Origin: an uncultured virus (IMG/VR IMGVR_UViG_3300042519_001519)
Taxonomy: Duplodnaviria; Heunggongvirae; Uroviricota; Caudoviricetes
Length of the DNA stretch: 64,000 nt
Strand: one strand, 5' to 3'
IMG/VR virus record: IMGVR_UViG_3300042519_001519
Location: 1 to 64,000 of that record
Below are positions 1 through 64,000 of the stretch, in pieces. Under the pieces are notes generated by a model. The model worked only from the letters and a program-made list of their open reading frames with translations. It was not told the DNA's origin and did not search any database. Made by a program: the position numbers and the translations under genes. Positions within the stretch are counted from its first letter, which is position 1. Each line of letters starts with the position of its first letter.

Positions 1-2019
1 TTGGCAGTAAACGGAACTAACGGAAGATTATTTACAGTATCTGACGACTTATCTGATTCTTTATTCTCAGTAAATACTATAGCAGGACTTCCAGTAATAG
101 AAGCTTTTGCCGATAATAGAGTAAACATAGGACAGTACGGAGCAGAAGCTATTAGAGTATCAGGATCACGAGCCTTCATAACAGGTTCGTTATTTGGTAC
201 AGCTTCTTATGCGACTTTTGCACAAACACCAACAGTAACAGGAGCAACAGGAGTAATCGGAGTAAGCGGAGCTACAGGACCGATAGGTGTAACAGGAGCA
301 ACCGGACCAATTGGAGTAAGCGGAGCTACTGGAGTAATAGGAGTATCTGGAGCAACAGGCGTAATAGGAGTATCTGGAGCAACAGGCGTAATAGGAGTAA
401 GTGGTGCAACCGGAGTAGTAGGTGTAAGTGGAGCTACTGGAGTAATAGGTGTAAGTGGAGCAACAGGAGTAGTCGGGGTATCTGGGGCAACTGGGGTAAT
501 AGGTGTAAGTGGAGCTACTGGAACAGTAGGGGTAACCGGTGCAACAGGGCCAGCAGCAGGATCAGCAAACCAAGTAGTATACAAAAATAGTTCAAACGTT
601 GCAGCAGGATCATCTAATTTAACATTTGATGGAACTACATTATTTGGAACACAATTCAGTGCACCAGCTCTAAGTGCAGGAAGCTCAGGAAACTTAAACA
701 CAGACTTTAACAATACACCAGCAAATACTTTTAGGTACCAAGGAGATCAAGCTAGTTTAACTAACAGTCCAGGAAATACTTGGTGGTTCTACCAAAATAT
801 GAGACATAGTAATGCGTCAAACTATTGGGGAACACAAGTAGCATGGGGTTGGGAGGATAACGCAAATAAATTAGCAACAAGAAATATAACCGGAGGTTCT
901 TTTGGATCTTGGGTATATTACTTAAACAGTGCTAACTATAACTCATACGCACCGACTCTAACAGGAACAGGAGCATCAGGTAACTGGGGTATTAATATAA
1001 CAGGAAATGCAGGTACAGCTACTACTGCAGGTGTAATTGCATACTCACCTAACAGAACAGATGGAACAGCATACCCAGTTTTATGGGGAGCTGGATCTAC
1101 AACTACTCAGGCGTATTCTGCAGCAGCAGTTACTATTCAATCTAGCACAGGTACATTAAACGCAACTACTTTAGCAGCAACAACTCAAATCACTGCACCA
1201 ATATTCTACGAGACTGGCACCACATCATATTATGTAGATCCAGCAAGTACATCTAGATTATTTCAGTTGGAAGTATATGAAAAAGTTCGAGCTGGGAACG
1301 GTTATGCAGGAGAGCCAACATTCACATTCACAGGAGATACCAATACAGGTATGTATAACATATCAGCAGATGTATTAGGATTCTCAACAGCTGGAACTGC
1401 TAGAATGGCAATTCATGACAACGGAAAAGTATCTGTAAATAATACTGATAATACATTAGGGCAATTCTCAGTAAATAATAATGCATCAGTTACATCATAT
1501 AATACAACATTTCGTATGCTTGAGGGAGCTACTTTTAAAAATGATACTATACTTGGCTGGAATGTAGCAGGACAATATTCATTTTTTGGTAACTATCAGA
1601 ACTTTCCGTTAATACTTAGAACAAACGATCAAAATAGAGTTTGGATTACTGCTGGTGGCGCTATGGGATTAGGTATAACACCTACCAATACTGCCGGTAG
1701 ATTTGAAGCCTCAAATGATATAGTAGCTTATTCTACTTCAGATAAAAGATGGAAAAATAATATTGTAAAAATAGATTCTCCATTAGAAAAAATATCTCAA
1801 ATTAGTGGAGTTGAATTTGATTGGATAGAAGATGAACCATTCCATGGTAATAAAGGACATGATGTTGGAGTTATTGCTCAAGAAATTGAACTAGTAATAC
1901 CAGAAGCAGTTCAAACTAGAGAAAGTGGAATGAAAGCTGTTCAATATGATAAAATTATACCTTTATTAATTGAAGCTATAAAAGAATTGCAAAAAGAAAT
2001 TAAAGAATTAAAAAAATAA
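1..2019 (+). CDS. Tail fibre protein (probably 5'-truncated by the window) with collagen-like repeats and a C-terminal intramolecular chaperone (peptidase S74-like)
   Basis: G-X-Y repeats (GATGVIGVS)n; C-terminal SDKRWKNNI...GVIAQEIE...[15 protein letters not shown] chaperone signature; lies upstream of the tail genes. Confidence 0.9.
241..549 (+). repeat. 27-nt coding tandem repeat encoding collagen-like GATG(V/P)(I/V)GV(S/T)
   Basis: About 11 copies of a 9-aa unit with synonymously diversified codons. Confidence 0.9.
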
Positions 2020-2031
2020 AAAATAAATGTT

Positions 2032-3252
2032 ATGAGTAATGCATCTTGCGGGATAGCAACGGTTATTATAGGTAGAGAATTTTCATTAACACCTCTACTA
2101 AGTTATTTTAAAAATGTAGAAGTACCTGAGAATATAGATGTGAATCTGTATATAGTATTAGGATGCGATGCAGACTTTGAAATATTGGTAAAAGATAGAA
2201 TTAAAGAGTTAGAATTAAGTAGTAAATATAATAACATTTCTTATATAAAAGGAGTTTCAAAATGCTATTCTGATTTGAGTTGGAATGAATGGGAAACATT
2301 TACAAGACAACAAGACCCAGAAAAAAAACATAGAGCTGCATTAGAGAATATTGAGATAGGATTAGATGCTGCAAAAAATGAAACATACGTTCATTTTGTA
2401 GATGACGATACAATACCGCCAGTTAATGCTTTAGAAGATTTATTAAAATCTTATCAGAGTATTAATAATTGCGGAATAGCAAGTGGTATTTATTTTAATA
2501 AGACTTGGGTAGAGCCTACAATAGCAGTACGGAAAGTAGAAACATCTAGAAGAATAGTAGGAAGTTTTAAGAAAGAGACTTGGAAAGGATGTTCTATTGA
2601 TGATTTAGCAATTGAAAATTATCAAGATGTAGGATTTGTAGGAAATGGATGCATGTTGTTATCAGGTAGTGATGTAAAAAAAATAATACCCCTACCTAAG
2701 TGGCATGAGGATGGAGATGATATAGCACCACCGGATTTTATAATATGTAGACGAATTAGAAGATTAGGTAAAATAATATCCATAGTTCCATCTGTTATAG
2801 CTGAGCATTTAGATCAATCAGGTGAACCAGTAGGACTTACATTAAAGTATTTAGAGAATATAAAAAACTCAACAGGTACTTTAAAATGCCTAGTTACACA
2901 TTATAGTAAGTATCTGAATTATGAAATACTAAGTAAACAGTATGATAAAATATTAGTTATCTACTATACTGAAACTCATAAGGAAGTACCAAGCAAATTA
3001 TATAACCTCAGTAATATAGAAATTATAAAGAGGAGTATAAAAGAAACTTGTAACAAATACTCAGATATTAGGAACTACAAGGAAATTAGAGGAGAGACTA
3101 TGCAGTATGATATTTTAGAAGAAATGCATAATTTTATTAAAGATAAATTTAACTATGTAATATACTACTATAACATATTAGGTAATGTAATAACAAAAAT
3201 ACCTTTACTAGACAGTAGAAATTTAAAAAAATTATTGAATACAAAACCATGA
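2032..3252 (+). CDS. Glycosyltransferase, GT-A/GT2-like
   Basis: HFVDDD (DxD) motif, VGFVGNGCMLL and PDFIICRR segments typical of GT2 folds. Confidence 0.65.
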   Translation: MSNASCGIATVIIGREFSLTPLLSYFKNVEVPENIDVNLYIVLGCDADFEILVKDRIKELELSSKYNNISYIKGVSKCYSDLSWNEWETFTRQQDPEKKHRAALENIEIGLDAAKNETYVHFVDDDTIPPVNALEDLLKSYQSINNCGIASGIYFNKTWVEPTIAVRKVETSRRIVGSFKKETWKGCSIDDLAIENYQDVGFVGNGCMLLSGSDVKKIIPLPKWHEDGDDIAPPDFIICRRIRRLGKIISIVPSVIAEHLDQSGEPVGLTLKYLENIKNSTGTLKCLVTHYSKYLNYEILSKQYDKILVIYYTETHKEVPSKLYNLSNIEIIKRSIKETCNKYSDIRNYKEIRGETMQYDILEEMHNFIKDKFNYVIYYYNILGNVITKIPLLDSRNLKKLLNTKP

Positions 3253-3500
3253 ATGAACAAATTAGGTTATCAGAAGAAGAAATAGGAGTAAGTAGTACTC
3301 TTTATAAAAAAAGAATTGAATATTTGATTAAGCTAGGTGAAGTGAAACTTGCAGAAATTACTAATGAAAAAATTACTGAAGAGACTTACTTTAACCTACT
3401 GGAGTTAAACACAAGAGAAATTCAGTTTAAAGAATTACTAACTGAAAGATATGGAATAGGATCTATTGATTCAGCTACAGGATACTATATAAAAAAATAG
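3249..3500 (+). CDS. Small coiled-coil protein, paralog of 5320..5592
   Basis: Shared L(S/T)xEE start, LG(E/Q) core and YGxGSID..G C-terminus. Confidence 0.6.
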   Translation: MNEQIRLSEEEIGVSSTLYKKRIEYLIKLGEVKLAEITNEKITEETYFNLLELNTREIQFKELLTERYGIGSIDSATGYYIKK

Positions 3501-3521
3501 AAACAGCTAATAGAGTAAATT

Positions 3522-3845
3522 ATGACTTATACTTGGAAAGTAACAGGAGTTAAAACAGTAGATACAGGAGATGTAACAGACGCAGTTATACAGACCTATT
3601 GGGAAAAAACAGGAACTGATGAAAACGGAAATGAAGCAACATTTACAGGAGCAACACCATTTCCGCAATCTACAATTAATTCAGAAACGTTTGTACCATA
3701 TACAGAATTAACAGAAGAAATTGTACTAGGATGGATTCAAGCTGTTGTTGTAGGTTCTTACGAAGAACACGTAAATGATCAAATACAAAAACAAATTGAC
3801 GCTAAGGCTATTAAAACACCAGGACTTCCTTGGGCATCTGAATAA
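3522..3845 (+). CDS. Tail-fibre-associated protein, paralog of 4858..5274
   Basis: Shared W...GTDENG...G...F.P..E.....GW pattern; acidic; next to the fibre gene. Confidence 0.6.
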   Translation: MTYTWKVTGVKTVDTGDVTDAVIQTYWEKTGTDENGNEATFTGATPFPQSTINSETFVPYTELTEEIVLGWIQAVVVGSYEEHVNDQIQKQIDAKAIKTPGLPWASE

Positions 3846-3869
3846 ACTAATAAATTAAAAGTAAAGTAA

Positions 3870-4277
3870 ATGGCATTACCAGCTAGTGGAGTATTAAGCT
3901 TCTCAACAATAGCAACAGAGTTAGCAACAGCCCCGCCATTCTCTCTAAGAAGTATGTCTTCAATAGCAGGATTTTCTACTCCTGATGCTGTAAGTGAGTT
4001 TTATGGATACGGTGCTGTGACTTATACATACCTTAATAACTATGCTGCAGGAGATCCTTGTAACTATGACTATTGGGAGATCTATTTAGGAAGTGATGGG
4101 ATATACTACAGGTTTGATGGAGCATATTACGACCCAATGTATAATTATACAGACCTCTGGTACGAATACCTATATTATGAACCATTATTTCCTGCTGATA
4201 TATACCAAGAATGGGAGATTAATTCAGCCTCAACAGTATTGACAAGTAATGGAAATGTAGCAGTTAACTGTTTTTAA
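3870..4277 (+). CDS. Putative virion/tail-fibre-associated protein
   Basis: MALPASG.LS...SEFYG N-terminus typical of small fibre-region proteins; Tyr-rich C-terminus. Confidence 0.5.
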   Translation: MALPASGVLSFSTIATELATAPPFSLRSMSSIAGFSTPDAVSEFYGYGAVTYTYLNNYAAGDPCNYDYWEIYLGSDGIYYRFDGAYYDPMYNYTDLWYEYLYYEPLFPADIYQEWEINSASTVLTSNGNVAVNCF

Positions 4278-4283
4278 GTAAAG

Positions 4284-4835
4284 ATGAAAGAGAAAATAGA
4301 GCCATATACAATTGAAGGTCAAGGAGTAGCTACAGAAGCTTTAGTTGAAATACAAAGTCGGTTTACAACACAAGACAAAGCAGTAATCTACTACGATTTA
4401 AGAGATAAAACTCAGACAAGTACTGTACGCGTACTCACCACAGGTGAAATACTTACTCTACCTTATAAAATACTATCTTATCAAAAAATAACAGTTACAG
4501 GAGATGATCGTGCCGCTATTGGAGCAGATGCAACATTTGCATCAAATATAGTATTTAGAGAGAGAACAGATGTAGTAAAAAGATCAAGTTCGACTGCTAT
4601 TATGGTAGGAATATCTTATGGTGATTCAAAAGAAGCTTGTATGAATTTCATTAATGGAAAAACAAAAGTATTTTATATAGATAATGAAGACTTCAGTCTT
4701 GCTACTCTACTGGCCGAAGACGAAGGTATGACTATGGGAGTAAAAGATGCAGTATATATCGCCGGCGATTCAATAATCAGGTACTGGAAAGGAGATGGTT
4801 TTGATCAGGAATTCCTAGACGTTTGTGAAGAGTAA
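4284..4835 (+). CDS. Hypothetical protein
   Basis: 183-aa ORF tightly packed in the operon. Confidence 0.6.
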   Translation: MKEKIEPYTIEGQGVATEALVEIQSRFTTQDKAVIYYDLRDKTQTSTVRVLTTGEILTLPYKILSYQKITVTGDDRAAIGADATFASNIVFRERTDVVKRSSSTAIMVGISYGDSKEACMNFINGKTKVFYIDNEDFSLATLLAEDEGMTMGVKDAVYIAGDSIIRYWKGDGFDQEFLDVCEE

Positions 4836-4857
4836 TAATAAAAACAAATAAAAACAA

Positions 4858-5274
4858 ATGACAACATTTAATTGGACAATCTCTGCAGTAGAGAGAGAAG
4901 TAAACCTAGACGGTTTAGAAAACGTAATTAAAACAATTCACTGGAGGTACAAAGGTACAGACGAAAACGGTGTAACAGCTGAAACTTATGGAGCAACCGC
5001 TATTGGAAATCCAAACCCCGAAAGCTTCACACCTTGGGAAGAAGTATCAGACCCAGTAGCAATTGGATGGTTAGAGGATATAATGAATACAACACCGGCG
5101 CTAATGCCAGAAGGAGCAGAGACAAGCCCTACTACGTTAGAGAGACTACAAGCAAATATCGAAGCACAAATTGCACTACTTGTTGCACCTAAAACAATTA
5201 CAGGTCCTTTATATAGCGCACCAGTTGTAGAGGGAGTAGTAGGAGAAGAAGTAGTGTTGGATACTCAAGAATAA
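4858..5274 (+). CDS. Tail-fibre-associated protein, paralog of 3522..3845
   Basis: IHWRYKGTDENG...FTPWEEV...GWL. Confidence 0.6.
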   Translation: MTTFNWTISAVEREVNLDGLENVIKTIHWRYKGTDENGVTAETYGATAIGNPNPESFTPWEEVSDPVAIGWLEDIMNTTPALMPEGAETSPTTLERLQANIEAQIALLVAPKTITGPLYSAPVVEGVVGEEVVLDTQE

Positions 5275-5319
5275 ATTACTATATTATAGTATTAATCGAT
5301 TAACATAAAAATAAGTTTC

Positions 5320-5592
5320 ATGGAAAACAAAAAATTAACACAAGAAGAGTTACAACAAATTGAAGCAGTAAAACAAAAAAGCCAAGCAGTTGTACAAGAA
5401 TTAGGTCAGATTGAATTATTAAAATTAAATCTAAAGAGTAGAAGAGAAAGTGTACTTGCTTTTTTAGAAGAATTAAAACAAGAAGAAAAAGCATTGGCTG
5501 AAGCATTAGAAACTGCTTACGGAAAAGGTTCAATTGATCTTGAAAAAGGAGAATTCACACCTCTAGTAGAAGAAGTAGAAGTAGCAGAATAA
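5320..5592 (+). CDS. Small coiled-coil protein, paralog of 3249..3500
   Basis: Heptad pattern; YGKGSIDLEKGEF. Confidence 0.65.
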   Translation: MENKKLTQEELQQIEAVKQKSQAVVQELGQIELLKLNLKSRRESVLAFLEELKQEEKALAEALETAYGKGSIDLEKGEFTPLVEEVEVAE

Positions 5593-5617
5593 TTACTGTA
5601 AAAAGTAAGAGGAATAT

Positions 5618-5642
5618 AAGGAGGGTTTTGACTCTCCTTTCC
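5618..5642 (+). terminator. Probable intrinsic terminator
   Basis: AAGGAGGGT-tttg-ACTCTCCTT hairpin after the ORF. Confidence 0.55.
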
Positions 5643-5700
5643 TATTTATTAGAGAATATAGAACCTCTAATCATATAAGATGGTTATCGAAATCCCAAGA

Positions 5701-5708
5701 TATTTATA
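5701..5708 (+). promoter_or_regulatory. Putative late-promoter motif TATTTATA (also at 7874, 8463, 9484, 12553, 20465, 28537, 29557)
   Basis: The same octamer occurs in short intergenic gaps just upstream of sheath, tube, chaperone, tape measure and other genes. Confidence 0.65.
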
Positions 5709-5733
5709 ATAAATTAAAACAAATTAAATAAAC

Positions 5734-7857
5734 ATGGCAGAATCAATTATCTCTCCAGGAGTATTTACAAGAGAAAACGACCTTTCTTTTATACAACCAG
5801 CACCGGTAGCGGTAGGAGCAGCATTTATTGGACCAACAGTTAAAGGGCCTGTAGAAATGCCTACAGTAGTAACTTCTTATAATGATTATGTAAGAAAGTT
5901 CGGAGTAACTTTCGCCTCAGGTTCAGACAAATTCGAATATTTAACTTCATTAGCCGTTAAGAATTACTTCTCTCAAGGAGGTAATACAGCCTTAATCACT
6001 AGAGTCGTAGACCACATTGGCCCTGATTACTCAGAAGCACAAAGTACAAACATTGCTTCTAACAAAGTAACAGGAGTAAATAGAGCAACTGGATCAGGAA
6101 CTTTAACAAATGACATTGCAGTCAATCAAGAGTTTAAAGTACAGTACGGAACAGCAGCTTATAGATTTATTCCAGCAGGTACCCCACTTCCAGCAGATAG
6201 TGGAACAGGTAATGTATACTTCTTCCAATCAGGTTCAACAATTGCAGCAACAGTAACTAGCTTAGCAGCAGAAATTAACAATGCAATCCCAGGAGTATTA
6301 CAAGCAACAGGATCAGGAGCAAATTTACTTTTAAGCGGATCAGTAGCTGGTACTTTAAGAAATGGAATTACATTCTTTACAGGATCTATTACAGACTCTA
6401 CCGTATCATCAAGCTTATTCACAATAGCAGGAGGTACAGACGCAGCAGCTTCTTCTTTCCCATTCTCAATTAATACAATAGGTAAAGGAGCTATTTACAA
6501 CAACTCTCCTCTAGCAACAGATGCAGGAGCTCAAAACTCTGACGGATCTTTAGTATCAGGTTCAGAAGATAACTTAAGATGGGAAATCACAAATGTAAAT
6601 AACTCTAGAGGTACTTTTACATTATCAATAAGAAGAGGAGACGATAGTACAAATACTAAAGTAATCTTAGAAACGTTTAACAACCTTTCATTAGATCCAG
6701 CTTCAGATGATTATATCGAGAAAAGAATCGGTAGTCAATATACAACAATTGGTACAGACGGAAGTTCAACATTTTTAAGACTAGTAGGAGATTATCCAAA
6801 TAGATCAAACTTTATTAGAGTAAGTGCAGTAAATTTACCTACAATTAACTACCTAGGAAACGACGGAGTATCAGTTAATGCAGATGCAGCAGGACTTTCT
6901 TACTCAGCATCTTTACCGCAAGCAGTTTCTGGAGCATTTCATAGTGCAGGAGGTACAATTATAGCAGGAGCTAACTTCTTTAAAAACATAGACGCTCAAA
7001 CACAGGGATTAATAGCAGGAGATTATACAGATGCAATTGCATTATTAGAGAATAGAGATGATTATCAATTCAATGTAATAACAGCACCAGGAGTAACTAC
7101 AGCAGATCACTCAACAGTAACAGACGCACTTATCTCTTTAGCAGAAAATAGAGGAGATTGTATTGCAGTAGTAGACTTAGTAGGATATGAATCTACACTT
7201 TCTCAAGTAACAGATGAAGCAGCAGTATTAAATAGTTCTTACGCAGCATCTTACTGGCCTTGGTTACAAACTAAATCAGCTACAGGTAAGAATGAATGGA
7301 TACCAGCTTCAGTTGTAATACCAGGAGTTTATACATTCACAGATGCAGCTTCAGCACCATGGTTTGCACCAGCAGGACTTGTAAGAGGAGGTATTCCAGG
7401 AGTAATTCAAGCACAAAGAAGATTAACAAAAGGAGAAAGAGATACTTTATACTCAGGAAAAGTAAATCCAATTGCTTCTTTCCCAGGAACAGGTATATCA
7501 GTATTCGGACAAAAAACATTACAAACAAAAGCTTCAGCTTTAGATAGAGTAAACGTTAGACGTTTGTTAATAGAACTTAAGAAGTTCATTGGTGACCAAG
7601 CTAAAAACTTAGTATTCGAACAAAATACTATTGCAACAAGAAATAAATTCTTAGCGACGGTTAATCCTTACTTAGAATCAGTAGTACAAAGACAAGGTCT
7701 TTATGCATACAGAGTAGTAATGGACGAATCTAACAACTCAGCAGATGTAGTTGATAGAAATCAATTAGTAGGACAAATCTACATTCAACCAGCTAAAACA
7801 ATTGAATTCGTAGTATTAGACTTCACAATTGAACCAACAGGAGCAACGTTTGTATAA
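5734..7857 (+). CDS. Contractile tail sheath protein
   Basis: SPGVFTREND start; PWFAPAGLVRG, VNPIASFPG, GQKTLQ, DRVNVRRLL, FEQN motifs. Confidence 0.97.
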   Translation: MAESIISPGVFTRENDLSFIQPAPVAVGAAFIGPTVKGPVEMPTVVTSYNDYVRKFGVTFASGSDKFEYLTSLAVKNYFSQGGNTALITRVVDHIGPDYSEAQSTNIASNKVTGVNRATGSGTLTNDIAVNQEFKVQYGTAAYRFIPAGTPLPADSGTGNVYFFQSGSTIAATVTSLAAEINNAIPGVLQATGSGANLLLSGSVAGTLRNGITFFTGSITDSTVSSSLFTIAGGTDAAASSFPFSINTIGKGAIYNNSPLATDAGAQNSDGSLVSGSEDNLRWEITNVNNSRGTFTLSIRRGDDSTNTKVILETFNNLSLDPASDDYIEKRIGSQYTTIGTDGSSTFLRLVGDYPNRSNFIRVSAVNLPTINYLGNDGVSVNADAAGLSYSASLPQAVSGAFHSAGGTIIAGANFFKNIDAQTQGLIAGDYTDAIALLENRDDYQFNVITAPGVTTADHSTVTDALISLAENRGDCIAVVDLVGYESTLSQVTDEAAVLNSSYAASYWPWLQTKSATGKNEWIPASVVIPGVYTFTDAASAPWFAPAGLVRGGIPGVIQAQRRLTKGERDTLYSGKVNPIASFPGTGISVFGQKTLQTKASALDRVNVRRLLIELKKFIGDQAKNLVFEQNTIATRNKFLATVNPYLESVVQRQGLYAYRVVMDESNNSADVVDRNQLVGQIYIQPAKTIEFVVLDFTIEPTGATFV

Positions 7858-7902
7858 TATTTAGAAACACAGATATTTATAATTAAATAAGTAAACAATA
7901 AA

Positions 7903-8391
7903 ATGGCAGTATTAGATCCAAACGAAATAATGTTCAGAGCCTTCGAACCAATGGTTCAGCACAGGTTCGTAATGTACATAGACAATATCCCAGCATTCAT
8001 GATTAAAAACGTGAAAGCTCCTAACTTTCAAGATTCTATGATCAAACTTGATCACATTAACTCTTACAGAAAAATAAGAGGAAAAAGAGAGTGGCAGGAT
8101 ATGGATATGACTTTATACTCACCAATCACACCTTCAGGGGCTCAAGCAGTAATGGAATGGGCTCGTTTAGGATATGAATCAGTAACAGGTAGAGCTGGAT
8201 ATTCAGATTTCTATAAGAAAGATTTAACTTTAAACATTCTAGGTCCTGTAGGAGATATCGTAGGGGAATGGATTATCAAAGGAGCTTTCTTAACAAAAGG
8301 AGATTTTGGACAATTTGACTGGACTTCTGCTGACGGAGTAGTAGAGATAGGAATTTCAATTGCAATGGATTATTGTGTATTAAATTACTAA
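7903..8391 (+). CDS. Tail tube protein (T4 gp19-like)
   Basis: Follows the sheath; W...G...YKKDLTL...GPVGDIVGEWIIKGAF pattern. Confidence 0.92.
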   Translation: MAVLDPNEIMFRAFEPMVQHRFVMYIDNIPAFMIKNVKAPNFQDSMIKLDHINSYRKIRGKREWQDMDMTLYSPITPSGAQAVMEWARLGYESVTGRAGYSDFYKKDLTLNILGPVGDIVGEWIIKGAFLTKGDFGQFDWTSADGVVEIGISIAMDYCVLNY

Positions 8392-8413
8392 TAACCACTC
8401 AAATAAAATTAAC

Positions 8414-8444
8414 AAGCCTGGCAGTAGCCGGGCTTTGTTGTTTT
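8414..8444 (+). terminator. Intrinsic terminator after the tail tube gene
   Basis: AAGCCTGGC-agta-GCCGGGCTT followed by tgttgtttt. Confidence 0.8.
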
Positions 8445-8500
8445 AAAAAAGTTTTTTTCATATATTTATATATAGAAAAAGTTACTAACAAATAAAATTT

Positions 8501-9241
8501 ATGGAACAAAAGCAAAAATTTCCTACCGAAATGGTAGAATTACCATCAAGAGGGTTACTCTATCCTAAAGATTCTGCATTAGCAGAAGGTAAAATCGAGA
8601 TGAAATACATGACAGCTCGTGAGGAAGATATTCTAACAAATCAAAACTACATACAACAAGGAGTAGTTATTGATAAATTACTACAATCTCTTATTGTAAC
8701 TCCAATCAACTACGGAGATCTTTTATTAGGAGATAAGAATGCAATTCTAGTTGCTTCTAGGGTATTAGGGTACGGTAAAGATTATGAATTTGAATACAAA
8801 GGACGAAAAGAAGTAGTTGATCTTGCAGAATTAAAAACTAAAGAAATTAATTACGATGCTCTTAAGGGAGGTAAAAATGAATTTGCATATATAATGCCAT
8901 CTTCAAGTACCAATGTTACTTTCAAATTACTTACTCACGCAGATGAGCAATTTATCGATCAAGAAGTAAAAGGATTAAAAAAATTAACAAAAGATGCTTC
9001 TCCGGAATTATCTACAAGATTGAAAAGAATAATTACTTCTGTAGAAGGAGATTCAACACCTAAAGCAATTAGAGATTTTGTCGATAATTACTTATTAGCA
9101 AGAGACTCTAGAGCATTTAGAGAACACATTAGACAGGTACAACCGGATGTTGACTTAAAATTCTTCCCAGAAGATGGACCTGAAGGAGGGGTAGATATCC
9201 CAATTGGGGTTAGCTTTCTTTGGCCTGACGCCGGAATATAG
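8501..9241 (+). CDS. Tail assembly chaperone / baseplate hub assembly protein (T4 gp26-like)
   Basis: VELPSRGLLY, MTAREEDILT motifs; lies between tube and tape measure. Confidence 0.8.
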   Translation: MEQKQKFPTEMVELPSRGLLYPKDSALAEGKIEMKYMTAREEDILTNQNYIQQGVVIDKLLQSLIVTPINYGDLLLGDKNAILVASRVLGYGKDYEFEYKGRKEVVDLAELKTKEINYDALKGGKNEFAYIMPSSSTNVTFKLLTHADEQFIDQEVKGLKKLTKDASPELSTRLKRIITSVEGDSTPKAIRDFVDNYLLARDSRAFREHIRQVQPDVDLKFFPEDGPEGGVDIPIGVSFLWPDAGI

Positions 9242-9470
9242 AGCCGGGTTATTTGCTCAACTACATGACATAGTTTTTAACGGACAAGGAGGGTACTCTT
9301 TCGATACAGTATACGAGTTTCCGATATGGTTAAGAAAGTATATTCATAGAACTATGGTAGAACATTATCAAAAACAGAATAAGGAACAGCAGCAGCAATC
9401 CGGTAAGGCATCGGTATTGCAAAACGGACATATAAAAGCACCGGATTATAGTACAAAAGCTTCTAGATAA
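9216..9470 (+). CDS. Second tail-chaperone segment, probably reached by a +1 frameshift from 8501..9241
   Basis: Overlapping +1-frame ORF (FFGLTPEYR...GGYSFDTVYEFPIWLR) with no ATG at its 5' end; immediately before the tape measure gene. Confidence 0.6.
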   Translation, partial: FFGLTPEYRAGLFAQLHDIVFNGQGGYSFDTVYEFPIWLRKYIHRTMVEHYQKQNKEQQQQSGKASVLQNGHIKAPDYSTKASR

Positions 9471-9507
9471 TAGAAGCTTTAGCTATTTATATTAAAATCT
9501 TTATTGA

Positions 9508-12500
9508 ATGTCAGATCAATACGAAAATAAAAATGCCGGGGAATTAAGAGACATTCTTAAGTCCATAACAGGGGAACTTTCTAAACAGAGAACTATACAA
9601 GCTGAATCAGCAGCAGAGTATAGAAAAATGGATAGTATTGCAAGGAACCTTCAGGACACTTCTATGGGGATAAGTAATCTGACTTCTGAAGAGTTAGACA
9701 AACTTAGATCAAAAAACCAAAACCATATAAAGGAGTTACAGTACCAAGCTGAAAGACTAGCTAGACAAAAGATAGGTTTAGGGTTTGAAGGAAAAATAAC
9801 TGCAGAAACTATAGAAAGGTTAAAGTACCTAGATAAGTTATCAATACAGGAAGAGGCAATCTTACGAGCAGCAGCTGATCATTTTGAAATTGAAAAATCA
9901 CTTACAGCAGAGGTAGAAGATCAGTATAAAAAAAGACTGGCATTTGAAAAGCAAGTAAGTAACTCATTAGGAGTTAGTGGAGCAATCATAGGTGGTATAG
10001 ATGGGATAATGAGTAAACTGGGAATGAACTCAGGAATATTCAAAGACTCTATAGAAGAATCTAAGAAAGCAATGCAAGAGGCTGCAGAAGCAGCAGCAAG
10101 AAATGGAGAGCATATAAGTAAGACCGCTATCATGATGAAAGGCTTAGGTCCCTTAGCTTCCGGCTTTGGAAAAGCTCTTTTAGATCCATTAACAATAATT
10201 ACAGCAATATTAGACGGATTCTTCCGAGTAAATAAAGCATCTGTAGAAGTACAACAGTTAACAGGTCAATACGAAACATCTATTGCAGGAGTTAATGATA
10301 GATTAGCAACATCAGCACAATTTTTACAAACCGCAGCAGAACTAACAAAACAGTTAGGAGTATCCGCAACTCTAGTATTTGCACCAGATCAAATAGCACA
10401 ATTAGCAGAAGCTAAAAATTTATTAGGACTTTCAGCCGAACAAGCAGGTAGAATGGGAATCTTAATGAAGACTACCGGAAAGTCTGCAGATCAAGTAGGA
10501 CAAGGAATTTACGATACAGTAAATGCGTATAATGGAGCAAATCGAGCAGGAATAGCGCACGGAGTAGTGTTACAGGATGTACTAGGTGCTTCAGATAGTA
10601 TAACAGCTTCTTTAGGAAATAGTGAGAAGAAGATAGGAGCTGCAGCAGTAGCGGCAAGAGGATTAGGATTAAGTCTAAGCGAAGTAGATGAAATTGCAGG
10701 AAGCTTTCTTAATTTTGAAGATTCTATATCTGCAGAATTAGAAGCACAATTACTTACCGGGAAAAACTTAAACCTATCTAAAGCAAGAGAACTTGCATTG
10801 AATAACGACCTAGAAGGAGTAGCTAATGAACTAAAGAAGAACGGAGCATCAGCAGCAGAGTACGCTGGTATGAACCGTCTTGAACAAGAAAGTTTAGCTA
10901 AAGCATTAGGAATGTCCAGAGATCAACTTGCTAAAAGCGTACTAACGCAAGAAGCAATGAAGAACATGACTGACGAGCAAATAGCAAAAGCAAGAGGAGT
11001 TACTTTAGAGCAGTCAAAAGCAATGGATGTTCAAGAAAAGATGCAAGTAGGTATGCAAAAATTAGCAGAAGCATTTGCCCCAGTCTTGGATGTAGTTGTT
11101 AATTTAGTAGATGCATTGATGTTTGTAATAACACCTGTAGCAAAGCTTATTGCAATGGTAGTAGGAAACCCTATAGGAAAAGCAATACTTCTAGCAGTAG
11201 TAGCAGCTAATTTCTTAGGAGTAGCAGTATCGGGAGTAGGGAAAGCTTTTGGATCAATGTACCAGTTAGGAGCAAAAGCTCTAACAGGTATAACAAGTTT
11301 ATTTAAAAGTGGAGGATTAAAATCCGCTTTAGGAGGCCTTAAAGATAATTTAACAGGAGGATTTAAAGGAGGAGCTGGAGGCTTAAAAGATAAGATAATG
11401 GGTCCAGCAGCTGATAAGACGAAAAGTCTTGCAGGAGATGCCGGAGGAGCAGACGCAAAGAAAGGTGGAGGAATAAAAGGATTTTTAAAAGGACTAGGAG
11501 ATGGTTTAGCCAGTATGGGTAAACAAATGGGCGATATAATAAAAGGAGCAATAGCATTAGGAATTGCAGGAGTTGCAATAGCAGGAGGATTAGCAATTGC
11601 TATGATGATTATTAAAGATGTTGATCCCGCTAAGATGTTAGCATTTACAGGATCAATAGCTATGTTAGGGCTTACTTTAGCCATTATGGGTAAGATAGGA
11701 GGTAACGTTATACAAGGAGCCTTAGCTTTAGGAATAGTCGCTCTAGCTTTAATACCAGCAGCATATGCATTCAGTTTATTAAAAGATGTAGATACAGATA
11801 AGATTATAGCATTCTCAATAGCAGTACCTTTATTAGCTCTTGCAGCAGCAGGTTTAGGATTCTTACTAACGCCAATTGCTATGGGAGCATTAGCATTAGC
11901 AGCTTTAGGAGTTGGATTAATGGCAGTAGGAGCAGGGTTTATGGTGTTAACAGCTGGACAAGCAGGCTTTGGCCTATTCAACCAGTTACTAGATACTATG
12001 GCAGACAAAGGAGTAGCAGCAGGACTAGGATTAGGAGCAACAGGAATAGGGATGGGGCTACTAGGAGCAGCAGGATTCCTTGCATTCCCAGGAATGTTAT
12101 TAGCAGCAGTCGCAATGAGTGCGATGATTATACCACTAACACTACTAAGCGCAGTCGCATCAGCCGGAGTACTTCCAATACTAGCAACAACCTTAATGCA
12201 AATAGCAGCCGCAGCACCAGGATTATTAGGAGTTGGAATGGCTTTATTTAGTATAGCAGCAGGATTAGGAGCAGTAGCCCTAGCAGGAGTTCTGGCAATA
12301 CCGGCAATCGGAGGAGCAGTAATGCTTGCAGCAGTATCACCAGCATTAGTATCTTTAGCAGAAGCTTTTGGAATGGGAGGAGATAGTGCAGGAGAAGCTA
12401 AAGGAAAATCAGAGGAAGGATCTATGGCAGTAGTAGAAGCTAAATTAACAGAACTTATAGCAGTAGTAAAAGCAGGAGGAAATGTATACTTAGATTCTAA

Positions 12501-12546
12501 CAAAGTCGGTAGAGCACAAGTACTCGGAAGTTATAAATCTTCATAA
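9508..12546 (+). CDS. Tape measure protein
   Basis: 1012 aa, helical, Ala/Gly-rich, with long hydrophobic C-terminal segments; position after the chaperones. Confidence 0.9.
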   Translation: MSDQYENKNAGELRDILKSITGELSKQRTIQAESAAEYRKMDSIARNLQDTSMGISNLTSEELDKLRSKNQNHIKELQYQAERLARQKIGLGFEGKITAETIERLKYLDKLSIQEEAILRAAADHFEIEKSLTAEVEDQYKKRLAFEKQVSNSLGVSGAIIGGIDGIMSKLGMNSGIFKDSIEESKKAMQEAAEAAARNGEHISKTAIMMKGLGPLASGFGKALLDPLTIITAILDGFFRVNKASVEVQQLTGQYETSIAGVNDRLATSAQFLQTAAELTKQLGVSATLVFAPDQIAQLAEAKNLLGLSAEQAGRMGILMKTTGKSADQVGQGIYDTVNAYNGANRAGIAHGVVLQDVLGASDSITASLGNSEKKIGAAAVAARGLGLSLSEVDEIAGSFLNFEDSISAELEAQLLTGKNLNLSKARELALNNDLEGVANELKKNGASAAEYAGMNRLEQESLAKALGMSRDQLAKSVLTQEAMKNMTDEQIAKARGVTLEQSKAMDVQEKMQVGMQKLAEAFAPVLDVVVNLVDALMFVITPVAKLIAMVVGNPIGKAILLAVVAANFLGVAVSGVGKAFGSMYQLGAKALTGITSLFKSGGLKSALGGLKDNLTGGFKGGAGGLKDKIMGPAADKTKSLAGDAGGADAKKGGGIKGFLKGLGDGLASMGKQMGDIIKGAIALGIAGVAIAGGLAIAMMIIKDVDPAKMLAFTGSIAMLGLTLAIMGKIGGNVIQGALALGIVALALIPAAYAFSLLKDVDTDKIIAFSIAVPLLALAAAGLGFLLTPIAMGALALAALGVGLMAVGAGFMVLTAGQAGFGLFNQLLDTMADKGVAAGLGLGATGIGMGLLGAAGFLAFPGMLLAAVAMSAMIIPLTLLSAVASAGVLPILATTLMQIAAAAPGLLGVGMALFSIAAGLGAVALAGVLAIPAIGGAVMLAAVSPALVSLAEAFGMGGDSAGEAKGKSEEGSMAVVEAKLTELIAVVKAGGNVYLDSNKVGRAQVLGSYKSS

Positions 12547-12579
12547 ATAAACTATTTATAATAAATTAAAACAATTAAT

Positions 12580-12804
12580 ATGGGACTATTAGACTTATTA
12601 CCATCGTCAAACTTAGGATTACAGGGATCTACACCAGCAACAATTGCAAGTGCTAATCCAAATTCAACACTACACAATCAATCATCAATCAATAACACAC
12701 CAGCGATTGATCAATCTCCTTCTGCTTTAGACTTAGACGGACAAATACCAGTAGTGTCTCCATCAGGACAAGGACTTCCTTACATGAGTAACCTACCAGG
12801 ATAA
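12580..12804 (+). CDS. Small putative tail protein
   Basis: ORF preceded by the TATTTATA motif within the tail cluster. Confidence 0.55.
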   Translation: MGLLDLLPSSNLGLQGSTPATIASANPNSTLHNQSSINNTPAIDQSPSALDLDGQIPVVSPSGQGLPYMSNLPG

Positions 12805-12811
12805 AAATTAA

Positions 12812-14962
12812 ATGGCAAACGGACTATTAAATCTCCAGACAGACCTTAAAAGTCTCCGTTATGGAAGCGATAAACCCTACATTACTAAGGATATAAACAA
12901 CCCTCCTTCTAGTAATCAAACGGGTATGCAAATAACTAAGCGTATAGATGACACTTCCCGTATTGCCCAAATGCTTATTGACCGTCCTGGATTAAAGTAC
13001 CTAGGAAACGAAGCTTTACTTCAACAGGTAAATGTTGGAGATAAAATAAGAAAAGCAAAAGATAAAGGTAAGAGTACAGTAGGGGCTGTTTTACAGCAAG
13101 CTGGAAATACTTTAGTAAATACAGTTAAAATTGCAGGTTCAACTCTTGCACAAGTTCCAGTAAATGGAACAGGTACGCATTTCTTAAAAGGATTTAGAAC
13201 AGATACATACTTAAGACCAGATCCAGAAGGAGTAAAACCATCAGGCTTTGCTCAATTTTTTGGAGCAGGAGGAGTAGAAGGAGCACCTTACGCACTTAGT
13301 GGGAAAGAGGTTCCTATGTATATCAATTCAGATATATACGACCAAAAGACAGGAGAGTTAATTACAGGTAGTAAATTTGGATATGATGAAAAAATAAACA
13401 AACCAATTCCTCAAGGTGAAAATAGAACATATTCACAAGGGGATGGAATTATTATACAAGATAACGAAGGTCAAGAAGGCTGGAAACCTTGGTCATCACT
13501 TTCAGTAACATCAAGTCTAGTTTCTAGAGACGATACAAAACTATTAAAAGATAGTAAATACGATTCTGACGATACTAAAGACAGAGATAAGCAATCAAGA
13601 TATTTAGCAGAAGAAGGAAAACCAGTACCAGTAGGTCCTGTTCAGAAATTTGCAAATGGAAATCCACAGCAAAATCAAACAACAGCACAGACAGGTTCCT
13701 TAAACAGTCTACCAAACTCAGTAGACTACACAGACCTTATTGCTTCAAAAGATACAATACAGAGTATTGCAGCTTCGGCATTACAGTTAGGAAATAAGTA
13801 TAAAGATAGATCAACTTTCACAGGTGTAAACACTCAAGACAATGTAAATAGTGTAGCAGCAGGTACTCCAATAAAAGTAAGTAAACAAGCAGGTATAAGA
13901 AATACAACTCTAGCATCAGGAAGTATGCCAGGGGGTAGTTTAATTAACTCAGGAGAATATGCCGCACCAATTGCTGAAACCACAGTACCTTCCTCAAGTA
14001 AGTATACAGACGGAGCAACTTATACCGGAACAAATACACAGAGTAATATTAACAGTGCAAATGAAGGCGGTTTTATTACAGTAACTGATAAAGTAAATAC
14101 TGAACAGACTTATAAAGTAGAAGGAAGTATACCTCTATCAGGAAAAGAAGATAATAAAGTTGTTGATGAGAATAGTGTTAATAGAAATGTAAGTGACTTT
14201 AGAACAGGTCCAACTTCTTTTGCATACGGCAGTCCTACTATCAATAAAGAAACAAGAGTTAATTTAGGTAACCAAGGTAAGAATATAGGAAAAGTTAGCT
14301 ACAGTAATATAGATCCAGATAAAGTAGATCAATTAAATGCTTTACAGGAGAGTGAAACTAGAATAGATGGAACAAGCGCAGCAAGAGATTTAGCTAAATT
14401 CTACTTTGAAATAATAACACCAGACAATGTAGATGACGGTGATGGTACCTTTCTACACTTTAGAGCACATATTGACAGTATAGATGATAGTTACTCAGGA
14501 GACTGGGATTCACATCAATATGTAGGTAGAGCAGAAGAGTTCTTTACATACAAAGGATTTAAAAGAGATATATCAGTAGGGTTTAAAATATCAGCTCAAT
14601 CTAGAGCAGAGATGAAACCTCTTTACAGAAAAATGGTATACCTAGCCTCAGCTACAGCACCAACTTATGGAGGTGGGTCAAAATTTATGAGGGGTACGCT
14701 TGTTAAATTGTCAATTGGTTCGTATTTTAGTCAAATACCGGGGATAATAACCTCTGTTAAGTATACATGGAATCCAGACTATATGTGGGAAATAGCAATG
14801 CAAAACCCAGAAGGCGGAGTAGATGATGATCAGCAAGAGTTACCAATGACTTTAGACTGTAGCATTTCATTTAAACCAATTCACAATTTTGCTCCACAAA
14901 CAGGATTACATCATTACTTTACAAGTCCAGCACCATTAAACGGATCAAAACCGTTTTTTTAA
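12812..14962 (+). CDS. Putative baseplate/tail-tube initiator protein
   Basis: C-terminal tube-like domain (FRAHIDSIDDSY..W...YVGRAE.F.TY.GF.R.IS..FKI); tail cluster context. Confidence 0.6.
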   Translation: MANGLLNLQTDLKSLRYGSDKPYITKDINNPPSSNQTGMQITKRIDDTSRIAQMLIDRPGLKYLGNEALLQQVNVGDKIRKAKDKGKSTVGAVLQQAGNTLVNTVKIAGSTLAQVPVNGTGTHFLKGFRTDTYLRPDPEGVKPSGFAQFFGAGGVEGAPYALSGKEVPMYINSDIYDQKTGELITGSKFGYDEKINKPIPQGENRTYSQGDGIIIQDNEGQEGWKPWSSLSVTSSLVSRDDTKLLKDSKYDSDDTKDRDKQSRYLAEEGKPVPVGPVQKFANGNPQQNQTTAQTGSLNSLPNSVDYTDLIASKDTIQSIAASALQLGNKYKDRSTFTGVNTQDNVNSVAAGTPIKVSKQAGIRNTTLASGSMPGGSLINSGEYAAPIAETTVPSSSKYTDGATYTGTNTQSNINSANEGGFITVTDKVNTEQTYKVEGSIPLSGKEDNKVVDENSVNRNVSDFRTGPTSFAYGSPTINKETRVNLGNQGKNIGKVSYSNIDPDKVDQLNALQESETRIDGTSAARDLAKFYFEIITPDNVDDGDGTFLHFRAHIDSIDDSYSGDWDSHQYVGRAEEFFTYKGFKRDISVGFKISAQSRAEMKPLYRKMVYLASATAPTYGGGSKFMRGTLVKLSIGSYFSQIPGIITSVKYTWNPDYMWEIAMQNPEGGVDDDQQELPMTLDCSISFKPIHNFAPQTGLHHYFTSPAPLNGSKPFF

Positions 14963-14971
14963 AAAAAATAA

Positions 14972-15277
14972 ATGGCAGATAGATATAAAAATATAAAAGA
15001 GGTAATAACTTCAGATAACGTAAGGTATAGGTTAAATGCTATATACCCTGAAATACCTTTATCTCAAGATGACTATTATGTTATCTCCACAGGAGGTGAC
15101 AGGTATGATACACTAGCTCAGCAATTTTACAAAGACCATACTCTATGGTGGATAATTGCATCTGCAAATAATTCAGAAAGAGCCTCTCTAATAGTAGAGC
15201 CAGGCGTACAGTTACGAATTCCCGCTAATAAAGAATATATATTACAATTATATAGTGAGGTAAATAAATCAAGGTAA
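14972..15277 (+). CDS. LysM-like baseplate wedge protein (gp53/gpX-like)
   Basis: GDRYDTLAQQFYKDHTLWWIIASAN...PGVQLRIP. Confidence 0.85.
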   Translation: MADRYKNIKEVITSDNVRYRLNAIYPEIPLSQDDYYVISTGGDRYDTLAQQFYKDHTLWWIIASANNSERASLIVEPGVQLRIPANKEYILQLYSEVNKSR

Positions 15278-18084
15278 TGGGATTAGAAGTAGGAACAGGC
15301 ATAAGCCCAGGAATCGCAGAACAGCTCGAAGCAAGAAAAAAAGTCATAGGTAAAACAAAAGATAGAACCAATGACGACTTAATGTACATGAACAGTAAGA
15401 CTGGATGGGTAAAATTATCTTCCGGTGTTAATACATTAACTGATGATGAAGTAGCTCAACTTAGAATACAGAAAGGCAGACTTACAATAAAAGGAGACGA
15501 TACATTAGCAAAAGAAAATGTGCTTTTTGGAGGTATAATGAAACCAGGGGGAGGTCTACGACAAGGGATAGACACCTCAGGAAATGTAAACACAAATAGT
15601 GCATACTTACTAAGACCTAGTATGGGATTTAGACCTATGGGAGGTATAACATCCATGACAGTAAAGTCAAAGAATACTTACGGTACCTTAAGAGAAGCAG
15701 ATGTTAAATTTTCTGTATGGTCTTTAGAAGAGTTTGAAGTAATGGAAAGACTTTATCTACGACCAGGATTTACAATGCTACTTGAATGGGGACATTCTCT
15801 TTATATTAATAATGATACTACATTAGAGAAAACAATTAAGACAATAAGCCCAGACTTATTTTTTAAGAAAGGTTTAGAAATGTCTAAAATTACAGATGAA
15901 ATAAAAAAAATAAGACAAGAGAGTGATTACAATTACGAAGGAATGATTGGGTATTGTAAAAACTTTTCTTGGAATTATAACTCAAACGGAGGGTACGACT
16001 GTAGTGTAAGTATAATATCAACAGGAGAGATACTAGAATCAGCACCGGTAAAACTCTCCCCAGGTAATTTAATACCTAAAGATGAAATGGATTCTGCAAC
16101 TAGTGATGAAGGTAAGGAACAGAGAAAAAGTATCTTCCACTACTTCTTACAAAAACTAGCATTACTAAAACAAGGTGTAGTCGGTAAAGAAACCCTTGCC
16201 AGCGAAGCACCATCATTAGCTGCCCCGCTACAAGACTTTATAGTATTTTGGGCAGCTGTTGAAATAGATGATAGTTGGCTTTGGGATACAGAGGCACCGA
16301 TGCATTGGGTACCGCTGGCACTTATCTTAGATATATACAATAATTTTGTAGCGATAAAAGATCTTACAAAAACACCGGGTACTCCAAATGCTACTATGTG
16401 TAAGTTTAATACAGATATTAAGAAATCCACAAAGTTTATAACAGGTCCTAAGCACTTTTCACCGGATCCGTTGGTATGTGTAATACTGGCTCCAAACGAC
16501 GAAGGGTTAGGCGTACTGCCTTTTATACACGGAGCTACCCAAGGTCTGCCAGCGGAAATAACTAGTGATGTACTTAATATATATATTAACTCTCTATACC
16601 TAAAAAGCAAGTTTGATGAAGCTTTGGATACAGATGGAAAGTTTAACAAAAGTATGTCCGATGTATTGAAGAGTATTCTAGATGGAGTATCTACAGCACT
16701 GGGAGGTATAAATGATTTTGATATAGCATACGATGATGAAGATCAAGGAGGAACTTTTTACGTAATTGATAGAAACTTAACACCAGAAACCAAACCACCT
16801 GCAGAATTAACACTAGTAGGGGTTAACAGTATCTATAAAGAAATAAGTATTAGTAGTAAAATTAGTAACGAGACTTCCTCTCAAATTGCTATTGCTGCAC
16901 AAGGGACAACACAGAACTATTCTGAAAATGTGGAGAACATGTTAAAATGGAATCCAGGTATTGTAGATAGGGTTGTAGTAACTAAAGATGTTCAAGCTAA
17001 AAATAAAGACGGAGAAGAGGCAGTAAAAGCAGATCAAGAAGAAATTCTACAGGATTGGAAAGACTCTATAAAAACATTCTTTACAGATTTTACAGGAGGA
17101 GGATATGATAAAGACGAGTTAGAAGCTGTAAAAACAGAACACGCTCACTATACTGTAGAAAACGTAACAAGAAGACCGGCTTCAGGAACAGATGCAGGAC
17201 CATCTCCAATACCTGTTGAACTTACTCTAAAACTAGACGGTATTGGAGGACTTAGAATAGCATCAACCTTTAGAATATCTCCAGGACTTTTACCTGACAA
17301 GTATAACGGTAAGTTCGGATATATCATAACAGGGGTAGAACACACAATCGGTACCAATAGTGTATGGGAAACCTCAGTAACAACTCAGTTTTATTTATTA
17401 GAACAGTTAAAACAAGAAGCAAGACAACCACAAGTAATTAACCCAACACCGCCACCTTCACCAAAAGCAGTTGGAGCAGCAAATTATACACCACCAGGAC
17501 CAGTACAACCAGGAGAGGACCCAGCACCTATTATTAATCCTAAGAAAGTAGGAGCAGTAGGTTATAATGCATCACCACTTGTTGCAAACTCAAAAACAAA
17601 TGGAGGACAGAATGGTTTACTAAGTCAAACAAATCCTAAACTACTTGTATTTATAGGGGAAACTAGCGGAGCAAGTACTTATTACAAAAACCCTGCTACA
17701 AAAGCACCAGAATACATGTTACATCCAGCAGCTGCTAAAGCATGGAAAGCCTGGAAAGCAGATATGAAAGCTGCAGGAATTTCCTACAGAATGTCCAGTG
17801 CATATAGAAGTAAGGTACACCAAGGAGGATTAAAACCAGGCAGCACTGTAGCAAGCCCAGGATCATCACCACATGGATGGGGAGGAGCATTAGACTTTGG
17901 AAACCTTCATGGAATTGTGAATGGAAGCGGTGATCCAAAGAGAAATCAAGAAGGAAGAAAAACTCCTATCTATAAACAAATGGCAACACTGGGTGCTAAA
18001 CACGGATGGTATAATCCTTGGAGATTATCAGACGTATCAGGTACAGATGAATTATGGCATTTTGAATACTGGGGACCAGCTTAA
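15277..18084 (+). CDS. Baseplate hub-like protein with a C-terminal M15 (VanY-like) Zn peptidase; virion-associated peptidoglycan hydrolase
   Basis: SAYRS, SPHGWGGALD (SxHxxGxAxD) and ELWHFEY motifs after a Pro-rich linker. Confidence 0.85.
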   Translation: MGLEVGTGISPGIAEQLEARKKVIGKTKDRTNDDLMYMNSKTGWVKLSSGVNTLTDDEVAQLRIQKGRLTIKGDDTLAKENVLFGGIMKPGGGLRQGIDTSGNVNTNSAYLLRPSMGFRPMGGITSMTVKSKNTYGTLREADVKFSVWSLEEFEVMERLYLRPGFTMLLEWGHSLYINNDTTLEKTIKTISPDLFFKKGLEMSKITDEIKKIRQESDYNYEGMIGYCKNFSWNYNSNGGYDCSVSIISTGEILESAPVKLSPGNLIPKDEMDSATSDEGKEQRKSIFHYFLQKLALLKQGVVGKETLASEAPSLAAPLQDFIVFWAAVEIDDSWLWDTEAPMHWVPLALILDIYNNFVAIKDLTKTPGTPNATMCKFNTDIKKSTKFITGPKHFSPDPLVCVILAPNDEGLGVLPFIHGATQGLPAEITSDVLNIYINSLYLKSKFDEALDTDGKFNKSMSDVLKSILDGVSTALGGINDFDIAYDDEDQGGTFYVIDRNLTPETKPPAELTLVGVNSIYKEISISSKISNETSSQIAIAAQGTTQNYSENVENMLKWNPGIVDRVVVTKDVQAKNKDGEEAVKADQEEILQDWKDSIKTFFTDFTGGGYDKDELEAVKTEHAHYTVENVTRRPASGTDAGPSPIPVELTLKLDGIGGLRIASTFRISPGLLPDKYNGKFGYIITGVEHTIGTNSVWETSVTTQFYLLEQLKQEARQPQVINPTPPPSPKAVGAANYTPPGPVQPGEDPAPIINPKKVGAVGYNASPLVANSKTNGGQNGLLSQTNPKLLVFIGETSGASTYYKNPATKAPEYMLHPAAAKAWKAWKADMKAAGISYRMSSAYRSKVHQGGLKPGSTVASPGSSPHGWGGALDFGNLHGIVNGSGDPKRNQEGRKTPIYKQMATLGAKHGWYNPWRLSDVSGTDELWHFEYWGPA

Positions 18085-18096
18085 TAATATACCACA

Positions 18097-19071
18097 ATGG
18101 CAAACATAGAAGTAAAAAGCTTTACATACAGAACATACCTTGAAGGTATGGACCCTGTTATAGAGGTGTACGCAGATGGGGCATTTGTAAGAAAAGAAGT
18201 ATGGTCAGGAGTAAATTTTAATATAGATTCCGCAAAAGGACATGTTTCTAGAACAGTAGAAAATTTTGGAGCATTAGGAAAAGGTAATGTAAATTTTTAT
18301 AAATTAGCACCACCACCACCTCCGCCTCCAACACCGGAAATAGTACCACCACCACCACCACCGGAGCCACCACCAGCACCGGATAGAAAAAAGAAAGGAT
18401 CTTGGTACTTACCAAAATCTAGATATAGAAAACCTAAATCAACTAACGGAGGAGAATTTGTTATTAAATCTACAAAAGAACCATACACAGGGAGTTATAT
18501 AGAGACTTTCAAGAAAAAATACTATGCAGGGAGCTCTCCAGAGCAAATGGGTGAGGAGTTAGAAAAGGTAAGAGATAGAGGAGATTTTGACTTATTGGGG
18601 GAAGCTTTTGCAACCCTAAGTCCATTACTACTCAAGGCACTGAAAGGAGGAGTAATTAGAAAAAAACCAACCACAAGTGAAGTAGTATTAGGAGAGGTAA
18701 AAAGATACTTTACACAAGATCCGGTAACAAATAAAATTGTAGAATTAACAAAACCGGATTATGTAGAGCTTAAAAAACAATTACCAAATAGGAAATATGC
18801 AGAAGTGAATTGGAAGATACAAGGTCCTGCAGAAGATATAATGTTTGGAAATTATAAATACGAAGGAGCAGCAACTAAGAATCTAAATACTATAGTAGCA
18901 CTGGAAAAACAAATGCCAGGAATTACTAGAGTTGTAAGAGACTTTGCATACCTTGTACCGCCAACACGTCCAAGTCAACTATTCATACCAGACACACTTT
19001 CAGCAACAGTAAAAGATCCTCTGATAGAATTAGAAAATTACCGAAAAGCAAATTTCGATACAAAAGAATAA
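18097..19071 (+). CDS. Hypothetical protein with a poly-Pro linker, probably baseplate-associated
   Basis: Last ORF of the tail operon; PPPPPPP tracts. Confidence 0.55.
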   Translation: MANIEVKSFTYRTYLEGMDPVIEVYADGAFVRKEVWSGVNFNIDSAKGHVSRTVENFGALGKGNVNFYKLAPPPPPPPTPEIVPPPPPPEPPPAPDRKKKGSWYLPKSRYRKPKSTNGGEFVIKSTKEPYTGSYIETFKKKYYAGSSPEQMGEELEKVRDRGDFDLLGEAFATLSPLLLKALKGGVIRKKPTTSEVVLGEVKRYFTQDPVTNKIVELTKPDYVELKKQLPNRKYAEVNWKIQGPAEDIMFGNYKYEGAATKNLNTIVALEKQMPGITRVVRDFAYLVPPTRPSQLFIPDTLSATVKDPLIELENYRKANFDTKE

Positions 19072-19075
19072 AAAT

Positions 19076-19111
19076 AAGGCTTGCTTTTGCAGGCCTTTTT
19101 TCTTATATTAA
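19076..19111 (+). promoter_or_regulatory. Terminator hairpin overlapping a Bacteroidota-type promoter (TTG-N20-TATATTA)
   Basis: AAGGCTTGC-tttt-GCAGGCCTT plus T-tract; TTG at 19081, -7 element at 19104. Confidence 0.75.
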
Positions 19112-19128
19112 AGAAAAGGTTATAGAAA

Positions 19129-20454
19129 ATGTTTTATATAGTAGAGACAGAGGAGCAAATACAGCTTCTAAAAAATTTAGGAAGGAAAGGAGGGTATGTA
19201 GAAGTCATTTCTTCAAATGATAACTACCATCCACTTCTTACAACTACTGTAGCAATCTACTTAAGACCCTTAGATCATCCAGAAGGATACATTATTCCAA
19301 TAAGCCATGACGAAGGATTAAACTTATCAAAAGATTGTGTCTCTGACATACTAAAAGAATACACAACCCTTTATACGTTTGATAAGAAAGAATTGATGTA
19401 CCACTTTATATTAAAGGATGTTATAGATCTTTCCCTACTTTATTCAATGACTTCTTACAATAGACTTGAACTTCCAAGATCTAATTCAACTTGCAATTGG
19501 TATTACAATCGCTTTCATGATTTTAAAGAAATAAATGCTATAATTCCAATATCAAAGCTATTTGAAAAATGTGAGGAGAATTATAAGTCATTACAAAAGA
19601 TATTGCAGATTGCAATACCCAATGGCTTTGATTTCTATAATAAAACTGCAACGTCTGTTTTCTTTATGATTGAGAGAGCTGGACTGAGAATAACCTATCA
19701 ATCTTTTCTAGAATTGTTTAAACCAAACAATCCTGTATATAGTATTGATAACAATATTATATATACTTCGTATAATTTATATAATACAACTTCTCGTCCA
19801 ACAAATGCTTTTAATTCAGTAAATTTTGCTGCAATACCAAAAGCACCTGAATTTAGAAAAGCAATTATTCCTCAGAACGATGTATTTGTAGAAATGGACT
19901 TTGATGGATATCATTTAAGACTATTATGCGAACAAATAGGTTATGAATTAACAGATGAATCCGCACACGTTCAATTGGCTAGACTGTACTTCGGTAAAGA
20001 TGAAATAGCTGAAGATGAATATGCGAAAGCAAAACAAATTAACTTCCATGCCATTTACGGAAAGATTCCACCTGAGTATGCTTTCTTAGAAATCTTCGAT
20101 AAGATTCAGAATTATATAAACGGTCTTTGGAAGCAATTTAAAGAACAAGGATATGTAGAAGATCCAATATCAGGAAAAAGATTTACACAAGATCTTCCAG
20201 AGATGCATCCGCAGAAGCTTATGAACTATATGATGCAGAGCTTGGAAACCTCAAGAAATATTCTTATATTAAAAGATGTGCTTATGTTTCTTCAAGATAA
20301 GAAGAGCAGTTTAGCACTCTATACTTATGATGCTTTTGTATTTGACTTTGATAAATCAGACAGCAAGGAAACACTAGAATCTTTAGAAAAAATAATGAAC
20401 CAGGGAGGAAAATACCCTATAAAGTTCAAATACAGTAGTAACTTAGTTTTATAA
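19129..20454 (+). CDS. Family A DNA polymerase, short and divergent
   Basis: TTSRP..(S)VNF, motif A DFDGYHLRL, motif B AKQINFHAIYG, NYMMQ, motif C YTYDAF. Confidence 0.85.
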   Translation: MFYIVETEEQIQLLKNLGRKGGYVEVISSNDNYHPLLTTTVAIYLRPLDHPEGYIIPISHDEGLNLSKDCVSDILKEYTTLYTFDKKELMYHFILKDVIDLSLLYSMTSYNRLELPRSNSTCNWYYNRFHDFKEINAIIPISKLFEKCEENYKSLQKILQIAIPNGFDFYNKTATSVFFMIERAGLRITYQSFLELFKPNNPVYSIDNNIIYTSYNLYNTTSRPTNAFNSVNFAAIPKAPEFRKAIIPQNDVFVEMDFDGYHLRLLCEQIGYELTDESAHVQLARLYFGKDEIAEDEYAKAKQINFHAIYGKIPPEYAFLEIFDKIQNYINGLWKQFKEQGYVEDPISGKRFTQDLPEMHPQKLMNYMMQSLETSRNILILKDVLMFLQDKKSSLALYTYDAFVFDFDKSDSKETLESLEKIMNQGGKYPIKFKYSSNLVL

Positions 20455-20473
20455 AATAAAAACCTATTTATAA

Positions 20474-20929
20474 ATGATACAAAATAATGTAGCGCCAACA
20501 ATATTCGATTATGACATCGAGTATAATTTTAATGCAGCCGACATGAGCAATAAGTTATTTTGTACTTTTTCTTCTGAACAACAACTAGAAGGTATATTAA
20601 GTACAATACAGACCAAATACAAGATCATTTATAACAAAATTTTCGTTCTTTATTCAAAGAGCCAAGATGAATATATCTGTACATATAATGTAGAATTTGG
20701 AAACGTTTCTAATTTCTTAGAAAATACTATCTTAGTACATAGAAAAAAAGAATCAAACACCCTATACACAATCAATTCACTAAATCGTCTAATAGAGTCT
20801 TTAAACGGAGGAGTATTAGATACAAGCTTTAAAGTAGATTGGAATGACTATCAAAACTGCATACTATTAACAAAAGGTGCAGAACTAAAAAGAGTCAACA
20901 CAAAATTATTTAGAATTATAGAACTATAG
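20474..20929 (+). CDS. Hypothetical protein in the replication module
   Basis: ORF between the polymerase and SSB genes. Confidence 0.6.
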   Translation: MIQNNVAPTIFDYDIEYNFNAADMSNKLFCTFSSEQQLEGILSTIQTKYKIIYNKIFVLYSKSQDEYICTYNVEFGNVSNFLENTILVHRKKESNTLYTINSLNRLIESLNGGVLDTSFKVDWNDYQNCILLTKGAELKRVNTKLFRIIEL

Positions 20930-20960
20930 TTGGAATATCCAATTATATTTCTTATATTAT
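20930..20960 (+). promoter_or_regulatory. Bacteroidota-type promoter TTG-N20-TATATTA
   Basis: Matches the motif repeated 16 times with an exact 20-nt spacer. Confidence 0.7.
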
Positions 20961-20995
20961 ATAGATAAAAGTTTTAATTAAAAATCAGTTACATT

Positions 20996-21847
20996 ATGGA
21001 CATTAATGCTATCAAAGCTAAACTGGCCGCTTTAAACAGCACCGGAAATCAAGACCGTGAAAAAGTAGACTTCGACAAAATCTATTGGAGACCTGCAAAC
21101 GGAAAATCAACAATTAGAATCGTTCCTTCAGCTTTTAATGCTGCAGATCCTTTCACAGAATTGAAACTGCACTACAACATTGGGAAGTTCCCTATGATGT
21201 CATTGTCGAATTACGGCAAACAAGATCCAATCGAAGAATTTGTAAAAGAGTTAAGAAAGACTTCTGATAAAGACAACTGGTCATTATCTGGAAAGTTATC
21301 TCCTAAGTCAAGATTTTTTGCTCCTGTTATTGTAAGAGGTGAAGAAGAAAAAGGAGTTCGTCTTTGGTCATTCGGAGTAAACATCTACAAAGCATTACTT
21401 GCTTTAGCAGAAGATGAAGACATTGGAGATTTTACAGACGTAATGAGCGGATGGGATATGGTTGTAGAAAATACACCAGCAGCAGGACCAGGTCAATTCC
21501 CAACAACTACAGTTCGTATTAAACCTAAACAAACAACATTGTCAGATGATAATACTAAAGTTGACTTGTGGTTAAAAGAACAACCAAATGCTTTAGAAGT
21601 ACAAACTCAGTACGACTACGAATACATCAAGAAAAAATTACAAGAGTACCTTAACCCAGGAGAAGAAGTTGCTACACCAGCAAACATTCCAGCAGAATCA
21701 ATTGCACCAGCAACTCCGGTTGCAGTAGTGGCAGAAGAAACTGATCTATCAGCAACTTTAGGAAATCATAAAACAGATTTCACTTTAGAGACTGCAGTAG
21801 AGGGTAACAAAAGTACAGTAAATAAATTTGACGAATTATTTAACTAA
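20996..21847 (+). CDS. Single-stranded DNA-binding protein (T4 gp32-like)
   Basis: WRPANGKSTIRIVP, DPIEE, GVRLWSFG, GDFTDVMSGWD; acidic tail ending FDELFN. Confidence 0.85.
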   Translation: MDINAIKAKLAALNSTGNQDREKVDFDKIYWRPANGKSTIRIVPSAFNAADPFTELKLHYNIGKFPMMSLSNYGKQDPIEEFVKELRKTSDKDNWSLSGKLSPKSRFFAPVIVRGEEEKGVRLWSFGVNIYKALLALAEDEDIGDFTDVMSGWDMVVENTPAAGPGQFPTTTVRIKPKQTTLSDDNTKVDLWLKEQPNALEVQTQYDYEYIKKKLQEYLNPGEEVATPANIPAESIAPATPVAVVAEETDLSATLGNHKTDFTLETAVEGNKSTVNKFDELFN

Positions 21848-21849
21848 TA

Positions 21850-22929
21850 ATGGCAGTTAAAAAAACAGCCCCTAAAACCGCTAGCGAGATAATCAAAGGC
21901 GGTTTCAGTCTTGATAACTTTAAGAAAAACAAAGGATTTAGTAATTCTTCTGTAAAATTTAAAGAACAAGACTGGATTAAAGTCTCAGATGCTTTTACTG
22001 AAGTAACATCTCTCAAAGGAATTCCTATGGGACATATTACTCTCTTAAGAGGACATTCTGATACAGGTAAAACTACTCTATTACTAGAAGCAGCCGTTGA
22101 AGCACAAAAGCAACAGATACTTCCAGTATTCATTATTACTGAGATGAAATGGTCATGGCCTCATGCTCAAATGATGGGTCTTCAAGTTGAAGAAGTAGTT
22201 GATCAAGAGACAGGAGAAATAACTGACTACAAAGGATTTTTCTTATACGCAGATAGAGGAACTCTAAACACGATAGAAGACGTAGCAGTTTACATATTAG
22301 ACTTAATCGATGAACAGAAGAAAGGAAATCTTCCTTATGATCTACTATTCTTATGGGATTCAGTTGGATCAGTTCCAAGTGATTTATCAGTAAGGTCGAA
22401 TAAGAATAATAATGAATGGAATGCCGGAGCAATGTCTACTCAATTTGGAAATAACGTAAATCAAAAGATTATGTTATCAAGAAAAGAAGCAAGTAAGTAT
22501 ACAAATACTCTAGTAGCAATTAACAAAGTCTGGACTGCAAAACCTGAACATCCAATGGGTCAACCTCGATTGGAGAATAAAGGAGGAAAGACAATGTGGT
22601 ATGACGCAACAGTCATCATTACATTTGGAAACATTACCAACTCAGGTACTTCTAAAATTAAAGCTGTAAACAAAGGAAAGGAATATGAATTTGCTAAAAG
22701 AACAAAAGTTCAGATAGAGAAGAATCATATCGATGGAGTACAGTCAAGAGGAGCTATCATTATGACAAGTCATGGATTTATTGCAGACGATAAGAAAGCA
22801 ATTGATGCATATAAAGACGCACATAAAGGATCTTGGGCTAATACTTTAGGGTCAACAGACTTTACAGTAACAATAGAAGCCGAAGTAGGAGAAGATGTAA
22901 GAACCGATATGGAAATGCTCGATGAGTAA
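21850..22929 (+). CDS. RecA/UvsX-like recombinase
   Basis: GIPMG, Walker A GHSDTGKT, Walker B LWDSVG, GGK. Confidence 0.9.
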   Translation: MAVKKTAPKTASEIIKGGFSLDNFKKNKGFSNSSVKFKEQDWIKVSDAFTEVTSLKGIPMGHITLLRGHSDTGKTTLLLEAAVEAQKQQILPVFIITEMKWSWPHAQMMGLQVEEVVDQETGEITDYKGFFLYADRGTLNTIEDVAVYILDLIDEQKKGNLPYDLLFLWDSVGSVPSDLSVRSNKNNNEWNAGAMSTQFGNNVNQKIMLSRKEASKYTNTLVAINKVWTAKPEHPMGQPRLENKGGKTMWYDATVIITFGNITNSGTSKIKAVNKGKEYEFAKRTKVQIEKNHIDGVQSRGAIIMTSHGFIADDKKAIDAYKDAHKGSWANTLGSTDFTVTIEAEVGEDVRTDMEMLDE

Positions 22930-23944
22930 TTATTTAGACATCCTAAATAAAATCGAAAAAAAACCAGACAGGAAACTAAACGACCATGTTTTGATTGTAG
23001 ATAGTATGAATACCTTTATAAGGTCTTTTGCAATGCTACAGTCTATGAATCCACAAGGCCATCACACTGGTGGTCTTGTTGGTTTTTTAAGGTCACTGGG
23101 TTTTCTAAATAGAACAATTGACCCTACTAGAATCATTTGCGTATTTGACGGACAAGCTTCCTCTTCAAGTAGAAAGAGTATTGATCCTGAATACAAAGCA
23201 AATAGAAATATTAAGAGGATTACCAATTGGGAAATATTCGATGATAAAGATGATGAATTCCAGAGCATGACAATGCAAATGGGACGATTGGTTGAGTACC
23301 TACAATGTTTACCTCTTACTCTAATCTCTATTGATAAGATAGAAGCAGATGATACTATATCCTATCTAGCTCAGAAATTTGGAGCTAATGGTAAAAAGGT
23401 AACAATTGTTTCTTCTGATAAAGATTTTTTACAGATAGTGGACGAAAATATAGAAGTTTATTCCCCTATTAAGAAAAAAACCTATGGAAAAAAAGAGGTA
23501 CAGGAAGAAGTAGGAGTACTTCCTGCGAATTATTTAATCATGAAAGCACTTCTAGGAGATAACTCAGACAACCTGACAGGTATAAAAGGGTTAGGACCTA
23601 AGACATTACTAAAAGAATTTCCAGGACTAGTAAAGCATCCTTTATTTGAATTAAAAGATATTCATAAAATTTGTACAGAAAAATTACAGACTAAGAAAAT
23701 ATTTGCACAAATACTGTATGATTGGAATAAAGTAAAAACTAACTATGAATTAATGAATCTTTTAGAGCCAAGGTTGGGAGATTACGAAATAGTTCATATA
23801 TTAGATAAGATAAGAGAGCCAATACCTGCTCTACAGGTTGTTACTTTTTTAAACATGTTAGAGGCGGATCAAATCGAAGCTCTAAACAAAAACGTTGAAG
23901 GATGGCTTGAAATATTTAGACCGCTTTCAACATATAAAAAATAA
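22922..23944 (+). CDS. 5'-3' exonuclease / flap endonuclease (T4 RNase H-like)
   Basis: IVDSMN, FDG, EYKANR, EADD, SSDKD, GDNSDNLTGIKGLGPKT. Confidence 0.93.
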   Translation: MSNYLDILNKIEKKPDRKLNDHVLIVDSMNTFIRSFAMLQSMNPQGHHTGGLVGFLRSLGFLNRTIDPTRIICVFDGQASSSSRKSIDPEYKANRNIKRITNWEIFDDKDDEFQSMTMQMGRLVEYLQCLPLTLISIDKIEADDTISYLAQKFGANGKKVTIVSSDKDFLQIVDENIEVYSPIKKKTYGKKEVQEEVGVLPANYLIMKALLGDNSDNLTGIKGLGPKTLLKEFPGLVKHPLFELKDIHKICTEKLQTKKIFAQILYDWNKVKTNYELMNLLEPRLGDYEIVHILDKIREPIPALQVVTFLNMLEADQIEALNKNVEGWLEIFRPLSTYKK

Positions 23945-23964
23945 GTTATAATAAAATAAGTTAC

Positions 23965-25317
23965 ATGACATCATTAGCAAAATTATCTTCTTACGGAAAA
24001 GGGTTCCAATTAAAAGTATTGGGAGCATTATTAACAGACAAAAAATTCTTGCTTAACACAAGAGATTTATTACGACCAGATTATTTTGATTCAGATGCTC
24101 ACAAATGGATTCTAGAAACTACTATTAAGTATTATGATAAGTATCATACTACAATTTCTTTAGAGGCATTAAAAATCGAATTACAGAAAGTAGAGAATGA
24201 TATTCTACAAGTAGCAGTTAAATCAGAATTGAGAAATTGTTATGAAGCAACTCAGGAAGATTTAGCATACGTTGTAGAAGAATTTACTACCTTTGCCAAG
24301 AACCAAGAACTTAAAGCAGCATTATTAAACTCAGCAGATCTTTTAAACCAAGGAGACTTTGATGGAATCAGAGGATTGATTGAAAGAGCTATGAGAGCTG
24401 GTATGGATAAGAATATGGGTCATGAGTATAATAAGGATGTAGAGAGCCGTTATAGAGAGAACTACAGACCAACTATTCCAACACCTTGGCCGATTATGAA
24501 TGAGACTATTGGAGGAGGATTCGGACCTGGAGATTTAATTATTATGTTTGGTAACCCTGGAGGAGGAAAGTCTTGGACGATGGTTGCAGCAGCAGCACAT
24601 GCAGTACTAATGGGTTATAATGTAAATTACTATACTTTAGAACTTGGAGAGGATTATGTAGGTAAACGCTTTGACTGCTACTTTACAGGTTACGGAATTG
24701 AAGAAGTAAATAAGCATAGAGGAGAAGTAGAAAAAATTGTAGGTAAGTTAAAAGGAAAACTTATCGTAAAGGAATATCCACCAAAAGGAGCTTCAATTAA
24801 TACAATTAAATCTCATATTCAGAAATGTATGGATATGGATCACAAACCAGATATGATTGTTATTGACTATGTCGATTATTTAAAAGCACCTTCGAAATCT
24901 CGTTTCACAGAGAGAAAAGATGAAATAGATGACGTATTCATTGCAACGAAAGGATTAGCTAAGGAACTTCAAATACCTATTCTAACACCATCTCAAGTTA
25001 ATAGAATGGGTGCTAAGGATTCTGTTATTGAAGGAGACAAAGCAGCAGGTTCTTACGACAAGATGATGGTAGCAGATGTTTGTTTATCTCTATCGAGAAT
25101 GAAAGAAGATAAAGTTTTAGGAACAGGAAGAATTCACGTAATGAAGAACAGATATGGAATGGACGGTATGACTTGGGATGCTAAAGTTGATACAAATAAT
25201 GGACATATTGAGATCTTAGGGCACATGTTAATCGACGAATCAGGTGACAAACCAAGAGGGAGTTACAAAGATATTGCCAATAAGTTCTTCGAATTAGAAT
25301 CTCAAGTTCCAGGATAA
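23965..25317 (+). CDS. DnaB-like replicative helicase
   Basis: GNPGGGKS, TLEL, IVIDYVD, SQVNR, KNRYG. Confidence 0.93.
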   Translation: MTSLAKLSSYGKGFQLKVLGALLTDKKFLLNTRDLLRPDYFDSDAHKWILETTIKYYDKYHTTISLEALKIELQKVENDILQVAVKSELRNCYEATQEDLAYVVEEFTTFAKNQELKAALLNSADLLNQGDFDGIRGLIERAMRAGMDKNMGHEYNKDVESRYRENYRPTIPTPWPIMNETIGGGFGPGDLIIMFGNPGGGKSWTMVAAAAHAVLMGYNVNYYTLELGEDYVGKRFDCYFTGYGIEEVNKHRGEVEKIVGKLKGKLIVKEYPPKGASINTIKSHIQKCMDMDHKPDMIVIDYVDYLKAPSKSRFTERKDEIDDVFIATKGLAKELQIPILTPSQVNRMGAKDSVIEGDKAAGSYDKMMVADVCLSLSRMKEDKVLGTGRIHVMKNRYGMDGMTWDAKVDTNNGHIEILGHMLIDESGDKPRGSYKDIANKFFELESQVPG

Positions 25318-25371
25318 AAGCCTATTTATTTCTACAGCCATAATCTATAACAAATATTAAAAAAAGCCGAT

Positions 25372-26349
25372 ATGAGTCTAAAAGACGAACGCATAGTTTA
25401 TAAACCATTTGAATACCCACAAGCACACGATTACTGGCTTAAAGCGCACCAAGCGCACTGGTTACATACAGAAGTTCCAATGTCACAAGACGTAACAGAT
25501 TGGAATTCAAACCTTAAACCGCACGAAAAAAACCTTATAGGAGGAATCCTAAAAGGCTTTGCTCAAACAGAAACAGTTGTAAATGATTACTGGACATCTT
25601 TAGTAACAAAATGGTTTAGAAAACCAGAAGTTATTATGATGGCAGTTACTTTTGGAGCTTTCGAAACAATCCATGCTGAAGCATATGCTTTACTAAACGA
25701 ACAATTAGGATTAGATAATTTTGCAGAATTCTTAGAAGACGAATCAACTGCAGCTAAAATTCAATCTTTAATGGATGTTAGAGATGGAAATGCAGGAGAA
25801 ACAGATTGGCATGAAGCAGCTAGATCTCTAGCAATATTCTCAGCATTTACTGAAGGAGTAAATTTATTCTCTTCTTTTGCAGTATTGTTATCATTTAAAA
25901 TGAGAAACAAGCTAAAAGGAGTAGGGCAGATAGTTGAATGGTCTGTAAGAGATGAATCACTTCACTCAGAAGCAGGATGTTGGTTATTCAGAACTTTAAT
26001 GGAAGAATATCCAGAATTAAAAACAGAAAGACTTATCAACGATATTAGAGAAGCGGCAACGCTTGCTTTAGAATTAGAATTCAATTTTATTGATAAAGTA
26101 TTTGAAATGGGAGATTTAGAAAACTTATCTAAAAACGAACTAAAAAACTTTATTAAACACAGAGTAAATACTAAGATGGGAGATTTAGGATTAAAACCAT
26201 TAATACCTTCAGATCAAATCGATAAAGGAGCTTTAAAACAAATGTTATGGTTTGATGCTGTAGTAGCAGGAAAACAGCATACAGATTTTTTCGCATCAAG
26301 AGTAACAAATTATGCTAAAGGGCATATGGATTGGGACAACGCATTTTAA
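25372..26349 (+). CDS. nrdB: Class I ribonucleotide reductase beta subunit
   Basis: YKPFEYP, ETIH...Y, EG..LFSSF, RDESLH, DFF. Confidence 0.95.
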   Translation: MSLKDERIVYKPFEYPQAHDYWLKAHQAHWLHTEVPMSQDVTDWNSNLKPHEKNLIGGILKGFAQTETVVNDYWTSLVTKWFRKPEVIMMAVTFGAFETIHAEAYALLNEQLGLDNFAEFLEDESTAAKIQSLMDVRDGNAGETDWHEAARSLAIFSAFTEGVNLFSSFAVLLSFKMRNKLKGVGQIVEWSVRDESLHSEAGCWLFRTLMEEYPELKTERLINDIREAATLALELEFNFIDKVFEMGDLENLSKNELKNFIKHRVNTKMGDLGLKPLIPSDQIDKGALKQMLWFDAVVAGKQHTDFFASRVTNYAKGHMDWDNAF

Positions 26350-26358
26350 TTTAATTTT

Positions 26359-28068
26359 ATGGGAGTAGATTACAGTACCTGGAAACCAGGTGTAGATTAT
26401 CCGGAATGGATGAATGAAGTATCTTTGGCTACAATTTCAAATGGTTATTTATTACCTGATGAAAATCCAAAGAAAGCTTACAAAAGAGTTGCTGATGCAG
26501 TAGCTAAGAGATTAGATCGTCCTGATCTAGCAAATAAATTTTACAAGTACATGTGGAAGGGTTGGTTAAACCTAGCTTCACCTGTATTATCAAACACTGG
26601 AACTGACAAAGGACTTCCAATCTCATGTTTCGGTATAGATACTCCTGATTCAATCAGAGGTATAGGATTAACTAATGCAGAACTAATGAGACTTACTTCT
26701 TTAGGAGGAGGAGTTGGAATTGGATTAGGAAGAGTTAGAGGAAGAGGAAAGAAGATCGCAAATGGCGATACAGGTAACTCAGAAGGAATTGTGCCTTGGG
26801 CTAAGATCTATGATTCAACTATCATTGCTACAAATCAAGGATCAGTTCGTAGAGGAGCAGCTTCTGTAAACTTAGATATTAATCACGAAGACATAAAAGA
26901 GTTTTTACGTATTAGAAGACCTCAAGGAGATCCAAACCGTCAGTGTTTAAATTTACACCAATGTGTTTCTATTGATGATAAGTTTATGCAGAGATTAGAG
27001 CATAGAGATCCAGAGGCAATGGAATTATGGGTTGAGATTTTAAAGTCAAGAGTTGAGACAGGAGAGCCTTATCTTATGTTTAAGGATAACGTTAACAACG
27101 CTAATCCACAGGCATACGTAAAAAACAACTTAGATGTAACAATGACTAATATCTGTTCAGAGATTGCATTACATACTGACGAAGAGCATTCATTTGTTTG
27201 TTGTTTATCTTCTTTGAATATTACAAGATACGATGAGTGGAAAGATACTGACTTAGTTGAAACAGCAATCTATTTCTTAGACGGAGTATTAGAAGAATTT
27301 TTAGTTAAGACAAATGGTAAAGATTCTATGATTAGAGCACACCGTTCTGCTAAAAAAGGAAGAGCATTAGGATTAGGAGTATTAGGATGGCATTCATTCT
27401 TACAATCAAAAGGATTACCATTTAATTCAATCGCATCTACTTCTTGGACAAATAGAATATTTGCACAGATTAAAACACAAGCAGAAGCAGCTTCTAGAAA
27501 ATTAGCTGAAGAGTATGGTGAACCAATCTGGTGTAAAGGAACAGGAATGAGAAATACGCATTTAATTGCTATTGCTCCAACAGTATCCAATTCAACAATC
27601 TCAGGAGGAGTATCAGCAGGTATTGAACCAATTCCAGCAAACGTTTATACTTTTAATTCATCTAAAGGAACTTTTATTAGAAAGAATCCAGTATTAGAAA
27701 AGTATTTAGAAGACAAAGGACATAATACAGAAGAGGTATGGCAACAAATTTTAAAAGATAGAGGATCAATTGCAAATCTACCTGAAGACATTATGCCGTT
27801 TGACGATAAAGAAGTATTCTTAACATTTGCAGAAATAAATCAATTGGCTTTAGTAGAACAGGCTTCAGTAAGACAGAAGTATGTTGACCAGGCTCAATCA
27901 TTAAACTTAGCATTCGATCCGGGAGATAGTCCTAAATTTATAAACCTTGTTCACCAGACAGCTTGGAAACTTGGATTAAAAACGTTATATTATCTAAGAA
28001 CCGATTCTGTCATAAACGGAGATATTGGAAGTAGAACTTCTGAAGACTGTTTAAGCTGTGATGGATAA
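26359..28068 (+). CDS. nrdA: Class I ribonucleotide reductase alpha subunit (no ATP cone apparent)
   Basis: SPVLSN, ISCF, GGGVG, TNICSEI, CCLSS, APTVSNS, LYYLR, C-terminal CLSCDG. Confidence 0.95.
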   Translation: MGVDYSTWKPGVDYPEWMNEVSLATISNGYLLPDENPKKAYKRVADAVAKRLDRPDLANKFYKYMWKGWLNLASPVLSNTGTDKGLPISCFGIDTPDSIRGIGLTNAELMRLTSLGGGVGIGLGRVRGRGKKIANGDTGNSEGIVPWAKIYDSTIIATNQGSVRRGAASVNLDINHEDIKEFLRIRRPQGDPNRQCLNLHQCVSIDDKFMQRLEHRDPEAMELWVEILKSRVETGEPYLMFKDNVNNANPQAYVKNNLDVTMTNICSEIALHTDEEHSFVCCLSSLNITRYDEWKDTDLVETAIYFLDGVLEEFLVKTNGKDSMIRAHRSAKKGRALGLGVLGWHSFLQSKGLPFNSIASTSWTNRIFAQIKTQAEAASRKLAEEYGEPIWCKGTGMRNTHLIAIAPTVSNSTISGGVSAGIEPIPANVYTFNSSKGTFIRKNPVLEKYLEDKGHNTEEVWQQILKDRGSIANLPEDIMPFDDKEVFLTFAEINQLALVEQASVRQKYVDQAQSLNLAFDPGDSPKFINLVHQTAWKLGLKTLYYLRTDSVINGDIGSRTSEDCLSCDG

Positions 28069-28079
28069 AAAATAAAAAT

Positions 28080-28535
28080 ATGACACTATTAATTATTTCA
28101 CTATTTCTAGCAGTTGTAATTTTTCTACTAACAGTAAAGCTAAAAGACTATGTAGAAGAAGTAGCGCAATTGAGAAAACAAATTGAAGAAACAGCTGCAG
28201 CTCATATAATTGAGAAAGCAAAAGTAAAAAAAGATTCAACATTTAGATCTTCAGCAGTTAACTGGGGTAAAACAATTGAACACTTTGTTCCGTTTATGAC
28301 AAAGTTCCCTATACCGGCAGAAGATGTAGTATTCCTAGGAATGCCAATCGACTATGTAGGGTTTACTAACACAGAGAGTAAAACCAAATGTGAGGTACAT
28401 TTCATTGAAGTAAAATCAGGAAATGCATTTTTAATGGGAAAACAAAAGAATATTAAAAAAGCAATTCAAGAAGGAAGAGTTCACTGGCATGAAATTGCAG
28501 TAGATGGAAACCGAGTAGAGATCACGGAAGAATAG
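28080..28535 (+). CDS. PD-(D/E)XK endonuclease (Holliday-junction-resolvase-like) with an N-terminal membrane anchor
   Basis: FLGMPIDYVGF...FIEVKSG; hydrophobic N-terminus. Confidence 0.8.
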   Translation: MTLLIISLFLAVVIFLLTVKLKDYVEEVAQLRKQIEETAAAHIIEKAKVKKDSTFRSSAVNWGKTIEHFVPFMTKFPIPAEDVVFLGMPIDYVGFTNTESKTKCEVHFIEVKSGNAFLMGKQKNIKKAIQEGRVHWHEIAVDGNRVEITEE

Positions 28536-28548
28536 CTATTTATATGAA

Positions 28549-29547
28549 ATGAATATATTAGCCAAAATAGTAAAAATGTTATACCCTCTACTAATACTAG
28601 GGGGTATTTTATCTACGTACGGTCAAACCTTTACGCACTCTGGTTATATCTATGGATCAAACGCTACAGGTATACAAGGAGTACAGGTGCAGTTATATAG
28701 TAGAACAACACCTACTTTAACAGGATTTACAAACCAGCAAAATTATAACGGACATTCCTATTATAGATCAACAAGTTCAATGACATGGACAGCTGCAAGA
28801 CAGGCTTGTGCTAATATGGGAGGATATTTAGTAACTGTAACTACAGCAGCTGAAAATAACTTTATATTTAACTTATGGTCTGATGGATGGATAGGATTAA
28901 CAGATGAAGTAGTAGAAGGCCAATGGAGATGGGTAACAGGAGAGCCGTACACTTGGGGAAACTGGAACTCAGGAGAACCTAATAATTCAAATAATGAAGA
29001 TTATACTCAATTTGTAGGAAACGGTAAATGGAATGATTTACCAAATACATCTTTACCGTATGTATTAGAATTTGACTATATAGTGACTTTTACACCCTGG
29101 ACTTTGGTAACAACAGCAACAACAGATGTAACAGGGAGATATGTATTTTCAACACCAACAAATCCTTCTGTAGAATATTACATAACTTTTACTCCTCCAA
29201 CCCTACCTACATTGCAAATAAGTGATGCACAGATTTCAAACACTGTAACTCTAGGATCACTGGCTTTAAAGAGTAGAGACTATTTTAGATTTGATGTTAA
29301 TAATGATGGTAGAGTAACAATATCAGATACTTATTCAATATTTGCTAGAAGAAACGGAATATTTACATCCTTTCCAGCATCCCCTCCAGACAGTAGAATA
29401 TTTACAACAACTCAATGGAGTACAATTAATGCAAGTACAACAAACCTGAAAGCAACATTTCCAGGGGTACAGACAATTACAATTAATACACCTGTATCGG
29501 GTGGAGTTTCTTCTTACTATATTACTAGACTAGGGTATAGCAACTAA
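28549..29547 (+). CDS. Secreted C-type lectin domain protein with a dockerin/EF-hand-like motif
   Basis: Signal peptide (YG/Q); TWTAARQAC...WIGL...GEPNN...WND; DVNNDGRVTISD. Confidence 0.85.
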   Translation: MNILAKIVKMLYPLLILGGILSTYGQTFTHSGYIYGSNATGIQGVQVQLYSRTTPTLTGFTNQQNYNGHSYYRSTSSMTWTAARQACANMGGYLVTVTTAAENNFIFNLWSDGWIGLTDEVVEGQWRWVTGEPYTWGNWNSGEPNNSNNEDYTQFVGNGKWNDLPNTSLPYVLEFDYIVTFTPWTLVTTATTDVTGRYVFSTPTNPSVEYYITFTPPTLPTLQISDAQISNTVTLGSLALKSRDYFRFDVNNDGRVTISDTYSIFARRNGIFTSFPASPPDSRIFTTTQWSTINASTTNLKATFPGVQTITINTPVSGGVSSYYITRLGYSN

Positions 29548-29625
29548 AATCAGTACTATTTATAAAAGGTATGAGAGTGCATAAGCACCCGGTTGTGAAA
29601 TAAAAATAACTTAAAAACAAAAGAA

Positions 29626-30717
29626 ATGAAAAAATTACTTTTAGTATTGAGTTTAGTTTTAGTATCATTAACAGGATTTGCACAAACTATCGCACCTGAT
29701 GCTACTAAGCCTTACTTAATATTTGACGCTAGTTACAACCTGGCACCACTTGGAGCAACACCTACAAACGTTGCAATTTATTATGATAATGCTGGTTCTA
29801 CAGCTATCAAAGCAGTACAGTACAGATTTTGGTACGACAAAAACGTATTTGCTTCTCCTACAGTGACTTACACTGGAACTGAAGCAAACAATTATTTCCA
29901 AACATTAGTAAATGCTACTGAAGGAAATGTAACAGTTACATGGGTTTACACAGGAGCAGATGCTGCTTTCAATATTGCTGACGGAGCAATGTTCAACGTA
30001 GCTTTACCATTTAAAGCAGGTTATACAAACGGTGCAGTAACAGCAATGGCGTTTACAGGAGCGACAGCTTACCCGGCTTACGGTACTCTAGCAAATGGAA
30101 CTGATACTACACTAGGATTACATAATTACGGAGGAGCGTTCACAGAACCAGTATTTAACTATGCTGCTACATTCTTAAATGATCCAACCAACCCAGCTTC
30201 AGACGTTCCAGTAATATTACAAAAATCTTCAAACGGAACAACTTGGGTAGATGTAATGACAGTTAATACAGCAACTACAACAGGAGTAGCATCATTCACA
30301 ACTAACTTAGATCAAAACTACTGGCAAATTAGAGTAAAAGTAGCACCAGGATTAACAGCACCAGGAGCATTAGCAGCAGCAGATGCAAATATGATTGCTC
30401 AAATCGCTACAGGAATACAAGCTCCAACTGGAACTCAATTCTATACTGCTAACCCTAACCAAGCAAATGGAATAACAATTTCAGATTCATATACAGTATT
30501 CTCTAGATTGGCTCAAGGTTTATCAGTTTACCCAAACACACCTGATTTACTATTCTTTACAGAAGCTCAATACAACACTATTGCAGCAGCTACAACAGAT
30601 CAGTCAGCAACAATTCCAGGGGTAGCAACATTCTTATCAGCTAACATTAACAATACAACAGCAGCCAATTACTATCTTCTAGTATTAGGAGACGCAAACG
30701 GAACAGGACGCAACTAA
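29626..30717 (+). CDS. Secreted cohesin-like plus degenerate dockerin-like protein
   Basis: Signal peptide (FA/Q); IKAVQYRFWYDK cohesin-like strand; ANPNQANGITISD and GDANG; C-terminal half resembles that of 28549..29547. Confidence 0.6.
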   Translation: MKKLLLVLSLVLVSLTGFAQTIAPDATKPYLIFDASYNLAPLGATPTNVAIYYDNAGSTAIKAVQYRFWYDKNVFASPTVTYTGTEANNYFQTLVNATEGNVTVTWVYTGADAAFNIADGAMFNVALPFKAGYTNGAVTAMAFTGATAYPAYGTLANGTDTTLGLHNYGGAFTEPVFNYAATFLNDPTNPASDVPVILQKSSNGTTWVDVMTVNTATTTGVASFTTNLDQNYWQIRVKVAPGLTAPGALAAADANMIAQIATGIQAPTGTQFYTANPNQANGITISDSYTVFSRLAQGLSVYPNTPDLLFFTEAQYNTIAAATTDQSATIPGVATFLSANINNTTAANYYLLVLGDANGTGRN

Positions 30718-30718
30718 T

Positions 30719-31450
30719 ATGCTACGCTATATAATCATAGCACTGTTATCAATAAATTCACTCTATTCCCAGGTACAATTTCAAGTGCCTGGGATTACAG
30801 TGTCTCCGTCTAATACCATAGATCTACCTGTAGCTATTCTAACAAATGGAAATGCAGTAGGGAGTTTAGAATTTGCTTTAAATTACGATCAAAGCATTTT
30901 ACAATTCTCAGAAATAATTTTATCTGAAAAAGCACAAACCTGGTTAACCTATACAATGGATACCGGAAGTGGAAAAGTAAGATGGGGAGGATATGATAGA
31001 ACACATGGACAGCATACTGTAACAGCTCCAACAGAATTATTCATATTAAAATTTACAGTACTTAATCCTAACTGGACTACAACTCCTATAACCGTAGGAA
31101 GAAAGACAGCTGGAAATGTACAAGGGTGGGATATCGCTGTAACTAATACAGATGGTTATATCAACTATAATAGGTATGCAGCTCCTTTAGATGAAGATGG
31201 AATTCACGGAAAAGTATATCCAGTACCTACAGATGGAATTATAACAATGGAGATGTCTTTACCAGTGAGTGGAGATTATGAAATTGCAGTTTACGACATG
31301 GGAGGAAATCAACTAAGTATAAAGAAAGAACGTTTTGCAAAAGGACCGAATACTACTTATGGAGATCTAACTGCTTACCCAAGTGGTAACTATTTATTAA
31401 ATATAAGAAGTAAGAACTTCGCAAAAACATTTAAAGTAATAAAAAAATAA
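30719..31450 (+). CDS. Cohesin-like protein with a T9SS type-A C-terminal sorting domain
   Basis: Signal peptide (YS/Q); VGSLEFALNYDQSILQF...LFILKFTV; KVYPVPT...VYDMGG...SGNYLLNI...KTFKVIKK. Confidence 0.8.
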   Translation: MLRYIIIALLSINSLYSQVQFQVPGITVSPSNTIDLPVAILTNGNAVGSLEFALNYDQSILQFSEIILSEKAQTWLTYTMDTGSGKVRWGGYDRTHGQHTVTAPTELFILKFTVLNPNWTTTPITVGRKTAGNVQGWDIAVTNTDGYINYNRYAAPLDEDGIHGKVYPVPTDGIITMEMSLPVSGDYEIAVYDMGGNQLSIKKERFAKGPNTTYGDLTAYPSGNYLLNIRSKNFAKTFKVIKK

Positions 31451-31453
31451 GCT

Positions 31454-31777
31454 ATGTCAGAAGAAACAAACAACGAAGGTGGATTATCAGGATTGAAAAA
31501 AACCTTAATCGGAACTCTAACTACAGTAATCGGTGGAGCAGGTATTTGGGTATCAACAACTTTATTCGGAGGTCACTCAGAAGATAAAGAAGAAGTGAAA
31601 ACAGAACAAGTAGCACCAGCACCAGCAGCAGCACCTGTCATTAATGTTAATTTGGAGAACAACAACACCAACCAACAAAAACAACAATCAAACAACTCTA
31701 ATTCAGCTAAAGCCGCTCCTGCTCCAGTTCAACAAGCAGCACCAGCACCAGCTCCTGCTCAAAAAGAATCTTGGTAA
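31454..31777 (+). CDS. Single-pass membrane protein with a low-complexity Ala/Pro/Gln tail
   Basis: Hydrophobic segment LIGTLTTVIGGAGIWVSTTLF. Confidence 0.6.
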   Translation: MSEETNNEGGLSGLKKTLIGTLTTVIGGAGIWVSTTLFGGHSEDKEEVKTEQVAPAPAAAPVINVNLENNNTNQQKQQSNNSNSAKAAPAPVQQAAPAPAPAQKESW

Positions 31778-31780
31778 TAG

Positions 31781-32050
31781 ATGGAAGAGACAAAAGGGTT
31801 CATGGATACATTCCTGTCTAAACTAAAGGAACAGTCTTTTACTATAATAGTTATGGTAGGAATAATCTGGTACCAGGGAGTGATGATGGAAGAAAGAGTT
31901 GCCTATTGGCAAAAACTCTATGAGGCTCAAAAGGCTTATATTGAGGAAACTACTAAAGAAGATAAAGCAATTTTATTAGAAAGAGTAAAAGATTTAACAG
32001 ATCAAAGAGAAAAGTATATAGAAGATTTATTAATACAAAAAAATAAATAA
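31781..32050 (+). CDS. Small membrane protein with coiled coil
   Basis: FTIIVMVGIIWY segment followed by heptads. Confidence 0.55.
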   Translation: MEETKGFMDTFLSKLKEQSFTIIVMVGIIWYQGVMMEERVAYWQKLYEAQKAYIEETTKEDKAILLERVKDLTDQREKYIEDLLIQKNK

Positions 32051-32052
32051 AA

Positions 32053-33036
32053 ATGGCAGACGAAACAATCGGAGTTGTAGTAGGTAACGAACAAGCAGGT
32101 GCATCAGCAGAAGCACACGCGGGAACAGAAGTAACAGATACATCAGTATCAGCAAATGCCGGAGTATCAGCCGAGGCTCATGCCAATGTAGAAAATACAA
32201 CCGAAGTTGTAGAAGGAGTAGATATTAATTCAGAAGCACACGCTACAGCAGAAGCATCAGTAGAAGCACAAGCACAAGCAGGATGGGATGGACATGACGC
32301 TTCAGCATCAGCTGGAGTAACAGCTGAAGTAAAAGTAGAGGTAGAAGCTTCAACAGAAGTAGAAACTGATTACGGAACAGCAGGAGTACATGCCGGAGCA
32401 TATGCAGAAGCACATGCAGGAGTAGAAGCAAATGCTTCAATAGGAGAACATGGAGCTGAAGCTAACGCAGGAGCATCAGTGGGAACATCAGTAGGAGTAG
32501 AAGCAGGAGTAACAGCACAATCAGGTGATGTATCAGCAGAAGCAAATGCAGGAGTATCTGTAGGGGTACAAGCAGGAGCAGAAGTTGGAGGTGGAGCTAC
32601 TTACGATGATGGAGCTATCACATTAGGAGTTGAAGGTGAATTAGCACTTTTAGTTGGTGTAGATGTAGACGCATCAGTAACTATAGATGTATCGGATGAA
32701 GTAGAAGCAGCTAAAGCAGCGGCAGAAGAAGCGGCTAAAGCAGCAGCAGATTTATTAGCATCTCAAGAAGCAGCTGAAGCACAACGTGTAGCAGAAGAAA
32801 CAGCAGCAGAAACAAAACGTGTAGCAGATGAAGCAGCTAGAGTATTAGCAGAACAAGCTGCAGCAACTGAGAGAAGATTAGCTGAAGAAGCAGCAGCAGC
32901 TCAAAGAGAATTAGAAAGACAAGCAAGAGAAGCTCAAGACGTACTTGATAGAAAAGCAAGAGAAGCTCAAGATGCACTTAATAATGCAGGTAAAGCAATA
33001 GAAAAAAGTAAAGCTAATCCAAGAAATTGGTTCTAA
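32053..33036 (+). CDS. Ala/Gly/Val/Glu-rich repetitive beta-strand protein with a C-terminal coiled coil
   Basis: Repeated AxAGVSAEAHA-type strands; EAAKAAAEE helix. Confidence 0.65.
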   Translation: MADETIGVVVGNEQAGASAEAHAGTEVTDTSVSANAGVSAEAHANVENTTEVVEGVDINSEAHATAEASVEAQAQAGWDGHDASASAGVTAEVKVEVEASTEVETDYGTAGVHAGAYAEAHAGVEANASIGEHGAEANAGASVGTSVGVEAGVTAQSGDVSAEANAGVSVGVQAGAEVGGGATYDDGAITLGVEGELALLVGVDVDASVTIDVSDEVEAAKAAAEEAAKAAADLLASQEAAEAQRVAEETAAETKRVADEAARVLAEQAAATERRLAEEAAAAQRELERQAREAQDVLDRKAREAQDALNNAGKAIEKSKANPRNWF

Positions 33037-33749
33037 TGGTAAGAAAATTAATATTTATACTATTTTTATTAGCAAGCATAATAGGCTCTGCTCAAAAAGT
33101 AGGGTCTGTTAAAACTGAAGTCTACCAAGCCGATTTTGAAAAGAAGCAATCATTAGAGGTTGTATCTGATTATAGCGGAGACATAGTCATCCCTATTCAG
33201 ATCCTTAAGATTGGTATCAATGAGGAATTATATGAAATGTACCCTGAACTAAAAGATAAAAGAGTTGGTTTAGGAGTATCAAATATAGTATTAGAGTATT
33301 TAGAGTCCACAAATAGATTTAAGTTTACAGAAGACAGAGAAGAAATAAAACAAAAAATGATTGCTCAACACATAGCTTCAGCTAAGGGTATATCAGAAAA
33401 TAAAATAGAAGTTAAAGGAAATGTTATATTAGCAAAGTATTTTGTTTATATAGAAGTCTATGATTTCAGCATAGGTGAGGATGAAGAAGTTTCAACCTCT
33501 GGAGCTGAGATAAGACAAAAAACAATATTAGGGTTACAAGTAAGATTTGTGGATGCACAGAGCGGTGAAATAATTACTGGATCAGGATCCGGTGAAGCAG
33601 TTACAGTGAAGAAGGCAAGCTTATTAGATGGACTCGACGATATTAAATTTAATCAATCAACAATCGGAGTATCTACCAAAAAGTCATTAGAAACTGCCTC
33701 TTCAAGAGTAGTATCAAAAATGATTAAAAAGGGGATATTTCCGAACTAA
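33036..33749 (+). CDS. CsgG/HfaB-like envelope protein
   Basis: Signal peptide (SA/Q); LEYLESTNRFKFTEDRE and LGLQVRFVDAQSGEII motifs; start placed at the TAATG overlap. Confidence 0.75.
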   Translation: MVRKLIFILFLLASIIGSAQKVGSVKTEVYQADFEKKQSLEVVSDYSGDIVIPIQILKIGINEELYEMYPELKDKRVGLGVSNIVLEYLESTNRFKFTEDREEIKQKMIAQHIASAKGISENKIEVKGNVILAKYFVYIEVYDFSIGEDEEVSTSGAEIRQKTILGLQVRFVDAQSGEIITGSGSGEAVTVKKASLLDGLDDIKFNQSTIGVSTKKSLETASSRVVSKMIKKGIFPN

Positions 33750-35179
33750 TGAAAAAATGGATTTCTTTATTTATATTCTTTGCTTTCCTACAGGCTTCAG
33801 CCCAGTACAGCTACACCTATACAGATCCGTGTACACTACAATCCAAGAGCGTATTCGTACCTGCTGGGGGAAATGTAATGGTAAACTACTTTGATAACCA
33901 TAATACATTTTCTGCAAATGACTTCTCCTCAGGAGTCTTCGATAACTGGATAACTCTAGTATCTCAACAAAATTCAAACTCACCTTGTGAATCAGTAACT
34001 ACAGCTATTGTAAATAGTATAACCAATGTAACAGTTGCTAACACATTAACTGTTGTTACAAATGTAATATCAGTAACAAACGTAGCTCAATCCATAGCGA
34101 CCATAGGAGGATCTATGGGAAGCTCTATGACAGCTACAGCCGGAGGCGTAACAAACTCTTCACAAAGTGAAGGAGGTAGTACTAACCAAAACTCAAAAGA
34201 TGAAAAAAAATCCGATTCAAATACCAATTCAGGAACAAATACAGGAACTACTGGAACAAGCCCAACAGGTAACCAAAGTCAAGGAGGCCAAACCACTTCT
34301 AACCCTTCTGGAGGAACACCTACAGGATCTTCAACAGGAACACCTCAACAAGGAGGAGAAACTACAAGTCCAAATCAACCAGCTTCAACAGGAGGTTCAT
34401 CGTCTGAGTCGTCTGTAGAAGGTTCAAGCGGTGGAGGAAGTAATTTAGCTAACTCTTTATCCAACTCTGTAGATGGAGGATCATCTGACGGAGGAAGTTC
34501 AGGCGGTGGAGGAACATCAGGCGGTGGTAAAAAATCTAATAATGCAGCTAAAAGTGTAGGAAGTTTAATTGCCTCAGGAGATATAGTAGCTATTGCCAAT
34601 ACTGATCAAACTCAGAACTTTAGATTTGTAGGAAGTATAACTCATGCCAATACTAGAGGAACTAGAATCAAAGGAGTATTATTCAATTATACCTCAGGAG
34701 TTAATAACTTAAATGTTACTTTTTATAAATCCTGGATTAATAAATCTAAAAAATTAAACACAGTAGGAGCTCAATCCATTATGATGGATTTTGATAAAAA
34801 TTTCTTTAGTACAACGACAGTATTAGAATCATATAAAGTAAGTAACAAACTAACAGGAATGTTTGGTGTCAATTTTACAGCAGGTAAAATGGGAGAAAGA
34901 GCTTTATTGAATCTATCAGCTGTAGGTGGAGCACATAGTAGTTTTAAACTAAGCGATAGAGTTAGTACTAGCGTACTTGTATTAGGAGTATACTCTCCAT
35001 TCACTCAGTTCTACGAAGGTAAATGGTGGGATGCTGGCATAATAGTAGTACCATTTAATTCATGGGATTTAAAAATAACTAAGACATTTAAGTTTAATGT
35101 AAGTTTTACAGGAGTATACGAAGCAGGTAAAGAATTTTTAAATTACCAAATATTAACAGGTGGTAAATTGACATTTTAA
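33749..35179 (+). CDS. Secreted protein with a Ser/Gly/Thr linker and a putative C-terminal outer-membrane beta-barrel
   Basis: Signal peptide (SA/Q); alternating-hydrophobic strands; ends GGKLTF (beta-signal-like terminal Phe). Confidence 0.65.
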   Translation: MKKWISLFIFFAFLQASAQYSYTYTDPCTLQSKSVFVPAGGNVMVNYFDNHNTFSANDFSSGVFDNWITLVSQQNSNSPCESVTTAIVNSITNVTVANTLTVVTNVISVTNVAQSIATIGGSMGSSMTATAGGVTNSSQSEGGSTNQNSKDEKKSDSNTNSGTNTGTTGTSPTGNQSQGGQTTSNPSGGTPTGSSTGTPQQGGETTSPNQPASTGGSSSESSVEGSSGGGSNLANSLSNSVDGGSSDGGSSGGGGTSGGGKKSNNAAKSVGSLIASGDIVAIANTDQTQNFRFVGSITHANTRGTRIKGVLFNYTSGVNNLNVTFYKSWINKSKKLNTVGAQSIMMDFDKNFFSTTTVLESYKVSNKLTGMFGVNFTAGKMGERALLNLSAVGGAHSSFKLSDRVSTSVLVLGVYSPFTQFYEGKWWDAGIIVVPFNSWDLKITKTFKFNVSFTGVYEAGKEFLNYQILTGGKLTF

Positions 35180-35181
35180 TT

Positions 35182-35250
35182 ATGAAAAAATTAAATCAAT
35201 TATTTGAAAGGTTTTACGATAAGGTATCAAATTTCCTTTTTGGAAGATAA
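35182..35250 (+). CDS. 22-aa amphipathic peptide MKKLNQLFERFYDKVSNFLFGR (not in the ORF track)
   Basis: ATG 2 nt after the previous stop; fills the gap; amphipathic helix pattern. Confidence 0.4.
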   Translation: MKKLNQLFERFYDKVSNFLFGR

Positions 35251-35264
35251 AACAGTTTAGTATT

Positions 35265-35720
35265 ATGAAAAAATTATTTTTATTATTAGCATTAGTATTT
35301 TTAGTATCAGCTGATACAACTACTAAGGAATGTTATAAAGTAACAAAAGTGTCTTCACAAGTTGAAGCACCTGAAATGAAAAAAGAAAGAGTTGTATTCG
35401 GAATTAAACAAATGACAGAAGAAATTCTATCTGAAAAGCATGACATATGTGAAGATGGAACTCCAGTAGAAGTAGAAGTACTATCAGTTGAAGCACCTTC
35501 CACAAATACATCTTTAGGTCCATTCTCTAAAACTAAAAAAATTACTATTGTAAAATTAAGACTTATAATAGGAAAAGAGGAATACTGGGGTCAAGGAGAA
35601 GCAAACGTAACAGTTCAATCAACATTCTTAGATTTGAACGACGATAACTTACCATTTAACAAGACTGCATTCTCAGGAGCAGTTAAAAAAGCTTTAGTAG
35701 AAGCTGTTGGAGAAATGTAA
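35265..35720 (+). CDS. Secreted protein, divergent paralog of the CsgG-like protein
   Basis: GQGEANV...LDLNDDNLPFNKTAFSGAVKKAL aligns by eye with GSGEAV...LDGLDDIKFNQSTIGVSTKKSL. Confidence 0.6.
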   Translation: MKKLFLLLALVFLVSADTTTKECYKVTKVSSQVEAPEMKKERVVFGIKQMTEEILSEKHDICEDGTPVEVEVLSVEAPSTNTSLGPFSKTKKITIVKLRLIIGKEEYWGQGEANVTVQSTFLDLNDDNLPFNKTAFSGAVKKALVEAVGEM

Positions 35721-35737
35721 AAAATTTCGTATCTTTA
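35707..35737 (+). promoter_or_regulatory. Bacteroidota-type promoter TTG-N20-TATCTTTA
   Basis: Repeated motif. Confidence 0.7.
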
Positions 35738-35741
35738 AGAT

Positions 35742-35945
35742 ATGGAAGAATTCACTTTTAAATTTAGAGGAAAGACATACCGACTTACAGACAAGTGGGA
35801 GGAAACCTGTGTGAATGATTCTAAAGTTTTTCAGATACAGCAATTCAAATATGTAGACAAAGTAGGTGATTATGTTACTATGGAAAATAGAATAAATAAT
35901 CAGATAATGCTTGGATACCTGGAAGAAATTTCGTATATTAAATAA
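35742..35945 (+). CDS. Hypothetical protein
   Basis: ORF directly after a promoter. Confidence 0.5.
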   Translation: MEEFTFKFRGKTYRLTDKWEETCVNDSKVFQIQQFKYVDKVGDYVTMENRINNQIMLGYLEEISYIK

Positions 35946-35963
35946 TAATCAAAAATCAAATTT

Positions 35964-36119
35964 ATGTCTAAAAATTCAGCAAAGAGTATCTATACTCAAC
36001 TAATGGAATGGATTCCTACACTGAACCGTCCAAAACAAGCCGTAGAACAATCATCAACTAAATTCAGCAAAGCTGATCACTACAAATCAAAAGGAGCATA
36101 TGGCAAAGCAGGTAATTAA
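35964..36119 (+). CDS. 51-aa basic hypothetical protein (not in the ORF track)
   Basis: MSKNSAKSIYTQLMEW...; A-rich leader; fills the intergenic gap. Confidence 0.5.
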   Translation: MSKNSAKSIYTQLMEWIPTLNRPKQAVEQSSTKFSKADHYKSKGAYGKAGN

Positions 36120-36366
36120 ATTTTTCGCCGATTGGTGTGGACCTTGTAAGATCTACGGACCATCTTTTACTCAAGTGAGAGAAGAATTAGAAAGTGATGA
36201 GATTACTTTCTTAGAAATTAATGTTGAAAATGATCCTGAAAATTTAGCAGGTGAATACGGAGTAAGAGGAATTCCTCATACGGTAGTTGTACAAGAGGGA
36301 GTAGAACCAAAAGCTGCATCCGGAAGACTAGGAGTAGAAGAATTAAAAGAATTTATTTTAAACTAA
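36100..36366 (+). CDS. Thioredoxin
   Basis: FFADWCGPCK, GIP. Confidence 0.93.
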   Translation: MAKQVIKFFADWCGPCKIYGPSFTQVREELESDEITFLEINVENDPENLAGEYGVRGIPHTVVVQEGVEPKAASGRLGVEELKEFILN

Positions 36367-36378
36367 AAACTAAAACAA

Positions 36379-36687
36379 ATGTTACGTAATCCAAACACAA
36401 TACCAGCAGGTGATACAGTTATCGAGGATCCAATCATGGAGCCATTCTTCATTACGCATTCTTCATCAGGAGGATATACAGTTTACGAAAGAGTAAACAG
36501 AGGTAAAGATGATAAAGCATATCTGAGAACTGTATGCTATCCAGCCACATTCAATTATGCATTGAGAGCTGTTTCAAAAGAGCTATTAAGTTTTAATAGT
36601 AACAAGCACTTTAAGACAATAAAGGAATATATTGAAACTTGGGACTCTATTGAGCAAAGTATGAAGACAATGACTACTATCGGATAA
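36379..36687 (+). CDS. Hypothetical protein
   Basis: ORF in operon. Confidence 0.6.
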   Translation: MLRNPNTIPAGDTVIEDPIMEPFFITHSSSGGYTVYERVNRGKDDKAYLRTVCYPATFNYALRAVSKELLSFNSNKHFKTIKEYIETWDSIEQSMKTMTTIG

Positions 36688-36697
36688 GAAAGAGAAT

Positions 36698-36847
36698 ATG
36701 GTAGAGACATTTAGACATGCGATGGGACTATGTGGAGAGCATTGGCACCCTAATTTATTAAATATTTCTGCATTTTCTGTTGCCTTCGGAGGAAGTATTT
36801 CATATATTAAGTATAAAATAAAATCATTATGGAAGAAGCAGGATTAA
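36698..36847 (+). CDS. 49-aa membrane peptide (HAMGLCGEHWHP; not in the ORF track)
   Basis: His/Cys cluster followed by a hydrophobic segment. Confidence 0.45.
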   Translation: MVETFRHAMGLCGEHWHPNLLNISAFSVAFGGSISYIKYKIKSLWKKQD

Positions 36848-37032
36848 TATCGTTATACGATTATTTAGGTTATGCAGCCGGGGGTGAATTAGGTAAACAG
36901 GTAGCTACAGCTGCTGCTAAGTCTAAAGAGAAGATTGGCAAAAGAGCAATCAGCAATACTCGATATAAAGGAGAAGTATTGTTATACCGTAGAGAGTTCT
37001 TACAAGAGTATTTTAAAACTCAACAACTATAG
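36829..37032 (+). CDS. Hypothetical protein
   Basis: ORF downstream of the promoter at 36780-36810. Confidence 0.55.
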   Translation: MEEAGLISLYDYLGYAAGGELGKQVATAAAKSKEKIGKRAISNTRYKGEVLLYRREFLQEYFKTQQL

Positions 37033-37080
37033 CGTTTGCCTATACGCTTAAAATACCTGGCTTATTTAAAATTATAAATT

Positions 37081-37971
37081 ATGTCTAAAAAACATGTTGT
37101 AGTATCCTTAAGTGGAGGAATGGACTCAAGTACATTATTACTTAGATGTCTAAAAGAGTATGATAGTGTAACAGCTATCTCATTTGACTATGGTCAAAAA
37201 CACAGAGTAGAGCTAGATAGAGCTCAATCATTGGTGAATTATATAAATTCAAACGATTCTATTGAAGCTAATGGAAGTAATTACATATTTTACCCAAAAG
37301 TAAACTATCGCCAAATCAAACTAGACGGATTAGTTGACTTACTAGATTCAGCTTTAGTAACTGGAGGTGAAGATGTACCAGAAGGTCACTATGCAGAAGA
37401 TAATATGAAAGCAACAGTTGTTCCTAACAGAAACAAAATATTTGCTTCTATTACTCAAGCAATAGCTTTATCAGTTGCTCAAAGAACAGGTGAATTTTGT
37501 AGTATTGCTTTAGGTATTCACGCTGGAGATCATGCAATTTATCCTGATTGTAGACAAGAATTCCGTGATGCTGATGATTATGCATTTAGAATAGGAAATT
37601 GGGGAGCTGAAAATGTAGGGTATTTTACACCTTACTTGAAAGGAGATAAATTTACTATCTTACAAGACGGAGAAGTATTATGTGAAGAATTAGGATTAAA
37701 TTTTGATGAAGTTTATAAAAGAACTAACACATCTTATAAACCAATTTGGATACCTGGACCTGAAAGTAACTCAAGAGTAGAAGAAACACTTAGAACTAAA
37801 TTTGGAGAATGGTACTCAGATTATAAATCAGCTTCATCAGTTGAAAGAGTAGAAGCATTTATTAAATTAGGAAGAAAAGATCCAGCTCCTTATGCAGACG
37901 AAACAGGACCAGTAACATGGGAACATGTGGTAGCAGAGGTAACAAAAGTATTAGATAACCATAACAATTAA
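37081..37971 (+). CDS. queC: 7-cyano-7-deazaguanine synthase
   Basis: SLSGGMDS, FDYGQKH, TVVPNRN, HAGDHAIYPDCR. Confidence 0.95.
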   Translation: MSKKHVVVSLSGGMDSSTLLLRCLKEYDSVTAISFDYGQKHRVELDRAQSLVNYINSNDSIEANGSNYIFYPKVNYRQIKLDGLVDLLDSALVTGGEDVPEGHYAEDNMKATVVPNRNKIFASITQAIALSVAQRTGEFCSIALGIHAGDHAIYPDCRQEFRDADDYAFRIGNWGAENVGYFTPYLKGDKFTILQDGEVLCEELGLNFDEVYKRTNTSYKPIWIPGPESNSRVEETLRTKFGEWYSDYKSASSVERVEAFIKLGRKDPAPYADETGPVTWEHVVAEVTKVLDNHNN

Positions 37972-37975
37972 GATT

Positions 37976-38446
37976 ATGAACGAAACAAACAGCAACTGGC
38001 TGACAAACAATCCTTGTAATATAACTACAACAGGAATAACAACAGGAACATCCACTATAAACGGATACTCAGGAACAACAATATCCGGAAATTCTACAAC
38101 ACATATAAACGGAACAGTAGGAATGGGATGTATTAATCCTTCAGAAAAACTTACAATATCGGGAACAAACTTTAACCAAGGATTAACCCTACAAGGAAAT
38201 TCAACAATTAATTATTCAACAAATCAAATTCAAAATAACATGGCACCAAGACAAGTACAAGTAGCAGTATTCACAATCACAAGAGATGTAGATACAAATG
38301 AAATCAATTCAACAACATTTGTAAAAGAATTATGGGTTGAGCAAAAAAACGGAACATCAATCGATTTAATTGTTGCAAAAAAATTAGATAAAGATTTTGA
38401 TCCTGAATTTACAATTATTAAAGTACTTTCAACAGTATCTTTTTAA
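37976..38446 (+). CDS. Hypothetical protein with a Thr/Gly/Asn-rich N-terminus
   Basis: ORF; VGMGCINPSEKL resembles fibre-type VGIGTTNP repeats. Confidence 0.5.
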   Translation: MNETNSNWLTNNPCNITTTGITTGTSTINGYSGTTISGNSTTHINGTVGMGCINPSEKLTISGTNFNQGLTLQGNSTINYSTNQIQNNMAPRQVQVAVFTITRDVDTNEINSTTFVKELWVEQKNGTSIDLIVAKKLDKDFDPEFTIIKVLSTVSF

Positions 38447-38514
38447 TAAAAAAGTTGCTCAATTGAATTAAAGTTCGTATCTTTAAGTATTATTAATAAC
38501 AAAAGAAAGTAAAA

Positions 38515-38715
38515 ATGAAAAAAGTATTTTTAGTATTAGCATTAGTATCAGCAGTATTAGTGTCTTGTAAAAAAGTAGAAGCACCTGCAAGATTAACAAC
38601 AGTAGACTCAACAGCAGTAGTAGTTGATTCAGCATCAGTTGATACAACAGAAGAAGGTGCAATCATTGAAACTGAAAAAGTTCAGGATTCAATCGACGCT
38701 GCAACCACAAAGTAA
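38515..38715 (+). CDS. Small lipoprotein
   Basis: MKK-hydrophobic-LVSC lipobox; own promoter at 38455-38485. Confidence 0.75.
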   Translation: MKKVFLVLALVSAVLVSCKKVEAPARLTTVDSTAVVVDSASVDTTEEGAIIETEKVQDSIDAATTK

Positions 38716-38922
38716 AACACACCCCAGTAGATAGGTCCGCCAAGAAAGTCTTTAAACAACGTGGGAACTGCGGCTCTCCCAATGTGGCTGGAATGTTTTA
38801 AAATTACCAATGCTCGCTGTTAATTGAGAAGTAGAGTGTATTAATTTCCGAACAAGGGTTTATAGTAGGAAGGCGTCACTTATTGCACTCAATCAGAAAC
38901 CCTGAAAGACCAAGGTTGGTAA
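38714..38922 (+). ncRNA. Unassigned structured RNA (two pseudoknotted domains)
   Basis: CCAGT/GCTGG, TGGGA/TCCCA, CCGC/GCGG; TTACCAA/TTGGTAA enclosing crossed GAGTGTA/TGCACTC and AGGGTTT/AAACCCT. Confidence 0.5.
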
Positions 38923-38927
38923 AAAAA

Positions 38928-39015
38928 GAATCGGTTAGTGTCAACGGGAAAGTTCCTGCTAGGGTTAACATGGACGATAAGTCTGGATGAGGGTTCGAAT
39001 CCCTCACCGATTCCA
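38928..39015 (+). ncRNA. tRNA-like element with an expanded D-loop and an aberrant anticodon arm
   Basis: GAATCGGT/ACCGATTC stem; perfect T-arm GAGGG-TTCGAAT-CCCTC; no 7-nt anticodon loop. Confidence 0.6.
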
Positions 39016-39024
39016 AATTTTAAG

Positions 39025-39386
39025 ATTACCGTTCTTTGAATTTAAAAAACAAAACTATGGAACAAATTTTAGCATTTGTTTTAGGTGTTAGTATAGCTCT
39101 TCTTGTATGGGGAGTTGTGGTAGCGTTTAAGACAGTAAAGAAAGTAAAGCAGATTGAACAAAAGATTGCAGGACATCAAGAGTGGATTCAAAGAAACGAT
39201 GAGATGGTGAATCGTAGAATAGATCAAGAAGTTGATCGAACAAATAATGTCTTCAATGACTGTATCAGACATACAGATTCAAGAGTAGATAAATTAGAAC
39301 AAAAACTTACATCAATTGACAGAAACGGATGTGAGCCAGTTAAAGACAAGTTATTAAAAGGATAAATTAACCCAAAGAACGGTAAT
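39025..39386. repeat. 14-bp perfect inverted repeat flanking ORF 39057..39365
   Basis: ATTACCGTTCTTTG (39025-39038) / CAAAGAACGGTAAT (39373-39386). Confidence 0.85.
39057..39365 (+). CDS. Membrane-anchored coiled-coil protein
   Basis: N-terminal TM segment; ATG at 39057 with A-rich leader. Confidence 0.65.
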   Translation: MEQILAFVLGVSIALLVWGVVVAFKTVKKVKQIEQKIAGHQEWIQRNDEMVNRRIDQEVDRTNNVFNDCIRHTDSRVDKLEQKLTSIDRNGCEPVKDKLLKG

Positions 39387-39387
39387 T

Positions 39388-39879
39388 ATTAAAAAACTAT
39401 TATACATAATATATTTCATCCCATTACTATGCTATTCTCAGAATATCATAATAGGAGACTCACAAACACCTTACATTGATAAAAATTCAAATAAGGTAGA
39501 AAAAGTAAGCTCTTTATGGAAGGGAGGGATAGGAGTTGATAAATTGACCTCAATGGTTTCAAATTATAAAACATCTCCTAAAGTAAAAAATATAATTTTA
39601 TGTATAGGAACAAATAACAATTTCCGAACAGGAAATATTAAAGAATTATTCAAAGCAGTAAAGAAAACTTTTCCAAATGCTACCATTTATGTAATAAAAG
39701 GATCATGGGGTTGGGGAGGAAACAAAAGAATAACAGAAGAAAAAGTAAATAATTATTACAAACAATACGAAAAAGAAGGAGGAATCATAATAAATCCAGC
39801 AATAGGAAGAAATGAACCTCACCAGAATTTAACAGTTTATAAAACAATAGGACAACAATTGGATAATATTTTAAAATAA
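39388..39879 (+). CDS. Secreted SGNH/GDSL-like hydrolase with no canonical start (ATT start or pseudogene)
   Basis: In-frame extension of 39544..39879: IKKLLYIIYFIPLLCYS/Q signal, IIIGDS, IGTNN, EPH. Confidence 0.65.
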   Translation: MKKLLYIIYFIPLLCYSQNIIIGDSQTPYIDKNSNKVEKVSSLWKGGIGVDKLTSMVSNYKTSPKVKNIILCIGTNNNFRTGNIKELFKAVKKTFPNATIYVIKGSWGWGGNKRITEEKVNNYYKQYEKEGGIIINPAIGRNEPHQNLTVYKTIGQQLDNILK

Positions 39880-39891
39880 TTTATTTAATAG

Positions 39892-39922
39892 TTGGTTTGG
39901 AAAGGAAAAGTTCATATATTTA
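39892..39922 (+). promoter_or_regulatory. Promoter upstream of the leader peptide
   Basis: TTG-N20-TATATTTA. Confidence 0.7.
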
Positions 39923-39940
39923 TATATAGAAACAAATAAA

Positions 39941-40081
39941 ATGAAAGCACAACAAAACATACATCAACTTAATCTTACAGCGCAGAGAGCCATTAGTATA
40001 TGGTCGGATTCGTTATGTGGAGATGTGATTGTAGGCTTTACGTATAATAACGAACCGAAAAAAGGCAAGACCGGGGTATGA
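39941..40081 (+). CDS. 46-aa putative attenuator leader peptide (not in the ORF track)
   Basis: MKAQQNIHQLNLTAQRAISIWSDSLCGDVIVGFTYNNEPKKGKTGV; A-rich start context; contains all 20 amino acids. Confidence 0.65.
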   Translation: MKAQQNIHQLNLTAQRAISIWSDSLCGDVIVGFTYNNEPKKGKTGV

Positions 40082-40114
40082 TATAATTAACTTATACATA
40101 TAAATTCTAATAAG

Positions 40115-40152
40115 AACCCGGATCAAATAAAAAAGATTCGGGTTTTTTATTT
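40115..40152 (+). terminator. Intrinsic terminator (candidate attenuator)
   Basis: AACCCGGATC-loop-GATTCGGGTT plus TTTTATTT. Confidence 0.85.
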
Positions 40153-40160
40153 AAAAAAAG

Positions 40161-40191
40161 TTGCTAGAAAGAATTAAAGATCGTATCTTTA
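40161..40191 (+). promoter_or_regulatory. Promoter directly upstream of the tRNA array
   Basis: TTG-N20-TATCTTTA. Confidence 0.7.
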
Positions 40192-40213
40192 GGTATATAA
40201 ATAAAGAATAAGA

Positions 40214-40229
40214 GTTCATTGACATATTG
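40214..40229 (+). promoter_or_regulatory. boxA-like antitermination element
   Basis: GTTCATTGACATATTG resembles rrn boxA (GYTCTTTAACA); lies between the promoter and the first tRNA. Confidence 0.55.
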
Positions 40230-40241
40230 GATAAAGCATAA

Positions 40242-40325
40242 GGAAGGCGGCCGAATGGACGAGGAGCTTGTCTTGAAAACAAGTAGCGGGTAACACCGTT
40301 GTGGGTTCGATTCCCATGTCTTCCT
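40242..40325 (+). tRNA. tRNA-Ser(TGA)
   Basis: Cloverleaf; CTTGT-CTTGAAA-ACAAG; long variable arm. Confidence 0.9.
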
Positions 40326-40331
40326 CAATAT

Positions 40332-40403
40332 TGGCTTATAGTGTAACGGTTAGCACAAAACACTTTGACTGTTTTAGTCTAGGTTCGAATCCTAGTAAGC
40401 CAA
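40332..40403 (+). tRNA. tRNA-Gln(TTG)
   Basis: AAACA-CTTTGAC-TGTTT; canonical T-arm. Confidence 0.92.
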
Positions 40404-40412
40404 CAATAATTT

Positions 40413-40488
40413 CGGGTAGTAGAGGAGTCTGGTTTATCTCGCTGGCCTTGGACGCTAGAGCACGCAGGTTCGAATCCTGCTTACCCGA
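40413..40488 (+). tRNA. tRNA-Pro(TGG)
   Basis: CTGGC-CTTGGAC-GCTAG. Confidence 0.92.
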
Positions 40489-40494
40489 CGAATT

Positions 40495-40566
40495 GCCCCT
40501 ATAACTTAACGGCTAAAGTACTATACTTTTAATATAGGAATCCAAGTTCGATTCTTGGTGGGGGTA
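40495..40566 (+). tRNA. tRNA-Lys(TTT)
   Basis: CTATA-CTTTTAA-TATAG. Confidence 0.9.
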
Positions 40567-40571
40567 CAAAA

Positions 40572-40667
40572 GCTACATACACAACCTTACAATCTCTCAG
40601 TTAAAAGCTGTTGTAAGATCAAGTAATAAGCCAATATGCTTGTTAGTTGTGATCAGGTGTAGCACCA
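40572..40667 (+). ncRNA. Non-tRNA structured RNA with an acceptor-like stem and ACCA end
   Basis: GCTACAT/GTGTAGC+ACCA; CACAAC/GTTGTG; CTTACAA/TTGTAAG; TAATAAGC/GCTTGTTA. Confidence 0.65.
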
Positions 40668-40738
40668 GCCTCGTTGGCGTAATGGGAGCGTATTTCTTTT
40701 ACATGGAAATGGCAGTAGTTCGATTCTACTACGAGGTA
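40668..40738 (+). tRNA. tRNA-Val(TAC)
   Basis: TTTCT-TTTACAT-GGAAA; full cloverleaf. Confidence 0.85.
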
Positions 40739-40837
40739 CAAAATTCTGGGTAGCAAGTAAAATACCGGCAAGTATTTTCAAGTCTATATGGAGTCTATTA
40801 TGAGTTATTAATTTGCCGATGAAAGCTTGTTATAGTT

Positions 40838-40909
40838 TCGTTCTTGGTAGATTGGTGACTACGCTGCCCGCGGAGGGTGGAGAAGCAGGTTCGATTCCTG
40901 TAGAATGAT
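40838..40909 (+). tRNA. Atypical tRNA, anticodon CGG (Pro?), with G at position 33
   Basis: TCGTTCT/AGAATGA; GTAG/CTAC; CTGCC-CGCGGAG-GGTGG; canonical T-arm. Confidence 0.6.
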
Positions 40910-40915
40910 CAAATT

Positions 40916-40996
40916 GGGATGCTTCAGTCACTGGTGTGATAAGCGGTCTGTAAAATCGTTCTGTAAGAAGGTGTGGTTCGATTCCACAGTGTCCCA
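40916..40996 (+). tRNA. tRNA-Tyr(GTA)
   Basis: GCGGT-CTGTAAA-ATCGT; variable arm. Confidence 0.85.
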
Positions 40997-41058
40997 CAAA
41001 TATGGAATAACATCGCTCCCGTAATGCCATGGCTTGTATACGAGTGACGGGAGACAAT

Positions 41059-41131
41059 GGACCTTTGGTATAGCTGGTGCGTACGCTAGTCTGAAGAACT
41101 AGAGGAGTAGGTTCGATTCCTACAGGGTCCA
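41059..41131 (+). tRNA. tRNA-Phe(GAA)
   Basis: CTAGT-CTGAAGA-ACTAG. Confidence 0.92.
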
Positions 41132-41133
41132 CG

Positions 41134-41208
41134 AAGTAGAGAGGTATGGGTTCGAGTCCCATCCGGGCCGTTAGCGGCGCGGTAGTATAACGGTAGTAAC
41201 GCTTTCTT
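41134..41208 (+). ncRNA. Circularly permuted tRNA-like element (YrlA/Y-RNA-like topology)
   Basis: T-arm first, then acceptor stem closed by a TTAG loop, then D-arm; termini pair AAG-T-AGAG/CTTT-CTT. Confidence 0.7.
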
Positions 41209-41280
41209 GGGTTTGTCGTATAACGGCTATTACGGATGACTGTTAATCATCTTATGAAGGTTCGATTCCTTCCAGGCCCG
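41209..41280 (+). tRNA. tRNA-Asn(GTT)
   Basis: GATGA-CTGTTAA-TCATC. Confidence 0.92.
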
Positions 41281-41286
41281 CAAAAT

Positions 41287-41360
41287 AGGTAATTAGCTCA
41301 ATTGGTTAGAGCACTCGCCTGATACGTGAGAGGTTATAGGTTCGATTCCTATATTACCTA
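41287..41360 (+). tRNA. tRNA-Ile(GAT)
   Basis: CTCGC-CTGATAC-GTGAG. Confidence 0.92.
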
Positions 41361-41365
41361 CAAAG

Positions 41366-41448
41366 GGAAAGTAAATCAACTAGGAGTTGAGACCGCTTGC
41401 TAAGCGTATCGTGCCTTCGGGCATGGGGTTCGATACCTCTGCTTTCCT
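41366..41448 (+). tRNA. tRNA-Ser(GCT)
   Basis: TTGCTAA loop; GTGCC-TTCG-GGCAT variable arm; some mismatches. Confidence 0.8.
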
Positions 41449-41579
41449 CAAAAAAACCTCCTCACCGTCCTCACAACGCATCTAAGGAATGCAGGAGAAG
41501 GAAGTACGAACGGGGCCCCGTGGTAAGACACATTAAAATCAGATAGTACAGCGATAGGGTAAGAGGTTCCCTATCAACT

Positions 41580-41648
41580 ACCGACTTGATCTAGGATCGA
41601 GAATATCTCATAAGTATTCTCAGACAAGAGCGTAACTTGTAGTCGGTA
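41580..41648 (+). tRNA. Atypical tRNA(CAT) with a minimal D-arm and non-canonical T-loop
   Basis: ACCGACT/AGTCGGT; GAATAT-CTCATAA-GTATTC; ACAAG-AGCGTAA-CTTGT. Confidence 0.6.
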
Positions 41649-41765
41649 CTAAATTATATGGGTAGGTAGGAAGTTAAGAAACGTTTCTCAAAAAACGACT
41701 TAATGAGGTAAAGCGTTAGAGTAGTAAAATTGAGTAAGCGTTATTAAAGTAGTATAATTTTATAT

Positions 41766-41837
41766 GGTGTTCGAAGCTTTTTAGTGAAGCGCAAGACTGT
41801 GAATCTTGAGAAGACGGGGCGGTACCGTCCTTACACC
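41766..41837 (+). tRNA. tRNA-His(GTG), divergent
   Basis: CAAGA-CTGTGAA-TCTTG; G-1/C73; T-loop GGCGGTA and two acceptor mismatches. Confidence 0.75.
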
Positions 41838-41843
41838 CAACAT

Positions 41844-41923
41844 GCCTCTGTGGTGAAATAGGTAAACACACCAGGCTTAAAACTTGGCGCTCAGGCTTGC
41901 TGGTTCGACTCCAGTCAGGGGTA
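41844..41923 (+). tRNA. tRNA-Leu(TAA)
   Basis: CCAGG-CTTAAAA-CTTGG; variable arm. Confidence 0.9.
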
Positions 41924-42012
41924 CAAAAAAATCGCTGATGTCCTCTTTAATTGTTCGACATTGAAGATGTGTAATGATATAAACATCGTAGGTTAAGCGA
42001 TATCCTACAACT

Positions 42013-42084
42013 GGTCTTATAGTTTAATTGGAAAAACTTATCGCTACGAACGATAGAACGTAGGTTCGACTCCTACTAAGACCT
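42013..42084 (+). tRNA. tRNA-Arg(ACG)
   Basis: TATCG-CTACGAA-CGATA. Confidence 0.92.
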
Positions 42085-42244
42085 CAAAATATAATTACAA
42101 AGCGTAGGTAAGAAGACGTGGAGAGACGTTGCGCAAGGGTACACACTAAGGATAAGTATTTATACTCAACTCTCTAAGGGTGTGTGAAGCACTAAGAAAT
42201 TAGATCCCAGATTCCTGATAAAACTTACTAATTATATTTTAACC

Positions 42245-42316
42245 GCCCTATTAGTTAAACGGATATAACGAATCTCTTCTAAAGATTAATTCTAGGTTCG
42301 ATTCCTGGATGGGGTA
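42245..42316 (+). tRNA. tRNA-Arg(TCT)
   Basis: AATCT-CTTCTAA-AGATT. Confidence 0.92.
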
Positions 42317-42322
42317 CAACAA

Positions 42323-42393
42323 GCGGGTCACAGACAAGGTGTCGGTACGGTCTCCAAAACTGCTACGGGTAGGTTCGATTCCTACGGTCTGCG
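42323..42393 (+). tRNA. tRNA-Trp(CCA), short D-arm
   Basis: CGGT-CTCCAAA-ACTG; canonical T-arm. Confidence 0.8.
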
Positions 42394-42460
42394 CAAAATT
42401 ATTAATTATGAAAAAGAAATTCGATGCTCATTAGGTTTATTAACCTAAAATTTGAGCAAG

Positions 42461-42643
42461 ATGAGAATCAAAAACTATACTCAGAAAGAGTATAAAAAAG
42501 AAAAAAGAAAACAATCCAAAGATGGTGGAATGTGGTTTGAAGACTATTGGAGTAAATGTAAATCCGGAATATGGGCCTTCAAGTACAGAGAGTACCGTAC
42601 TTGGAAGTACAACAGAAAAACACAGTATAAACCTTTAAATTAA
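42461..42643 (+). CDS. Small basic hypothetical protein
   Basis: Lys/Arg/Trp-rich; ends RTWKYNRKTQYK. Confidence 0.5.
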   Translation: MRIKNYTQKEYKKEKRKQSKDGGMWFEDYWSKCKSGIWAFKYREYRTWKYNRKTQYKPLN

Positions 42644-42648
42644 AAATC

Positions 42649-43155
42649 ATGAGTAAGTATCAAAAAGCACTAGTAGTGGATGCAAGCTTTACAGCAAGAT
42701 CAGTTATAAGTACCGAACGAGCGTTCGTGATTTTTTATAAGGGTAATGCTGAAGTAGTAGCAGAGCATCCAGAAACATTTAGTTTAATTAATCCTGAACT
42801 AACCATTTACAAACCTTCTATTATTAGAGTAGCTAAGTATGTAAAACAAAACATTCAAAAAGTACCTCTAACAAGAGAGAATATTTACCGAAGAGATAAT
42901 TATGAATGTGTTTATTGTGGTAGTTCAAATCAAAGAATATTAACACTTGACCATGTTATCCCTCAATCAAAAGGAGGAAAAGATGCTTGGGATAATTTAG
43001 TAACAGCTTGTAGACCATGTAATCATGAGAAAGCAGATTTAACATTAGAGGAATATGGTAAGGAAATTCCAGAACCAAAAAGACCTCATTATTTAATGTT
43101 AATGAGAAGTATGACATACATACCTAAAGAATGGGAAACATTTTTATTCTTTTAA
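42649..43155 (+). CDS. HNH endonuclease inside the tRNA array
   Basis: RDNYECVYCG...LTLDHVIPQSKGG...NLVTACRPCNHEK. Confidence 0.93.
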   Translation: MSKYQKALVVDASFTARSVISTERAFVIFYKGNAEVVAEHPETFSLINPELTIYKPSIIRVAKYVKQNIQKVPLTRENIYRRDNYECVYCGSSNQRILTLDHVIPQSKGGKDAWDNLVTACRPCNHEKADLTLEEYGKEIPEPKRPHYLMLMRSMTYIPKEWETFLFF

Positions 43156-43158
43156 ATA

Positions 43159-43314
43159 ATGGAAGAGTGGAAGCCAGGATATTATGATAAATGGGAGAAT
43201 TTTATTCCTTATGATAAAAAATGGTATTGTAATGAAAATAAAAGAATCCATCAATCAGAAAAGGAAAAAAATAATTGTAAGTATTGCAATAAAGGTTTGG
43301 AAAACCAGAAATAG
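43159..43314 (+). CDS. 51-aa possible Zn-binding peptide (not in the ORF track)
   Basis: C-x6-H-x8-C-x2-C spacing. Confidence 0.4.
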   Translation: MEEWKPGYYDKWENFIPYDKKWYCNENKRIHQSEKEKNNCKYCNKGLENQK

Positions 43315-43327
43315 TTTCATATATTAA
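43297..43327 (+). promoter_or_regulatory. Internal promoter for the second half of the tRNA array
   Basis: TTG-N20-TATATTAA. Confidence 0.7.
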
Positions 43328-43424
43328 GGTATAAGAAAGTAAAATATATCACCTACTACAAAACGGCGCGCGAAACAATAGAATCCCGACTTGTACTGTC
43401 TGGAAGGTCAGGCTAGGTGAAAAT

Positions 43425-43495
43425 GGGCAGTTGGCCGATTGGTTAGGCACAGGATTGCAAACTCTGTTAGGTTGGTTCGATTCCAACACTGCCCT
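43425..43495 (+). tRNA. tRNA-Cys(GCA)
   Basis: TTGCAAA loop; U73. Confidence 0.88.
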
Positions 43496-43590
43496 CATTT
43501 AAGGTTCGACCCTCTACCAAATGTGTTACACCCACAAATGGACAACGAGAGGGAGCTACCGATTGATAAGTGGCCGCACATGCGGCAAAT

Positions 43591-43664
43591 GCCCGAGTGG
43601 TGGAATTGGCAGACACGGCGGCCTTAGAAGTCGTAAACTGAGAGTTCGAGTCTCTCCTTGGGTA
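43591..43664 (+). tRNA. tRNA-Leu(TAG) lacking the long variable arm
   Basis: GCGGC-CTTAGAA-GTCGT; Leu-type D-loop; 5-nt variable region. Confidence 0.85.
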
Positions 43665-43668
43665 CAAA

Positions 43669-43735
43669 TTAGAGTTAGCTTATAGTAAAGCAGCAGGGGC
43701 TAACCTGCAGAACGGATACGAAAACCGGCTCTAAT
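43669..43735 (+). ncRNA. Degenerate tRNA-like element (6-nt loop GGCTAA, aberrant T-arm)
   Basis: TTAGAGT/GCTCTAA; GCTT/AAGC; GCAGG/CCTGC; CGG/CCG. Confidence 0.55.
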
Positions 43736-43740
43736 TATCT

Positions 43741-43814
43741 GCTTCTGACGCACAAATGGTGGTGCACCGGATTTGTAACCCAGAATAGAGTCGGTTCGAT
43801 CCCGTCCAGAAGCT
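43741..43814 (+). tRNA. tRNA-Thr(TGT), mismatched anticodon stem
   Basis: GCTTCTG/CAGAAGC; TTTGTAA loop. Confidence 0.7.
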
Positions 43815-43819
43815 CAACT

Positions 43820-43891
43820 GCGACTATCGTATAATGGTCATTACTTCAGACTTCCAATCTGAAGATGAGAGTTCGATTCTCTCTAGTCGCT
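43820..43891 (+). tRNA. tRNA-Gly(TCC)
   Basis: TCAGA-CTTCCAA-TCTGA. Confidence 0.93.
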
Positions 43892-43942
43892 CAGGGGTGT
43901 GTAGGAGCCCAAGAGTATGTGATGAGCATACGCCTACAATTT

Positions 43943-44014
43943 GCTGCCATCGTCTAACGGCTAGGACCTATGGTTTTCATCCATAAAATCGGAGTTCGAT
44001 TCTCCGTGGCAGTA
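43943..44014 (+). tRNA. tRNA-Glu(TTC)
   Basis: TATGG-TTTTCAT-CCATA. Confidence 0.92.
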
Positions 44015-44019
44015 CAAAA

Positions 44020-44091
44020 GGGGCTATAGTGAAATTGGCATCACGATAGATTTGCATTCTGTTATTCCGGGTTCGAATCCCGGTAGCTCCA
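44020..44091 (+). tRNA. tRNA-Ala(TGC)
   Basis: TTTGCAT loop; G3-U70 pair. Confidence 0.93.
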
Positions 44092-44096
44092 CAAAA

Positions 44097-44168
44097 GGTC
44101 TATTCGTTCAACGGCTAGGATACTACCCTGTCACGGTAGGGATGAGAGTTCGATTCTCTCATAGACCG
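44097..44168 (+). tRNA. tRNA-Asp(GTC)
   Basis: CTACC-CTGTCAC-GGTAG; G73. Confidence 0.93.
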
Positions 44169-44177
44169 CTTATAAAC

Positions 44178-44247
44178 TGCGTTAAAGTGTAAAGGTTGCA
44201 TCCCGGTCTCATAAGCCGGGGGGGTGGTTCGAGTCCACGCTACGCTA
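44178..44247 (+). tRNA. tRNA(CAT), initiator-like
   Basis: CCGGT-CTCATAA-GCCGG; 1:72 mismatch. Confidence 0.7.
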
Positions 44248-44253
44248 CAAATT

Positions 44254-44327
44254 GTCCTTTTAGCTCAGATGGTGAGAGCAGCTCGCTCATAACGAGAAGG
44301 TCACAGGTTCGAGCCCTGTATAGGACA
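44254..44327 (+). tRNA. tRNA(CAT), elongator Met or Ile2
   Basis: CTCG-CTCATAA-CGAG; canonical D and T arms. Confidence 0.85.
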
Positions 44328-44391
44328 CTAAATTTTATCCACTATGAGGTCAATTCCTTCGTCTCCAATGTAGGTTAGCTATTGCTAACTT

Positions 44392-44625
44392 ATGACTCAG
44401 AAATTGAGAATTTGGAGAGTAGTCCCAACCAGCATGACTGGTGTTCAGGCTCCCACGTTTTTTGTAGAAACTACAGAAAATGGTAGAGAAGAAGCAGAAA
44501 AATCTGCAAACCTACAAGCAAGACAAAAATCTCGCTTGGGTAAGTTTAACAATTGGTATTTTGATTTAACAAGAATGAATGTCAGAGTAGACAGACATGG
44601 GAGGTATATCAAACATCACCAATAA
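44392..44625 (+). CDS. Hypothetical protein
   Basis: ORF after the tRNA array. Confidence 0.55.
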   Translation: MTQKLRIWRVVPTSMTGVQAPTFFVETTENGREEAEKSANLQARQKSRLGKFNNWYFDLTRMNVRVDRHGRYIKHHQ

Positions 44626-44692
44626 GAAATATTCGGAGAAAGGTTTGGAAACCTGAACCTTTCTTCTTATATTAAATAAAAATAAAGGTAAT

Positions 44693-44908
44693 ATGGTCTG
44701 GTCTGTATTTAGTATTGAAGTAAAAGAGCAATTAGCATGGACAATACATACTAGACTATTTATGGGCGATCTATCTAATATAGATCTTACAACAGATTGG
44801 AGATTTTGTGATGTTAAAGGAAAAAGAAGGAATTGTATATTCTTAGGTTTTATTGACAACCCAGAATTTCCATTAAAAGAACCAATAAAAACATATAGAA
44901 ATAATTAA
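44693..44908 (+). CDS. Hypothetical protein
   Basis: ORF after the promoter at 44645-44675. Confidence 0.5.
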   Translation: MVWSVFSIEVKEQLAWTIHTRLFMGDLSNIDLTTDWRFCDVKGKRRNCIFLGFIDNPEFPLKEPIKTYRNN

Positions 44909-44923
44909 ATAAAAATCATAGTT

Positions 44924-45835
44924 ATGAAAAATTCGTTATCTACAAAAGGGTTATCAATGTCTCAAGCACAATCAATCTCAAACTTGTGCAATCAACGTTC
45001 AAAAGATATTACAGCGAAATTGGCTGATATCAATAACGTTTCTAAAGAACTAGTAATAGGTTCAGAAACCTATGTAGAGACTAATGGGAATCCTATCCCA
45101 GTAAACGTAGTTGAGCTATTAACTGCTAAGGCAAGATTATCTGCCACTCAAGCTTTCTTGATGGAGAATATCAAAGCAAAGGATGAATTGATTACTAAAA
45201 TCAAATTTGAAAAGTATAACTACGAGGTTGAATCTCCAGAGAGACCAAAACTAATCTCAGAAGTAATTCCAACAGAAGTGGATGAAGATTTTGGTTGGGA
45301 TACTTTATCTACAGCCGAATACAACGAATACCTAGAGGCAGAAGCTTATGCTTCACATATCGGACAATTCATCCATAAAGGAGGAAAATTGGATAAGTTG
45401 AGAGGAGAACTTCCTACCATTAAAACTTTAGAGTTTATGGAAATAGAAGTAGGAAAGAAAACTCCTATGAAAGTATCTATTCACCATACAGCAGAACAAT
45501 TGCTTTCAGTTCATGAACAATTAGCAGCTCTTCATAGAGGATTTGAACAAAGAGTAAATTACTTTAAATCTAAAGTAAAAAATGCTACTACTTCTGAGAA
45601 TGCTAGAATTCAGAAAGAGAGAGGTATCATTCAAGCAAGAGTGAATAACGAGAATGCAGAAGCTGCAAACAATTATAAGTTAGCTTATGATAAGTGGTCT
45701 GGAGAGGAACGTCAAGCACAACACGAGTTTGAAGAAAAACGTCAAGCAAGAATCCAAGAAGCTGTCAATTTAAAAATTGAAGTAGCAGAAAGATTCCAGG
45801 ACGTAGTAGATGAATTCTTGAATCAACTAAAATAA
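44924..45835 (+). CDS. Helical/coiled-coil protein of unknown function, followed by a structured RNA
   Basis: 303 aa; heptad-rich N- and C-terminal regions. Confidence 0.75.
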   Translation: MKNSLSTKGLSMSQAQSISNLCNQRSKDITAKLADINNVSKELVIGSETYVETNGNPIPVNVVELLTAKARLSATQAFLMENIKAKDELITKIKFEKYNYEVESPERPKLISEVIPTEVDEDFGWDTLSTAEYNEYLEAEAYASHIGQFIHKGGKLDKLRGELPTIKTLEFMEIEVGKKTPMKVSIHHTAEQLLSVHEQLAALHRGFEQRVNYFKSKVKNATTSENARIQKERGIIQARVNNENAEAANNYKLAYDKWSGEERQAQHEFEEKRQARIQEAVNLKIEVAERFQDVVDEFLNQLK

Positions 45836-46146
45836 TTTGGTGCTAAGGAGGTAAGCACAAGCCGATCCTCCAAAGCTTTATGCTGGGATAGTAGAGTTTT
45901 AAATATAAACTATATGATATATGTAATCATCTACAGACTAAACGGCCATGGGCCCTTTAAAACTCGCTTCCCTACAACTTAAACCAAACTGAGATAGAAC
46001 TCAACAGCTAGACATGTTACTCTTGAGGGAGACTAAAAGTGGCTAGCGACTCTAAGACTTAGTTTTTGTCCTTGCCCTTGTGGTAGTGGAAGGTTTTTGA
46101 CTTTGATTTTGCATTTGACCTAGGCTATATGCTTTACATCCCAGCA
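45836..46146 (+). ncRNA. ~310-nt structured RNA with period-6 G-NN-(Y)TT repeats
   Basis: GTGCT/AGCAC with GGAGG/CCTCC pseudoknot; TGCTGGGAT/ATCCCAGCA; GAGTTTTAAA/TTTAAAACTC; CTTCC-CTAC/GTAG-T-GGAAG. Confidence 0.7.
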
Positions 46147-46224
46147 ACATTTTTTTAAAAATAATTAACAAAAAGCTTGCTTAGGCAGGCTTTTATTCGT
46201 ATATTTAGGTATAGAAAAAAGATT

Positions 46225-46467
46225 ATGAAAGATGCATTAGGAATAGAGATTCAAATAGGACAGCGATACGGATACTCCAGAAATGAAAATGGATTTACTT
46301 ATGTACGAATAGGTACTATAAGTAAGGTAAATGAAAAGACAGTAACAATGGATGTAGAGATTACAAAGAGAGCATTATACAGTGCAGACTTGGTAATAGA
46401 TTCTACATCAAGTAAAAAAATATCAATAAAAGGAAATATGTTATTCCCAGTTAATACAATAGATTAA
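46225..46467 (+). CDS. Hypothetical protein (start reassigned to ATG 46225)
   Basis: The TTG at 46177 is the promoter -33 element; MKDALGIEIQIG start. Confidence 0.6.
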   Translation: MKDALGIEIQIGQRYGYSRNENGFTYVRIGTISKVNEKTVTMDVEITKRALYSADLVIDSTSSKKISIKGNMLFPVNTID

Positions 46468-46468
46468 A

Positions 46469-47119
46469 ATGAAACTAGTATTAGAAAAAGGACAGCAATT
46501 GTTCTTTACATCAGACACACATTACTCACACTCAAACATTTGTAGTGCTACTACAAACTGGTCAGTGAATGATGGATATGCTCGTAAGTTTGATTCATTG
46601 GAAGATATGAACCAAAGACTAGTTGATAACATTAACAACATGGTCGGTGAAGATGATATCTTAATCCATTTAGGTGACTGGTCATTTGGAGGATTTGATA
46701 AGATTGAAGAATTCAGAAGTCAAATCAACTGTAAAAACATTCACTTGACATTTGGAAACCATGATCATCACATCGAAAGAAACAAAGAGGGAGTACAAAA
46801 ACTATTCTCTTCAGTACAAAACTATTTGAGATTAGAAGTACAAAGACCAATCAATAAAGCAACAACTGAAAAGTTTATTTTCGTTTGTATGCACTATCCA
46901 ATAGCGTCATGGCATGATATGAACCAAGGAGTAATTCACTTGCATGGCCACGTTCATTTACCTTCACACCTAAGAATAGCAGAAGGTAAGGCAATGGATG
47001 TTGGAGTAGATGGAAATGGTTTAGAGCCTTTATCATTAGATGAAATAGTAGAATTGATGAAAGATCGTCCAGTTAAAAAATTAGCTTTACCAAAGGATCA
47101 TCACGAAAAGAGAATTTAA
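46469..47119 (+). CDS. Calcineurin-like metallophosphoesterase
   Basis: SDTH, HLGD, GNHD, HYP, HGHVH, DVGVD. Confidence 0.92.
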   Translation: MKLVLEKGQQLFFTSDTHYSHSNICSATTNWSVNDGYARKFDSLEDMNQRLVDNINNMVGEDDILIHLGDWSFGGFDKIEEFRSQINCKNIHLTFGNHDHHIERNKEGVQKLFSSVQNYLRLEVQRPINKATTEKFIFVCMHYPIASWHDMNQGVIHLHGHVHLPSHLRIAEGKAMDVGVDGNGLEPLSLDEIVELMKDRPVKKLALPKDHHEKRI

Positions 47120-47120
47120 T

Positions 47121-47336
47121 ATGAATATAATATACTCATACAGTCCACAAAAGGTTAAAGAACCTCAATGGTATAAATTTTATAATACTGAAGAGTTTAA
47201 CATAACTACTCAGAGAGATTATACAGCAAGAGCTGCATCTAGGTTAGATCTAATACCAGAACCTAAATGTTTTACTCAAGAGTTTTTACGTAAACATGGA
47301 GACCATAGTAATATGATGTTAAAAAAGAAAATATGA
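47121..47336 (+). CDS. Hypothetical protein
   Basis: ORF in operon. Confidence 0.45.
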   Translation: MNIIYSYSPQKVKEPQWYKFYNTEEFNITTQRDYTARAASRLDLIPEPKCFTQEFLRKHGDHSNMMLKKKI

Positions 47337-47740
47337 AAGAGTTATTTTTATTAAGAGGATTACCTGGATCAGGTAAATCAACATTAGCAGAATCTTTAAC
47401 AGGAGGATCTTTTTTTGAAGCAGATCTTTTTTTCTTAGATGAGAAAGGAGAGTATAGATTTGATGCTTCTAAATTAAAAGACGCTCATAAGTGGTGCCAA
47501 GATCGTGTAGAAGCTATTATGAAAGGATTTGGAGCACATATACACCCAGCAAACAGGATTGTAGTGTCGAATACATTCACTCAGGAATGGGAAATGCAAC
47601 CATACTTTGATCTAGCAGAAAAATACAGATACAGAGTTTATTCTTTGATTGTAGAAAATAGACATGGAGGAGTAAACGAGCATGGAGTCCCAGAAGAAAA
47701 ATTAGTACAAATGAAAAATAGATTCGAAATAAAATTATAA
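47333..47740 (+). CDS. P-loop polynucleotide-kinase-like protein (AAA_33-type)
   Basis: RGLPGSGKST, EAD.FF, AHKWCQ, VSNTF, HGVP. Confidence 0.85.
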   Translation: MKELFLLRGLPGSGKSTLAESLTGGSFFEADLFFLDEKGEYRFDASKLKDAHKWCQDRVEAIMKGFGAHIHPANRIVVSNTFTQEWEMQPYFDLAEKYRYRVYSLIVENRHGGVNEHGVPEEKLVQMKNRFEIKL

Positions 47741-47839
47741 GAAATGGAATTTTGGAAAGTATGGTTAATAGTAGTGTCTTTATGGTACATAGGTTTTAAA
47801 TTGCATGATATTTTAAATGAACTTAAAAAGAAATAAAAA

Positions 47840-48967
47840 ATGGAAAATCAAAATAGTGTTTGCTTTGTAGCAACAATCAAAGAAGTAAAAGCAATCGAAG
47901 GAGCTGACAACATCGAACAAGTAGTTGTTGGAGGATGGAATGCTATTACCAAAAAAGGTGAATTTAAAGAAGGTGACTTAACAGTTATTGCAACTACGGA
48001 TGCAGTAATTCCAGAAGCATTTTCTGAAAAAATGGGAGTTACTTCTTATCTAAGAAAAGGAGGTAGAGTAAGAACTGTAAAATTAAGAGGAGTTTATTCT
48101 GAATGTCTAATCATTCCAACCAAATACATTCCAGGATATGGAGACAGATACCAAGATGGAGATGACATGATGGAAAAATTTGGTATTGTAAAATACGAAC
48201 CACCAGTTAAGCAAATTCAACTTGCTTCAGGTAGAAAAATTAAATGGAGAGACAATCAAAACTTCCATATCTACTACAAATTCCCAAACCTTAAAAACGT
48301 AGCAGGAATGTTTACTGAAGAAGATTTAGTAGAAATTACTAGAAAGGTTCACGGTACAAATGCTAGATACGGTATTGTAAAGAAAGGTAAATTATCATTC
48401 TGGGATAAAGTAAAAAAATTCTTTAGACTAGCTGATGAATGGATTGACTATGAATACATTTATGGATCTCATAACTGTGAAAAAGGAAGTGACTCTCAAG
48501 GATTCTATTCAACTGATGTTTGGAGAACAATCGCTGAAAAGTATAACATCAAAGAAAAACTTTGGAGTTATATTAAAAACAGAAATATTGAAATAGGTGA
48601 AGGTATTATCCTATACGGAGAGATTTACGGAGCAGGTATTCAGAAAAACTATGACTATGGTTTGACTGATATTGAGTTTGCAGGGTTTGATGTGAAACTT
48701 AAAGGAGAATACGTAAGTACATATGATGCTTGGGTTTTAATTGAAAACCATTTAAAATTACCTTATGTAGAGGTTTTACATTATGGGGATTGGACACAAG
48801 AAATCCAAGATAAATTTACATTCAACAACTTCATTGAAGGAACTAAAGTACCACATGAAGGAATTGTAATTAAATACTTCACCGGTGAACGTCAAAAGGT
48901 AGCAAAGGTAATCAATCCAGACTATTTGATCTACGGAGAGAAGAATGATGTAGGAGATTCTCACTAA
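47840..48967 (+). CDS. RNA ligase (DRB0094/Rnl5-like) with an N-terminal OB domain
   Basis: IEGADNIE, RVRTVKLRGVYSECL, KVHGTN (motif I), YGEIYG, FDV, EGIV, AKVINPDYL. Confidence 0.9.
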   Translation: MENQNSVCFVATIKEVKAIEGADNIEQVVVGGWNAITKKGEFKEGDLTVIATTDAVIPEAFSEKMGVTSYLRKGGRVRTVKLRGVYSECLIIPTKYIPGYGDRYQDGDDMMEKFGIVKYEPPVKQIQLASGRKIKWRDNQNFHIYYKFPNLKNVAGMFTEEDLVEITRKVHGTNARYGIVKKGKLSFWDKVKKFFRLADEWIDYEYIYGSHNCEKGSDSQGFYSTDVWRTIAEKYNIKEKLWSYIKNRNIEIGEGIILYGEIYGAGIQKNYDYGLTDIEFAGFDVKLKGEYVSTYDAWVLIENHLKLPYVEVLHYGDWTQEIQDKFTFNNFIEGTKVPHEGIVIKYFTGERQKVAKVINPDYLIYGEKNDVGDSH

Positions 48968-49040
48968 AATAATTGTTAAAAGAGTTGCTAGTTCAACTCT
49001 TTTTTCATATATTTAGGTATAATAATTAAACAAAAAGGTT

Positions 49041-49601
49041 ATGTATTACAAATTTAATGAACAGACACTGTTACCAGAAAAAGTTAAATTGACCAACAAG
49101 TCATTACTAGGATTCGGAGCAGCAGTAGGATTACTATTAGTATTTGGATTTACATCTAATCCAGCTAATGAAGTACAGAATCTTTCTCAGGAAGAGAAAT
49201 TGATTGTAGTTAGAGAATATAACGAGTTTAGTGAGACTAAACTAATTGAAAAGATTACAGAGTTAAATTTTAAGTATCCTTATATTATTTTAGCACAAGC
49301 TAAATTAGAATCAGGGCATTTTAAATCAACTATCTTTCTAGAGAACAATAACATGTTCGGTATGAAAGAAGCTAAGTTAAGAGCTAATTTAGCAAAAGGA
49401 ACAAATAGAGGTCATGCCTATTATGAAACATGGCAAGAATCAGTTATCGATTATGCTTTATACTATTCATCTTACTTAAGAAGTATTAAAACTGAAGGAG
49501 AGTATTTTGAATACTTAAGACAGAATTATGCTGAGGATTTAACTTACGTTCAGAGATTAAAAGAGATAATTAAAAAAGAAGAATTAAAAAATAAATTCTA
49601 G
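49041..49601 (+). CDS. Glucosaminidase (GH73-like) peptidoglycan hydrolase with an N-terminal TM segment
   Basis: AQAKLESG, NNMFGMK, YAED..Y. Confidence 0.85.
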   Translation: MYYKFNEQTLLPEKVKLTNKSLLGFGAAVGLLLVFGFTSNPANEVQNLSQEEKLIVVREYNEFSETKLIEKITELNFKYPYIILAQAKLESGHFKSTIFLENNNMFGMKEAKLRANLAKGTNRGHAYYETWQESVIDYALYYSSYLRSIKTEGEYFEYLRQNYAEDLTYVQRLKEIIKKEELKNKF

Positions 49602-49602
49602 T

Positions 49603-50220
49603 ATGGAAGATTTTTTTGAAGATTTAAAAAACCAACCAAGACCAAACTTCTTTAGAAGAATATGGCTGTGGTGGGAGCATGACGGAAAGTATTATCACAA
49701 ATACTTCATACAAGGAGTAAAGAACATTGTCTATTGGTTTCCAATCATCTGGAAAGACAGAAATTGGGATGGACATTACATCTATGAAATAATGAAGCAT
49801 AAATTGAAAGCTCAAGCCAATTATATCGGTAGAAGAGATTTTCATACAAGAGCACAACAAGACGCTCGTAGAATGAGACTATGTGTTAAATTAATTAAAG
49901 CATGTCAGGAAGAGCCTTACTCAATGGAGTATATGGATTACCATAAAGACAGAGTTTGGTTTACTGATTGTGAAGACAGACCAGGATCATCTTTATATAA
50001 TTCAGAAGAGGTATGGGAAAATTATGATGAGTTCTTTAAAAAGTATCCTTTAGTTTATAAAAGAGTATTAAAAGGTGAAGGGCCATTTACTCTAGATGGT
50101 AGAGATGAATCTGAAATGAAAAGAATCATTGCAATGAGCATTGCACATATAAATCAAGATAGGGCAAGAAAATTGCTATTTAAAATAATGGAAGAAAATA
50201 TTGAAGGATGGTGGGATTAG
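49603..50220 (+). CDS. Hypothetical phage protein
   Basis: WFPIIWKDRNWD...IEGWWD. Confidence 0.65.
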   Translation: MEDFFEDLKNQPRPNFFRRIWLWWEHDGKYYHKYFIQGVKNIVYWFPIIWKDRNWDGHYIYEIMKHKLKAQANYIGRRDFHTRAQQDARRMRLCVKLIKACQEEPYSMEYMDYHKDRVWFTDCEDRPGSSLYNSEEVWENYDEFFKKYPLVYKRVLKGEGPFTLDGRDESEMKRIIAMSIAHINQDRARKLLFKIMEENIEGWWD

Positions 50221-50346
50221 TAATAGTATCAGTAGTAGCAGCAGCTTTTATAATAGCAGTAGGACTGTGGGTAGAAGGAATTGATTACATGAATACAAAT
50301 CATCCAGACTACAAAGGAGAAGATTTATTTAACGAAGAAAAAGAAG

Positions 50347-50757
50347 ATGCTAAGACATAGAATATACTTAGACGACGTAAGAACACCAGTTGATCCAACT
50401 TGGATCGTGGTAAGAAATTACGAAGAGTTTGTACAAAAGGTACAAGACTTAGGACTGGAAAACATTGATATAATTTCATTAGATCACGATTTAGGACCTT
50501 CGGCAATGGCTGAATGGCACTCAAACGTGTATCACAATTATGAATTAAATTATGATAACATTGAAGAGAAAACTGGAATGGATTGCACTAAATGGCTGGT
50601 GGATAAATGGTTGGACGGAGCTCCTGTTGTTGATGTTGTAATACATTCTGCAAATGCTGTGGGGAGTGCTAACATGATGGGGTACATAAACAACTACAGA
50701 CATATCCACAGATTACCTCAGAATTGTGTAAGAGTACAAATTGAACATACAGTATAA
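50347..50757 (+). CDS. Cyclic-phosphate-processing receiver-like domain protein
   Basis: IYLDDVR, ISLDHDLG, TGMDC, IHSAN.VG. Confidence 0.8.
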   Translation: MLRHRIYLDDVRTPVDPTWIVVRNYEEFVQKVQDLGLENIDIISLDHDLGPSAMAEWHSNVYHNYELNYDNIEEKTGMDCTKWLVDKWLDGAPVVDVVIHSANAVGSANMMGYINNYRHIHRLPQNCVRVQIEHTV

Positions 50758-50760
50758 GTT

Positions 50761-51117
50761 ATGATAGGAGGAGCACAACCAAAAGTATTACTAACTCAAA
50801 CTGAGGAAGGTACATTTGATCTAGATGAAGCATTTAAGTCCATATTTGGTAAAGAATTAAAACCAAACTACAAATTAGTAAGAGAAAGAGACGGTCTAAC
50901 TAAAACATCAGTAGGAGTAAAATGGTTAGAGTTTAACGAGGAAGGAAGGTATAAAGCAGACTTTGAAGACATTGCTGTTGGAAGAAGTTTATTAATGTCT
51001 CCATTCGGACCTTCATTTACTTGGCAAACAACTCTAGTAACAGAGATTGTAGAGCAAAGAGAAGATTATATTAAATTTAATACAGAAAATAGTAACTACG
51101 AATTATTTAAAATATAG
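50761..51117 (+). CDS. Hypothetical protein
   Basis: FTWQTT...FNTENSNYEL. Confidence 0.6.
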   Translation: MIGGAQPKVLLTQTEEGTFDLDEAFKSIFGKELKPNYKLVRERDGLTKTSVGVKWLEFNEEGRYKADFEDIAVGRSLLMSPFGPSFTWQTTLVTEIVEQREDYIKFNTENSNYELFKI

Positions 51118-51120
51118 ATT

Positions 51121-51351
51121 ATGATTTGGATATTATTACTTTACGTTTTACCACTAGTACTTAGTATGTTAGTGGCATATTTCCTAATAAAAAAAGAAGG
51201 AGGGTCAGTAAAAGACTTTTTAGAACCACTTCCTTTTTTATTCATTCCTATAATGAACATTGCAGCCTTAGGAGCAGGGTTAGTTATTTTTATTGAGAAA
51301 TTTTTAGAAGAAGATGAATCTTGGCAAAACTTTAAAAACAAAAAACTATAA
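51121..51351 (+). CDS. Small two-TM membrane protein
   Basis: Two hydrophobic segments. Confidence 0.6.
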   Translation: MIWILLLYVLPLVLSMLVAYFLIKKEGGSVKDFLEPLPFLFIPIMNIAALGAGLVIFIEKFLEEDESWQNFKNKKL

Positions 51352-52067
51352 TGAGAATAACAGTACTATCAGACACACATACAAGACATGGATTGATTCC
51401 TATGGAAGATTTACCTGGAGGTGATCTTCTTATTCATGCTGGAGACATAATGAATTCAGGGTACAACAAGAACGACATCTGGGATTTCTGTCATTGGTTC
51501 CAATCTCTAAAGCAATACCAAGACAAAGTATTCATAGCAGGTAACCACGATCGAATGTTTGAAAATCATCCTGAGGATGTAAAGGAATGGGTAGACAAGT
51601 TTGGAGATATAATCTATCTTCAAGATGATGACTTAGTACTATACGGAGATGGTCCAAATGGAGATTCTCCTCAAGACAATATTCGCATTTACGGATCACC
51701 TTGGCAACCGGAATTCTATTCTTGGGCATTCAATTTACCAAAAAATGGAATTGAAATAGCAGGTAAGTGGGAAGGTATTCCTGACAACACAGACATCTTG
51801 GTTACACATGGTCCTTCATTTGGAACTCTAGATACAGTAGCAGGAAGACCTTGGGACGGATTAGGATGCGAATTGTTAGCTCAAAGAATTGAAATTATTA
51901 AACCAAAGATCCATGTATGTGGACATATTCATTCAGGATATGGTTATGAGTTTAAAAATGGTACTCACTTCTTTAATGCATCAGTATTGGATGAGGCTTA
52001 CGAGTACACTCAAAAGCCAATGACGTTTGATTGGGACAAGGAAACAAATACAGTAAAATTTATTTAA
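51351..52067 (+). CDS. Metallophosphoesterase (MPPED-like)
   Basis: SDTH, HAGD, AGNHD, YGSPWQP, THGP, CGHIH. Confidence 0.92.
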   Translation: MRITVLSDTHTRHGLIPMEDLPGGDLLIHAGDIMNSGYNKNDIWDFCHWFQSLKQYQDKVFIAGNHDRMFENHPEDVKEWVDKFGDIIYLQDDDLVLYGDGPNGDSPQDNIRIYGSPWQPEFYSWAFNLPKNGIEIAGKWEGIPDNTDILVTHGPSFGTLDTVAGRPWDGLGCELLAQRIEIIKPKIHVCGHIHSGYGYEFKNGTHFFNASVLDEAYEYTQKPMTFDWDKETNTVKFI

Positions 52068-52122
52068 GAAAAGTTGGCTCTTCGGAGCCTTTTTCTTATC
52101 TTTAAGTATAATTAAAAAGGTT

Positions 52123-52359
52123 ATGGAAGATCAAGGTACATTATTAGAACAAGCATCATTTATATTCTCACAAGATGCTAATTGTTTATCAGACAGGGAT
52201 GAGTATGAATCTTTAGAGATAGAAGCACGTTCAAGTATAGGAATTGATAGAGACGAGGATTGTTTCTTTATACTAAAAACAGACAAATGGTCAGTAGGTT
52301 CAATAGAGGAACTAGAAACATTATTTGATAGAATAAAACAAGTAGTAATTAAAAAATAA
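52123..52359 (+). CDS. Hypothetical protein
   Basis: ORF after the promoter at 52074-52104. Confidence 0.55.
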   Translation: MEDQGTLLEQASFIFSQDANCLSDRDEYESLEIEARSSIGIDRDEDCFFILKTDKWSVGSIEELETLFDRIKQVVIKK

Positions 52360-52364
52360 AGGTT

Positions 52365-52712
52365 ATGATATTCAAAAGATTTTTCAAGTACACACCAACA
52401 CAGCAAGAGCAACAATTCATAGATATTGTTACTAAATTATTAGCACATCCTAAAACATCTTTAAGGATGACACCTCTAACAGATAAGTATTTTCTTATCA
52501 ATGAGCAGAAACATTACTATGTTTTGCTAAAAGAGAATGGAATTCAGATTACTAACTCTAAGTTTTCTTTTGCAAAGTCTTTGCATTCAAAAGCTTATGA
52601 TATGATCATAAAAATAATTCATGCTCACATGGAAGAGAATAGACAAGCCTTAGAAGACAAACTATTTGTAAATGAAACAAATATGCTGGATACAGTATTA
52701 ACAAGCTTATAG
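52365..52712 (+). CDS. Hypothetical protein
   Basis: Tightly packed ORF. Confidence 0.55.
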   Translation: MIFKRFFKYTPTQQEQQFIDIVTKLLAHPKTSLRMTPLTDKYFLINEQKHYYVLLKENGIQITNSKFSFAKSLHSKAYDMIIKIIHAHMEENRQALEDKLFVNETNMLDTVLTSL

Positions 52713-52714
52713 TA

Positions 52715-53044
52715 ATGCAAAGACTTGAAAAATATTCTGAGAGATTTGATAATGATAAATCTCCAATAGGCAACTCAGATACTTGGGGTAAGAGGTTAGT
52801 TGAAGATAAAAATCCTTACATAGGATCATTTCTTCTTAAGAATGGATTTTCAAAAGATGTACTTGATAACAATGTATACCATAATCTAGAATGCATTATA
52901 ACAGTTCTAGATGAATGCTATCAGATTGACTTTGATCATCCAGAGTATGGAGCTGTTTCAACCTACACAGACTCCTATTCAATTATACATTTAGTAGGAA
53001 TTTTAACCTGGAATGATTTAATAGATAGAAATTATATAAAATGA
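52715..53044 (+). CDS. Hypothetical protein
   Basis: Tightly packed ORF. Confidence 0.5.
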   Translation: MQRLEKYSERFDNDKSPIGNSDTWGKRLVEDKNPYIGSFLLKNGFSKDVLDNNVYHNLECIITVLDECYQIDFDHPEYGAVSTYTDSYSIIHLVGILTWNDLIDRNYIK

Positions 53045-53259
53045 AAAAAACATTATTGACAGTGACGGTGAATGGAAATGAAATTGCATTTGTAAAAGAT
53101 AGAGAACATTATTTTATTCATTGGGGAGAACAAGGAAAGCCTAGAGCAGTAAAGAAGATAACAACTCCAACTGGAAGAAAGCCTTCACAAAAATCAGCAC
53201 ACAGACAGTTCCTAGAAGCAGTAAAAGCGACTAAAGTATTAAAATTCAGCAGACTATAA
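53041..53259 (+). CDS. Small basic hypothetical protein
   Basis: Tightly packed ORF. Confidence 0.5.
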   Translation: MKKTLLTVTVNGNEIAFVKDREHYFIHWGEQGKPRAVKKITTPTGRKPSQKSAHRQFLEAVKATKVLKFSRL

Positions 53260-53453
53260 TGGCAGCACTAACAGATAATAAGTACGATGTATACAATTGG
53301 ATAGAAAAAGTAATTGATTCTTGTACTACTTATTTTCATTTTAAGAGTGTAGATGCTCTTATAACAAACTTCGATAGAGTATATGATGATTGGGAATTAA
53401 CAGGAAAATTATTAGTTTACTCAAGTCATAAATACTATAAAACAAAAAGATAA
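53259..53453 (+). CDS. Hypothetical protein
   Basis: TAATG overlap with the previous ORF. Confidence 0.5.
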   Translation: MAALTDNKYDVYNWIEKVIDSCTTYFHFKSVDALITNFDRVYDDWELTGKLLVYSSHKYYKTKR

Positions 53454-53768
53454 ATGAGAGCACAGAAGATAAAAGTAAATAAGATTATCAAGGAGTATAA
53501 AGAAGCAACCAATAGAGAAATTTGGGAAGGAGTTAGAGATAATTTTACTTTTGGATTCATAGGAGCAACTCTAGTAGTATTCATTGCAACAAAGACAGAC
53601 CTTGCAGTATTGCTAGGATATCTAGCCTACTACTTCTTTGTAGGTAAAATAGTTAACCGTCCAAAGTACGTAACAGATTTAGGAAAGCTAATAGTATTTC
53701 CATTCCCTTCAGCACTTGGAGCATTTACCGGGTATAAATTAAGTTACATTTTATTACAGTACATATGA
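53454..53768 (+). CDS. Membrane protein
   Basis: Two to three hydrophobic segments. Confidence 0.6.
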   Translation: MRAQKIKVNKIIKEYKEATNREIWEGVRDNFTFGFIGATLVVFIATKTDLAVLLGYLAYYFFVGKIVNRPKYVTDLGKLIVFPFPSALGAFTGYKLSYILLQYI

Positions 53769-54103
53769 ATTTTATAATAGGTTTTAGCTTTGGAGTACTA
53801 GCACAAATACTTACATTTGTTCAACTACAGGGACAATTCAGATGGGAATGGTTCAAGCAACATCCATGGGCAGTTTCATTGATGGGAGTACCAATCTCAT
53901 TTCTTTATATTATGTCTGTAAAGTATATGGTATCACATTTTGGAGGAGAGTTATGGCCTTCAAGACTAATGGGATTCTCAATCGGAGCAATAGTATTTAG
54001 TTACATGGCACATTTATGGTTTCAAGAACCATTCACCCTTAAGACACTTATATGTCTTGGATTAGCTTTTGCAATAATGATGGTTCAATTATTTTGGAAA
54101 TGA
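53765..54103 (+). CDS. Four-TM small membrane protein (SMR/DMT-like)
   Basis: Four hydrophobic helices; WFQEPFTLKTLICLGL. Confidence 0.65.
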   Translation: MNFIIGFSFGVLAQILTFVQLQGQFRWEWFKQHPWAVSLMGVPISFLYIMSVKYMVSHFGGELWPSRLMGFSIGAIVFSYMAHLWFQEPFTLKTLICLGLAFAIMMVQLFWK

Positions 54104-54330
54104 TACAACTTAAATCTACAGACAGAATACATGGAGTATATGAGGTGTATTTTAGTGAAAAAAGAATAGGTACCTTCCTTATACAGGAGGATGGATACTA
54201 CGGATTCTATACAGAAAGTGACTCTGGATACTGGAGTTCATATGCTTTAAGGCTTATAGCAGATAAGTTAGATGAAATGAATAAAAAGTGGGATGATCAA
54301 GTAAAAAAAGATATAGGTAATGGAAAGTAA
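54100..54330 (+). CDS. Hypothetical protein (start reassigned to the ATGA overlap at 54100)
   Basis: MIQLKSTD...IADKLDEMNKKWD. Confidence 0.55.
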   Translation: MIQLKSTDRIHGVYEVYFSEKRIGTFLIQEDGYYGFYTESDSGYWSSYALRLIADKLDEMNKKWDDQVKKDIGNGK

Positions 54331-54769
54331 ATTAGAAACATGTCATCACTGCGGTGAAGAAAAAGAAAATTGCTATCACGGATTTATAACAATGTGTATC
54401 CCTATTCCTGAAATGGAAGAAAAGATTAATAAGTGGAATCTGATTGATGCTTATAAAAGCTACGAAAAGGAATGGATGTTAGAAAATCCTCCATTTGCTG
54501 GTCCTTATACTGATACTTGCCTAACTCAGGAAGAATTTAATAGTAAAATAAAAACAGACTCAGAATTTTCACTGGAATGGTTTACCAATAAATGGTTTAA
54601 CAATTTAGAAAGAGAAGATCTTACTGAGGAAGAACTAGAAGAACTAGATAAGCTTTCTTTATATGATCAGATGTTAAACAGTATTGGAAGAGGAGTTCAA
54701 TGTAATGACTGCGGAAAGAAAGAATCAGAGCTTTATGAAAAATATTACCCAAAACATTTGGTACCTTAA
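54320..54769 (+). CDS. Hypothetical protein with two CxxC motifs
   Basis: CHHC and CNDC. Confidence 0.55.
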   Translation: MESKLETCHHCGEEKENCYHGFITMCIPIPEMEEKINKWNLIDAYKSYEKEWMLENPPFAGPYTDTCLTQEEFNSKIKTDSEFSLEWFTNKWFNNLEREDLTEEELEELDKLSLYDQMLNSIGRGVQCNDCGKKESELYEKYYPKHLVP

Positions 54770-54793
54770 AATAAATTTACTATATTAAAAACT

Positions 54794-56464
54794 ATGAATA
54801 ATAAATTTACATTCCACGTATTAGGACTTCCTCATACAATCACTAATAGAGAATTTGTAGCATGTGCTTATACACAAAAGGCTTGGAAATTCTGTAAGAT
54901 GATGGGGGAAAGAGGGCATACTATCTACCATTACGGACATGAGGAGAGCGACGCTCCATATGCGGAAAACGTAACAGTTATCACCAATAAGGTATGGAAA
55001 AAAGTATACGGTACTCATGACTATAAATCTAAATTCTTTAAATATAATGTAGAGGATGAAGCCTATCAAACCTTCTATAAAAATGCTATAAAGGAAATAG
55101 GAAAGAGAAAACAGAAGAATGATTTCATTTTACCATTCTGGGGGTCAGGAGTAAGGCCGGTATGTGACGGACATCCAGATTTAATAACTGTTGAACCAGG
55201 AATAGGCTATGCAGGAGGGCATTGGGCAAATTGGAAAGTATTTGAATCTTATGCAATCTACCATGCATACTACGGACTGATGGGAGTGAATTATTGCGAT
55301 ATGAAAAACTACGAAGTAGTAATTCCAAACTACTTCGACCTCTCTGATTTTGAATTTAGCGATAAAAAAGAAGATTACTTTCTTTATTTAGGAAGAGTCT
55401 TTGACGGAAAAGGAGTTAATATAGCAATCCAGGTTACTGAACACTTAGGGTATAAATTAAAGATAGCAGGACAGATTGACGCCGATGGACCTTATAAGGA
55501 TGGAAAGTTTCCTCCTCATGTAGAGTTTGTAGGGTATGCTGGAACCGAAAAGAGAAAAGAACTGATGAAGAGTGCAAAAGGATGCTTCCTACCTTCACAA
55601 TATGTTGAACCATTTGGAGGAGTTCAAATAGAAAATTTACTATCAGGAACACCAACAATTACCTCAGACTGGGGAGCCTTTGCAGAGAATAATATAAACG
55701 GAGTAACTGGTTACAGATGTAGAACGTTTGATGATTACTTGCAGGCAACTATAAAAATTAACAACGGAGAAATAGATTACAAGACTTGTAGAGAGTATGG
55801 AGAAAAGTTTTCATTAGAGAATGTAGCTCCTATGTACGAAAAATATTTTAAAGATATTTTAAATGTTTATGAAGGAGAAGGATGGTATCAAACAGATATT
55901 CCTAGAGGGAAGACTGATGCTTTCAATTATACAAATATGGAGGAAGAAGAAAAGCCATTTGCAGATAATCTAGCTAAGTGGATTAAAAAGTATTACAATC
56001 CTAAAAAAGTAGTCGATGTAGGTTGCGGGAGTGGGACTTATGTAAGGTCCTTAAGAAAAGAAAAAATTGATGCTATTGGGTACGATATTAACGATGTAGT
56101 AGAAGATCAGGACTTTCTCTTTAAAAAGAGTATCTTTGACCTAAACCATAAATCAGAACTAATTATCTGCCTGGAAGTAGCCGAGCACATAGAGACAGAA
56201 CACAACGACAGTATTGTTGAAAAGTTATACGAAAACCTTAAACCAGGAGGTACTTTAATCTTCACAGCAGCACATCCAGGACAGCAAGGAATAGGTCATA
56301 TAAACTGTCAAACAAAAGACTACTGGTGGGAGAAGTTTGCAGAAAAAGGATTAGTCCGAGATTTAAAAGCAGAGAAGGATTGGGAAGATTATTTTGATCA
56401 AGGAAGAGAGTACATGGGATGGTTCCGTATGAACAAGCTCTTTTTAACTAGAGTAGGATCATAA
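54794..56464 (+). CDS. GT-B (GT4-like) glycosyltransferase fused to a class I SAM methyltransferase
   Basis: YLGRV..GKG, EPFGGVQIE; VVDVGCGSG, CLEVAEHI, LKPGG. Confidence 0.88.
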   Translation: MNNKFTFHVLGLPHTITNREFVACAYTQKAWKFCKMMGERGHTIYHYGHEESDAPYAENVTVITNKVWKKVYGTHDYKSKFFKYNVEDEAYQTFYKNAIKEIGKRKQKNDFILPFWGSGVRPVCDGHPDLITVEPGIGYAGGHWANWKVFESYAIYHAYYGLMGVNYCDMKNYEVVIPNYFDLSDFEFSDKKEDYFLYLGRVFDGKGVNIAIQVTEHLGYKLKIAGQIDADGPYKDGKFPPHVEFVGYAGTEKRKELMKSAKGCFLPSQYVEPFGGVQIENLLSGTPTITSDWGAFAENNINGVTGYRCRTFDDYLQATIKINNGEIDYKTCREYGEKFSLENVAPMYEKYFKDILNVYEGEGWYQTDIPRGKTDAFNYTNMEEEEKPFADNLAKWIKKYYNPKKVVDVGCGSGTYVRSLRKEKIDAIGYDINDVVEDQDFLFKKSIFDLNHKSELIICLEVAEHIETEHNDSIVEKLYENLKPGGTLIFTAAHPGQQGIGHINCQTKDYWWEKFAEKGLVRDLKAEKDWEDYFDQGREYMGWFRMNKLFLTRVGS

Positions 56465-56499
56465 AAAGATATTTCTTATATTTATTAACATATAACAAC

Positions 56500-56529
56500 A
56501 GTGTCGTAGCACCACTTTAAAAACACACC
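56500..56529 (+). promoter_or_regulatory. preQ1-I riboswitch-like aptamer heading the queD/queE operon
   Basis: AGTG-TCGTAGCAC-CACT-TTAAAAACAC between the promoter (56454-56484) and ATG 56532. Confidence 0.7.
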
Positions 56530-56531
56530 TT

Positions 56532-56855
56532 ATGGCAACATATTTTAAGAAGCCTTCCATAGAGAAAGCAGAACAATCGGTTATAATGGATAGAGTTCTA
56601 GAACAAAAAAAGAAAGAACTCTCACCAGGAGATTTCAAAACCTATGCAAACTTTACTACTCAGCAAGAACTGCTTGAAGAAGCAACTAGAAGAAATCTAT
56701 TAGCAATTCCAGATCCAAAACTACATCAACAAATTTCATTTATCAAATCCGGTATAAGAATACTTGGATACTTTCTATTACCTTTTAATCTTTTATTAGG
56801 AGCTGGAGTATTAATTTTAAGTGAAATAGTTGGAATTTACGAAGAATTAGTTTAA
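56532..56855 (+). CDS. Hypothetical protein with a C-terminal hydrophobic hairpin
   Basis: HQQISFIKSGIRILGY...EIVGIYEELV. Confidence 0.6.
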   Translation: MATYFKKPSIEKAEQSVIMDRVLEQKKKELSPGDFKTYANFTTQQELLEEATRRNLLAIPDPKLHQQISFIKSGIRILGYFLLPFNLLLGAGVLILSEIVGIYEELV

Positions 56856-56864
56856 ATTAGAGTT

Positions 56865-57014
56865 ATGAGAGAGGTGAACGATCACGTAAAAGAAGCTTTA
56901 GGTATAAAGCCTAAGAAGAGATTTAAGAAAGACTACACAAAAGCATTTGTATGGATAGGGCTTGCTCTAATCACAATTGCTATATGGACAACAATTTACA
57001 ATTTAATATTTTAA
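56865..57014 (+). CDS. 49-aa membrane peptide (not in the ORF track)
   Basis: Basic N-terminus plus C-terminal TM; fills the gap before queD. Confidence 0.5.
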   Translation: MREVNDHVKEALGIKPKKRFKKDYTKAFVWIGLALITIAIWTTIYNLIF

Positions 57015-57017
57015 CAA

Positions 57018-57479
57018 ATGAAATTTCAAGCAACAAAACTATTTGACGGCTACTCAGCATGCTTTCGACAATGGAAAGCAGAGGGTACACATTGCAGATT
57101 TCTTCACGGCTATGCCGTATCATTCCGAGTATGGTTCGAAGGAGAACTAGACGAAAGAAACTGGGTATGGGACTTCGGAGGAATGAAAAGAGCTAAAGGA
57201 AACATCGAAGGATATTCTCCAAAAGCATTTTTCGATTACCTATTAGATCATACAACTATTGTAGCAGAGGATGATCCTTATATGGATACATTTAAACAAA
57301 TGCATAACGACGGCGTTATACAGTTAAGAATACTTCCTGCTACAGGATGTGAACGATTTGCAGAATACTTACATTTAAAAATCAATACATTTTTACTTGA
57401 AGAAACAAACAGTAGAGTAAGAGCTACTAAGGTAGAAGTTTACGAACATGAAAGGAACTCAGCATCTTATGGTGAGTAA
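57018..57479 (+). CDS. queD: 6-carboxy-5,6,7,8-tetrahydropterin synthase
   Basis: CRFLHGY, WVWDFG, LDH, CE, VYEH..NSA. Confidence 0.9.
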   Translation: MKFQATKLFDGYSACFRQWKAEGTHCRFLHGYAVSFRVWFEGELDERNWVWDFGGMKRAKGNIEGYSPKAFFDYLLDHTTIVAEDDPYMDTFKQMHNDGVIQLRILPATGCERFAEYLHLKINTFLLEETNSRVRATKVEVYEHERNSASYGE

Positions 57480-57596
57480 GCCTAACTTAACAATGGACGA
57501 GTTTCATCAGTACTTACAAAATGTAATAGACTCTAAATTAGATCTAAGACAGAAAGTAGTAGCGGTAGAAAGGTATATAAAACAAATAACAGGAAG

Positions 57597-57791
57597 ATGA
57601 AACTGAGTGAAATAATTTACCTAGCAACAAAAGCATTCGATAAAGGATGGGACTTTGAAACTCTAAAGTACGGAGATGATTTGTATGGAAAGGAAAAATA
57701 TGCTTCTGAAGTATGGGAGTATGTAGAAGAGCTGCAAGAAATAGGAAGAACTGAATTTTACATAAAATATTGTCAATACAATTTATATTAA
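57597..57791 (+). CDS. Hypothetical protein
   Basis: ORF in operon. Confidence 0.5.
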   Translation: MKLSEIIYLATKAFDKGWDFETLKYGDDLYGKEKYASEVWEYVEELQEIGRTEFYIKYCQYNLY

Positions 57792-57792
57792 G

Positions 57793-58566
57793 ATGAAAAG
57801 AATAGAAGATTATAACAAAACACTTCCCATTGTAGAGCTTTATACAGCAGTACAATCAGAAGGAAGTAGAGCAGGTTATCCAACCGTAGTAATCAGAACA
57901 ACAGGCTGTACTCACAGATGTTGGTTTGGTGATGGTGGATGGTGCGATTCTTGGTACACAAGTATACATCCTGAAAAAGGACATATCAGTTTTCAAGATA
58001 TTATTAACATGTATGATGCCAATCCCCACATCACAGAGATGATGCTAACAGGAGGATCACCAACAATGCATCCAGCATTAGTAAACGAATTAACACATTT
58101 TGCACATGAAAGAAATATTTTCATTACGATTGAGACCGAAGGAAGTCATTTTCTTGAGACAGATTACCCAATTAATCTATTATCAATCTCCCCTAAGTTC
58201 AGTAATTCTGTCCCTAAGGTTGGCATTGCAACACCTCAAGGAGACATTACAGATGAGAAAATGATTAAACAGCATAACAAGCTAAGATTAAACTACGATG
58301 CAATATCCAAATCAATCTCTTATCATTCAGACTACCATTTAAAACCGGTATGGGATGGAGAGGATCAAGAAGCATTAAAAGAGATTATGAATTGTATTAA
58401 AATGCTAGACATACCAGAAGATAAAGTATGGTTCATGCCAGCAGGAGATTCAAGAGAAGCTTTATTCAAATCATATCCAAAAATGTTTGATTGGGTTAGA
58501 GATAACGGTTATAGATTGACCTGGAGACCTCACATCATTGCATTTGAAGACCAAAGAGAAGTGTAA
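57793..58566 (+). CDS. queE: 7-carboxy-7-deazaguanine synthase (radical SAM)
   Basis: VQSEG..AG.P, RTTGCTHRC...WCDS, LTGGSP, IETEG, ISPK. Confidence 0.92.
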   Translation: MKRIEDYNKTLPIVELYTAVQSEGSRAGYPTVVIRTTGCTHRCWFGDGGWCDSWYTSIHPEKGHISFQDIINMYDANPHITEMMLTGGSPTMHPALVNELTHFAHERNIFITIETEGSHFLETDYPINLLSISPKFSNSVPKVGIATPQGDITDEKMIKQHNKLRLNYDAISKSISYHSDYHLKPVWDGEDQEALKEIMNCIKMLDIPEDKVWFMPAGDSREALFKSYPKMFDWVRDNGYRLTWRPHIIAFEDQREV

Positions 58567-58567
58567 G

Positions 58568-58759
58568 ATGGCAGTAAAAAGAGCAACAGAGTTTGAAGTA
58601 CTAACAGTATTTCATACACTATGGAAAAGTAGAGGGCTTGAAGCAGCAACAGTAAAAAGACTTTTAAAGGAAGAGTTTGATTTAGAACTAACAGTTCTAG
58701 CAAACGGAGAAATATCAGCACAATCACCAGACGGAAAAACTAAATATACAATTAAATAA
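58568..58759 (+). CDS. Hypothetical protein
   Basis: ATG 1 nt after the queE stop. Confidence 0.5.
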   Translation: MAVKRATEFEVLTVFHTLWKSRGLEAATVKRLLKEEFDLELTVLANGEISAQSPDGKTKYTIK

Positions 58760-58771
58760 AAAAACAAAGTT

Positions 58772-59065
58772 ATGACATTAAAAGATCTAATCGATTTAGC
58801 AGGGGATAGAGAACTATCAAAATCATATCCAAAAGCAGATGGCCTTTACATCTGGGATTATAAGTTACAATTCAATCAAGACCTTAATTTAGAGCTAGTA
58901 TTAATACCAAGTGACTCAGGTAAGACAGGATTTAAAGATAAAGTATCTATCGAAGAATTAGTAAATTACGTATTGGAGTCAACAGATCCAGAAGTATCAG
59001 GAGACGAAGTTATCTCACAACTACAAATTGTAGACGTGGAAGGAATTACAATCGCAAAGGTATAG
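58772..59065 (+). CDS. Hypothetical protein
   Basis: ORF in operon. Confidence 0.55.
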   Translation: MTLKDLIDLAGDRELSKSYPKADGLYIWDYKLQFNQDLNLELVLIPSDSGKTGFKDKVSIEELVNYVLESTDPEVSGDEVISQLQIVDVEGITIAKV

Positions 59066-59066
59066 T

Positions 59067-59651
59067 ATGAAGAAGTTTTTATTATTACTCTTACTTCCGT
59101 TATTAGGGTTTGGACAGTTAAGAGATAGCGTTTATGTAAAGACAGACATATACGAGGTAATGTATTCAGAGACATTAGAGCAACCATTGTGGGTAAAGTA
59201 CCAAGTACTGTGCACTGGAGTAGGAGCATCTAGAAAAGGAATGGATTTCTATAAAGATAAAACAATTCATACCTCAGATGAAAAAGACTATGCATTCAAT
59301 ATCTACGACAAAGGACATTGTGCACCAGCAGCTGACTTTAACTGTACTAGAGAAATGTTATTTAAAACATTCTCATACCTAAACTGTACTCTTCAAAATG
59401 AAAGACTAAATAGAGTTCATTGGAGACTATTAGAAGACTATGAAAGACTTTTAGCCTTTTCAGAAGGACCAGTCAACGTTGAAATAAAAATAGTATTTGA
59501 TAAAAATCCCAGACGAGTTCCGGCAGGTGCAGCTATTCCTACGGCTTTCTATAAGATTATCAAAACTAAGAGTAAGACAATTGCTTTTTACTTTCTAAAT
59601 GAAGCACCAAAGAAAGCAACGTTTGTAGATTATCAAGTAAAAATTAAATAG
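59067..59651 (+). CDS. Secreted DNA/RNA non-specific endonuclease (NucA/EndA-like)
   Basis: Signal peptide (FG/Q); YDKGHCAPAAD, TFSYLN..LQ..LNR..W..LE, IPTAFYK. Confidence 0.9.
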   Translation: MKKFLLLLLLPLLGFGQLRDSVYVKTDIYEVMYSETLEQPLWVKYQVLCTGVGASRKGMDFYKDKTIHTSDEKDYAFNIYDKGHCAPAADFNCTREMLFKTFSYLNCTLQNERLNRVHWRLLEDYERLLAFSEGPVNVEIKIVFDKNPRRVPAGAAIPTAFYKIIKTKSKTIAFYFLNEAPKKATFVDYQVKIK

Positions 59652-59653
59652 TT

Positions 59654-60049
59654 ATGGCACTAAAAATAGGAAATAAAGTTTATTTAAGCTGGGATGATAT
59701 CAACATCTTAGTAGAAGATTTAGCAAATACAATAGCAGCATCAGGAGCAGAGATTAAATCGATAACAGGTATTCAAAGAGGAGGATTAATACCAGCAGTA
59801 ATGATCTCCCACAAGCTCCACATACCTTACGTTAGTAGAATAAATAAAGATACTTTGGTAGTAGATGATATTTGTGATACAGGAGAGACGTTAAAAAATA
59901 CTATTGGAATGTATACTGCAACGCTTCATTACAAACCAACAGCAATCTTTACTCCAGACTTCTACTCAAAAGAAGTAGGAACAGAGTGGATTGTATACCC
60001 TTGGGAAAGAAATGACTCAGAAACTATTCAAGATTATTTGAAAAAATAG
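59654..60049 (+). CDS. Purine phosphoribosyltransferase (Gpt-like)
   Basis: GIQRGGLIPA, LVVDDICDTGET, WIVYPWE. Confidence 0.9.
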   Translation: MALKIGNKVYLSWDDINILVEDLANTIAASGAEIKSITGIQRGGLIPAVMISHKLHIPYVSRINKDTLVVDDICDTGETLKNTIGMYTATLHYKPTAIFTPDFYSKEVGTEWIVYPWERNDSETIQDYLKK

Positions 60050-60087
60050 TTGCAGGATAAAGTAAAAAATGTTATATTAAATAAAAC

Positions 60088-60114
60088 GGAGTCGTAGAAC
60101 CTCCATAAAAACAA
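60088..60114 (+). promoter_or_regulatory. preQ1-I riboswitch-like aptamer upstream of folE
   Basis: GGAG-TCGTAGAAC-CTCC-ATAAAAACAA between the promoter (60050-60080) and ATG 60121. Confidence 0.75.
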
Positions 60115-60120
60115 TCTTAT

Positions 60121-60828
60121 ATGTCAAATAAAAAATTTATCGACGGTACAGAATTAGTACAAGCCGGATTCGCTAATGGTATTTCCTCTCAATTGGCAAA
60201 AAAACAACTAACAGAAGGTCCAGAAGCAAGATTAACTGAAGTAGAAAAGCAACACATCATTGAAGATGCAGCAGAAGCTTTCGGACAATTCCTTTCAGCT
60301 TTAGGATGTGATTGGCAGAATGATCCAAATTCATCTGATACTCCTAAAAGAGTTGCAAAAGCATACGTAAACGATTTATGGGCAGGTCGATTTGAACCAC
60401 TAACAAGAATTACAGCATTCCCTTCTGATGGTTATGATGGAATAGTACAAGAGAGTAATATACCAGTTACCTCAATGTGCTCACATCACCACCAAACAAT
60501 TTCAGGAGAGGTAAGTATAGCTTATGTTCCTTCAGCAGATGGAAAGGTAGTTGGGCTTTCAAAATTAAATCGAATTGTAGAGCAGTTTGCTAGACGTGGA
60601 GCTATTCAAGAGCAGTTAACAGTTGCAATTCATAATGCAGTAGATAAAATCTGTGAAGGTAATCTAGGAGTAGCAGTAGCAATTTCAGCAACACATAACT
60701 GTGTATCGTGTAGAGGGATTAAACATCAGGGAGCTTCAATGCAAACAGCAAAGTTAACAGGGTGTTTCTTAGATGAAGCATCAGCAAGAGCAGAATTCTA
60801 TACAAATATTAAACTTGGAAAAAAATAA
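60121..60828 (+). CDS. folE: GTP cyclohydrolase I
   Basis: DTPKRVAK, SMCSHHH, VGLSKLNR, QEQLT, HNCVSCRG. Confidence 0.96.
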   Translation: MSNKKFIDGTELVQAGFANGISSQLAKKQLTEGPEARLTEVEKQHIIEDAAEAFGQFLSALGCDWQNDPNSSDTPKRVAKAYVNDLWAGRFEPLTRITAFPSDGYDGIVQESNIPVTSMCSHHHQTISGEVSIAYVPSADGKVVGLSKLNRIVEQFARRGAIQEQLTVAIHNAVDKICEGNLGVAVAISATHNCVSCRGIKHQGASMQTAKLTGCFLDEASARAEFYTNIKLGKK

Positions 60829-60843
60829 CTAAAACCAAACATT

Positions 60844-61041
60844 ATGAATTATTGGCAAGTAACTGTGCAATTGGAGCACGAAAATGACCGAGGTCGTATT
60901 CAAAGAGTAAAAGAACTTTATTTAGTAGATGCAATTTCAGCAACAGAAGCTGAAGCAAAGATCTATACAGAGTTCGAAGGAGAGTCTAACTTCGCAGTAG
61001 TAGGAGTTAATCAATCTAAAATTATTAAAGTAATTGAATAA
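60844..61041 (+). CDS. Small protein (DUF4494-like)
   Basis: G.IQRVKELYLVDAISATEAE. Confidence 0.65.
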   Translation: MNYWQVTVQLEHENDRGRIQRVKELYLVDAISATEAEAKIYTEFEGESNFAVVGVNQSKIIKVIE

Positions 61042-61093
61042 TAAGTTGGCTCTTCGGAGCCAATTTCTTATATTAATAAAAAAGTAAAAAGTT

Positions 61094-61606
61094 ATGATTA
61101 CAGATCCAAAAGTACCTTTTATTGATGAGGTAGAGGAATTTAATGCCGTAATGGGTAAACCTAATAACTATGAACCAACTATCCCCGAAAGAAAAGAATG
61201 GGAATTTGTATACAATTTCATCCTTGAGGAATTGGAAGAATATAGAGAAGCTTGCGAAGCAGGAGACATCGTTGAGGTTCTGGATGCTTTGTGCGATATT
61301 ACTTATGTTGCCACTGGGAACGGTACTATGTTACATGGCCTTAAGGATAAGATATGGCCAGCATATCAAGAAGTTCAAGCTTCAAATCTATCAAAAGCTT
61401 GCCAAACAGAAGAAGACGCTAAAGCAACTGTCATTCAGAGATCGAGTGAGCAAGGTGAGGAGTGTCATTACGAAAAAGTTGGAGAGTATTACGTTGTTTA
61501 TAGAACAAGAGATAGAAAAGTAATGAAGAATGTAAATTACTTCCGACCAGATCTTTCTCAGTTTTTTACTCAAGAGCAGTTAAGTAAATTTAATAGAATT
61601 AAATAA
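61094..61606 (+). CDS. MazG-like/all-alpha NTP pyrophosphohydrolase
   Basis: LEELEEY...EVLDALCDITYV...EVQASNLSK...KVMK. Confidence 0.88.
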   Translation: MITDPKVPFIDEVEEFNAVMGKPNNYEPTIPERKEWEFVYNFILEELEEYREACEAGDIVEVLDALCDITYVATGNGTMLHGLKDKIWPAYQEVQASNLSKACQTEEDAKATVIQRSSEQGEECHYEKVGEYYVVYRTRDRKVMKNVNYFRPDLSQFFTQEQLSKFNRIK

Positions 61607-61809
61607 TGCAAGCAGCACTAGACCATTTAGAAAAGCATAAAGTGTTTATTGATACTTTAGGTATAGATATGATTCCTTTATCAGAGGCATATAAAGCAGT
61701 TGAGAAGTCTATCGATAGTCAACTGGCAGAAGTTATGGAAACATTACAAGCACAGTTAGGAGGATTAGTAGAAGATTTACAAGATATAACACCAGAAGAT
61801 AATGATTAA
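61606..61809 (+). CDS. Small acidic hypothetical protein
   Basis: TAATG overlap. Confidence 0.55.
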   Translation: MQAALDHLEKHKVFIDTLGIDMIPLSEAYKAVEKSIDSQLAEVMETLQAQLGGLVEDLQDITPEDND

Positions 61810-62596
61810 GATAGCACACGAATCACCGAAGAGTATCTTTAAAGAAGTACAGAAGTATACTGACTATGATTATGCATTAGTGCATTTATTTGAAGAAGAT
61901 CCAGAATACTTAAAACAGTTTCAAGATGCTAAAGAAGCAGGTAGAGAAATTATTTTAGATAATTCTATCTTTGAATTAGAAGAAGCTTTTGATGCAGAGA
62001 AGTTTGCAGGCTGGGTATTAGAATTAAAGCCAGATTGGTATATAGTTCCGGATGCTTTAGAGGATGCAAAGAAGACTGTACAGCAAATGACAGAATGGAA
62101 TAACAAGTATAAAAATCTTCCAGGAAAGAAAATAGGAGTTGTTCAAGGAAAGACTTACAGTCAAATTAAGACTTGTTATGAGTATATGGATAAGATTGCA
62201 AATGTAGATATGATTGCAATTTCATTCGACTACTCGTACTATACAAATACTATTTCACATCCTAACAAGTATGTTAGTTGGATGCTAGGAAGGGTTAAGC
62301 TACTAGGAGATCTATTGAGAGACGGTGTTATAAACGAAGAGAAGAAGCATCACCTATTGGGATGTGGATTACCTCAAGAGTTTTCTTTCTACTCAGACTA
62401 TAAATGGATCTATTCTTTAGATACTTCTAATCCAGTTGTACATGGTATAAAAGGAGTTGAGTATAGAGCAGATGGATTATGGTCAAAAGAGTCTCAAAAG
62501 TTATTTGAATTAATCAACTACGTACCGGAAGATACGAATATGATTCTTCAGAACATTCATAAATTCAGATGGTTTGCAAATGGACGCAAAGTATAA
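61802..62596 (+). CDS. dpdA: DpdA/TGT-like deazaguanine transglycosylase-fold protein
   Basis: ILDNSIFE, IVPD, GVVQG, HHLLG, SLDTS: TGT barrel motifs; located within the que cluster. Confidence 0.75.
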   Translation: MIKIAHESPKSIFKEVQKYTDYDYALVHLFEEDPEYLKQFQDAKEAGREIILDNSIFELEEAFDAEKFAGWVLELKPDWYIVPDALEDAKKTVQQMTEWNNKYKNLPGKKIGVVQGKTYSQIKTCYEYMDKIANVDMIAISFDYSYYTNTISHPNKYVSWMLGRVKLLGDLLRDGVINEEKKHHLLGCGLPQEFSFYSDYKWIYSLDTSNPVVHGIKGVEYRADGLWSKESQKLFELINYVPEDTNMILQNIHKFRWFANGRKV

Positions 62597-62762
62597 GATA
62601 GGGGAAATGGTTATTATAAATCTCGATAATGAGATTATAGATGCCGAAGTATTTGGAATAGTAGACAGTAATTCAGGAGGAAAACCTTCGTACAGTTTAA
62701 GAGTGAAAGGAAATTTTATCTTTATGAATGAGGATAGAATAATAAGTATATCACATGAATAG
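62580..62762 (+). CDS. Small beta-barrel-like hypothetical protein
   Basis: KYKIGEMV...YSLRV. Confidence 0.45.
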   Translation: MDAKYKIGEMVIINLDNEIIDAEVFGIVDSNSGGKPSYSLRVKGNFIFMNEDRIISISHE

Positions 62763-63282
62763 ACCTTGGATAGCATTCTTTAGTCAAACAGGATCAGAGA
62801 TCGTAGAAGTATCAAAGCTACTAGGAAGATGGCCTGACCTTATTATTACAAACGAAAGACCAGAACATCTTAGAAAGATTCATCCTGCTTTAGAAAATAA
62901 GCACTTAATCTTCGTAGACAATAAGCCTTCAGAAGAAGAACTATTTCCTCTATTGGCTCAGTATGATAATGCTTTAGTAACTCTTCATGGATGGTTAAGG
63001 ATTATGCCACCAGGTATTTGTAATCGATTTGAAATCTATAATGGACATCCAGGACTTATAACTCAGTATCCAGAACTAAAAGGAAAAGATCCTCAGCAAA
63101 AAGCTTTTGACTTAGGATTAGAACATTCTGGATGTGTTATTCATAGAGTAACAGAAGGAGTGGATGAAGGAGCTATACTTTTACAGAGACAAGTTTCTAT
63201 AAAAGGGTTGGAAATAGGAGAATTATTTCATATCTTACATAGTATATCAGTAAGTCTTTGGGTAGACTTTTTAAAAAATTAG
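62755..63282 (+). CDS. PurN-like formyltransferase (probable preQ1 formyltransferase, DpdN-like)
   Basis: FSQTGS, LHGWLRIM, YNGHPGL, GCVIHRVTEGVDEG; no other pur genes nearby, adjacent to dpdA and queF. Confidence 0.8.
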   Translation: MNRPWIAFFSQTGSEIVEVSKLLGRWPDLIITNERPEHLRKIHPALENKHLIFVDNKPSEEELFPLLAQYDNALVTLHGWLRIMPPGICNRFEIYNGHPGLITQYPELKGKDPQQKAFDLGLEHSGCVIHRVTEGVDEGAILLQRQVSIKGLEIGELFHILHSISVSLWVDFLKN

Positions 63283-63284
63283 TT

Positions 63285-63809
63285 ATGAAAAGAATAGCAT
63301 TAGTAGGAGCATCATCAGTAGGGAAGACTACAGTATACGAATTACTTAAAAGTAAATTACCTGAGTATGATTTTATAAATGAATCAACAAGAACGGTTGG
63401 TAGTTATGGATTTCCTATTAATGAAGCAGGAACTTCTGAAACACAGCTTGCTATTTCTTCTTTCCATTTAGAGGCATTATTAGCTACTAAAGATGTAATA
63501 CTTGATAGATGTTATTTAGATCTATTAGTTTATTCTACTTATATGGATAATTTATCCGATAGTGCTTATACATACATCTTAGATACTTGGTTAAGAGTTA
63601 AAGATCAATATACACATTTTATTTATTTCCCTATTGAATTTGCTTCTGTAGATGATGGAGTAAGGAGTGTAAATGAAGGATGGAGAGAAGCAATTGATAA
63701 GCAGTTTGAAATTAACTTAAAGTCAATTAAGTTTGCTGGAGGAGATTACTTAACAGTAACAGGAAGTCCTAATCAAAGAGTTGAACAAATATTAAACTAT
63801 ATAAAATAA
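63285..63809 (+). CDS. P-loop nucleotide kinase-like protein
   Basis: [25 protein letters not shown]. Confidence 0.8.
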
Positions 63810-63810
63810 A

Positions 63811-64000
63811 ATGACACAAGAATTAAATCAAGCAGAAGTTGTAAAGATTGCAGGAAAGCATCTAGGACAAGTAGGTGGAGCAGGATATAGCGATACTTAC
63901 GATCCAAGTCTATTGGTAGAAATTCCACGTTACTTGAATAGAGAAGCGTATGGAATTGACGATAATAACCTTCCATTTGTTGGAGGAGATGTTTGGAATG
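63811..64000 (+). CDS. queF: preQ0 reductase, 5' part (runs off the window; not in the ORF track)
   Basis: HLGQ...[20 protein letters not shown]...[10 protein letters not shown] matches the N-terminus of bimodular QueF. Confidence 0.85.

Follow-up and report, generated by a model that had tools for sequence, protein, structure and literature searches.

Why should a phage place a short open reading frame (ORF) and an intrinsic terminator between a promoter and a set of tRNA genes? The question is raised by the locus at 39892-40152 of the window, by which we mean the whole stretch of 64,000 nucleotides that was analyzed. We favor, with moderate confidence, the possibility that the element is a ribosome-mediated transcription attenuator built on the leader ORF: termination would follow when the leader is translated efficiently, and read-through into the tRNA genes when it is translated slowly. 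The argument is built on the following features.

39892..39922, + strand: P1, a Bacteroidota-type promoter-like element (TTG at 39892-39894, 20-nt spacer, -7 box TATATTTA at 39915-39922)
39941..40081, + strand: leader ORF (ATG at 39941, TGA at 40079-40081; 46 codons plus TGA, 46 aa)
40004..40058, + strand: predicted hairpin inside the ORF, UCGG-A-UUCGUUAU pairing with AUAACGAACCGA
40069..40075, + strand: ORF tail, in the last codons AAG ACC GGG, the proposed antiterminator 5' strand, 4-12 nt before the ORF end
40076..40101, + strand: stop-codon hairpin, with UGA 40079-40081 in its 5' strand, juxtaposing the tail and the terminator arm
40112..40148, + strand: intrinsic terminator (5' arm 40112-40124, loop 40125-40134, 3' arm 40135-40147, T run 40143-40148)
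40117-40124, + strand: core of the terminator 5' arm, CCCGGAUC
40161..40191, + strand: P2, a Bacteroidota-type promoter-like element (TTG at 40161-40163, 20 nt, TATCTTTA at 40184-40191)
40212..40235, + strand: conserved box GAGTTCATTGACATATTGGATAAA, just before tRNA-Ser
40242..44328, + strand: tRNA array (ARAGORN), first gene tRNA-Ser(UGA)
42649-43155: HNH endonuclease gene inside the tRNA array

The first-pass annotation had described a 46-codon ORF containing all 20 amino acids and 33 different codons, and the sequence, the ORF list and a codon count confirm this (20/20 amino acids, 33 distinct codons); instead of a run of any one amino acid, all 20 are present. Completeness within 46 residues is uncommon, not extreme: it is seen in 1.2% of random peptides of phage composition and in 29 of 3398 stretches of that length taken from the phage's proteins. 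The many G/C-ending codons that had also been pointed out are reflected in a GC3 of 0.37, against 0.235 +/- 0.06 in 76 long ORFs of the record, and by 11 rare codons among the 46 (GCG, GCC, TCG twice, GTG, GGC twice, ACG, CCG, ACC and GGG). Rare is defined here as a share below 0.12 within the synonymous family; such codons make up 5.6% in the long ORFs (binomial P = 3.6e-5 for the excess in the leader).

Behind the leader lies the tRNA array, which had been taken to serve all 20 amino acids. This holds at a lowered ARAGORN threshold (-ps85 or -ps80), where 25-26 tRNA genes on the + strand cover the full set, and not with the default settings, where 20 genes are called and His, Thr and Trp are missed. 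The box GAGTTCATTGACATATTGGATAAA recurs in most of 43 distinct downstream regions and may be part of the tRNA precursor leader. Phosphoesterase and RNA ligase genes (tRNA-repair-like) follow the array, a context in keeping with the attenuator reading. The linkage between leader and tRNA genes holds in all 53 viral loci that carry a leader homologue: each has a same-strand tRNA array 113-866 nt past the stop codon, beginning with tRNA-Ser(UGA) in 49 loci and with tRNA-Gln in 4. The genes upstream of the leader differ among relatives, and two loci that share the window's upstream gene (L006 and L007) have neither the leader ORF nor tRNAs behind it.

Database homologues of the leader number 131, with lengths of 45-66 aa. 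All 52 full-length viral loci have an ATG ORF of 44-51 codons with start and stop kept, and all 20 amino acids are present in 47 of these copies, the other 5 missing Cys. Leaders of this kind, followed by a terminator and a tRNA array, had been suggested as something to look for in related phages, and they are indeed found there, the terminator occurring in all 42 aligned distinct relatives. The leader reading frame is conserved: when nucleotides were aligned without regard to codons, all 12 distinct gap runs within the ORF had lengths divisible by 3, versus 4 of 18 downstream. The way single residues are retained is also of interest: the His of column 8 is lost in 6 distinct sequences, each with His elsewhere, and of the 37 sequences retaining it only 2 have another His, while the Trp of column 27 is lost in 3 sequences, each with Trp elsewhere, and none of the 40 that retain it has a second Trp. 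Over the whole leader ORF pN/pS is 0.71, close to the 0.68 of a neighboring 109-aa gene, and pN/pS was therefore dropped as a test for the ORF not being a protein gene. A cultured-phage collection gave no blastn match and, by tblastn, only four matches at E = 8, to Escherichia phages, and a degenerate DNA pattern search of genome contigs gave one match, in a 2.3-kb contig of an uncultured-bacterium bin. Among contigs of relatives from RNA-library runs, one 215-nt contig of X2 spans 39977-40159, for which DNA carry-over is possible; none of the contig pieces listed spans the terminator with 31 letters on both sides.

The strong terminator claimed behind the ORF is real (-22.2 kcal/mol, z = -3.6, with 0 of 200 shuffles as stable). 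In the 42 aligned sequences, which do not include L021 (its terminator lacks the 3' arm), it ranges from -12.5 to -18.2 kcal/mol, is 97.3% paired and has 4 compensatory pairs, and the distance from stop codon to U-tract end is 63-72 nt in 42/42. The inner helix that the first-pass annotation gave its antiterminator was found as the stop-codon hairpin at 40076-40101, spanning the stop codon; it is 78% paired over the 42 sequences, 3 of its pairs show compensatory changes, and the stop codon always lies in the same strand. Further upstream, the hairpin inside the ORF joins the WSDSL codons to the YNNEPK codons and is 85-98% paired over the 42 sequences, being almost invariant, with one compensatory cell; it is broken and not compensated in the WSQ(I/L)L clade. 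It may serve for pausing or timing. When 36000-46000 was scanned against Rfam (E <= 1), only tRNAs and a weak tmRNA piece were listed, with nothing in 39892-40152.

Two promoter-like elements flank this unit, both recognized by the Bacteroidota consensus given in the available text of PMC9723704 and PMC6847099. The upstream promoter proposed earlier stands as a match of this type and not as a sigma-70 promoter, a sigma-70 scan having found no match at 39892-39922. P1 would imply a transcription start at about 39927 and a 5' UTR of about 13 nt, and the sequence preceding the ATG is rich in A, with A at positions -3, -6 and -13, a feature described as favored in Flavobacterium in the part of PMC6847099 consulted. 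The strict P1 motif is found upstream of the ATG in 27 of the 44 distinct relatives and the others show near-matches, and an exact second copy of its -7 region lies at 8457-8478. P2, which had been raised as a caveat, does sit between the terminator and the first tRNA; its strict motif is conserved in 31 of the 44 distinct relatives and most others have a near-match, and an 82% identical copy lies at 38440-38499. Given this conservation, read-through can only add to, and not gate, array transcription in most relatives, where the array, judged by its promoter motifs, is not reliant on read-through. Two relatives depart from the pattern: L060 keeps the terminator and has no P2-like element, and in L021 the terminator 3' arm is deleted together with P2, so that P1 would read straight into the tRNAs.

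What would make the terminator conditional is the complementarity between the ORF tail and the terminator 5' arm. In the MFE fold of the nascent RNA 40060-40126 (-14.1 kcal/mol), 40069-40075 pairs with CCCGG(A)UC, as the first-pass annotation had described. Loss of this pairing in relatives had been named there as an outcome that would refute the model; in fact the pairing is possible in 42/42 distinct sequences and the variants are matched. Duplex energies range from -7.1 to -13.2 kcal/mol (mean -10.4) compared with -4.9 when the tails are shuffled; in the median, 2.5% of the shuffles do as well as the real tail. Tails also pair better with their own arms than with those of other loci (-10.36 versus -8.89; 0 of 20000 permutations match, with 28 unique combinations). 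Tails and arms fall into the following classes, each given with its number of sequences.

Tail CCGGG, arm CCCGG: 13
Tail CCGAG, arm CUCGG: 11
Tail CCGAG, arm GGUACC-CCCGR: 5, the tail's own GGUACC being able to pair
Tail GAUYUGGG, arm CCCAAAUC: 3
Tail GAUYUGGG, arm CCCGGAUC: 3
Tail CCGGG, arm CUCGG: 3 (G-U)
Tail CCGAG, plain CCCGG arm: 0

Tail and arm class are associated (13/0 versus 4/16, Fisher test, P = 5e-6), and alignment pair 182/230 is GC in 16, AU in 10 and GU in 4. On a tree of the flanks, which requires at least 16 tail-class and at least 14 arm-class changes, seven phylogenetically independent pairs (averaged over 200 random pairings) have the tail changing the same way in about 6, the opposite way in 0 and unchanged in about 1 (sign test about 0.03). 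Since tail and arm are only about 35 nt apart, the matched variants could in part be modules inherited by recombination and not repeated compensation.

In their tails, relatives encode Thr by ACC (35 of 38), Gly by GGG (18 of 19) and Glu by GAG (16 of 16). For the leader's other conserved Glu the codon is GAA (41 of 41), and in phage genes the shares of ACC and GGG are 7% each. The synonymous choice in the tail fits the helix, with rare G/C-ending codons building the proposed antiterminator pairing. At the amino acid level the tail varies (KTGV, KTGI, GTEV, TDLG; pN/pS 1.12). In 42/42 the tail bases that pair are located 0-17 nt upstream of the ORF end, where, by geometry, a ribosome terminating on the leader could reach them. 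Counting tail:arm pairs in nascent folds did not discriminate and was set aside: at least 5 such pairs form in 42/42 real sequences, in 54% of 2520 trials with shuffled tails and in 90% of 1228 folds of chimeras that carry another tail. Run on the alignment cut down to the stretch from tail to 5' arm, RNAalifold gave 0 pairs and no consensus antiterminator. An anti-antiterminator (a 1:2 helix) was likewise not found, the hairpin at 40004-40058 excluding the tail, and 39 of 42 whole nascent RNAs retain the tail:arm pairing; an untranslated transcript would thus be expected to read through.

A plausible scenario explaining these observations is as follows. P1 would start a short transcript, and we infer that its 46-codon ORF is translated while RNA polymerase moves ahead. 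If the tail is free as the terminator 5' arm emerges, the two would pair, forming a junction around the stop-codon hairpin; the terminator could then not form, and transcription would continue across P2 into the tRNA genes. A ribosome that has not fallen behind and occupies the final codons or the stop would cover the tail and melt the stop-codon hairpin, in which case the terminator would form and the transcript end at about 40148. Any delay in decoding the leader would accordingly raise tRNA transcription above the basal level supplied by P2, and the cause of such a delay might be starvation or a loss of the host's tRNAs, as to anticodon nucleases. As the tail can pair with, and so disable, the stop signal, the phage probably makes more tRNA when ribosomes slow.

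With regard to what is sensed, the first-pass annotation had proposed shortage of any tRNA. Its attenuator reading keeps the pairing, the reading frame, the tRNA linkage and the amino-acid completeness; sensing of any tRNA is weakened, by P2 and by two further observations. Of 43 distinct leaders, 18 have some amino acid confined to the last 7 codons, a stretch in which a ribosome that stalls would continue to shield the tail. Only 25 of the 43 agree with the idea that no amino acid is unique to the closing codons. In addition, there are five Cys-less copies, yet all three records with such leaders that were examined have tRNA-Cys, which counts against sensing of any tRNA; these records also rule out the idea that the leader's amino acids mirror the array's tRNAs. 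We tentatively suggest, as a possibility we would not yet call likely, that in this large clade of uncultured myoviruses infecting Bacteroidota (complete records 166-173 kb) the element is a general sensor of translation capacity. The speed at which an amino-acid-complete ORF rich in rare codons is decoded would then determine, by way of a terminator/antiterminator switch, to what extent the phage's complete tRNA set is transcribed.

An alternative, somewhat unlikely in our view, is that the ORF is simply a small phage gene served by a promoter and a terminator of its own, encoding a 46-residue protein that acts, for example, in tRNA processing or repair or in countering host tRNA-directed defense. 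The array would then be driven from P2, and the complementarity of tail and terminator would be incidental or serve only the 3' end of a small mRNA. Promoter-gene-terminator units are common in phages, P2 is conserved, the leader's overall pN/pS equals that of its protein-coding neighbor, and the peptide family has 17 invariant columns and a segment, GFTYNNEPK, in which pN/pS falls to 0.17; this second half of the peptide shows more conservation than would be needed merely to sample codons. Against a folded product, the 46-aa sequence has no Pfam match (4 members searched, E <= 1), its best PHROG matches have E of 0.2-0.3, to families with no assigned function, an ESM Atlas search gave no usable match, and its AlphaFold2 model is of low confidence (mean pLDDT 56.7, pTM 0.27), with pLDDT of 47-55 in the most conserved half. 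Nor would a folded protein be expected to retain His and Trp by relocating them, or an ordinary gene to let its tail amino acids change freely while keeping complementarity to the arm through rare codons; L060, without P2, and L021, with P1 fused to the array, also sit poorly with a separate gene.

If the complementarity is functional, it is still conceivable that translation controls the terminator for another purpose, as a conditional insulator that shields P2 from P1 transcription or as a timer tying the array to infection phase or translation initiation, the particular codons being irrelevant. P1, the terminator and P2 all lie within about 300 nt and are all conserved, the default state appears to be read-through in that no anti-antiterminator was found, and many relatives place some amino acids where a stall would have no effect, all of which would suit such a device. 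We regard it as improbable, because it leaves unexplained the conserved rare codons outside the helices, the completeness of most copies and the relocation of His and Trp. Less probable still is that the RNA is structured but not translated, as in a riboswitch or a tRNA sensor resembling a T-box, with the reading frame incidental. Nucleotide diversity in the leader is nearly flat by codon position (0.24/0.22/0.26), many third positions are invariant and UGGU stands at the base of the in-ORF hairpin, as might be expected of such an RNA; the multiples of 3 among ORF gaps, the start and stop codons kept in every full-length copy, the absence of any Rfam family (T-box included) at 39892-40152 and the near lack of covariation in the in-ORF helices argue against it.

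The attenuator reading would bear on a question rarely addressed, that of how expression of phage tRNA genes is controlled; such genes are usually seen as codon-usage helpers, or as decoys or replacements against tRNA-cleaving defenses, in the available text of PMC11464382 and PMC13056530. A literature search found no published account of a leader attenuator or of decoding-based feedback acting on tRNA genes. If the reading is correct, tRNA genes would be under feedback regulation by decoding itself, a logic already known for amino-acid operons and stress regulators, and a virus would have closed-loop control of its own tRNA supply. Such control would make sense as a response to depletion or cleavage of host tRNAs, by anticodon nucleases and similar defenses. 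The element would also provide, for Bacteroidota, a compact natural gauge of how fast translation runs overall, and a handle on when phages need their own tRNAs.

There is precedent for most of the parts in the classical leader-peptide attenuators of amino-acid operons (trpL, hisL, leuL, thrL, ilvL and pheL). These and the phage element share a short leader ORF, presumably translated in the phage, followed by an intrinsic terminator, and an alternative helix, putative in the phage, that uses the terminator 5' arm; in our model, as in the classical systems, a ribosome at the leader end favors termination and a lagging one read-through. Rare codons in the leader are known for leuL, and the phage leader has them likewise. 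The classical leaders carry a run of the regulatory amino acid, whereas the phage leader has every amino acid once or a few times, and biosynthetic enzyme genes lie behind them where the phage has tRNAs. The phage element also differs in that no 1:2 anti-antiterminator was found, in its second promoter after the terminator and in the unusual conservation of its peptide sequence. Leader-peptide attenuators of amino-acid operons are treated in the available text of PMC3082878 and PMC4046918, and likely leader-peptide attenuation has been reported in a flavobacterium (PMC9723704, consulted in part).

T-box riboswitches resemble our model in that tRNA supply is sensed and in that a choice between terminator and antiterminator is made before genes of the translation apparatus. 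A T-box senses that supply by binding uncharged tRNA directly and is untranslated. The phage element, in contrast, has no Rfam T-box match and has a conserved frame (T-boxes are covered in the available text of PMC12647780). In B. subtilis, vmlR has an antibiotic-responsive leader ORF attenuator (PMC9226507); as far as that text goes, attenuators of this type and our model both have stalling in the leader cause terminator read-through, independent of one particular amino acid. The vmlR type responds to ribosome-bound drugs and controls resistance factors, and a drug trigger is not implied for the phage element.

The mycobacterial whiB7 uORF is a broad translation-stress sensor, as we tentatively propose for the phage element. 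In the available text of PMC10274678, stalling on this uORF leads to antitermination, the starvations sensed depend on the uORF coding sequence, and whiB7 is triggered by inhibiting many amino-acid biosynthesis genes, tRNAs and tRNA synthetases. The whiB7 uORF, as that text presents it, is Ala-enriched, variable and bacterial, and controls a transcription factor. The phage leader has no sequence relation to it and, unlike it, is amino-acid-complete, is conserved and heads a set of tRNA genes.

The reading best supported by the comparative sequence evidence, and one that we hold with moderate confidence, is that the leader ORF at 39941-40081 (+ strand, 46 codons) and the terminator behind it make up a leader-peptide-type attenuator. 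The ORF, whose product is MKAQQNIHQLNLTAQRAISIWSDSLCGDVIVGFTYNNEPKKGKTGV, has 131 homologues in a large protein collection (45-66 residues and 60-96% identity among the 120 homologues listed), and 17 columns are invariant in an alignment of 34 of them (M1, Q5, N6, I7, Q9, R16, S22, S24, C26, G32, F33, Y35, N36, N37, E38, P39 and K40). The family has no match in Pfam, and its PHROG matches lie at E 0.2-0.3. A scan of viral contigs with the family alignment recovered 53 loci, and a same-strand tRNA array lies 3' of the leader in every one of them, 113-866 nt after the stop codon, with tRNA-Ser(UGA) as its first gene in 49 and tRNA-Gln in four. The first-pass annotation suggested a search for leaders with all 20 amino acids before tRNA arrays in related phages, and 47 of 52 full-length leaders are complete in this sense. 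Among GTDB genomes, a degenerate pattern matched a single 2.3-kb contig.

The upstream neighbours of the leader vary. Often the neighbour is a homologue of the window's 109-aa gene, and in many relatives the leader lies directly 3' of it; in two loci (L006 and L007) this upstream homologue is present and is followed by neither the ORF nor tRNAs. In the window, L004/L005 and L026 an SGNH/GDSL-like ORF separates the 109-aa gene from the leader, and in L026 it is the end of this gene that precedes the leader. In the window this ORF (39409-39879) has no PHROG match, and its catalytic-type motif IIIGDSQ precedes the first in-frame ATG/GTG/TTG (39544); it either uses an unusual start codon (ATA or ATT near 39409) or is truncated.

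The window is the first 64 kb of a 76-kb source record with an estimated completeness of 47%, complete records of relatives are 166-173 kb, and a search of the cultured-phage collection found nothing similar to the window in DNA sequence. All long ORFs of the window (GC ~0.34) are on the + strand, and PHROG matches include the following.

Genes with PHROG matches
5734-7857, + strand, tail sheath
in the window, + strand, ribonucleotide reductase
in the window, + strand, DnaB-like helicase
37081-37971, + strand, QueC-like protein
42649-43155, + strand, HNH endonuclease within the tRNA array
46469-47119, + strand, phosphoesterase just 3' of the tRNA array
47840-48967, + strand, RNA ligase 3' of the tRNA array

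The phosphoesterase and RNA ligase presumably resemble the tRNA-repair gene pair of T4-type phages and, together with a fusion containing a tRNA-methyltransferase-like part (54794-56464), look like a tRNA repair/modification module beside the array. The position of the HNH gene inside the array has a parallel in the homing endonucleases known from T4-type tRNA regions (cf. PMC2330249). Upstream of the leader, a non-coding stretch (38716-39035) follows a 66-aa lipoprotein-like ORF and has at its end a tRNA-like T arm with an acceptor piece (GGTTCGAATCCC near 38992-39003). Parts of it are covered by RNA-library contigs, and relatives differ there by skips of 88-351 nt. The stretch may represent a structured RNA of the phage, tmRNA-like or other; Rfam gave a weak tmRNA match at 38973-39006 (E 0.029), and ARAGORN called no tmRNA in the stretch.

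The array itself had been described as serving 20 amino acids. This holds at lowered ARAGORN thresholds, where 25-26 + strand genes cover all 20, but not at default settings, which give 20 genes and miss His, Thr and Trp; for Thr and Trp the candidates also have weak Rfam support. A 480-nt gap in the array (41362-41843) contains weakly scoring candidates for tRNA-Ser-GCT, tRNA-Met and tRNA-His-GTG. A box, GAGTTCATTGACATATTGGATAAA, at 40212-40235 immediately before tRNA-Ser is kept in the window and most of L016-L068; it does not fit the Bacteroidota promoter form and may serve the tRNA precursor as a site of processing or binding. In 11 of 53 loci (L019, L021, L024, L026, L030 and others), the interval from the second promoter-like element to tRNA-Ser contains a tRNA-like piece that starts GGGGCGGTGGTAAA, 60-330 nt after the leader stop; ARAGORN calls it only at very low threshold and with inconsistent identities.

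The two promoters of the first-pass annotation are present as promoter-like elements, although neither P1, before the leader, nor P2, between terminator and first tRNA, matches sigma-70. Both fit the Bacteroidota sigma-A form, in which, according to PMC9723704, TAnnTTTG lies at -12 to -5, about 20 nt after a TTG.

Promoter-like elements of the Bacteroidota sigma-A form
TTG 39892-39894 and TATATTTA 39915-39922, + strand, P1
TTG 40161-40163 and TATCTTTA 40184-40191, + strand, P2

The A-rich stretch before the leader ATG has A at -3, -6 and -13, positions at which A is described in PMC6847099 as favouring initiation in Flavobacterium johnsoniae. Given these promoter elements and this A-rich stretch, the host is probably a member of the Bacteroidota. 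Judged from sequence, the phage reuses both promoter types: an exact 22-nt copy of the P1 -7 region (8457-8478) precedes the gene at 8501, a copy of P2 with 82% identity (38440-38499) precedes the gene at 38515, and the + strand has 23 occurrences of the motif TTG-N17-21-TAnnTTT[AGT], vs 9.1 +/- 3.6 in shuffles. With a strict motif, 31 of 44 distinct loci have a P2-like element 3' of the terminator, and most others have a near-match, TTTGG...CGTATATTA, judged by eye. Because P2 is kept, the arrays of most relatives own a promoter to which read-through from P1 can only add. Two loci fit, without proving, an array that can be served from P1: L060 keeps the terminator and has no P2-like element between it and tRNA-Ser, and in L021 a single deletion has removed the 3' arm and U tract of the terminator along with P2, so that transcription from P1 would pass through the ORF directly into the tRNAs.

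As first described, the leader ORF contains all 20 amino acids and uses 33 codon types. In 46 residues it would arise by chance in about 1% of cases (1.2% from composition), and among 3398 windows of the phage's own proteins 29 are as complete. GC3 is 0.37 (vs 0.235 +/- 0.06), and codons rare for this phage make up 11 of 46, vs 5.6% in long ORFs (P = 3.6e-5). That the ORF is translated is indicated indirectly, mainly by in-frame gaps and a kept start and stop. In our nucleotide alignment of 42 distinct sequences, which left out L021 (truncated terminator) and L068 (cut ORF), each of the 12 distinct gap runs within the ORF has a length divisible by three (3 in eight cases, 9, 15 twice and 18), compared with 4 of 18 downstream, and start and stop are retained in all 52 full-length loci. 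The five incomplete leaders lack only Cys, a loss (four distinct sequences) that is never made good. The usual His (column 8) is lost in six distinct sequences, all of which have His elsewhere, whereas a second His occurs in only 2 of the 37 that retain it; the usual Trp is missing from three, again with Trp elsewhere in all three, and none of the 40 that keep it has a second.

Many codons are fixed including the third base (AAC6, ATA7, AGA17, TCG28/30, TTA31, GGC47, TTT48, TAT51, GAA55, CCG56 in 38/43, AAA57 and ACC61), and nucleotide diversity is nearly flat over the codon positions (0.24/0.22/0.26). Leader pN/pS is 0.17 across GFTYNNEPK and 1.12 in the tail, the last codons of the ORF; the overall value is 0.71 but carries no weight for us, as this crude measure puts the neighbouring 109-aa gene at 0.68. 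The model that AlphaFold2 built from the family alignment is of low confidence (pLDDT 56.7, pTM 0.27; 47-55 in the conserved second half).

The strong intrinsic terminator noted at first is predicted at 40112-40148, together with a stop-codon hairpin at 40076-40101 (z = -3.6). Terminator hairpin and U tract recur in all 42 aligned sequences (-12.5 to -18.2 kcal/mol), with the U-tract end 63-72 nt after the stop in each; the hairpin is 97.3% paired across relatives with four compensatory pairs (for instance, 27 C-G and 15 U-A pairs at columns 230/255). In the stop-codon hairpin, pairing is 78% and three pairs are compensatory. A further hairpin inside the ORF (40004-40058) is 85-98% paired; since it is almost invariant, and broken without compensation in the WSQ(I/L)L clade, it stays a prediction.

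Folding yields the two alternative states that had been proposed. Before the 3' arm is present, the minimum-energy nascent-RNA fold pairs the tail (40069-40075) with the terminator 5' arm (40112-40124; -14.1 kcal/mol), and once it is present the terminator wins (-21.1 kcal/mol for 40060-40152), as it does in the whole-leader fold (-42.6 vs -35.6). Duplexes of the final 18 nt of the ORF with the 14 nt that run to the end of the 5' arm have -7.1 to -13.2 kcal/mol in 42/42 sequences (mean -10.4), compared with -4.9 kcal/mol for shuffled tails, which are as good as observed in a median of 2.5% of shuffles. Own pairs average -10.36 vs -8.89 across loci (0/20000 permutations as good, with 28 unique combinations and relatedness uncorrected).

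Tail and arm combinations
tail CCGGG with arm CCCGG, 13 sequences
tail CCGAG with arm CUCGG, 11 sequences
tail CCGAG with a CCCGR arm preceded by GGUACC, pairable with the tail's own GGUACC, 5 sequences
tail GAUYUGGG with arm CCCAAAUC, 3 sequences
tail GAUYUGGG with arm CCCGGAUC, 3 sequences
tail CCGGG with arm CUCGG (G-U), 3 sequences
tail CCGGG with the GGUACC arm, 1 sequence
other combinations, 3 sequences

No sequence joins a CCGAG tail to a plain CCCGG arm, and tail and arm classes match (13/0 vs 4/16, Fisher's test, 5e-6). Seven independent pairs with differing arm class, taken from a tree of the flanks only, had tails differing the same way in ~6, the opposite way in 0 and not at all in ~1 (mean of 200 random pairings; sign test ~0.03). 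In a fixed register the whole helix is 76% paired, pair 182/230 being G-C in 16, A-U in 10, G-U in 4 and unpaired in 12, and pair 180/232 C-G in 34, U-G in 5 and U-A in 3. Synonymous choice in the tail builds the helix (ACC 35/38, GGG 18/19, GAG 16/16); in phage genes ACC and GGG have shares of 7% each, and the other conserved Glu is GAA in 41/41, as opposed to GAG in the tail. RNAalifold predicted zero pairs in the tail-to-arm alignment. At least five tail:arm pairs occur in the nascent fold of 42/42 observed sequences, and also in 54% of shuffled tails (n = 2520) and 90% of chimeras (n = 1228); because the C-rich arm has few other partners, energy alone is informative here (-6.8 kcal/mol, observed minus shuffled) and the pair count is not. 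Tail and arm are only ~35 nt apart, and the flank tree requires no fewer than 16 changes of tail class and 14 of arm class; exchange of a few matched modules could therefore look like repeated compensation.

Under the attenuator model, P1 transcripts would be translated from ~13 nt past their start. A ribosome keeping up with RNA polymerase would cover the tail, whose paired bases lie 0-17 nt before the ORF end, and open the stop-codon hairpin as the 5' arm emerges; with the tail covered, the terminator would form. A ribosome delayed anywhere upstream would leave the tail free to capture the 5' arm, and polymerase would read on. The in-ORF hairpin might hold polymerase back for the ribosome, like the 1:2 hairpins of classical attenuators. 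Since the leader contains every amino acid and many rare codons, what it reports would be the general speed of decoding and not a single amino acid. The original proposal that shortage of any tRNA is sensed is too strong as it stands, as 18 of 43 distinct leaders confine some amino acid to the last seven codons and, in all three records examined, Cys-less leaders coexist with tRNA-Cys genes. The original observation as a whole is confirmed and considerably extended.

That the ORF is simply a stand-alone small protein gene strikes us as rather unlikely: it would account for the conserved second half of the peptide and for P2, but would leave unexplained why the tail is free in amino acids while its complementarity is kept, and why lost His and Trp reappear elsewhere. 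We consider it improbable that the element is a translation-dependent insulator or timer without codon sensing. An RNA sensor that is not translated at all would be at odds with the in-frame gaps in the ORF, has no Rfam match, and seems to us highly improbable.

Full-text literature searches, judged by title and abstract (older subscription-journal work on the tRNA regions of phages T5 and T4 lying outside their scope), found no description of a leader ORF or attenuator before phage tRNA genes, and an attenuator in this position would be notable if shown to work. The attenuator favored here is proposed to work like the classical leader-peptide type, which, however, has a run of regulatory codons and an anti-antiterminator, both absent here, and no promoter behind the terminator, where this element has P2. 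Antibiotic-responsive leaders such as that of vmlR are similar (PMC9226507). Among the described systems compared, the nearest in logic is the mycobacterial whiB7 uORF, for which PMC10274678 reports that stalling leads to antitermination, that loss of many amino-acid, tRNA and synthetase functions is a trigger, and that specificity is determined by the uORF coding sequence.

Follow-up and report, generated by a model that had tools for sequence, protein, structure and literature searches.

The 303-aa orphan gene of the window (64,000 nt of a freshwater myovirus contig that is ~47% complete) is followed by a gap that is free of ORFs as far as the ATG at 46225. The question raised by this locus is what the gap encodes and whether its product works with the protein encoded before it. 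A preliminary description had proposed a coiled-coil protein followed by a structured RNA of ~310 nt, with two tracts having a G every six nucleotides on which the protein would oligomerise.

A structured non-coding RNA gene

Alignment of the 3' flanks of homologues, the check proposed in that description, showed that the structure and the repeats were kept across 52 distinct sequences. This MAFFT alignment was made without fitting to the structure. At the 47 base pairs tested, 92.7% of 2424 cells were paired while slid controls gave 37.6-54.7%, compensatory changes were found at 39 pairs, and none of 500 shuffles reached any of the pairing measures. Since G-U exceeded A-C in the tested pairs (343 versus 108), the RNA lies on the + strand. 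Positions 45831-46149 are a structured RNA gene of ~319 nt, from a previously undescribed family, and the size first proposed was close to correct. The nhmmer profile match (45837-46157) was the sole copy in the contig.

The gap is non-coding, as first described, and no conserved ORF was found in the 52 homologues: the median longest ORF was 33 aa and stops interrupted every frame. Coding on the + strand was rejected because of these interrupted frames, as was a small ORF on the minus strand (20 codons in the window), whose ATG was retained in only 16 of the 52 sequences. The search of Rfam 15 (4227 models) at the gathering score found no family for the RNA, and its only matches in the window were 19 tRNAs. 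When the threshold was relaxed to E<=10 for positions 45700-46300, six chance-level matches were obtained, most of them on the terminator, the best scoring 21.8 bits versus a gathering score of 45. No tmRNA was found in the window by ARAGORN.

These results bear on the reading of the gap as a DNA-level element (iterons, an origin or a packaging site) or as a small-protein gene. Short phased repeats do occur in origins and the minus-strand ORF is present in the window, but the compensatory changes, with numerous G-U pairs confined to one strand, and the accumulation of the RNA make this reading highly improbable. The small-protein version is further opposed by the poor retention of the ATG, the interruption of all frames and variable positions that lack an every-third-base pattern.

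The features of the locus, all on the + strand, are the following.

44924..45835, +, gene (ORF) of the 303-aa orphan protein, upstream of the RNA
45831..46149, +, stable structured RNA; ends from metatranscriptome contigs, conserved block 45836-46149
45839..45879, +, P0 hairpin; stem 45842-45851/45867-45876 with a basal GG.UU, apical 2-bp stem 45855-56/45861-62 and tetraloop ACAA 45857-45860
45881..45897, +, 5' strands of P1a (45881-45889) and P1b (45891-45897); 16 pairs with 46131-46146
45898..45964, +, variable AU-rich domain with a small GC hairpin at ~45944-45954
45967..45973, +, 5' strand of P3, CUUCCCU, pairing with 46085-46092
45990..46003, +, P4 hairpin UGAG-AUAGAA-CUCA
46007..46047, +, P5 stem (46007-11/46043-47 and 46013-15/46039-41) with a variable apical hairpin
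46055..46082, +, tract 1, phased NNNUUG hexamers: AGACUUAG UUUUUG UCCUUG CCCUUG
46085..46092, +, 3' strand of P3, placed by covariation of the P3 pairs
46093..46123, +, tract 2, five phased hexamers: GUUUUUG ACUUUG AUUUUG CAUUUG ACCUAG
46125..46130, +, CUAUAU, invariant columns
46131..46149, +, 3' strands of P1b and P1a, then the conserved tail A-A-C-A (3' end)
46171..46194, +, terminator-like hairpin found by folding; separate module 3' of the RNA

Helices of the RNA

The first hairpin, P0, was found where the first structured element had been placed, 4 nt after the stop codon. Compensatory changes were observed at 8 of its 10 stem pairs (G20-C27 is replaced by A-U in four sequences) and its loop, UAAGCANAAGCCGAU, was nearly invariant. 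An H-type pseudoknot had been proposed at this site. Its GGAGG/CCTCC arm is the P0 stem and stands, while the GTGCT/AGCAC arm was paired in 72% of cells with no compensation, position 7 being a G in 28 sequences and an A in 23 while its proposed partner, C21, is constant; the pseudoknot therefore fails. The AGCAC segment is part of a covarying apical stem of 2-3 bp that is capped by an ANAA tetraloop.

The helix proposed to close the main domain, TGCTGGGAT/ATCCCAGCA, corresponds to P1a, in which 8 of the 9 pairs had compensatory changes among the 52 homologues. Together, P1a and P1b were 90.6% paired, with 15 of the 16 pairs changed on both sides. A second proposed helix, GAGTTTTAAA/TTTAAAACTC, was paired in only 52.7% of cells, overlaps the better supported P1b and was discarded. 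The invariant CUAUAU may possibly extend the P1 stack further (P1c), since constrained folds, and these only, pair it with an AUAUAG-like element after P1b. Residues A312 and C313 of the tail are invariant. The domain at 45898..45964 varies in length and sequence and was poorly aligned by MAFFT, and a small GC-rich hairpin preceded P3 in the constrained folds of all 18 homologues folded.

The results for P3 showed 90.9% pairing and compensatory changes at 6 of 7 pairs. From the composite helix first described, CTTCC-CTAC/GTAG-T-GGAAG, the CTTCC/GGAAG part (P3) was upheld and the CTAC/GTAG part was only partly kept (25-34 of 52 sequences). The TGAG/CTCA helix (P4) held as described; it is nearly invariant and 98.9% paired, a single sequence (L044) having a double compensatory change, and the hairpin is longer in three divergent homologues. 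The GCTAG/CTAGC helix (P5) also held and covaried in the 52 homologues, its 8 pairs being 97.6% paired with compensatory changes at 7; the length of its apical part is variable. A kissing interaction of the P4 loop AUAGA with an invariant UCUAU, examined by eye, was left without support because divergent homologues alter the loop while the partner stays constant.

Two UUG tracts with a period of six nucleotides

The two tracts with a G every six nucleotides were confirmed; they are conserved as NNNUUG, with number and register fixed in the 52 homologues. Information content peaked with a period of six at G46062/68/74/80 in tract 1 and at G46093/99/105/111/117/123 in tract 2, with no indels, and the register of tract 2 is +1 relative to that of tract 1. 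The observed phasing was reached by 12 of 20000 and 1 of 20000 within-tract shuffles. Five 30-nt stretches of the + strand of the window are phased likewise, two of them here, so that the tracts are significant because of their conservation, phasing alone not being unique in the window. Within each hexamer, variation falls on two or three neighbouring bases rather than on every third base. Fixed repeat number and near-invariant "unpaired" tracts would also be expected from an RNA with tertiary structure of its own. UUUUGA resembles an anticodon-loop sequence, and the RNA might conceivably serve as a decoy of such loops. A 6S-like mimic of a Bacteroidota promoter (TAnnTTTG / TTTG) was rejected because the spacing does not fit.

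The main rival to the ribonucleoprotein proposed below is a sponge or decoy for abundant host single-strand-binding proteins of the OB-fold type (cold-shock proteins, ribosomal protein S1 or similar). A G-N3-UUG heptamer would then correspond to one site of cold-shock-domain size, and the upstream protein would have a different role, for instance in processing or stabilising the RNA. GUCUUUG is the majority form of heptamers h5 (28/52), h3 (13/52) and h4 (9/52) and equals the preferred site of B. subtilis CspB, given as 5'-GTCTTTG/T-3' in PMC1904285, although CspB is a Firmicute protein measured on DNA and the host here is probably one of the Bacteroidota. At least one exact copy was present in 37 of the 52 RNAs and none in the other 15. 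The very high abundance of the RNA (by contig depth, which is indicative) suits a sponge, whereas repeat number, which usually varies in sponges, is constant here, and strict co-inheritance with the 303-aa protein is left unexplained. A Pfam scan of 80 small ORFs of the contig gave no cold-shock, S1 or Hfq domain, and the partner of a sponge would therefore have to be encoded by the host. We consider this reading unlikely.

Ends and abundance in environmental RNA

The discrete transcript that the preliminary description had suggested looking for is represented by contigs of environmental RNA. Lake metatranscriptome contigs span ~45831-46149 with discrete ends, starting at 45831, 45833 or 45834 and ending at 46149, the latter end being adapter-flanked in run X2. 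Depth was 110-408x over the RNA and 2-16x over the protein gene. On contigs near-identical to the window in runs X1-X3, RNA depths were 330, 408, 352, 218 and 271 and those of protein-gene contigs were 11, 2.2 and 2.3. The RNA accumulated 20-150 times above flanking mRNA, a ratio that is indicative and not quantitative because k-mers common to several strains add up in the depth of a contig and some DNA can be present in RNA libraries. In 24 RNA runs from 23 studies, 7-22% of the words making up a 2-kb stretch were present, and the RNA is among the most represented parts of these phages in RNA libraries from lakes, rivers and estuaries.

Comparison of relatives showed that the RNA begins at the stop codon of whichever ORF precedes it and that the genes 3' of it differ. 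No sigma-70-like promoter was found directly 5' of the RNA. The terminator-like hairpin is a separate module, because relatives have ORFs inserted between it and the RNA. The RNA might instead work in cis on the operon transcript, as a stabiliser in the 3'-UTR, an operator through which the upstream gene is autoregulated, a signal for processing the tRNA operon or a processive antiterminator of the HK022 put kind. Such an element would account for the start at a stop codon, the lack of a promoter directly before the RNA and the terminator-like hairpin after it, and GGUCUUUGAC has what we take to be a loose resemblance to boxA. However, ~319 nt with five or more covarying helices far exceeds known elements of that kind, and accumulation above flanking mRNA with discrete ends, together with the change of downstream genes between relatives, makes a cis element improbable.

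The RNA could also be a machine by itself, either a ribozyme or, like ROOL or GOLLD, an ornate RNA that self-assembles; the tracts would then be elements of tertiary structure. Its large, multi-helical fold with invariant junction and tract nucleotides and its location on phages beside tRNAs, as for GOLLD and ROOL, agree with this, but no ribozyme family of Rfam scored and the dedicated, co-inherited protein favours a ribonucleoprotein, so that we hold an RNA-only machine to be quite unlikely. In one variant of it the RNA would be a circle, perhaps closed by the end-healing and ligase enzymes encoded nearby. Head-to-tail contigs joined 46149 to 45831/45832 in two of four RNA runs, and phosphoesterase, kinase, RNA ligase and cREC domain genes are within 5 kb. 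A search of DNA for the junction, made with one exact sequence variant, matched no viral contig and gave three chance matches in unrelated coding DNA of metagenome contigs. No tandem genes that could have given the joint were found, as no profiled locus had two copies of the RNA and the junction was absent from viral contigs, but tandem genes outside this sample may account for it. Joints with a few extra letters also arise by template jumping of reverse transcriptase on abundant linear RNA, however, and the mean depth of a contig does not reveal how deeply the joint is covered.

Co-inheritance with the 303-aa protein

Of 80 related viral loci, 76 had the RNA downstream of the protein gene; in a more distant set this was so for 78 of 80, and the loci without it were mostly clipped. 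In the converse scan, which started from the RNA, 71 of the 80 flanked loci were true RNAs and the protein was upstream in 68 of them, the remaining three having less than 350 nt of upstream sequence; the other nine of these first 80 pattern matches were chance matches antisense to Lys-rich coding DNA. The RNA without the protein was never seen where the flank permitted the test, and genetic coupling of the RNA to the upstream protein is supported. At least 12 loci had one to three small ORFs, for which no family was found, separating the protein gene from the RNA, so the two need not be direct neighbours; these intervening ORFs count against a ribonucleoprotein of the two products. The carrier contigs, of ~100 to 434 kb, are from freshwater tailed phages.

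The relatives of the protein number 2533 at 90% clustering and form 420 clusters at 50% identity (E<=1e-3), and a relative was present on at least 201 IMG/VR contigs; for protein P0248, no relative was found in IMG/VR. No Pfam or PHROG family was found for the 303-aa protein, and 12 distant members gave only sub-threshold coiled-coil noise in the same two collections. The best match of a PDB profile search had an E of 0.35. The AF2 model (pLDDT 84.7, pTM 0.73) consists of two helix/beta-hairpin/long-helix modules and a C-terminal helical hairpin, and the protein is not simply the coiled coil first described. Foldseek found no match to this model in the pdb at E<=0.001, a BFVD search matched its own family only, the best Z of VIA-align (wide) was 7.6, in the range that the tool calls common for helical models, and the best ESM Atlas score was 0.79, to clusters without names. 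The protein is mildly acidic (pI 5.8; median of 6.0 over 27 homologues) and no recognisable RNA-binding fold was found in it with Foldseek (pdb) or VIA-align. These two properties weigh against direct binding, and the protein-RNA contact is one that we infer.

Gene neighbourhood and proposed function

The RNA is flanked by a tRNA array and by phosphoesterase, kinase, RNA ligase and cREC domain genes, these four all at most 5 kb away. ARAGORN found 20 tRNAs in the window, and tRNAs were present in the flanks of 36 of 57 loci. The hint of a role in RNA conflict given in the preliminary description fits this neighbourhood. The host is probably a member of the Bacteroidota, judging from a T9SS sorting domain; it could not be named because the scan of a genome collection matched only five MAG contigs, which resemble mis-binned phage. 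No match to the RNA or the protein was found in the INPHARED phage collection, by DNA or by protein.

The reading that we prefer, tentatively, is that of a trans-acting, protein-binding stable RNA, which would probably form a ribonucleoprotein with the upstream 303-aa protein. The RNA at 45831-46149 (+) would be a stable, processed, multi-helix non-coding RNA of a new family, presumably co-transcribed as well as co-inherited with the orphan gene, typically inside or beside a phage tRNA operon, and would act in trans as a protein-binding platform. The 3' strand of P3 separates its two tracts, which are predicted to be single-stranded and have 4 and 5 phased NNNUUG units; together they would display the same short site about nine times in a constant 6-nt register. 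Their ligand may be an oligomerising or multi-domain single-strand-binding protein, for which the co-encoded 303-aa protein, with its two repeated helix/beta-hairpin/helix modules, is the most likely candidate. With that protein as the partner, the resulting phage ribonucleoprotein would act on the tRNA and translation side of infection.

A wider reading joins several of these elements. It has a new class of ribonucleoprotein in tRNA operons, in which the 303-aa protein, or an OB-fold protein of the host recruited along with it, would polymerise at a fixed 6-nt register on the ~nine UUG sites of the folded scaffold, the particle would manipulate or protect the tRNAs and the translation apparatus during infection, and the end-healing and ligase enzymes encoded next to the RNA may also close it into a circle. 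So many parts together are possible but rather doubtful. If true, circularisation would make this the first circular ncRNA encoded by a DNA phage.

Both the RNA and the protein are outside described families, yet the pair is widespread, and it is a concrete, testable phage RNA-protein system linked to tRNA arrays. The biology of this system may lie in counter-defence or translation takeover, and its precisely phased UUG platform offers a good starting point for biochemical work and cryo-EM.

Comparison with known systems

No described motif of this kind and no phage circular RNA were found in the literature. A catalogue published in 2023 (PMC10690425) describes 10,006 candidate structured RNAs drawn from IMG/VR; no contig id or sequence of the locus is present in the supplementary tables and document searched, and its alignments may list the motif, which would then be unnamed and uncharacterised. 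The Minerva preprint is unrelated.

Like 6S RNA, Y RNA/Rsr, tmRNA and RNase P RNA, several of which are ribonucleoproteins, the RNA is stable, structured, within 100-400 nt and paired between its 5' and 3' regions. None of these families scored in Rfam even at E<=10, however, and inspection by eye showed no T-arm, long rod with a central bubble or conserved core of the P4 type. Y RNA had no Rfam match; Rsr (TROVE) was covered by PHROGs for the 26 large ORFs and by Pfam for the 80 small ORFs of a contig ~47% complete.

Species 1 and 2 of T4 (rnaC and rnaD) are stable non-tRNA RNAs of unknown function that are processed within the T4 tRNA operon. The RNA described here is likewise encoded at a myovirus tRNA operon, but it is much larger, has a partner protein and lacks similarity to INPHARED phages. 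GOLLD and ROOL are large, intricately folded RNAs of unknown function that are borne by phages and prophages, often beside tRNA genes. Their Rfam covariance models did not match and only the phage and tRNA-neighbour context is shared; the present RNA is ~319 nt long instead of roughly 580-800 nt and has a linked protein gene and phased hexamer tracts.

The Csr sponges have GGA in hairpin loops and a copy number that varies. Like CsrB and RsmZ, the RNA is abundant, non-coding and presents many copies of a short motif, but this motif is UUG, in two linear tracts of invariant number and register, and neither multiple GGA in hairpin loops nor an Rfam match was found.

The sites of TRAP are (G/U)AG triplets every 5-6 nt in an mRNA leader. 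The analogy with TRAP made in the preliminary description stands for its logic of spaced motifs and not for the motif itself or for the protein. The TRAP (MtrB) Pfam family was absent from the 303-aa protein, seven neighbouring ORFs and 80 further small ORFs, and the 9-11 (G/U)AG triplets with spacers of 2-3 nt that accompany MtrB in TRAP-binding RNAs were not present. As in the trp leader and anti-TRAP RNA bound by the TRAP 11-mer of B. subtilis, regularly spaced single-stranded motifs in fixed number suit wrapping around an oligomer; unlike in those RNAs, the motif is UUG at exactly 6 nt, carried by a stable trans RNA on a large folded scaffold.

Comparative evidence for a structured RNA

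Folded as a lone sequence, the ORF-free gap downstream of the 303-aa ORF exceeded its shuffles only weakly (z of -2.0 on the + strand and -2.5 on the - strand), and the reality of the putative RNA is decided by comparative evidence. With the protein as query, 80 related IMG/VR loci were collected (100-48% identity), and in 76 of them the gap sequence was detected 3' of the protein gene by blastn and an nhmmer profile; three of the other four end within the protein gene and the last, L074, has about 220 nt downstream. Fifty-two distinct RNAs were aligned with MAFFT, blind to structure. In this alignment the 47 proposed pairs were 92.7% paired, against 37.6-54.7% when the partners were slid by one to three columns; changes on both sides occurred in 39 of the 47 pairs, and none of 500 shuffles matched any of the five measures. 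G-U pairs outnumbered A-C pairs by 343 to 108 in the 52 RNAs, which places the RNA on the + strand.

A search of the 52 RNAs for a conserved ORF found none: the longest ORF had a median of 33 aa, and stops occurred in all six frames in many of the sequences. A 20-codon minus-strand ORF was rejected, its ATG being retained in 16/52 sequences. Coding, cis-acting and DNA-level readings of the RNA are disfavoured.

Structure of the RNA

Features of the RNA
45839-45879, +: P0 hairpin; the stem covaries, the internal loop hardly varies, and an ANAA tetraloop closes the apical stem of 2-3 bp
45881-89 with 46138-46, +: P1a (P1 stack)
45891-97 with 46131-37, +: P1b (P1 stack)
45898-45964, +: AU-rich variable domain holding a small GC hairpin
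45967-73 with 46085-92, +: P3
45990-46003, +: P4
46007-46047, +: P5, variable tip
46055-46082 and 46093-46123, +: two unpaired tracts
3' tail, +: AAC(A), invariant

The P0 stem covaries, as in the series GCUAAGGAGG/CCUCCAAAGC, ACCAAAGGGC/GCCCUAAGGU and ACUUACAUGG/CCAUGUAAGU, and 15 of the 16 pairs of the P1 stack are compensated. Five helices of the preliminary description were recovered by the alignment, namely the closing helix, GGAGG/CCTCC, CTTCC/GGAAG, TGAG/CTCA and GCTAG/CTAGC. The pseudoknot arm GTGCT/AGCAC did not hold, being 72% paired without compensation (at alignment positions, G7 is an A in 23/52 sequences while C21 is invariant), nor did the helix GAGTTTTAAA/TTTAAAACTC, which is 52.7% paired and overlaps P1b.

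The G every six nucleotides that had been seen in the two unpaired tracts proved to be a conserved feature, since over the 52 sequences the information content has a peak at each sixth base, without indels, at G46062/68/74/80 and at G46093/99/105/111/117/123. The two U's preceding each G are conserved as well, and the information content falls at the two or three bases 3' of each G. Variation at two or three neighbouring bases in every six is not a codon pattern. In terms of overlapping heptamers, each unit is G-N3-UUG. The observed phasing was attained by 12/20000 and 1/20000 within-tract shuffles, and five comparable phased 30-nt stretches are present on the + strand of the window, including the two in this RNA; the phasing by itself is not rare, and what is notable is the conserved fixed number and register.

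Expression and ends of the RNA

In 24 RNA runs from 23 studies (lake, river, estuary and marine), 7-22% of the sampled words of window positions 44700-46700 were present, a share that roughly corresponds to the RNA by itself. Contigs of four metatranscriptome runs, X1 to X4, were matched to the window at ≥88% likeness; their depths are one value per contig, in which k-mers shared by related strains sum and to which DNA in the RNA libraries may contribute. Run X1 gave a 284-nt contig at 45874-46149 (6 other letters, depth 330) and a 278-nt protein-gene contig at 45509-45786 (3 other letters, depth 11). The RNA contigs of X2 lay at 45993-46091 (0 differences, depth 408) and 46062-46149 (depth 352), with protein-gene contigs at 2.2-2.3, while those of X3 started at 45831 and 45833 (depths 218 and 271), with protein-gene contigs at 3-11. 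Zero depth was seen at 46174-46441 in X1-X3; in the marine run X4 the downstream genes were covered as well. Position 46149 was a contig end in X1 and X2, and in X2 Illumina adapter sequence stood directly after it and also before 45849. Because of the depth, shared k-mer and DNA carry-over caveats, these data give strong but not quantitative support to a discrete, abundant RNA of approximately 45831-46149.

Head-to-tail joints were found in contigs of two runs, joining 46149 to 45831 with five extra letters in X3 (shorter side 87 letters) and 46149 to 45832 with three extra letters in X1. They may reflect a circular RNA, a linear RNA abundant enough for reverse transcriptase to jump end-to-end between templates, or a tandem gene missed in the sampling. 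An exact-pattern scan for the junction gave 0 loci in viral_contigs and three in metagenome_contigs, each of which matched by chance within coding DNA unrelated to the RNA; no second copy of the RNA was found in the profiled DNA loci. Whichever the cause, the joints mark the RNA ends. The 9-nt string AAAATAATT flanks the RNA on both sides (window 45829-45837 and 46158-46166); these AT-rich copies are probably due to chance, and they could favour template switching or recombination.

The 303-aa protein and its linkage to the RNA

Relatives of the protein numbered 2533 at 90% clustering and formed 420 clusters at 50% identity, full-length matches being mostly of about 280-330 aa. No Pfam or PHROG family was found for the protein or for 12 distant members. 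An AF2 model with 27 homologues (pLDDT 84.7, pTM 0.73) predicted, in order, a helix, a beta-hairpin and a long helix; helices, a beta-hairpin and a very long helix; and a helical hairpin. Foldseek, VIA-align and a PDB profile search gave no informative relative, and the sole BFVD match was a homologue in an uncultured phage, itself uncharacterised. Among the conserved motifs are GLSxSQAQSxSNLCNQ, QAFLMENIKAKD, EAEAYAxHIGQFIH and LHRxYEQxVNYFKAKVKN, and the pI is 5.8.

When the scan was started from the RNA, with the pattern of tract 1 as query, 119 loci were retrieved, 80 of which were taken with flanks. Nine of the 80 matched by chance, on the antisense strand of Lys-rich coding DNA. The RNA profile matched the remaining 71, of which 68 had the protein upstream and three had less than 350 nt of upstream sequence. 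Queries with more distant proteins (alignment A4) gave 201 relatives in IMG/VR, and in 78 of the 80 loci kept from these the RNA lay directly downstream of the protein gene; L234 ends about 50 nt past the gene, and in L211 the RNA was not detectable. At least 12 loci have one to three small ORFs of no known family inserted between the two genes, and there the RNA begins directly after the stop codon of the inserted ORF. A family of 90-96 aa recurs among these inserts (L004 4229-4501, L010 3641-3916, L011 3918-4190, L017 3918-4208, L019 3918-4205 and L030 4199-4486); it is absent from the window and has no Pfam or PHROG match. In L049 (2995-3438) the protein homologue has an in-frame stop after 148 codons and the downstream RNA is intact; a sequencing error, recoding or decay to a pseudogene could explain this. 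No sigma-70-like promoter was found directly 5' of the RNA, which is therefore probably processed out of an operon transcript.

tRNAs occur in the flanks of 36/57 loci. In nine loci ≤80 nt separate the end of the last tRNA from the protein start, and a tRNA lies immediately 3' of the RNA in L217, L243 and L257. A suppressor tRNA with a UUA anticodon, reading the UAA stop, stands just upstream of the protein gene in L050 (2246-2320) and L062 (2843-2920).

Phage and gene neighbourhood

The window covers the opening 64 kb of an IMG/VR virus record of 76 kb, estimated to be ~47% complete, with genes on the + strand throughout. PHROG and Pfam matches (tail sheath, T4 gp19-like tube, UvsX-like recombinase, DnaB-like helicase, ribonucleotide reductase, a 7-deazaguanine gene set) indicate that the phage is a large myovirus. 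An ORF at 30719-31447 combines a cohesin domain with a T9SS C-terminal sorting domain (Por_Secre_tail, 1.4e-09), the latter hinting at a Bacteroidota host. The tRNA array is followed by two small ORFs, the 303-aa ORF (44924-45835), the ORF-free gap and an ATG at 46225.

Genes around the RNA
40242-44328, +: 20 tRNA genes
46469-47119, +: metallophosphoesterase, downstream of the RNA
47333-47740, +: AAA_33/polynucleotide-kinase-like protein, downstream of the RNA
47840-48967, +: RNA ligase with PHA02142 OB domain, downstream of the RNA
50347-50754, +: cyclic-phosphate-processing receiver domain (cREC_REC), downstream of the RNA

An HNH endonuclease gene lies within the tRNA array (42649-43155). 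The extended RNA end-healing and sealing set (46469-48967, 50347-50754 and 51351-52064) counts two metallophosphoesterases. QueC-, QueD/PTPS-, QueE-, FolE- and QueF-like genes (window 37081-37971, 57018-57476, 57793-58566 and 60121-60828; L289 48-734) would form a 7-deazaguanine pathway whose target is probably the phage DNA.

Nature of the RNA-protein pair

No known family fits either component, and the pair is most likely a new stable RNA and a protein dedicated to it. The single-stranded sites, fixed, phased and borne on a folded scaffold, speak for a protein-binding platform, and given its strict co-inheritance with the RNA, the 303-aa protein is the first candidate partner of the tracts. 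The tracts may instead be tertiary structure of an RNA-only machine. For the protein-binding platform, the majority heptamer of the tracts in the 52 RNAs, GUCUUUG, offers a lead to a putative host partner, as it is identical to the preferred site of Bacillus subtilis CspB (PMC1904285).

Follow-up and report, generated by a model that had tools for sequence, protein, structure and literature searches.

Two copies of a conserved, pathway-specific cis-regulatory RNA were identified in the que (7-deazaguanine synthesis) region of an uncultured phage. On the strength of their sequence both copies are probably riboswitch aptamers that act in cis and represent a compact form of the class I preQ1 kind; they would exert feedback on translation of the que pathway. 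The analysed window covers positions 1 to 64,000 of an IMG/VR virus record of 76,046 bases, the completeness of which was estimated at 47%. At the DNA level the que region is approximately 87% identical to Flavobacterium phage vB_FspM_immuto, and judged by its sequence the window phage is an IMG/VR relative of immuto. The annotation of immuto has the same gene order, namely QueD, QueE, phosphoribosyltransferase, FolE, DpdA, formyltransferase and QueF. The features of the window, including scores from a covariance model of the motif (R1), are as follows.

56475 to 56483, plus strand: promoter-like box CTTATATTT ahead of copy A, a recurrent box located 48 nt before the ATG
56500 to 56527, plus strand: candidate aptamer copy A, based on sequence, R1 score (54.3 bits), P1 covariation and a match to class I type II features
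56500 to 56503, 56504 to 56505 and 56506 to 56509, within copy A: P1 5' strand, L1 (UC) and putative P2 5' strand (GUAG)
56510 to 56512 and 56513 to 56516, within copy A: L2 (CAC), with the candidate specificity C at 56512, and P1 3' strand
56517 to 56523 and 56524 to 56527, within copy A: A-rich L3 and putative P2 3' strand (CACA)
56532 to 56855, plus strand: ORF107, 107 codons, first gene after copy A
56865 to 57014, plus strand: small open frame of 49 aa between ORF107 and queD
57018 to 57479, plus strand: queD, 6-carboxytetrahydropterin synthase type with a PTPS fold (PF01242, E 5.4e-15; QueD in immuto)
57793 to 58566, plus strand: queE, radical SAM 7-carboxy-7-deazaguanine synthase (Pfam Radical_SAM; QueE in immuto)
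60071 to 60079, plus strand: promoter-like box GTTATATTA ahead of copy B, a recurrent box conserved in immuto and located 41 nt before the folE ATG
60088 to 60115, plus strand: candidate aptamer copy B, with P1 GGAG/CUCC, loop UCGUAGAAC, L3 AUAAAAA and tail CAAU (R1 50.2 bits)
60121 to 60828, plus strand: folE, GTP cyclohydrolase I, first step of the 7-deazaguanine pathway (PF01227, E 2.6e-44)

Copy A (56500-56526) reads AGUG-UCGUAGCAC-CACU-UUAAAAACAC and is followed by ACCUU and then by the ATG at 56532. Copy B (60088-60114) reads GGAG-UCGUAGAAC-CUCC-AUAAAAACAA, with the folE ATG at 60121. The two loops differ at 1 of 9 positions. The 4-bp stems both pair, and pairs 1 and 3 differ between the copies with both sides changed. 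An earlier note on this DNA had described the 56500 copy as the second of two, heading the queD/queE operon with a matching loop and a different but paired stem. The sequence at both sites bears this out, copy A lying ahead of ORF107, queD and queE. The promoter-like motif that the note placed upstream was also present, while the distance to the ATG is 5 nt (ACCUU) and not the 2 nt given there. The motif scan that the note proposed was run on the record. TCGTAGMACC had two matches in the window and no further ones in the rest of the 76,046-base record. Both sites are in the que cluster, and with 0 matches for the reversed control the pattern exceeds chance. R1 scored copy A at 54.3 bits and copy B at 50.2 bits, with the next best match at 16.2 bits (21 matches, E ≤ 10, filters off).

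The 49-aa ORF is conserved. It corresponds to a hypothetical protein directly ahead of QueD in immuto and was also found in related loci. The gene queC is located at 37096-37743, approximately 19 kb from the rest of the cluster, and queF (record positions 63811-64740) extends past the end of the window. Neither has an aptamer ahead of it, which indicates that the putative switch covers only the first committed steps. The folE promoter and aptamer are immediately preceded by the gene (59654-60049) of a 131-aa phosphoribosyltransferase. This enzyme could recycle DpdA-released guanine through GMP into the pathway.

Four other intergenic starts (19102, 44666, 46198 and 61067) have a box of the form [CG][TG]TATATT[AT] at a distance of 18 nt upstream of the ATG. 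At copies A and B the spacing is 48 and 41 nt, as if the aptamer had been inserted downstream of a standard phage promoter, before the start codon. A TATATT-type hexamer was present within 45 nt upstream in 72 of 79 motif instances, and the motif lies 8-16 nt downstream of the promoter-like box. The AUG is 5-13 nt downstream of the tail C across instances. No terminator was found after copy A or copy B and no Shine-Dalgarno sequence was found at the motif-led starts. A terminator-like hairpin of 10 pairs was observed at 61043-61066, followed by the promoter-like box CTTATATTA (61067-61075) and, 18 nt later, by a MazG-type gene. This hairpin and box (61043-61075) neatly separate the MazG-type gene from folE and a 65-aa DUF4494 gene.

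Contigs assembled from four metatranscriptome libraries cover the aptamer and ORF107 (X1, 56490-57029; X2, 56343-56524; X3, 56362-56624; X6, 56452-57197). This coverage consists of assembled contigs of RNA libraries, in which starts and strands are not readable, gaps in cover carry no meaning and DNA may be present. X1 ends at 56490, where a transcript start would be expected, and this is a weak hint of a 5' end. The upstream promoter-like box and the contig cover are weak evidence against a motif outside the transcript, a possibility which the earlier note had raised.

The motif was then collected from uncultured phages. One IMG/VR pattern, with one more base before the A-run, gave 107 matches, of which 6 had a full stem and 5 were real. 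The main IMG/VR pattern scan gave at least 132 stretches and 130 were parsed. Among the matches listed 95 of 130 had a fully paired 4-bp stem, comprising 65 distinct sequences with the stems AGUG/CACU, UGAG/CUCA, GGAG/CUCC, GGUG/CACC and UGUG/CACA. R1 was built from 61 sequences. Two matches with full stems (L096 and L237) had no promoter and no ORF start; they were classed as chance matches and left out of the model and the alignments. When R1 was run on five phage records it gave 2, 2, 2, 1 and 2 matches (E ≤ 0.1), which were 2-3 kb apart. Two of these records are 94-100% complete. Every match was inside a que cluster, and the motif was not found before unrelated genes in these records; its presence before such genes was what the earlier note had named as counting against the reading.

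A pooled set of at least 77 distinct instances was assembled from all sources, requiring a paired stem, AC and an ATG within 16 nt, with L096 dropped. The next gene was assigned for 77 of 77 pooled instances and belonged to the ORF107 family in 40, FolE in 31, QueD in 3, QueE in 2 and FolE2 in 1. The script that assigned the next ORF gave 39 ORF107 family, 30 FolE, 3 QueD and 2 QueE. Three were resolved by hand, as FolE (L259), the ORF107 family (L417) and FolE2 (PF02649, 30.8 bits). FolE2 is GTP cyclohydrolase IB and is non-homologous to FolE, and its presence beside FolE among the next genes indicates that the motif follows the pathway rather than one gene family. A search for relatives of the FolE2 gene returned its own contig only. 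The claim that both copies precede deazaguanine genes therefore extends to all 77 pooled instances. The proposal of a coordinated regulon under a putative riboswitch is likewise supported by the que-gene specificity, the stem covariation and the match to the class I contact pattern.

Loci were also retrieved by protein sequence. The motif was present in 46 of 80 loci retrieved with FolE (E ≤ 1), each ending at the folE start, and in 29 of 80 retrieved with ORF107, which also gave one 16.9-bit noise match. It was always on the gene strand. As it was absent from 34 of the FolE loci and 51 of the ORF107 loci, the motif is dispensable. QueF and QueC were both encoded in the five aptamer-bearing records checked, and therefore preQ1 is made.

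Among prokaryotes (one genome per species, 185,579 species) 22 matches to the exact pattern were found, of which two were real. Both (L341 and L342) are on one 5.9-kb contig, NYWG01000135.1, from a Verrucomicrobiales MAG bin. An ORF107 homologue and FolE are encoded there as well, and the contig looks like mis-binned phage DNA. R1 gave one weak false match and nothing real on 151 Bacteroidota genomes, where 45 first-look candidates were scored per genome, and RF00522 gave 0 matches on the same genomes. The compact form so far appears phage-restricted. No earlier description of this element was found in full-text searches of openly accessible papers.

The P1 hairpin is supported by covariation. 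In the alignment of 77 sequences, a set filtered beforehand for stem pairing, pair 1 was AU in 50, UA in 14 and GC in 13, and pair 3 was UA in 61 and AU in 16. Pairs 2 and 4 were GC throughout this alignment and no one-sided change was seen at any pair. RNAalifold gave the same P1 helix on the alignment unaided. A stem-blind pattern was applied to the protein-retrieved loci and gave 30 distinct matches, of which 8 were dropped as coding sequence or register duplicates. Of the 22 in-context instances 21 paired at 4 of 4 positions, and the other (L261) at 3 of 4. In a relative with the stem UAAG/CUUA (L451) pair 2 was changed on both sides. Three of the four P1 pairs covary, with six stem types in total, and the closing G-C pair alone never changes. 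The covarying stem, inferred in the earlier note from two copies, therefore holds across phages. Single-sequence thermodynamic folding was no better than shuffles (z +0.38 to -1.60).

In copy A and the other copies with a CAC loop the 5' strand can slip to give a GUGU/GCAC pairing (56501-56512 in copy A). At -2.4 kcal/mol the slipped fold has the lowest energy for the copy A 32-mer, and the candidate specificity cytosine would be hidden in it. Copies with an AAC loop cannot form this fold, and it is probably incidental, although it might represent a conformation without ligand.

The motif has the order G(closing)-U-C-G-U-A-G, N-A-C, P1 3' strand, A-tract and C-A-N-N. Most instance sets came from patterns that prescribed the loop, the AC and the G...C closing pair, and the invariance of these features is partly built in; the protein-retrieved sets are free of this bias. 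The specificity-type AC directly before the P1 3' strand was found in every instance, including the protein-retrieved ones, which alone count as a test because the pattern scans required AC. The closing G-C of P1 and the first L1 base (U) were invariant both in alignment A5 and in the protein-retrieved leaders. The A-rich L3 has four invariant A columns and a fifth at 90% or more in alignment A5, and a run of 4-8 A was present in all instances.

A P2 pseudoknot helix between the loop and the tail is plausible from the pairing pattern. The loop G and tail C were G/C in 71 of 72 instances, and the two bases were A/U together in the other (L303). L303 is a folE leader on an IMG/VR contig with the loop UUUUAACAC and U for the tail C, giving a putative A-U ceiling pair, and this variant aptamer was not shared by its closest FolE relatives. 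The loop base equivalent to C9 of the Thermoanaerobacter aptamer could pair with tail position +3 in 59 of 77 instances, a value equalled in 321 of 10,000 shuffles that ignored relatedness. The distal P2 pair fails in 18 of 77. Five UCACAG variants have C at the C9-equivalent position and all five have G at +3. Among the variants with A at this position 1 of 5 pairs. On the MAFFT alignment 76% of P2 cells were paired.

Comparison with known RNA families was carried out using Rfam 15. At gathering thresholds 19 tRNAs were found in the window and nothing else. At E ≤ 10 no family matched either leader in three window sizes down to 45 nt. The PreQ1 model RF00522 alone, run on the record at E ≤ 10, matched neither copy and gave four weak matches elsewhere, the best at 13.6 bits compared to a gathering threshold of 39. 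The THF-II riboswitch ('folE motif') is a small RNA found upstream of folE genes and the family is included in Rfam. The folE leader differs from it in having no Rfam match at E ≤ 10, THF-II included. The phage motif also heads queD, queE and FolE2 genes and so points to a deazaguanine rather than a folate.

Class I preQ1 aptamers are described as H-type pseudoknots (PMC11625349, PMC7641330). According to PMC11625349 the C immediately before the P1 3' strand pairs with preQ1 and is preceded by A in types II and III or by U in type I. The first uracil of L1 and the last A of the A-rich L3 read the other edge of the ligand (PMC11625349, PMC7641330), and the G of the P1 closing pair contacts the aminomethyl group of preQ1 through its O6 (PMC11625349). 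In the type II aptamer of Thermoanaerobacter, S2 is reported to comprise G11-C30, G8-A31, A10-A32 and C9-G33, with a C7 triple on G11-C30 (PMC11625349, PMC7641330).

The phage loop G-U-C-G-U-A-G corresponds to Thermoanaerobacter G5, U6, C7, G8, C9, A10 and G11, except for U in place of C9. Set against the published descriptions of class I type II (RF00522; Thermoanaerobacter tengcongensis and Bacillus subtilis), the phage element shares the P1 hairpin, the A-rich L3 and a back-pairing tail, which is putative in the phage. It also shares the AC before the P1 3' strand, the invariant G-C closing pair, a loop of UC followed by G-N-A-G and a tail starting with CA. Like type II it is tied to 7-deazaguanine synthesis genes, and it is adjacent to the start codon as in the translational Thermoanaerobacter switch. 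The phage P1 has 4 bp compared to the 5 implied by the Thermoanaerobacter numbering (G5-C16 closing). L2 has 3 nt compared to 4, and L3 has 7 nt compared to a stretch from about position 21 to position 29 in Thermoanaerobacter. The whole element has 28 nt compared to the crystallised Thermoanaerobacter 33-mer. Unlike type II it has no Shine-Dalgarno bases in P2, is not detected by RF00522 and was found on phage contigs only. The element is best read as a compact class I preQ1-like variant in which the contact bases named above are all present and invariant, the C9 equivalent excepted.

Type I is the type reported from Bacteroidota (PMC11625349). It is described there as having UC before the P1 3' strand, UU after the 5' strand and two stacked ligands. 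The corresponding bases of the phage motif are AC and UC, unlike type I, and one ligand is therefore expected. In the type I switch of Carnobacterium antarcticum pseudoknot formation is reported to weigh more than burial of the Shine-Dalgarno sequence, termed 'indirect occlusion', and for this reason the review predicts such switches in organisms that do not use Shine-Dalgarno sequences (PMC11625349).

In the proposed mechanism each aptamer would be transcribed from a standard phage promoter and would lie at the extreme 5' end of the mRNA. A free 7-deazaguanine base, as it accumulates, would be read by the C before the P1 3' strand (56512 in copy A and 60100 in copy B). The ligand is most likely preQ1, with preQ0 possible. 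It would be stacked between the invariant G-C closing pair of P1 and the loop-G/tail-C pair, and the A-tract would dock in the P1 minor groove to close the H-type pseudoknot. The pseudoknot would end 4-12 nt before the start codon, and its folding alone would keep the 30S subunit from loading. Less protein would then presumably be made from folE and from the ORF107-queD-queE operon, so that the flow of GTP towards the G-replacing base of the phage DNA would be under feedback control. With no terminator found and the AUG 5-13 nt after the tail C, control is expected at initiation or by pausing. This start codon distance, together with the lack of a Shine-Dalgarno sequence, points to occlusion of initiation by the pseudoknot. 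Bacteroidetes are described as not using Shine-Dalgarno sequences, initiation being tuned by mRNA structure and by upstream bases (PMC6847099). In a host phylum of this kind a ligand-locked pseudoknot in the ribosome landing zone would be expected to repress directly.

The same fold could serve another purine-like ligand, such as formyl-preQ1, 7-carboxy-7-deazaguanine or DpdA-released guanine, although this is considered unlikely. No characterised class I type is as small as this aptamer with its 4-bp P1 and 3-nt L2, variant pockets in other riboswitch classes are reported to have switched ligand (PMC11625349), and a phosphoribosyltransferase gene is directly ahead of copy B. The end product in immuto is formyl-preQ1, and formylation may take place either on the free base or on DNA. 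However, the positions described as contacting preQ1 in class I are all kept (specificity C, loop U, last A of L3 and closing G), and QueF was encoded in 5 of 5 checked records, so that preQ1 is made.

Phages do use protein-bound operators at start sites. The hairpin and A-rich tail might be a translational operator of this kind, bound by a phage or host protein, with a coincidental likeness to preQ1-I; the Rfam model does not recognise the element and the P2 helix is only putative. Six separate class I ligand-contact features and a compensated stem drift would not be expected of such an operator, the motif tracks function and not gene family (FolE2 as well as FolE), and no candidate RNA-binding protein co-occurred among the window's own neighbour genes, which were the genes checked. 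An operator was accordingly given little weight. A DNA-level element, either an operator or part of the promoter, was judged very improbable. The motif does follow the promoter-like box by 8-16 nt and contains a short inverted repeat, but its half-sites vary and yet stay complementary across the six stem types, which argues for a folded strand rather than a protein reading fixed half-sites. The loop and A-tail are also asymmetric and strand-specific, being always on the gene strand, and RNA-library contigs cover the element. The preferred reading remains a class I preQ1-kind aptamer.

ORF107 has a variable N-terminus and a conserved C-terminal domain of approximately 50 aa. Conserved residues include P60, K63, H65, Q66, S69, F70, K72, S73, I75 and R76, and further on E98, G101 and I102. 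In an alignment of 31 homologues the domain has 18 invariant positions and ends in EELV. No Pfam or PHROG family matched ORF107, the protein atlas gave unnamed viral clusters only, and tblastn found nothing in 50,697 cultured phage records. When 1.84 billion representatives were searched with a profile, 954 cluster representatives passed E ≤ 0.001 and 245 passed E ≤ 1e-10. The matches were all small (shortest 51 aa), with the domain always C-terminal, and no fused or known N-terminal domain was found by Pfam in 12 longer members. AlphaFold2 predicted a helical hairpin at 62-106 (pLDDT about 90). The second helix of this predicted hairpin is hydrophobic, and ORF107 is therefore likely to be a membrane or oligomeric hairpin. 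Of the 80 loci for which ORF107 was the sole protein query, 70 encoded QueD, QueE, FolE or DpdA within 1.5 kb, the usual arrangement being ORF107-QueD-QueE. Homologues of ORF 56532 thus co-occur with que genes, a check that the earlier note had proposed, and the association supports the suggestion that ORF107 is a pathway-linked component.

The chances were put at about even that the element is a fourth, phage-only type of class I preQ1 aptamer, the smallest natural aptamer of its kind at 28 nt and the first riboswitch over DNA hypermodification. The same estimate takes in Shine-Dalgarno-free translational control in a Bacteroidota phage and a role for ORF107, a small protein of probable membrane type and the one that would most often be controlled, as an unrecognised 7-deazaguanine player. 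A 2024 review of the preQ1 family names riboswitches in Shine-Dalgarno-free mRNAs as an open challenge (PMC11625349). The phage element is a concrete and abundant candidate for the switch which that review predicts. If the reading is correct, phages that replace all G would detect the modified base in its free form and tune their consumption of GTP, and the lower size limit of natural ligand-sensing folds would be extended. Curated covariance models would be missing a whole phage branch of a known class, which bears on the annotation of viral metagenomes. The ORF107 family, with 954 cluster representatives that have no annotation, is a new lead in the 7-deazaguanine pathway.

In immuto G is fully replaced by formyl-preQ1 and the formyltransferase is DpdN (bioRxiv preprint on immuto). 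The term 'riboswitch' is absent from the main text of the preprint. The host is a Flavobacterium, Flavobacterium sp. LMO8. The copy B aptamer and its leader up to the ATG are letter-for-letter the same in immuto, and a 73-nt match around copy B had 97.3% identity (blastn). The element is therefore testable in a cultured system, immuto and its host. Among 50,697 cultured phage records copy B was found in immuto isolates only. Copy A was found in none of these records, blastn giving chance-level matches only (E 2-7). One preceded the gene for a T4-type ssDNA-binding protein and the others came from Streptococcus satellite phages; que genes were absent nearby, and these matches were rejected.

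The small ORF and queD directly follow the promoter box in immuto, and ORF107 and the aptamer are absent there. Compared to immuto the window phage has an insertion (54794-56464 and 56532-56855) that comprises a 556-aa fusion protein, ORF107 and aptamer copy A. The 556-aa protein is a group-1 glycosyltransferase fused to a class I methyltransferase. RNA-library contigs of relatives also do not have the glycosyltransferase part, with loose ends at 56452. A DNA/RNA non-specific endonuclease gene (PF01223) was found at 59067-59651, between the queE block and the phosphoribosyltransferase gene. It has no counterpart in immuto, and in one RNA-library contig position 59064 runs straight on to 59653, with the gene missing. 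Elsewhere in the window a cluster of 19 tRNA genes is located on the plus strand at 40242-44327.
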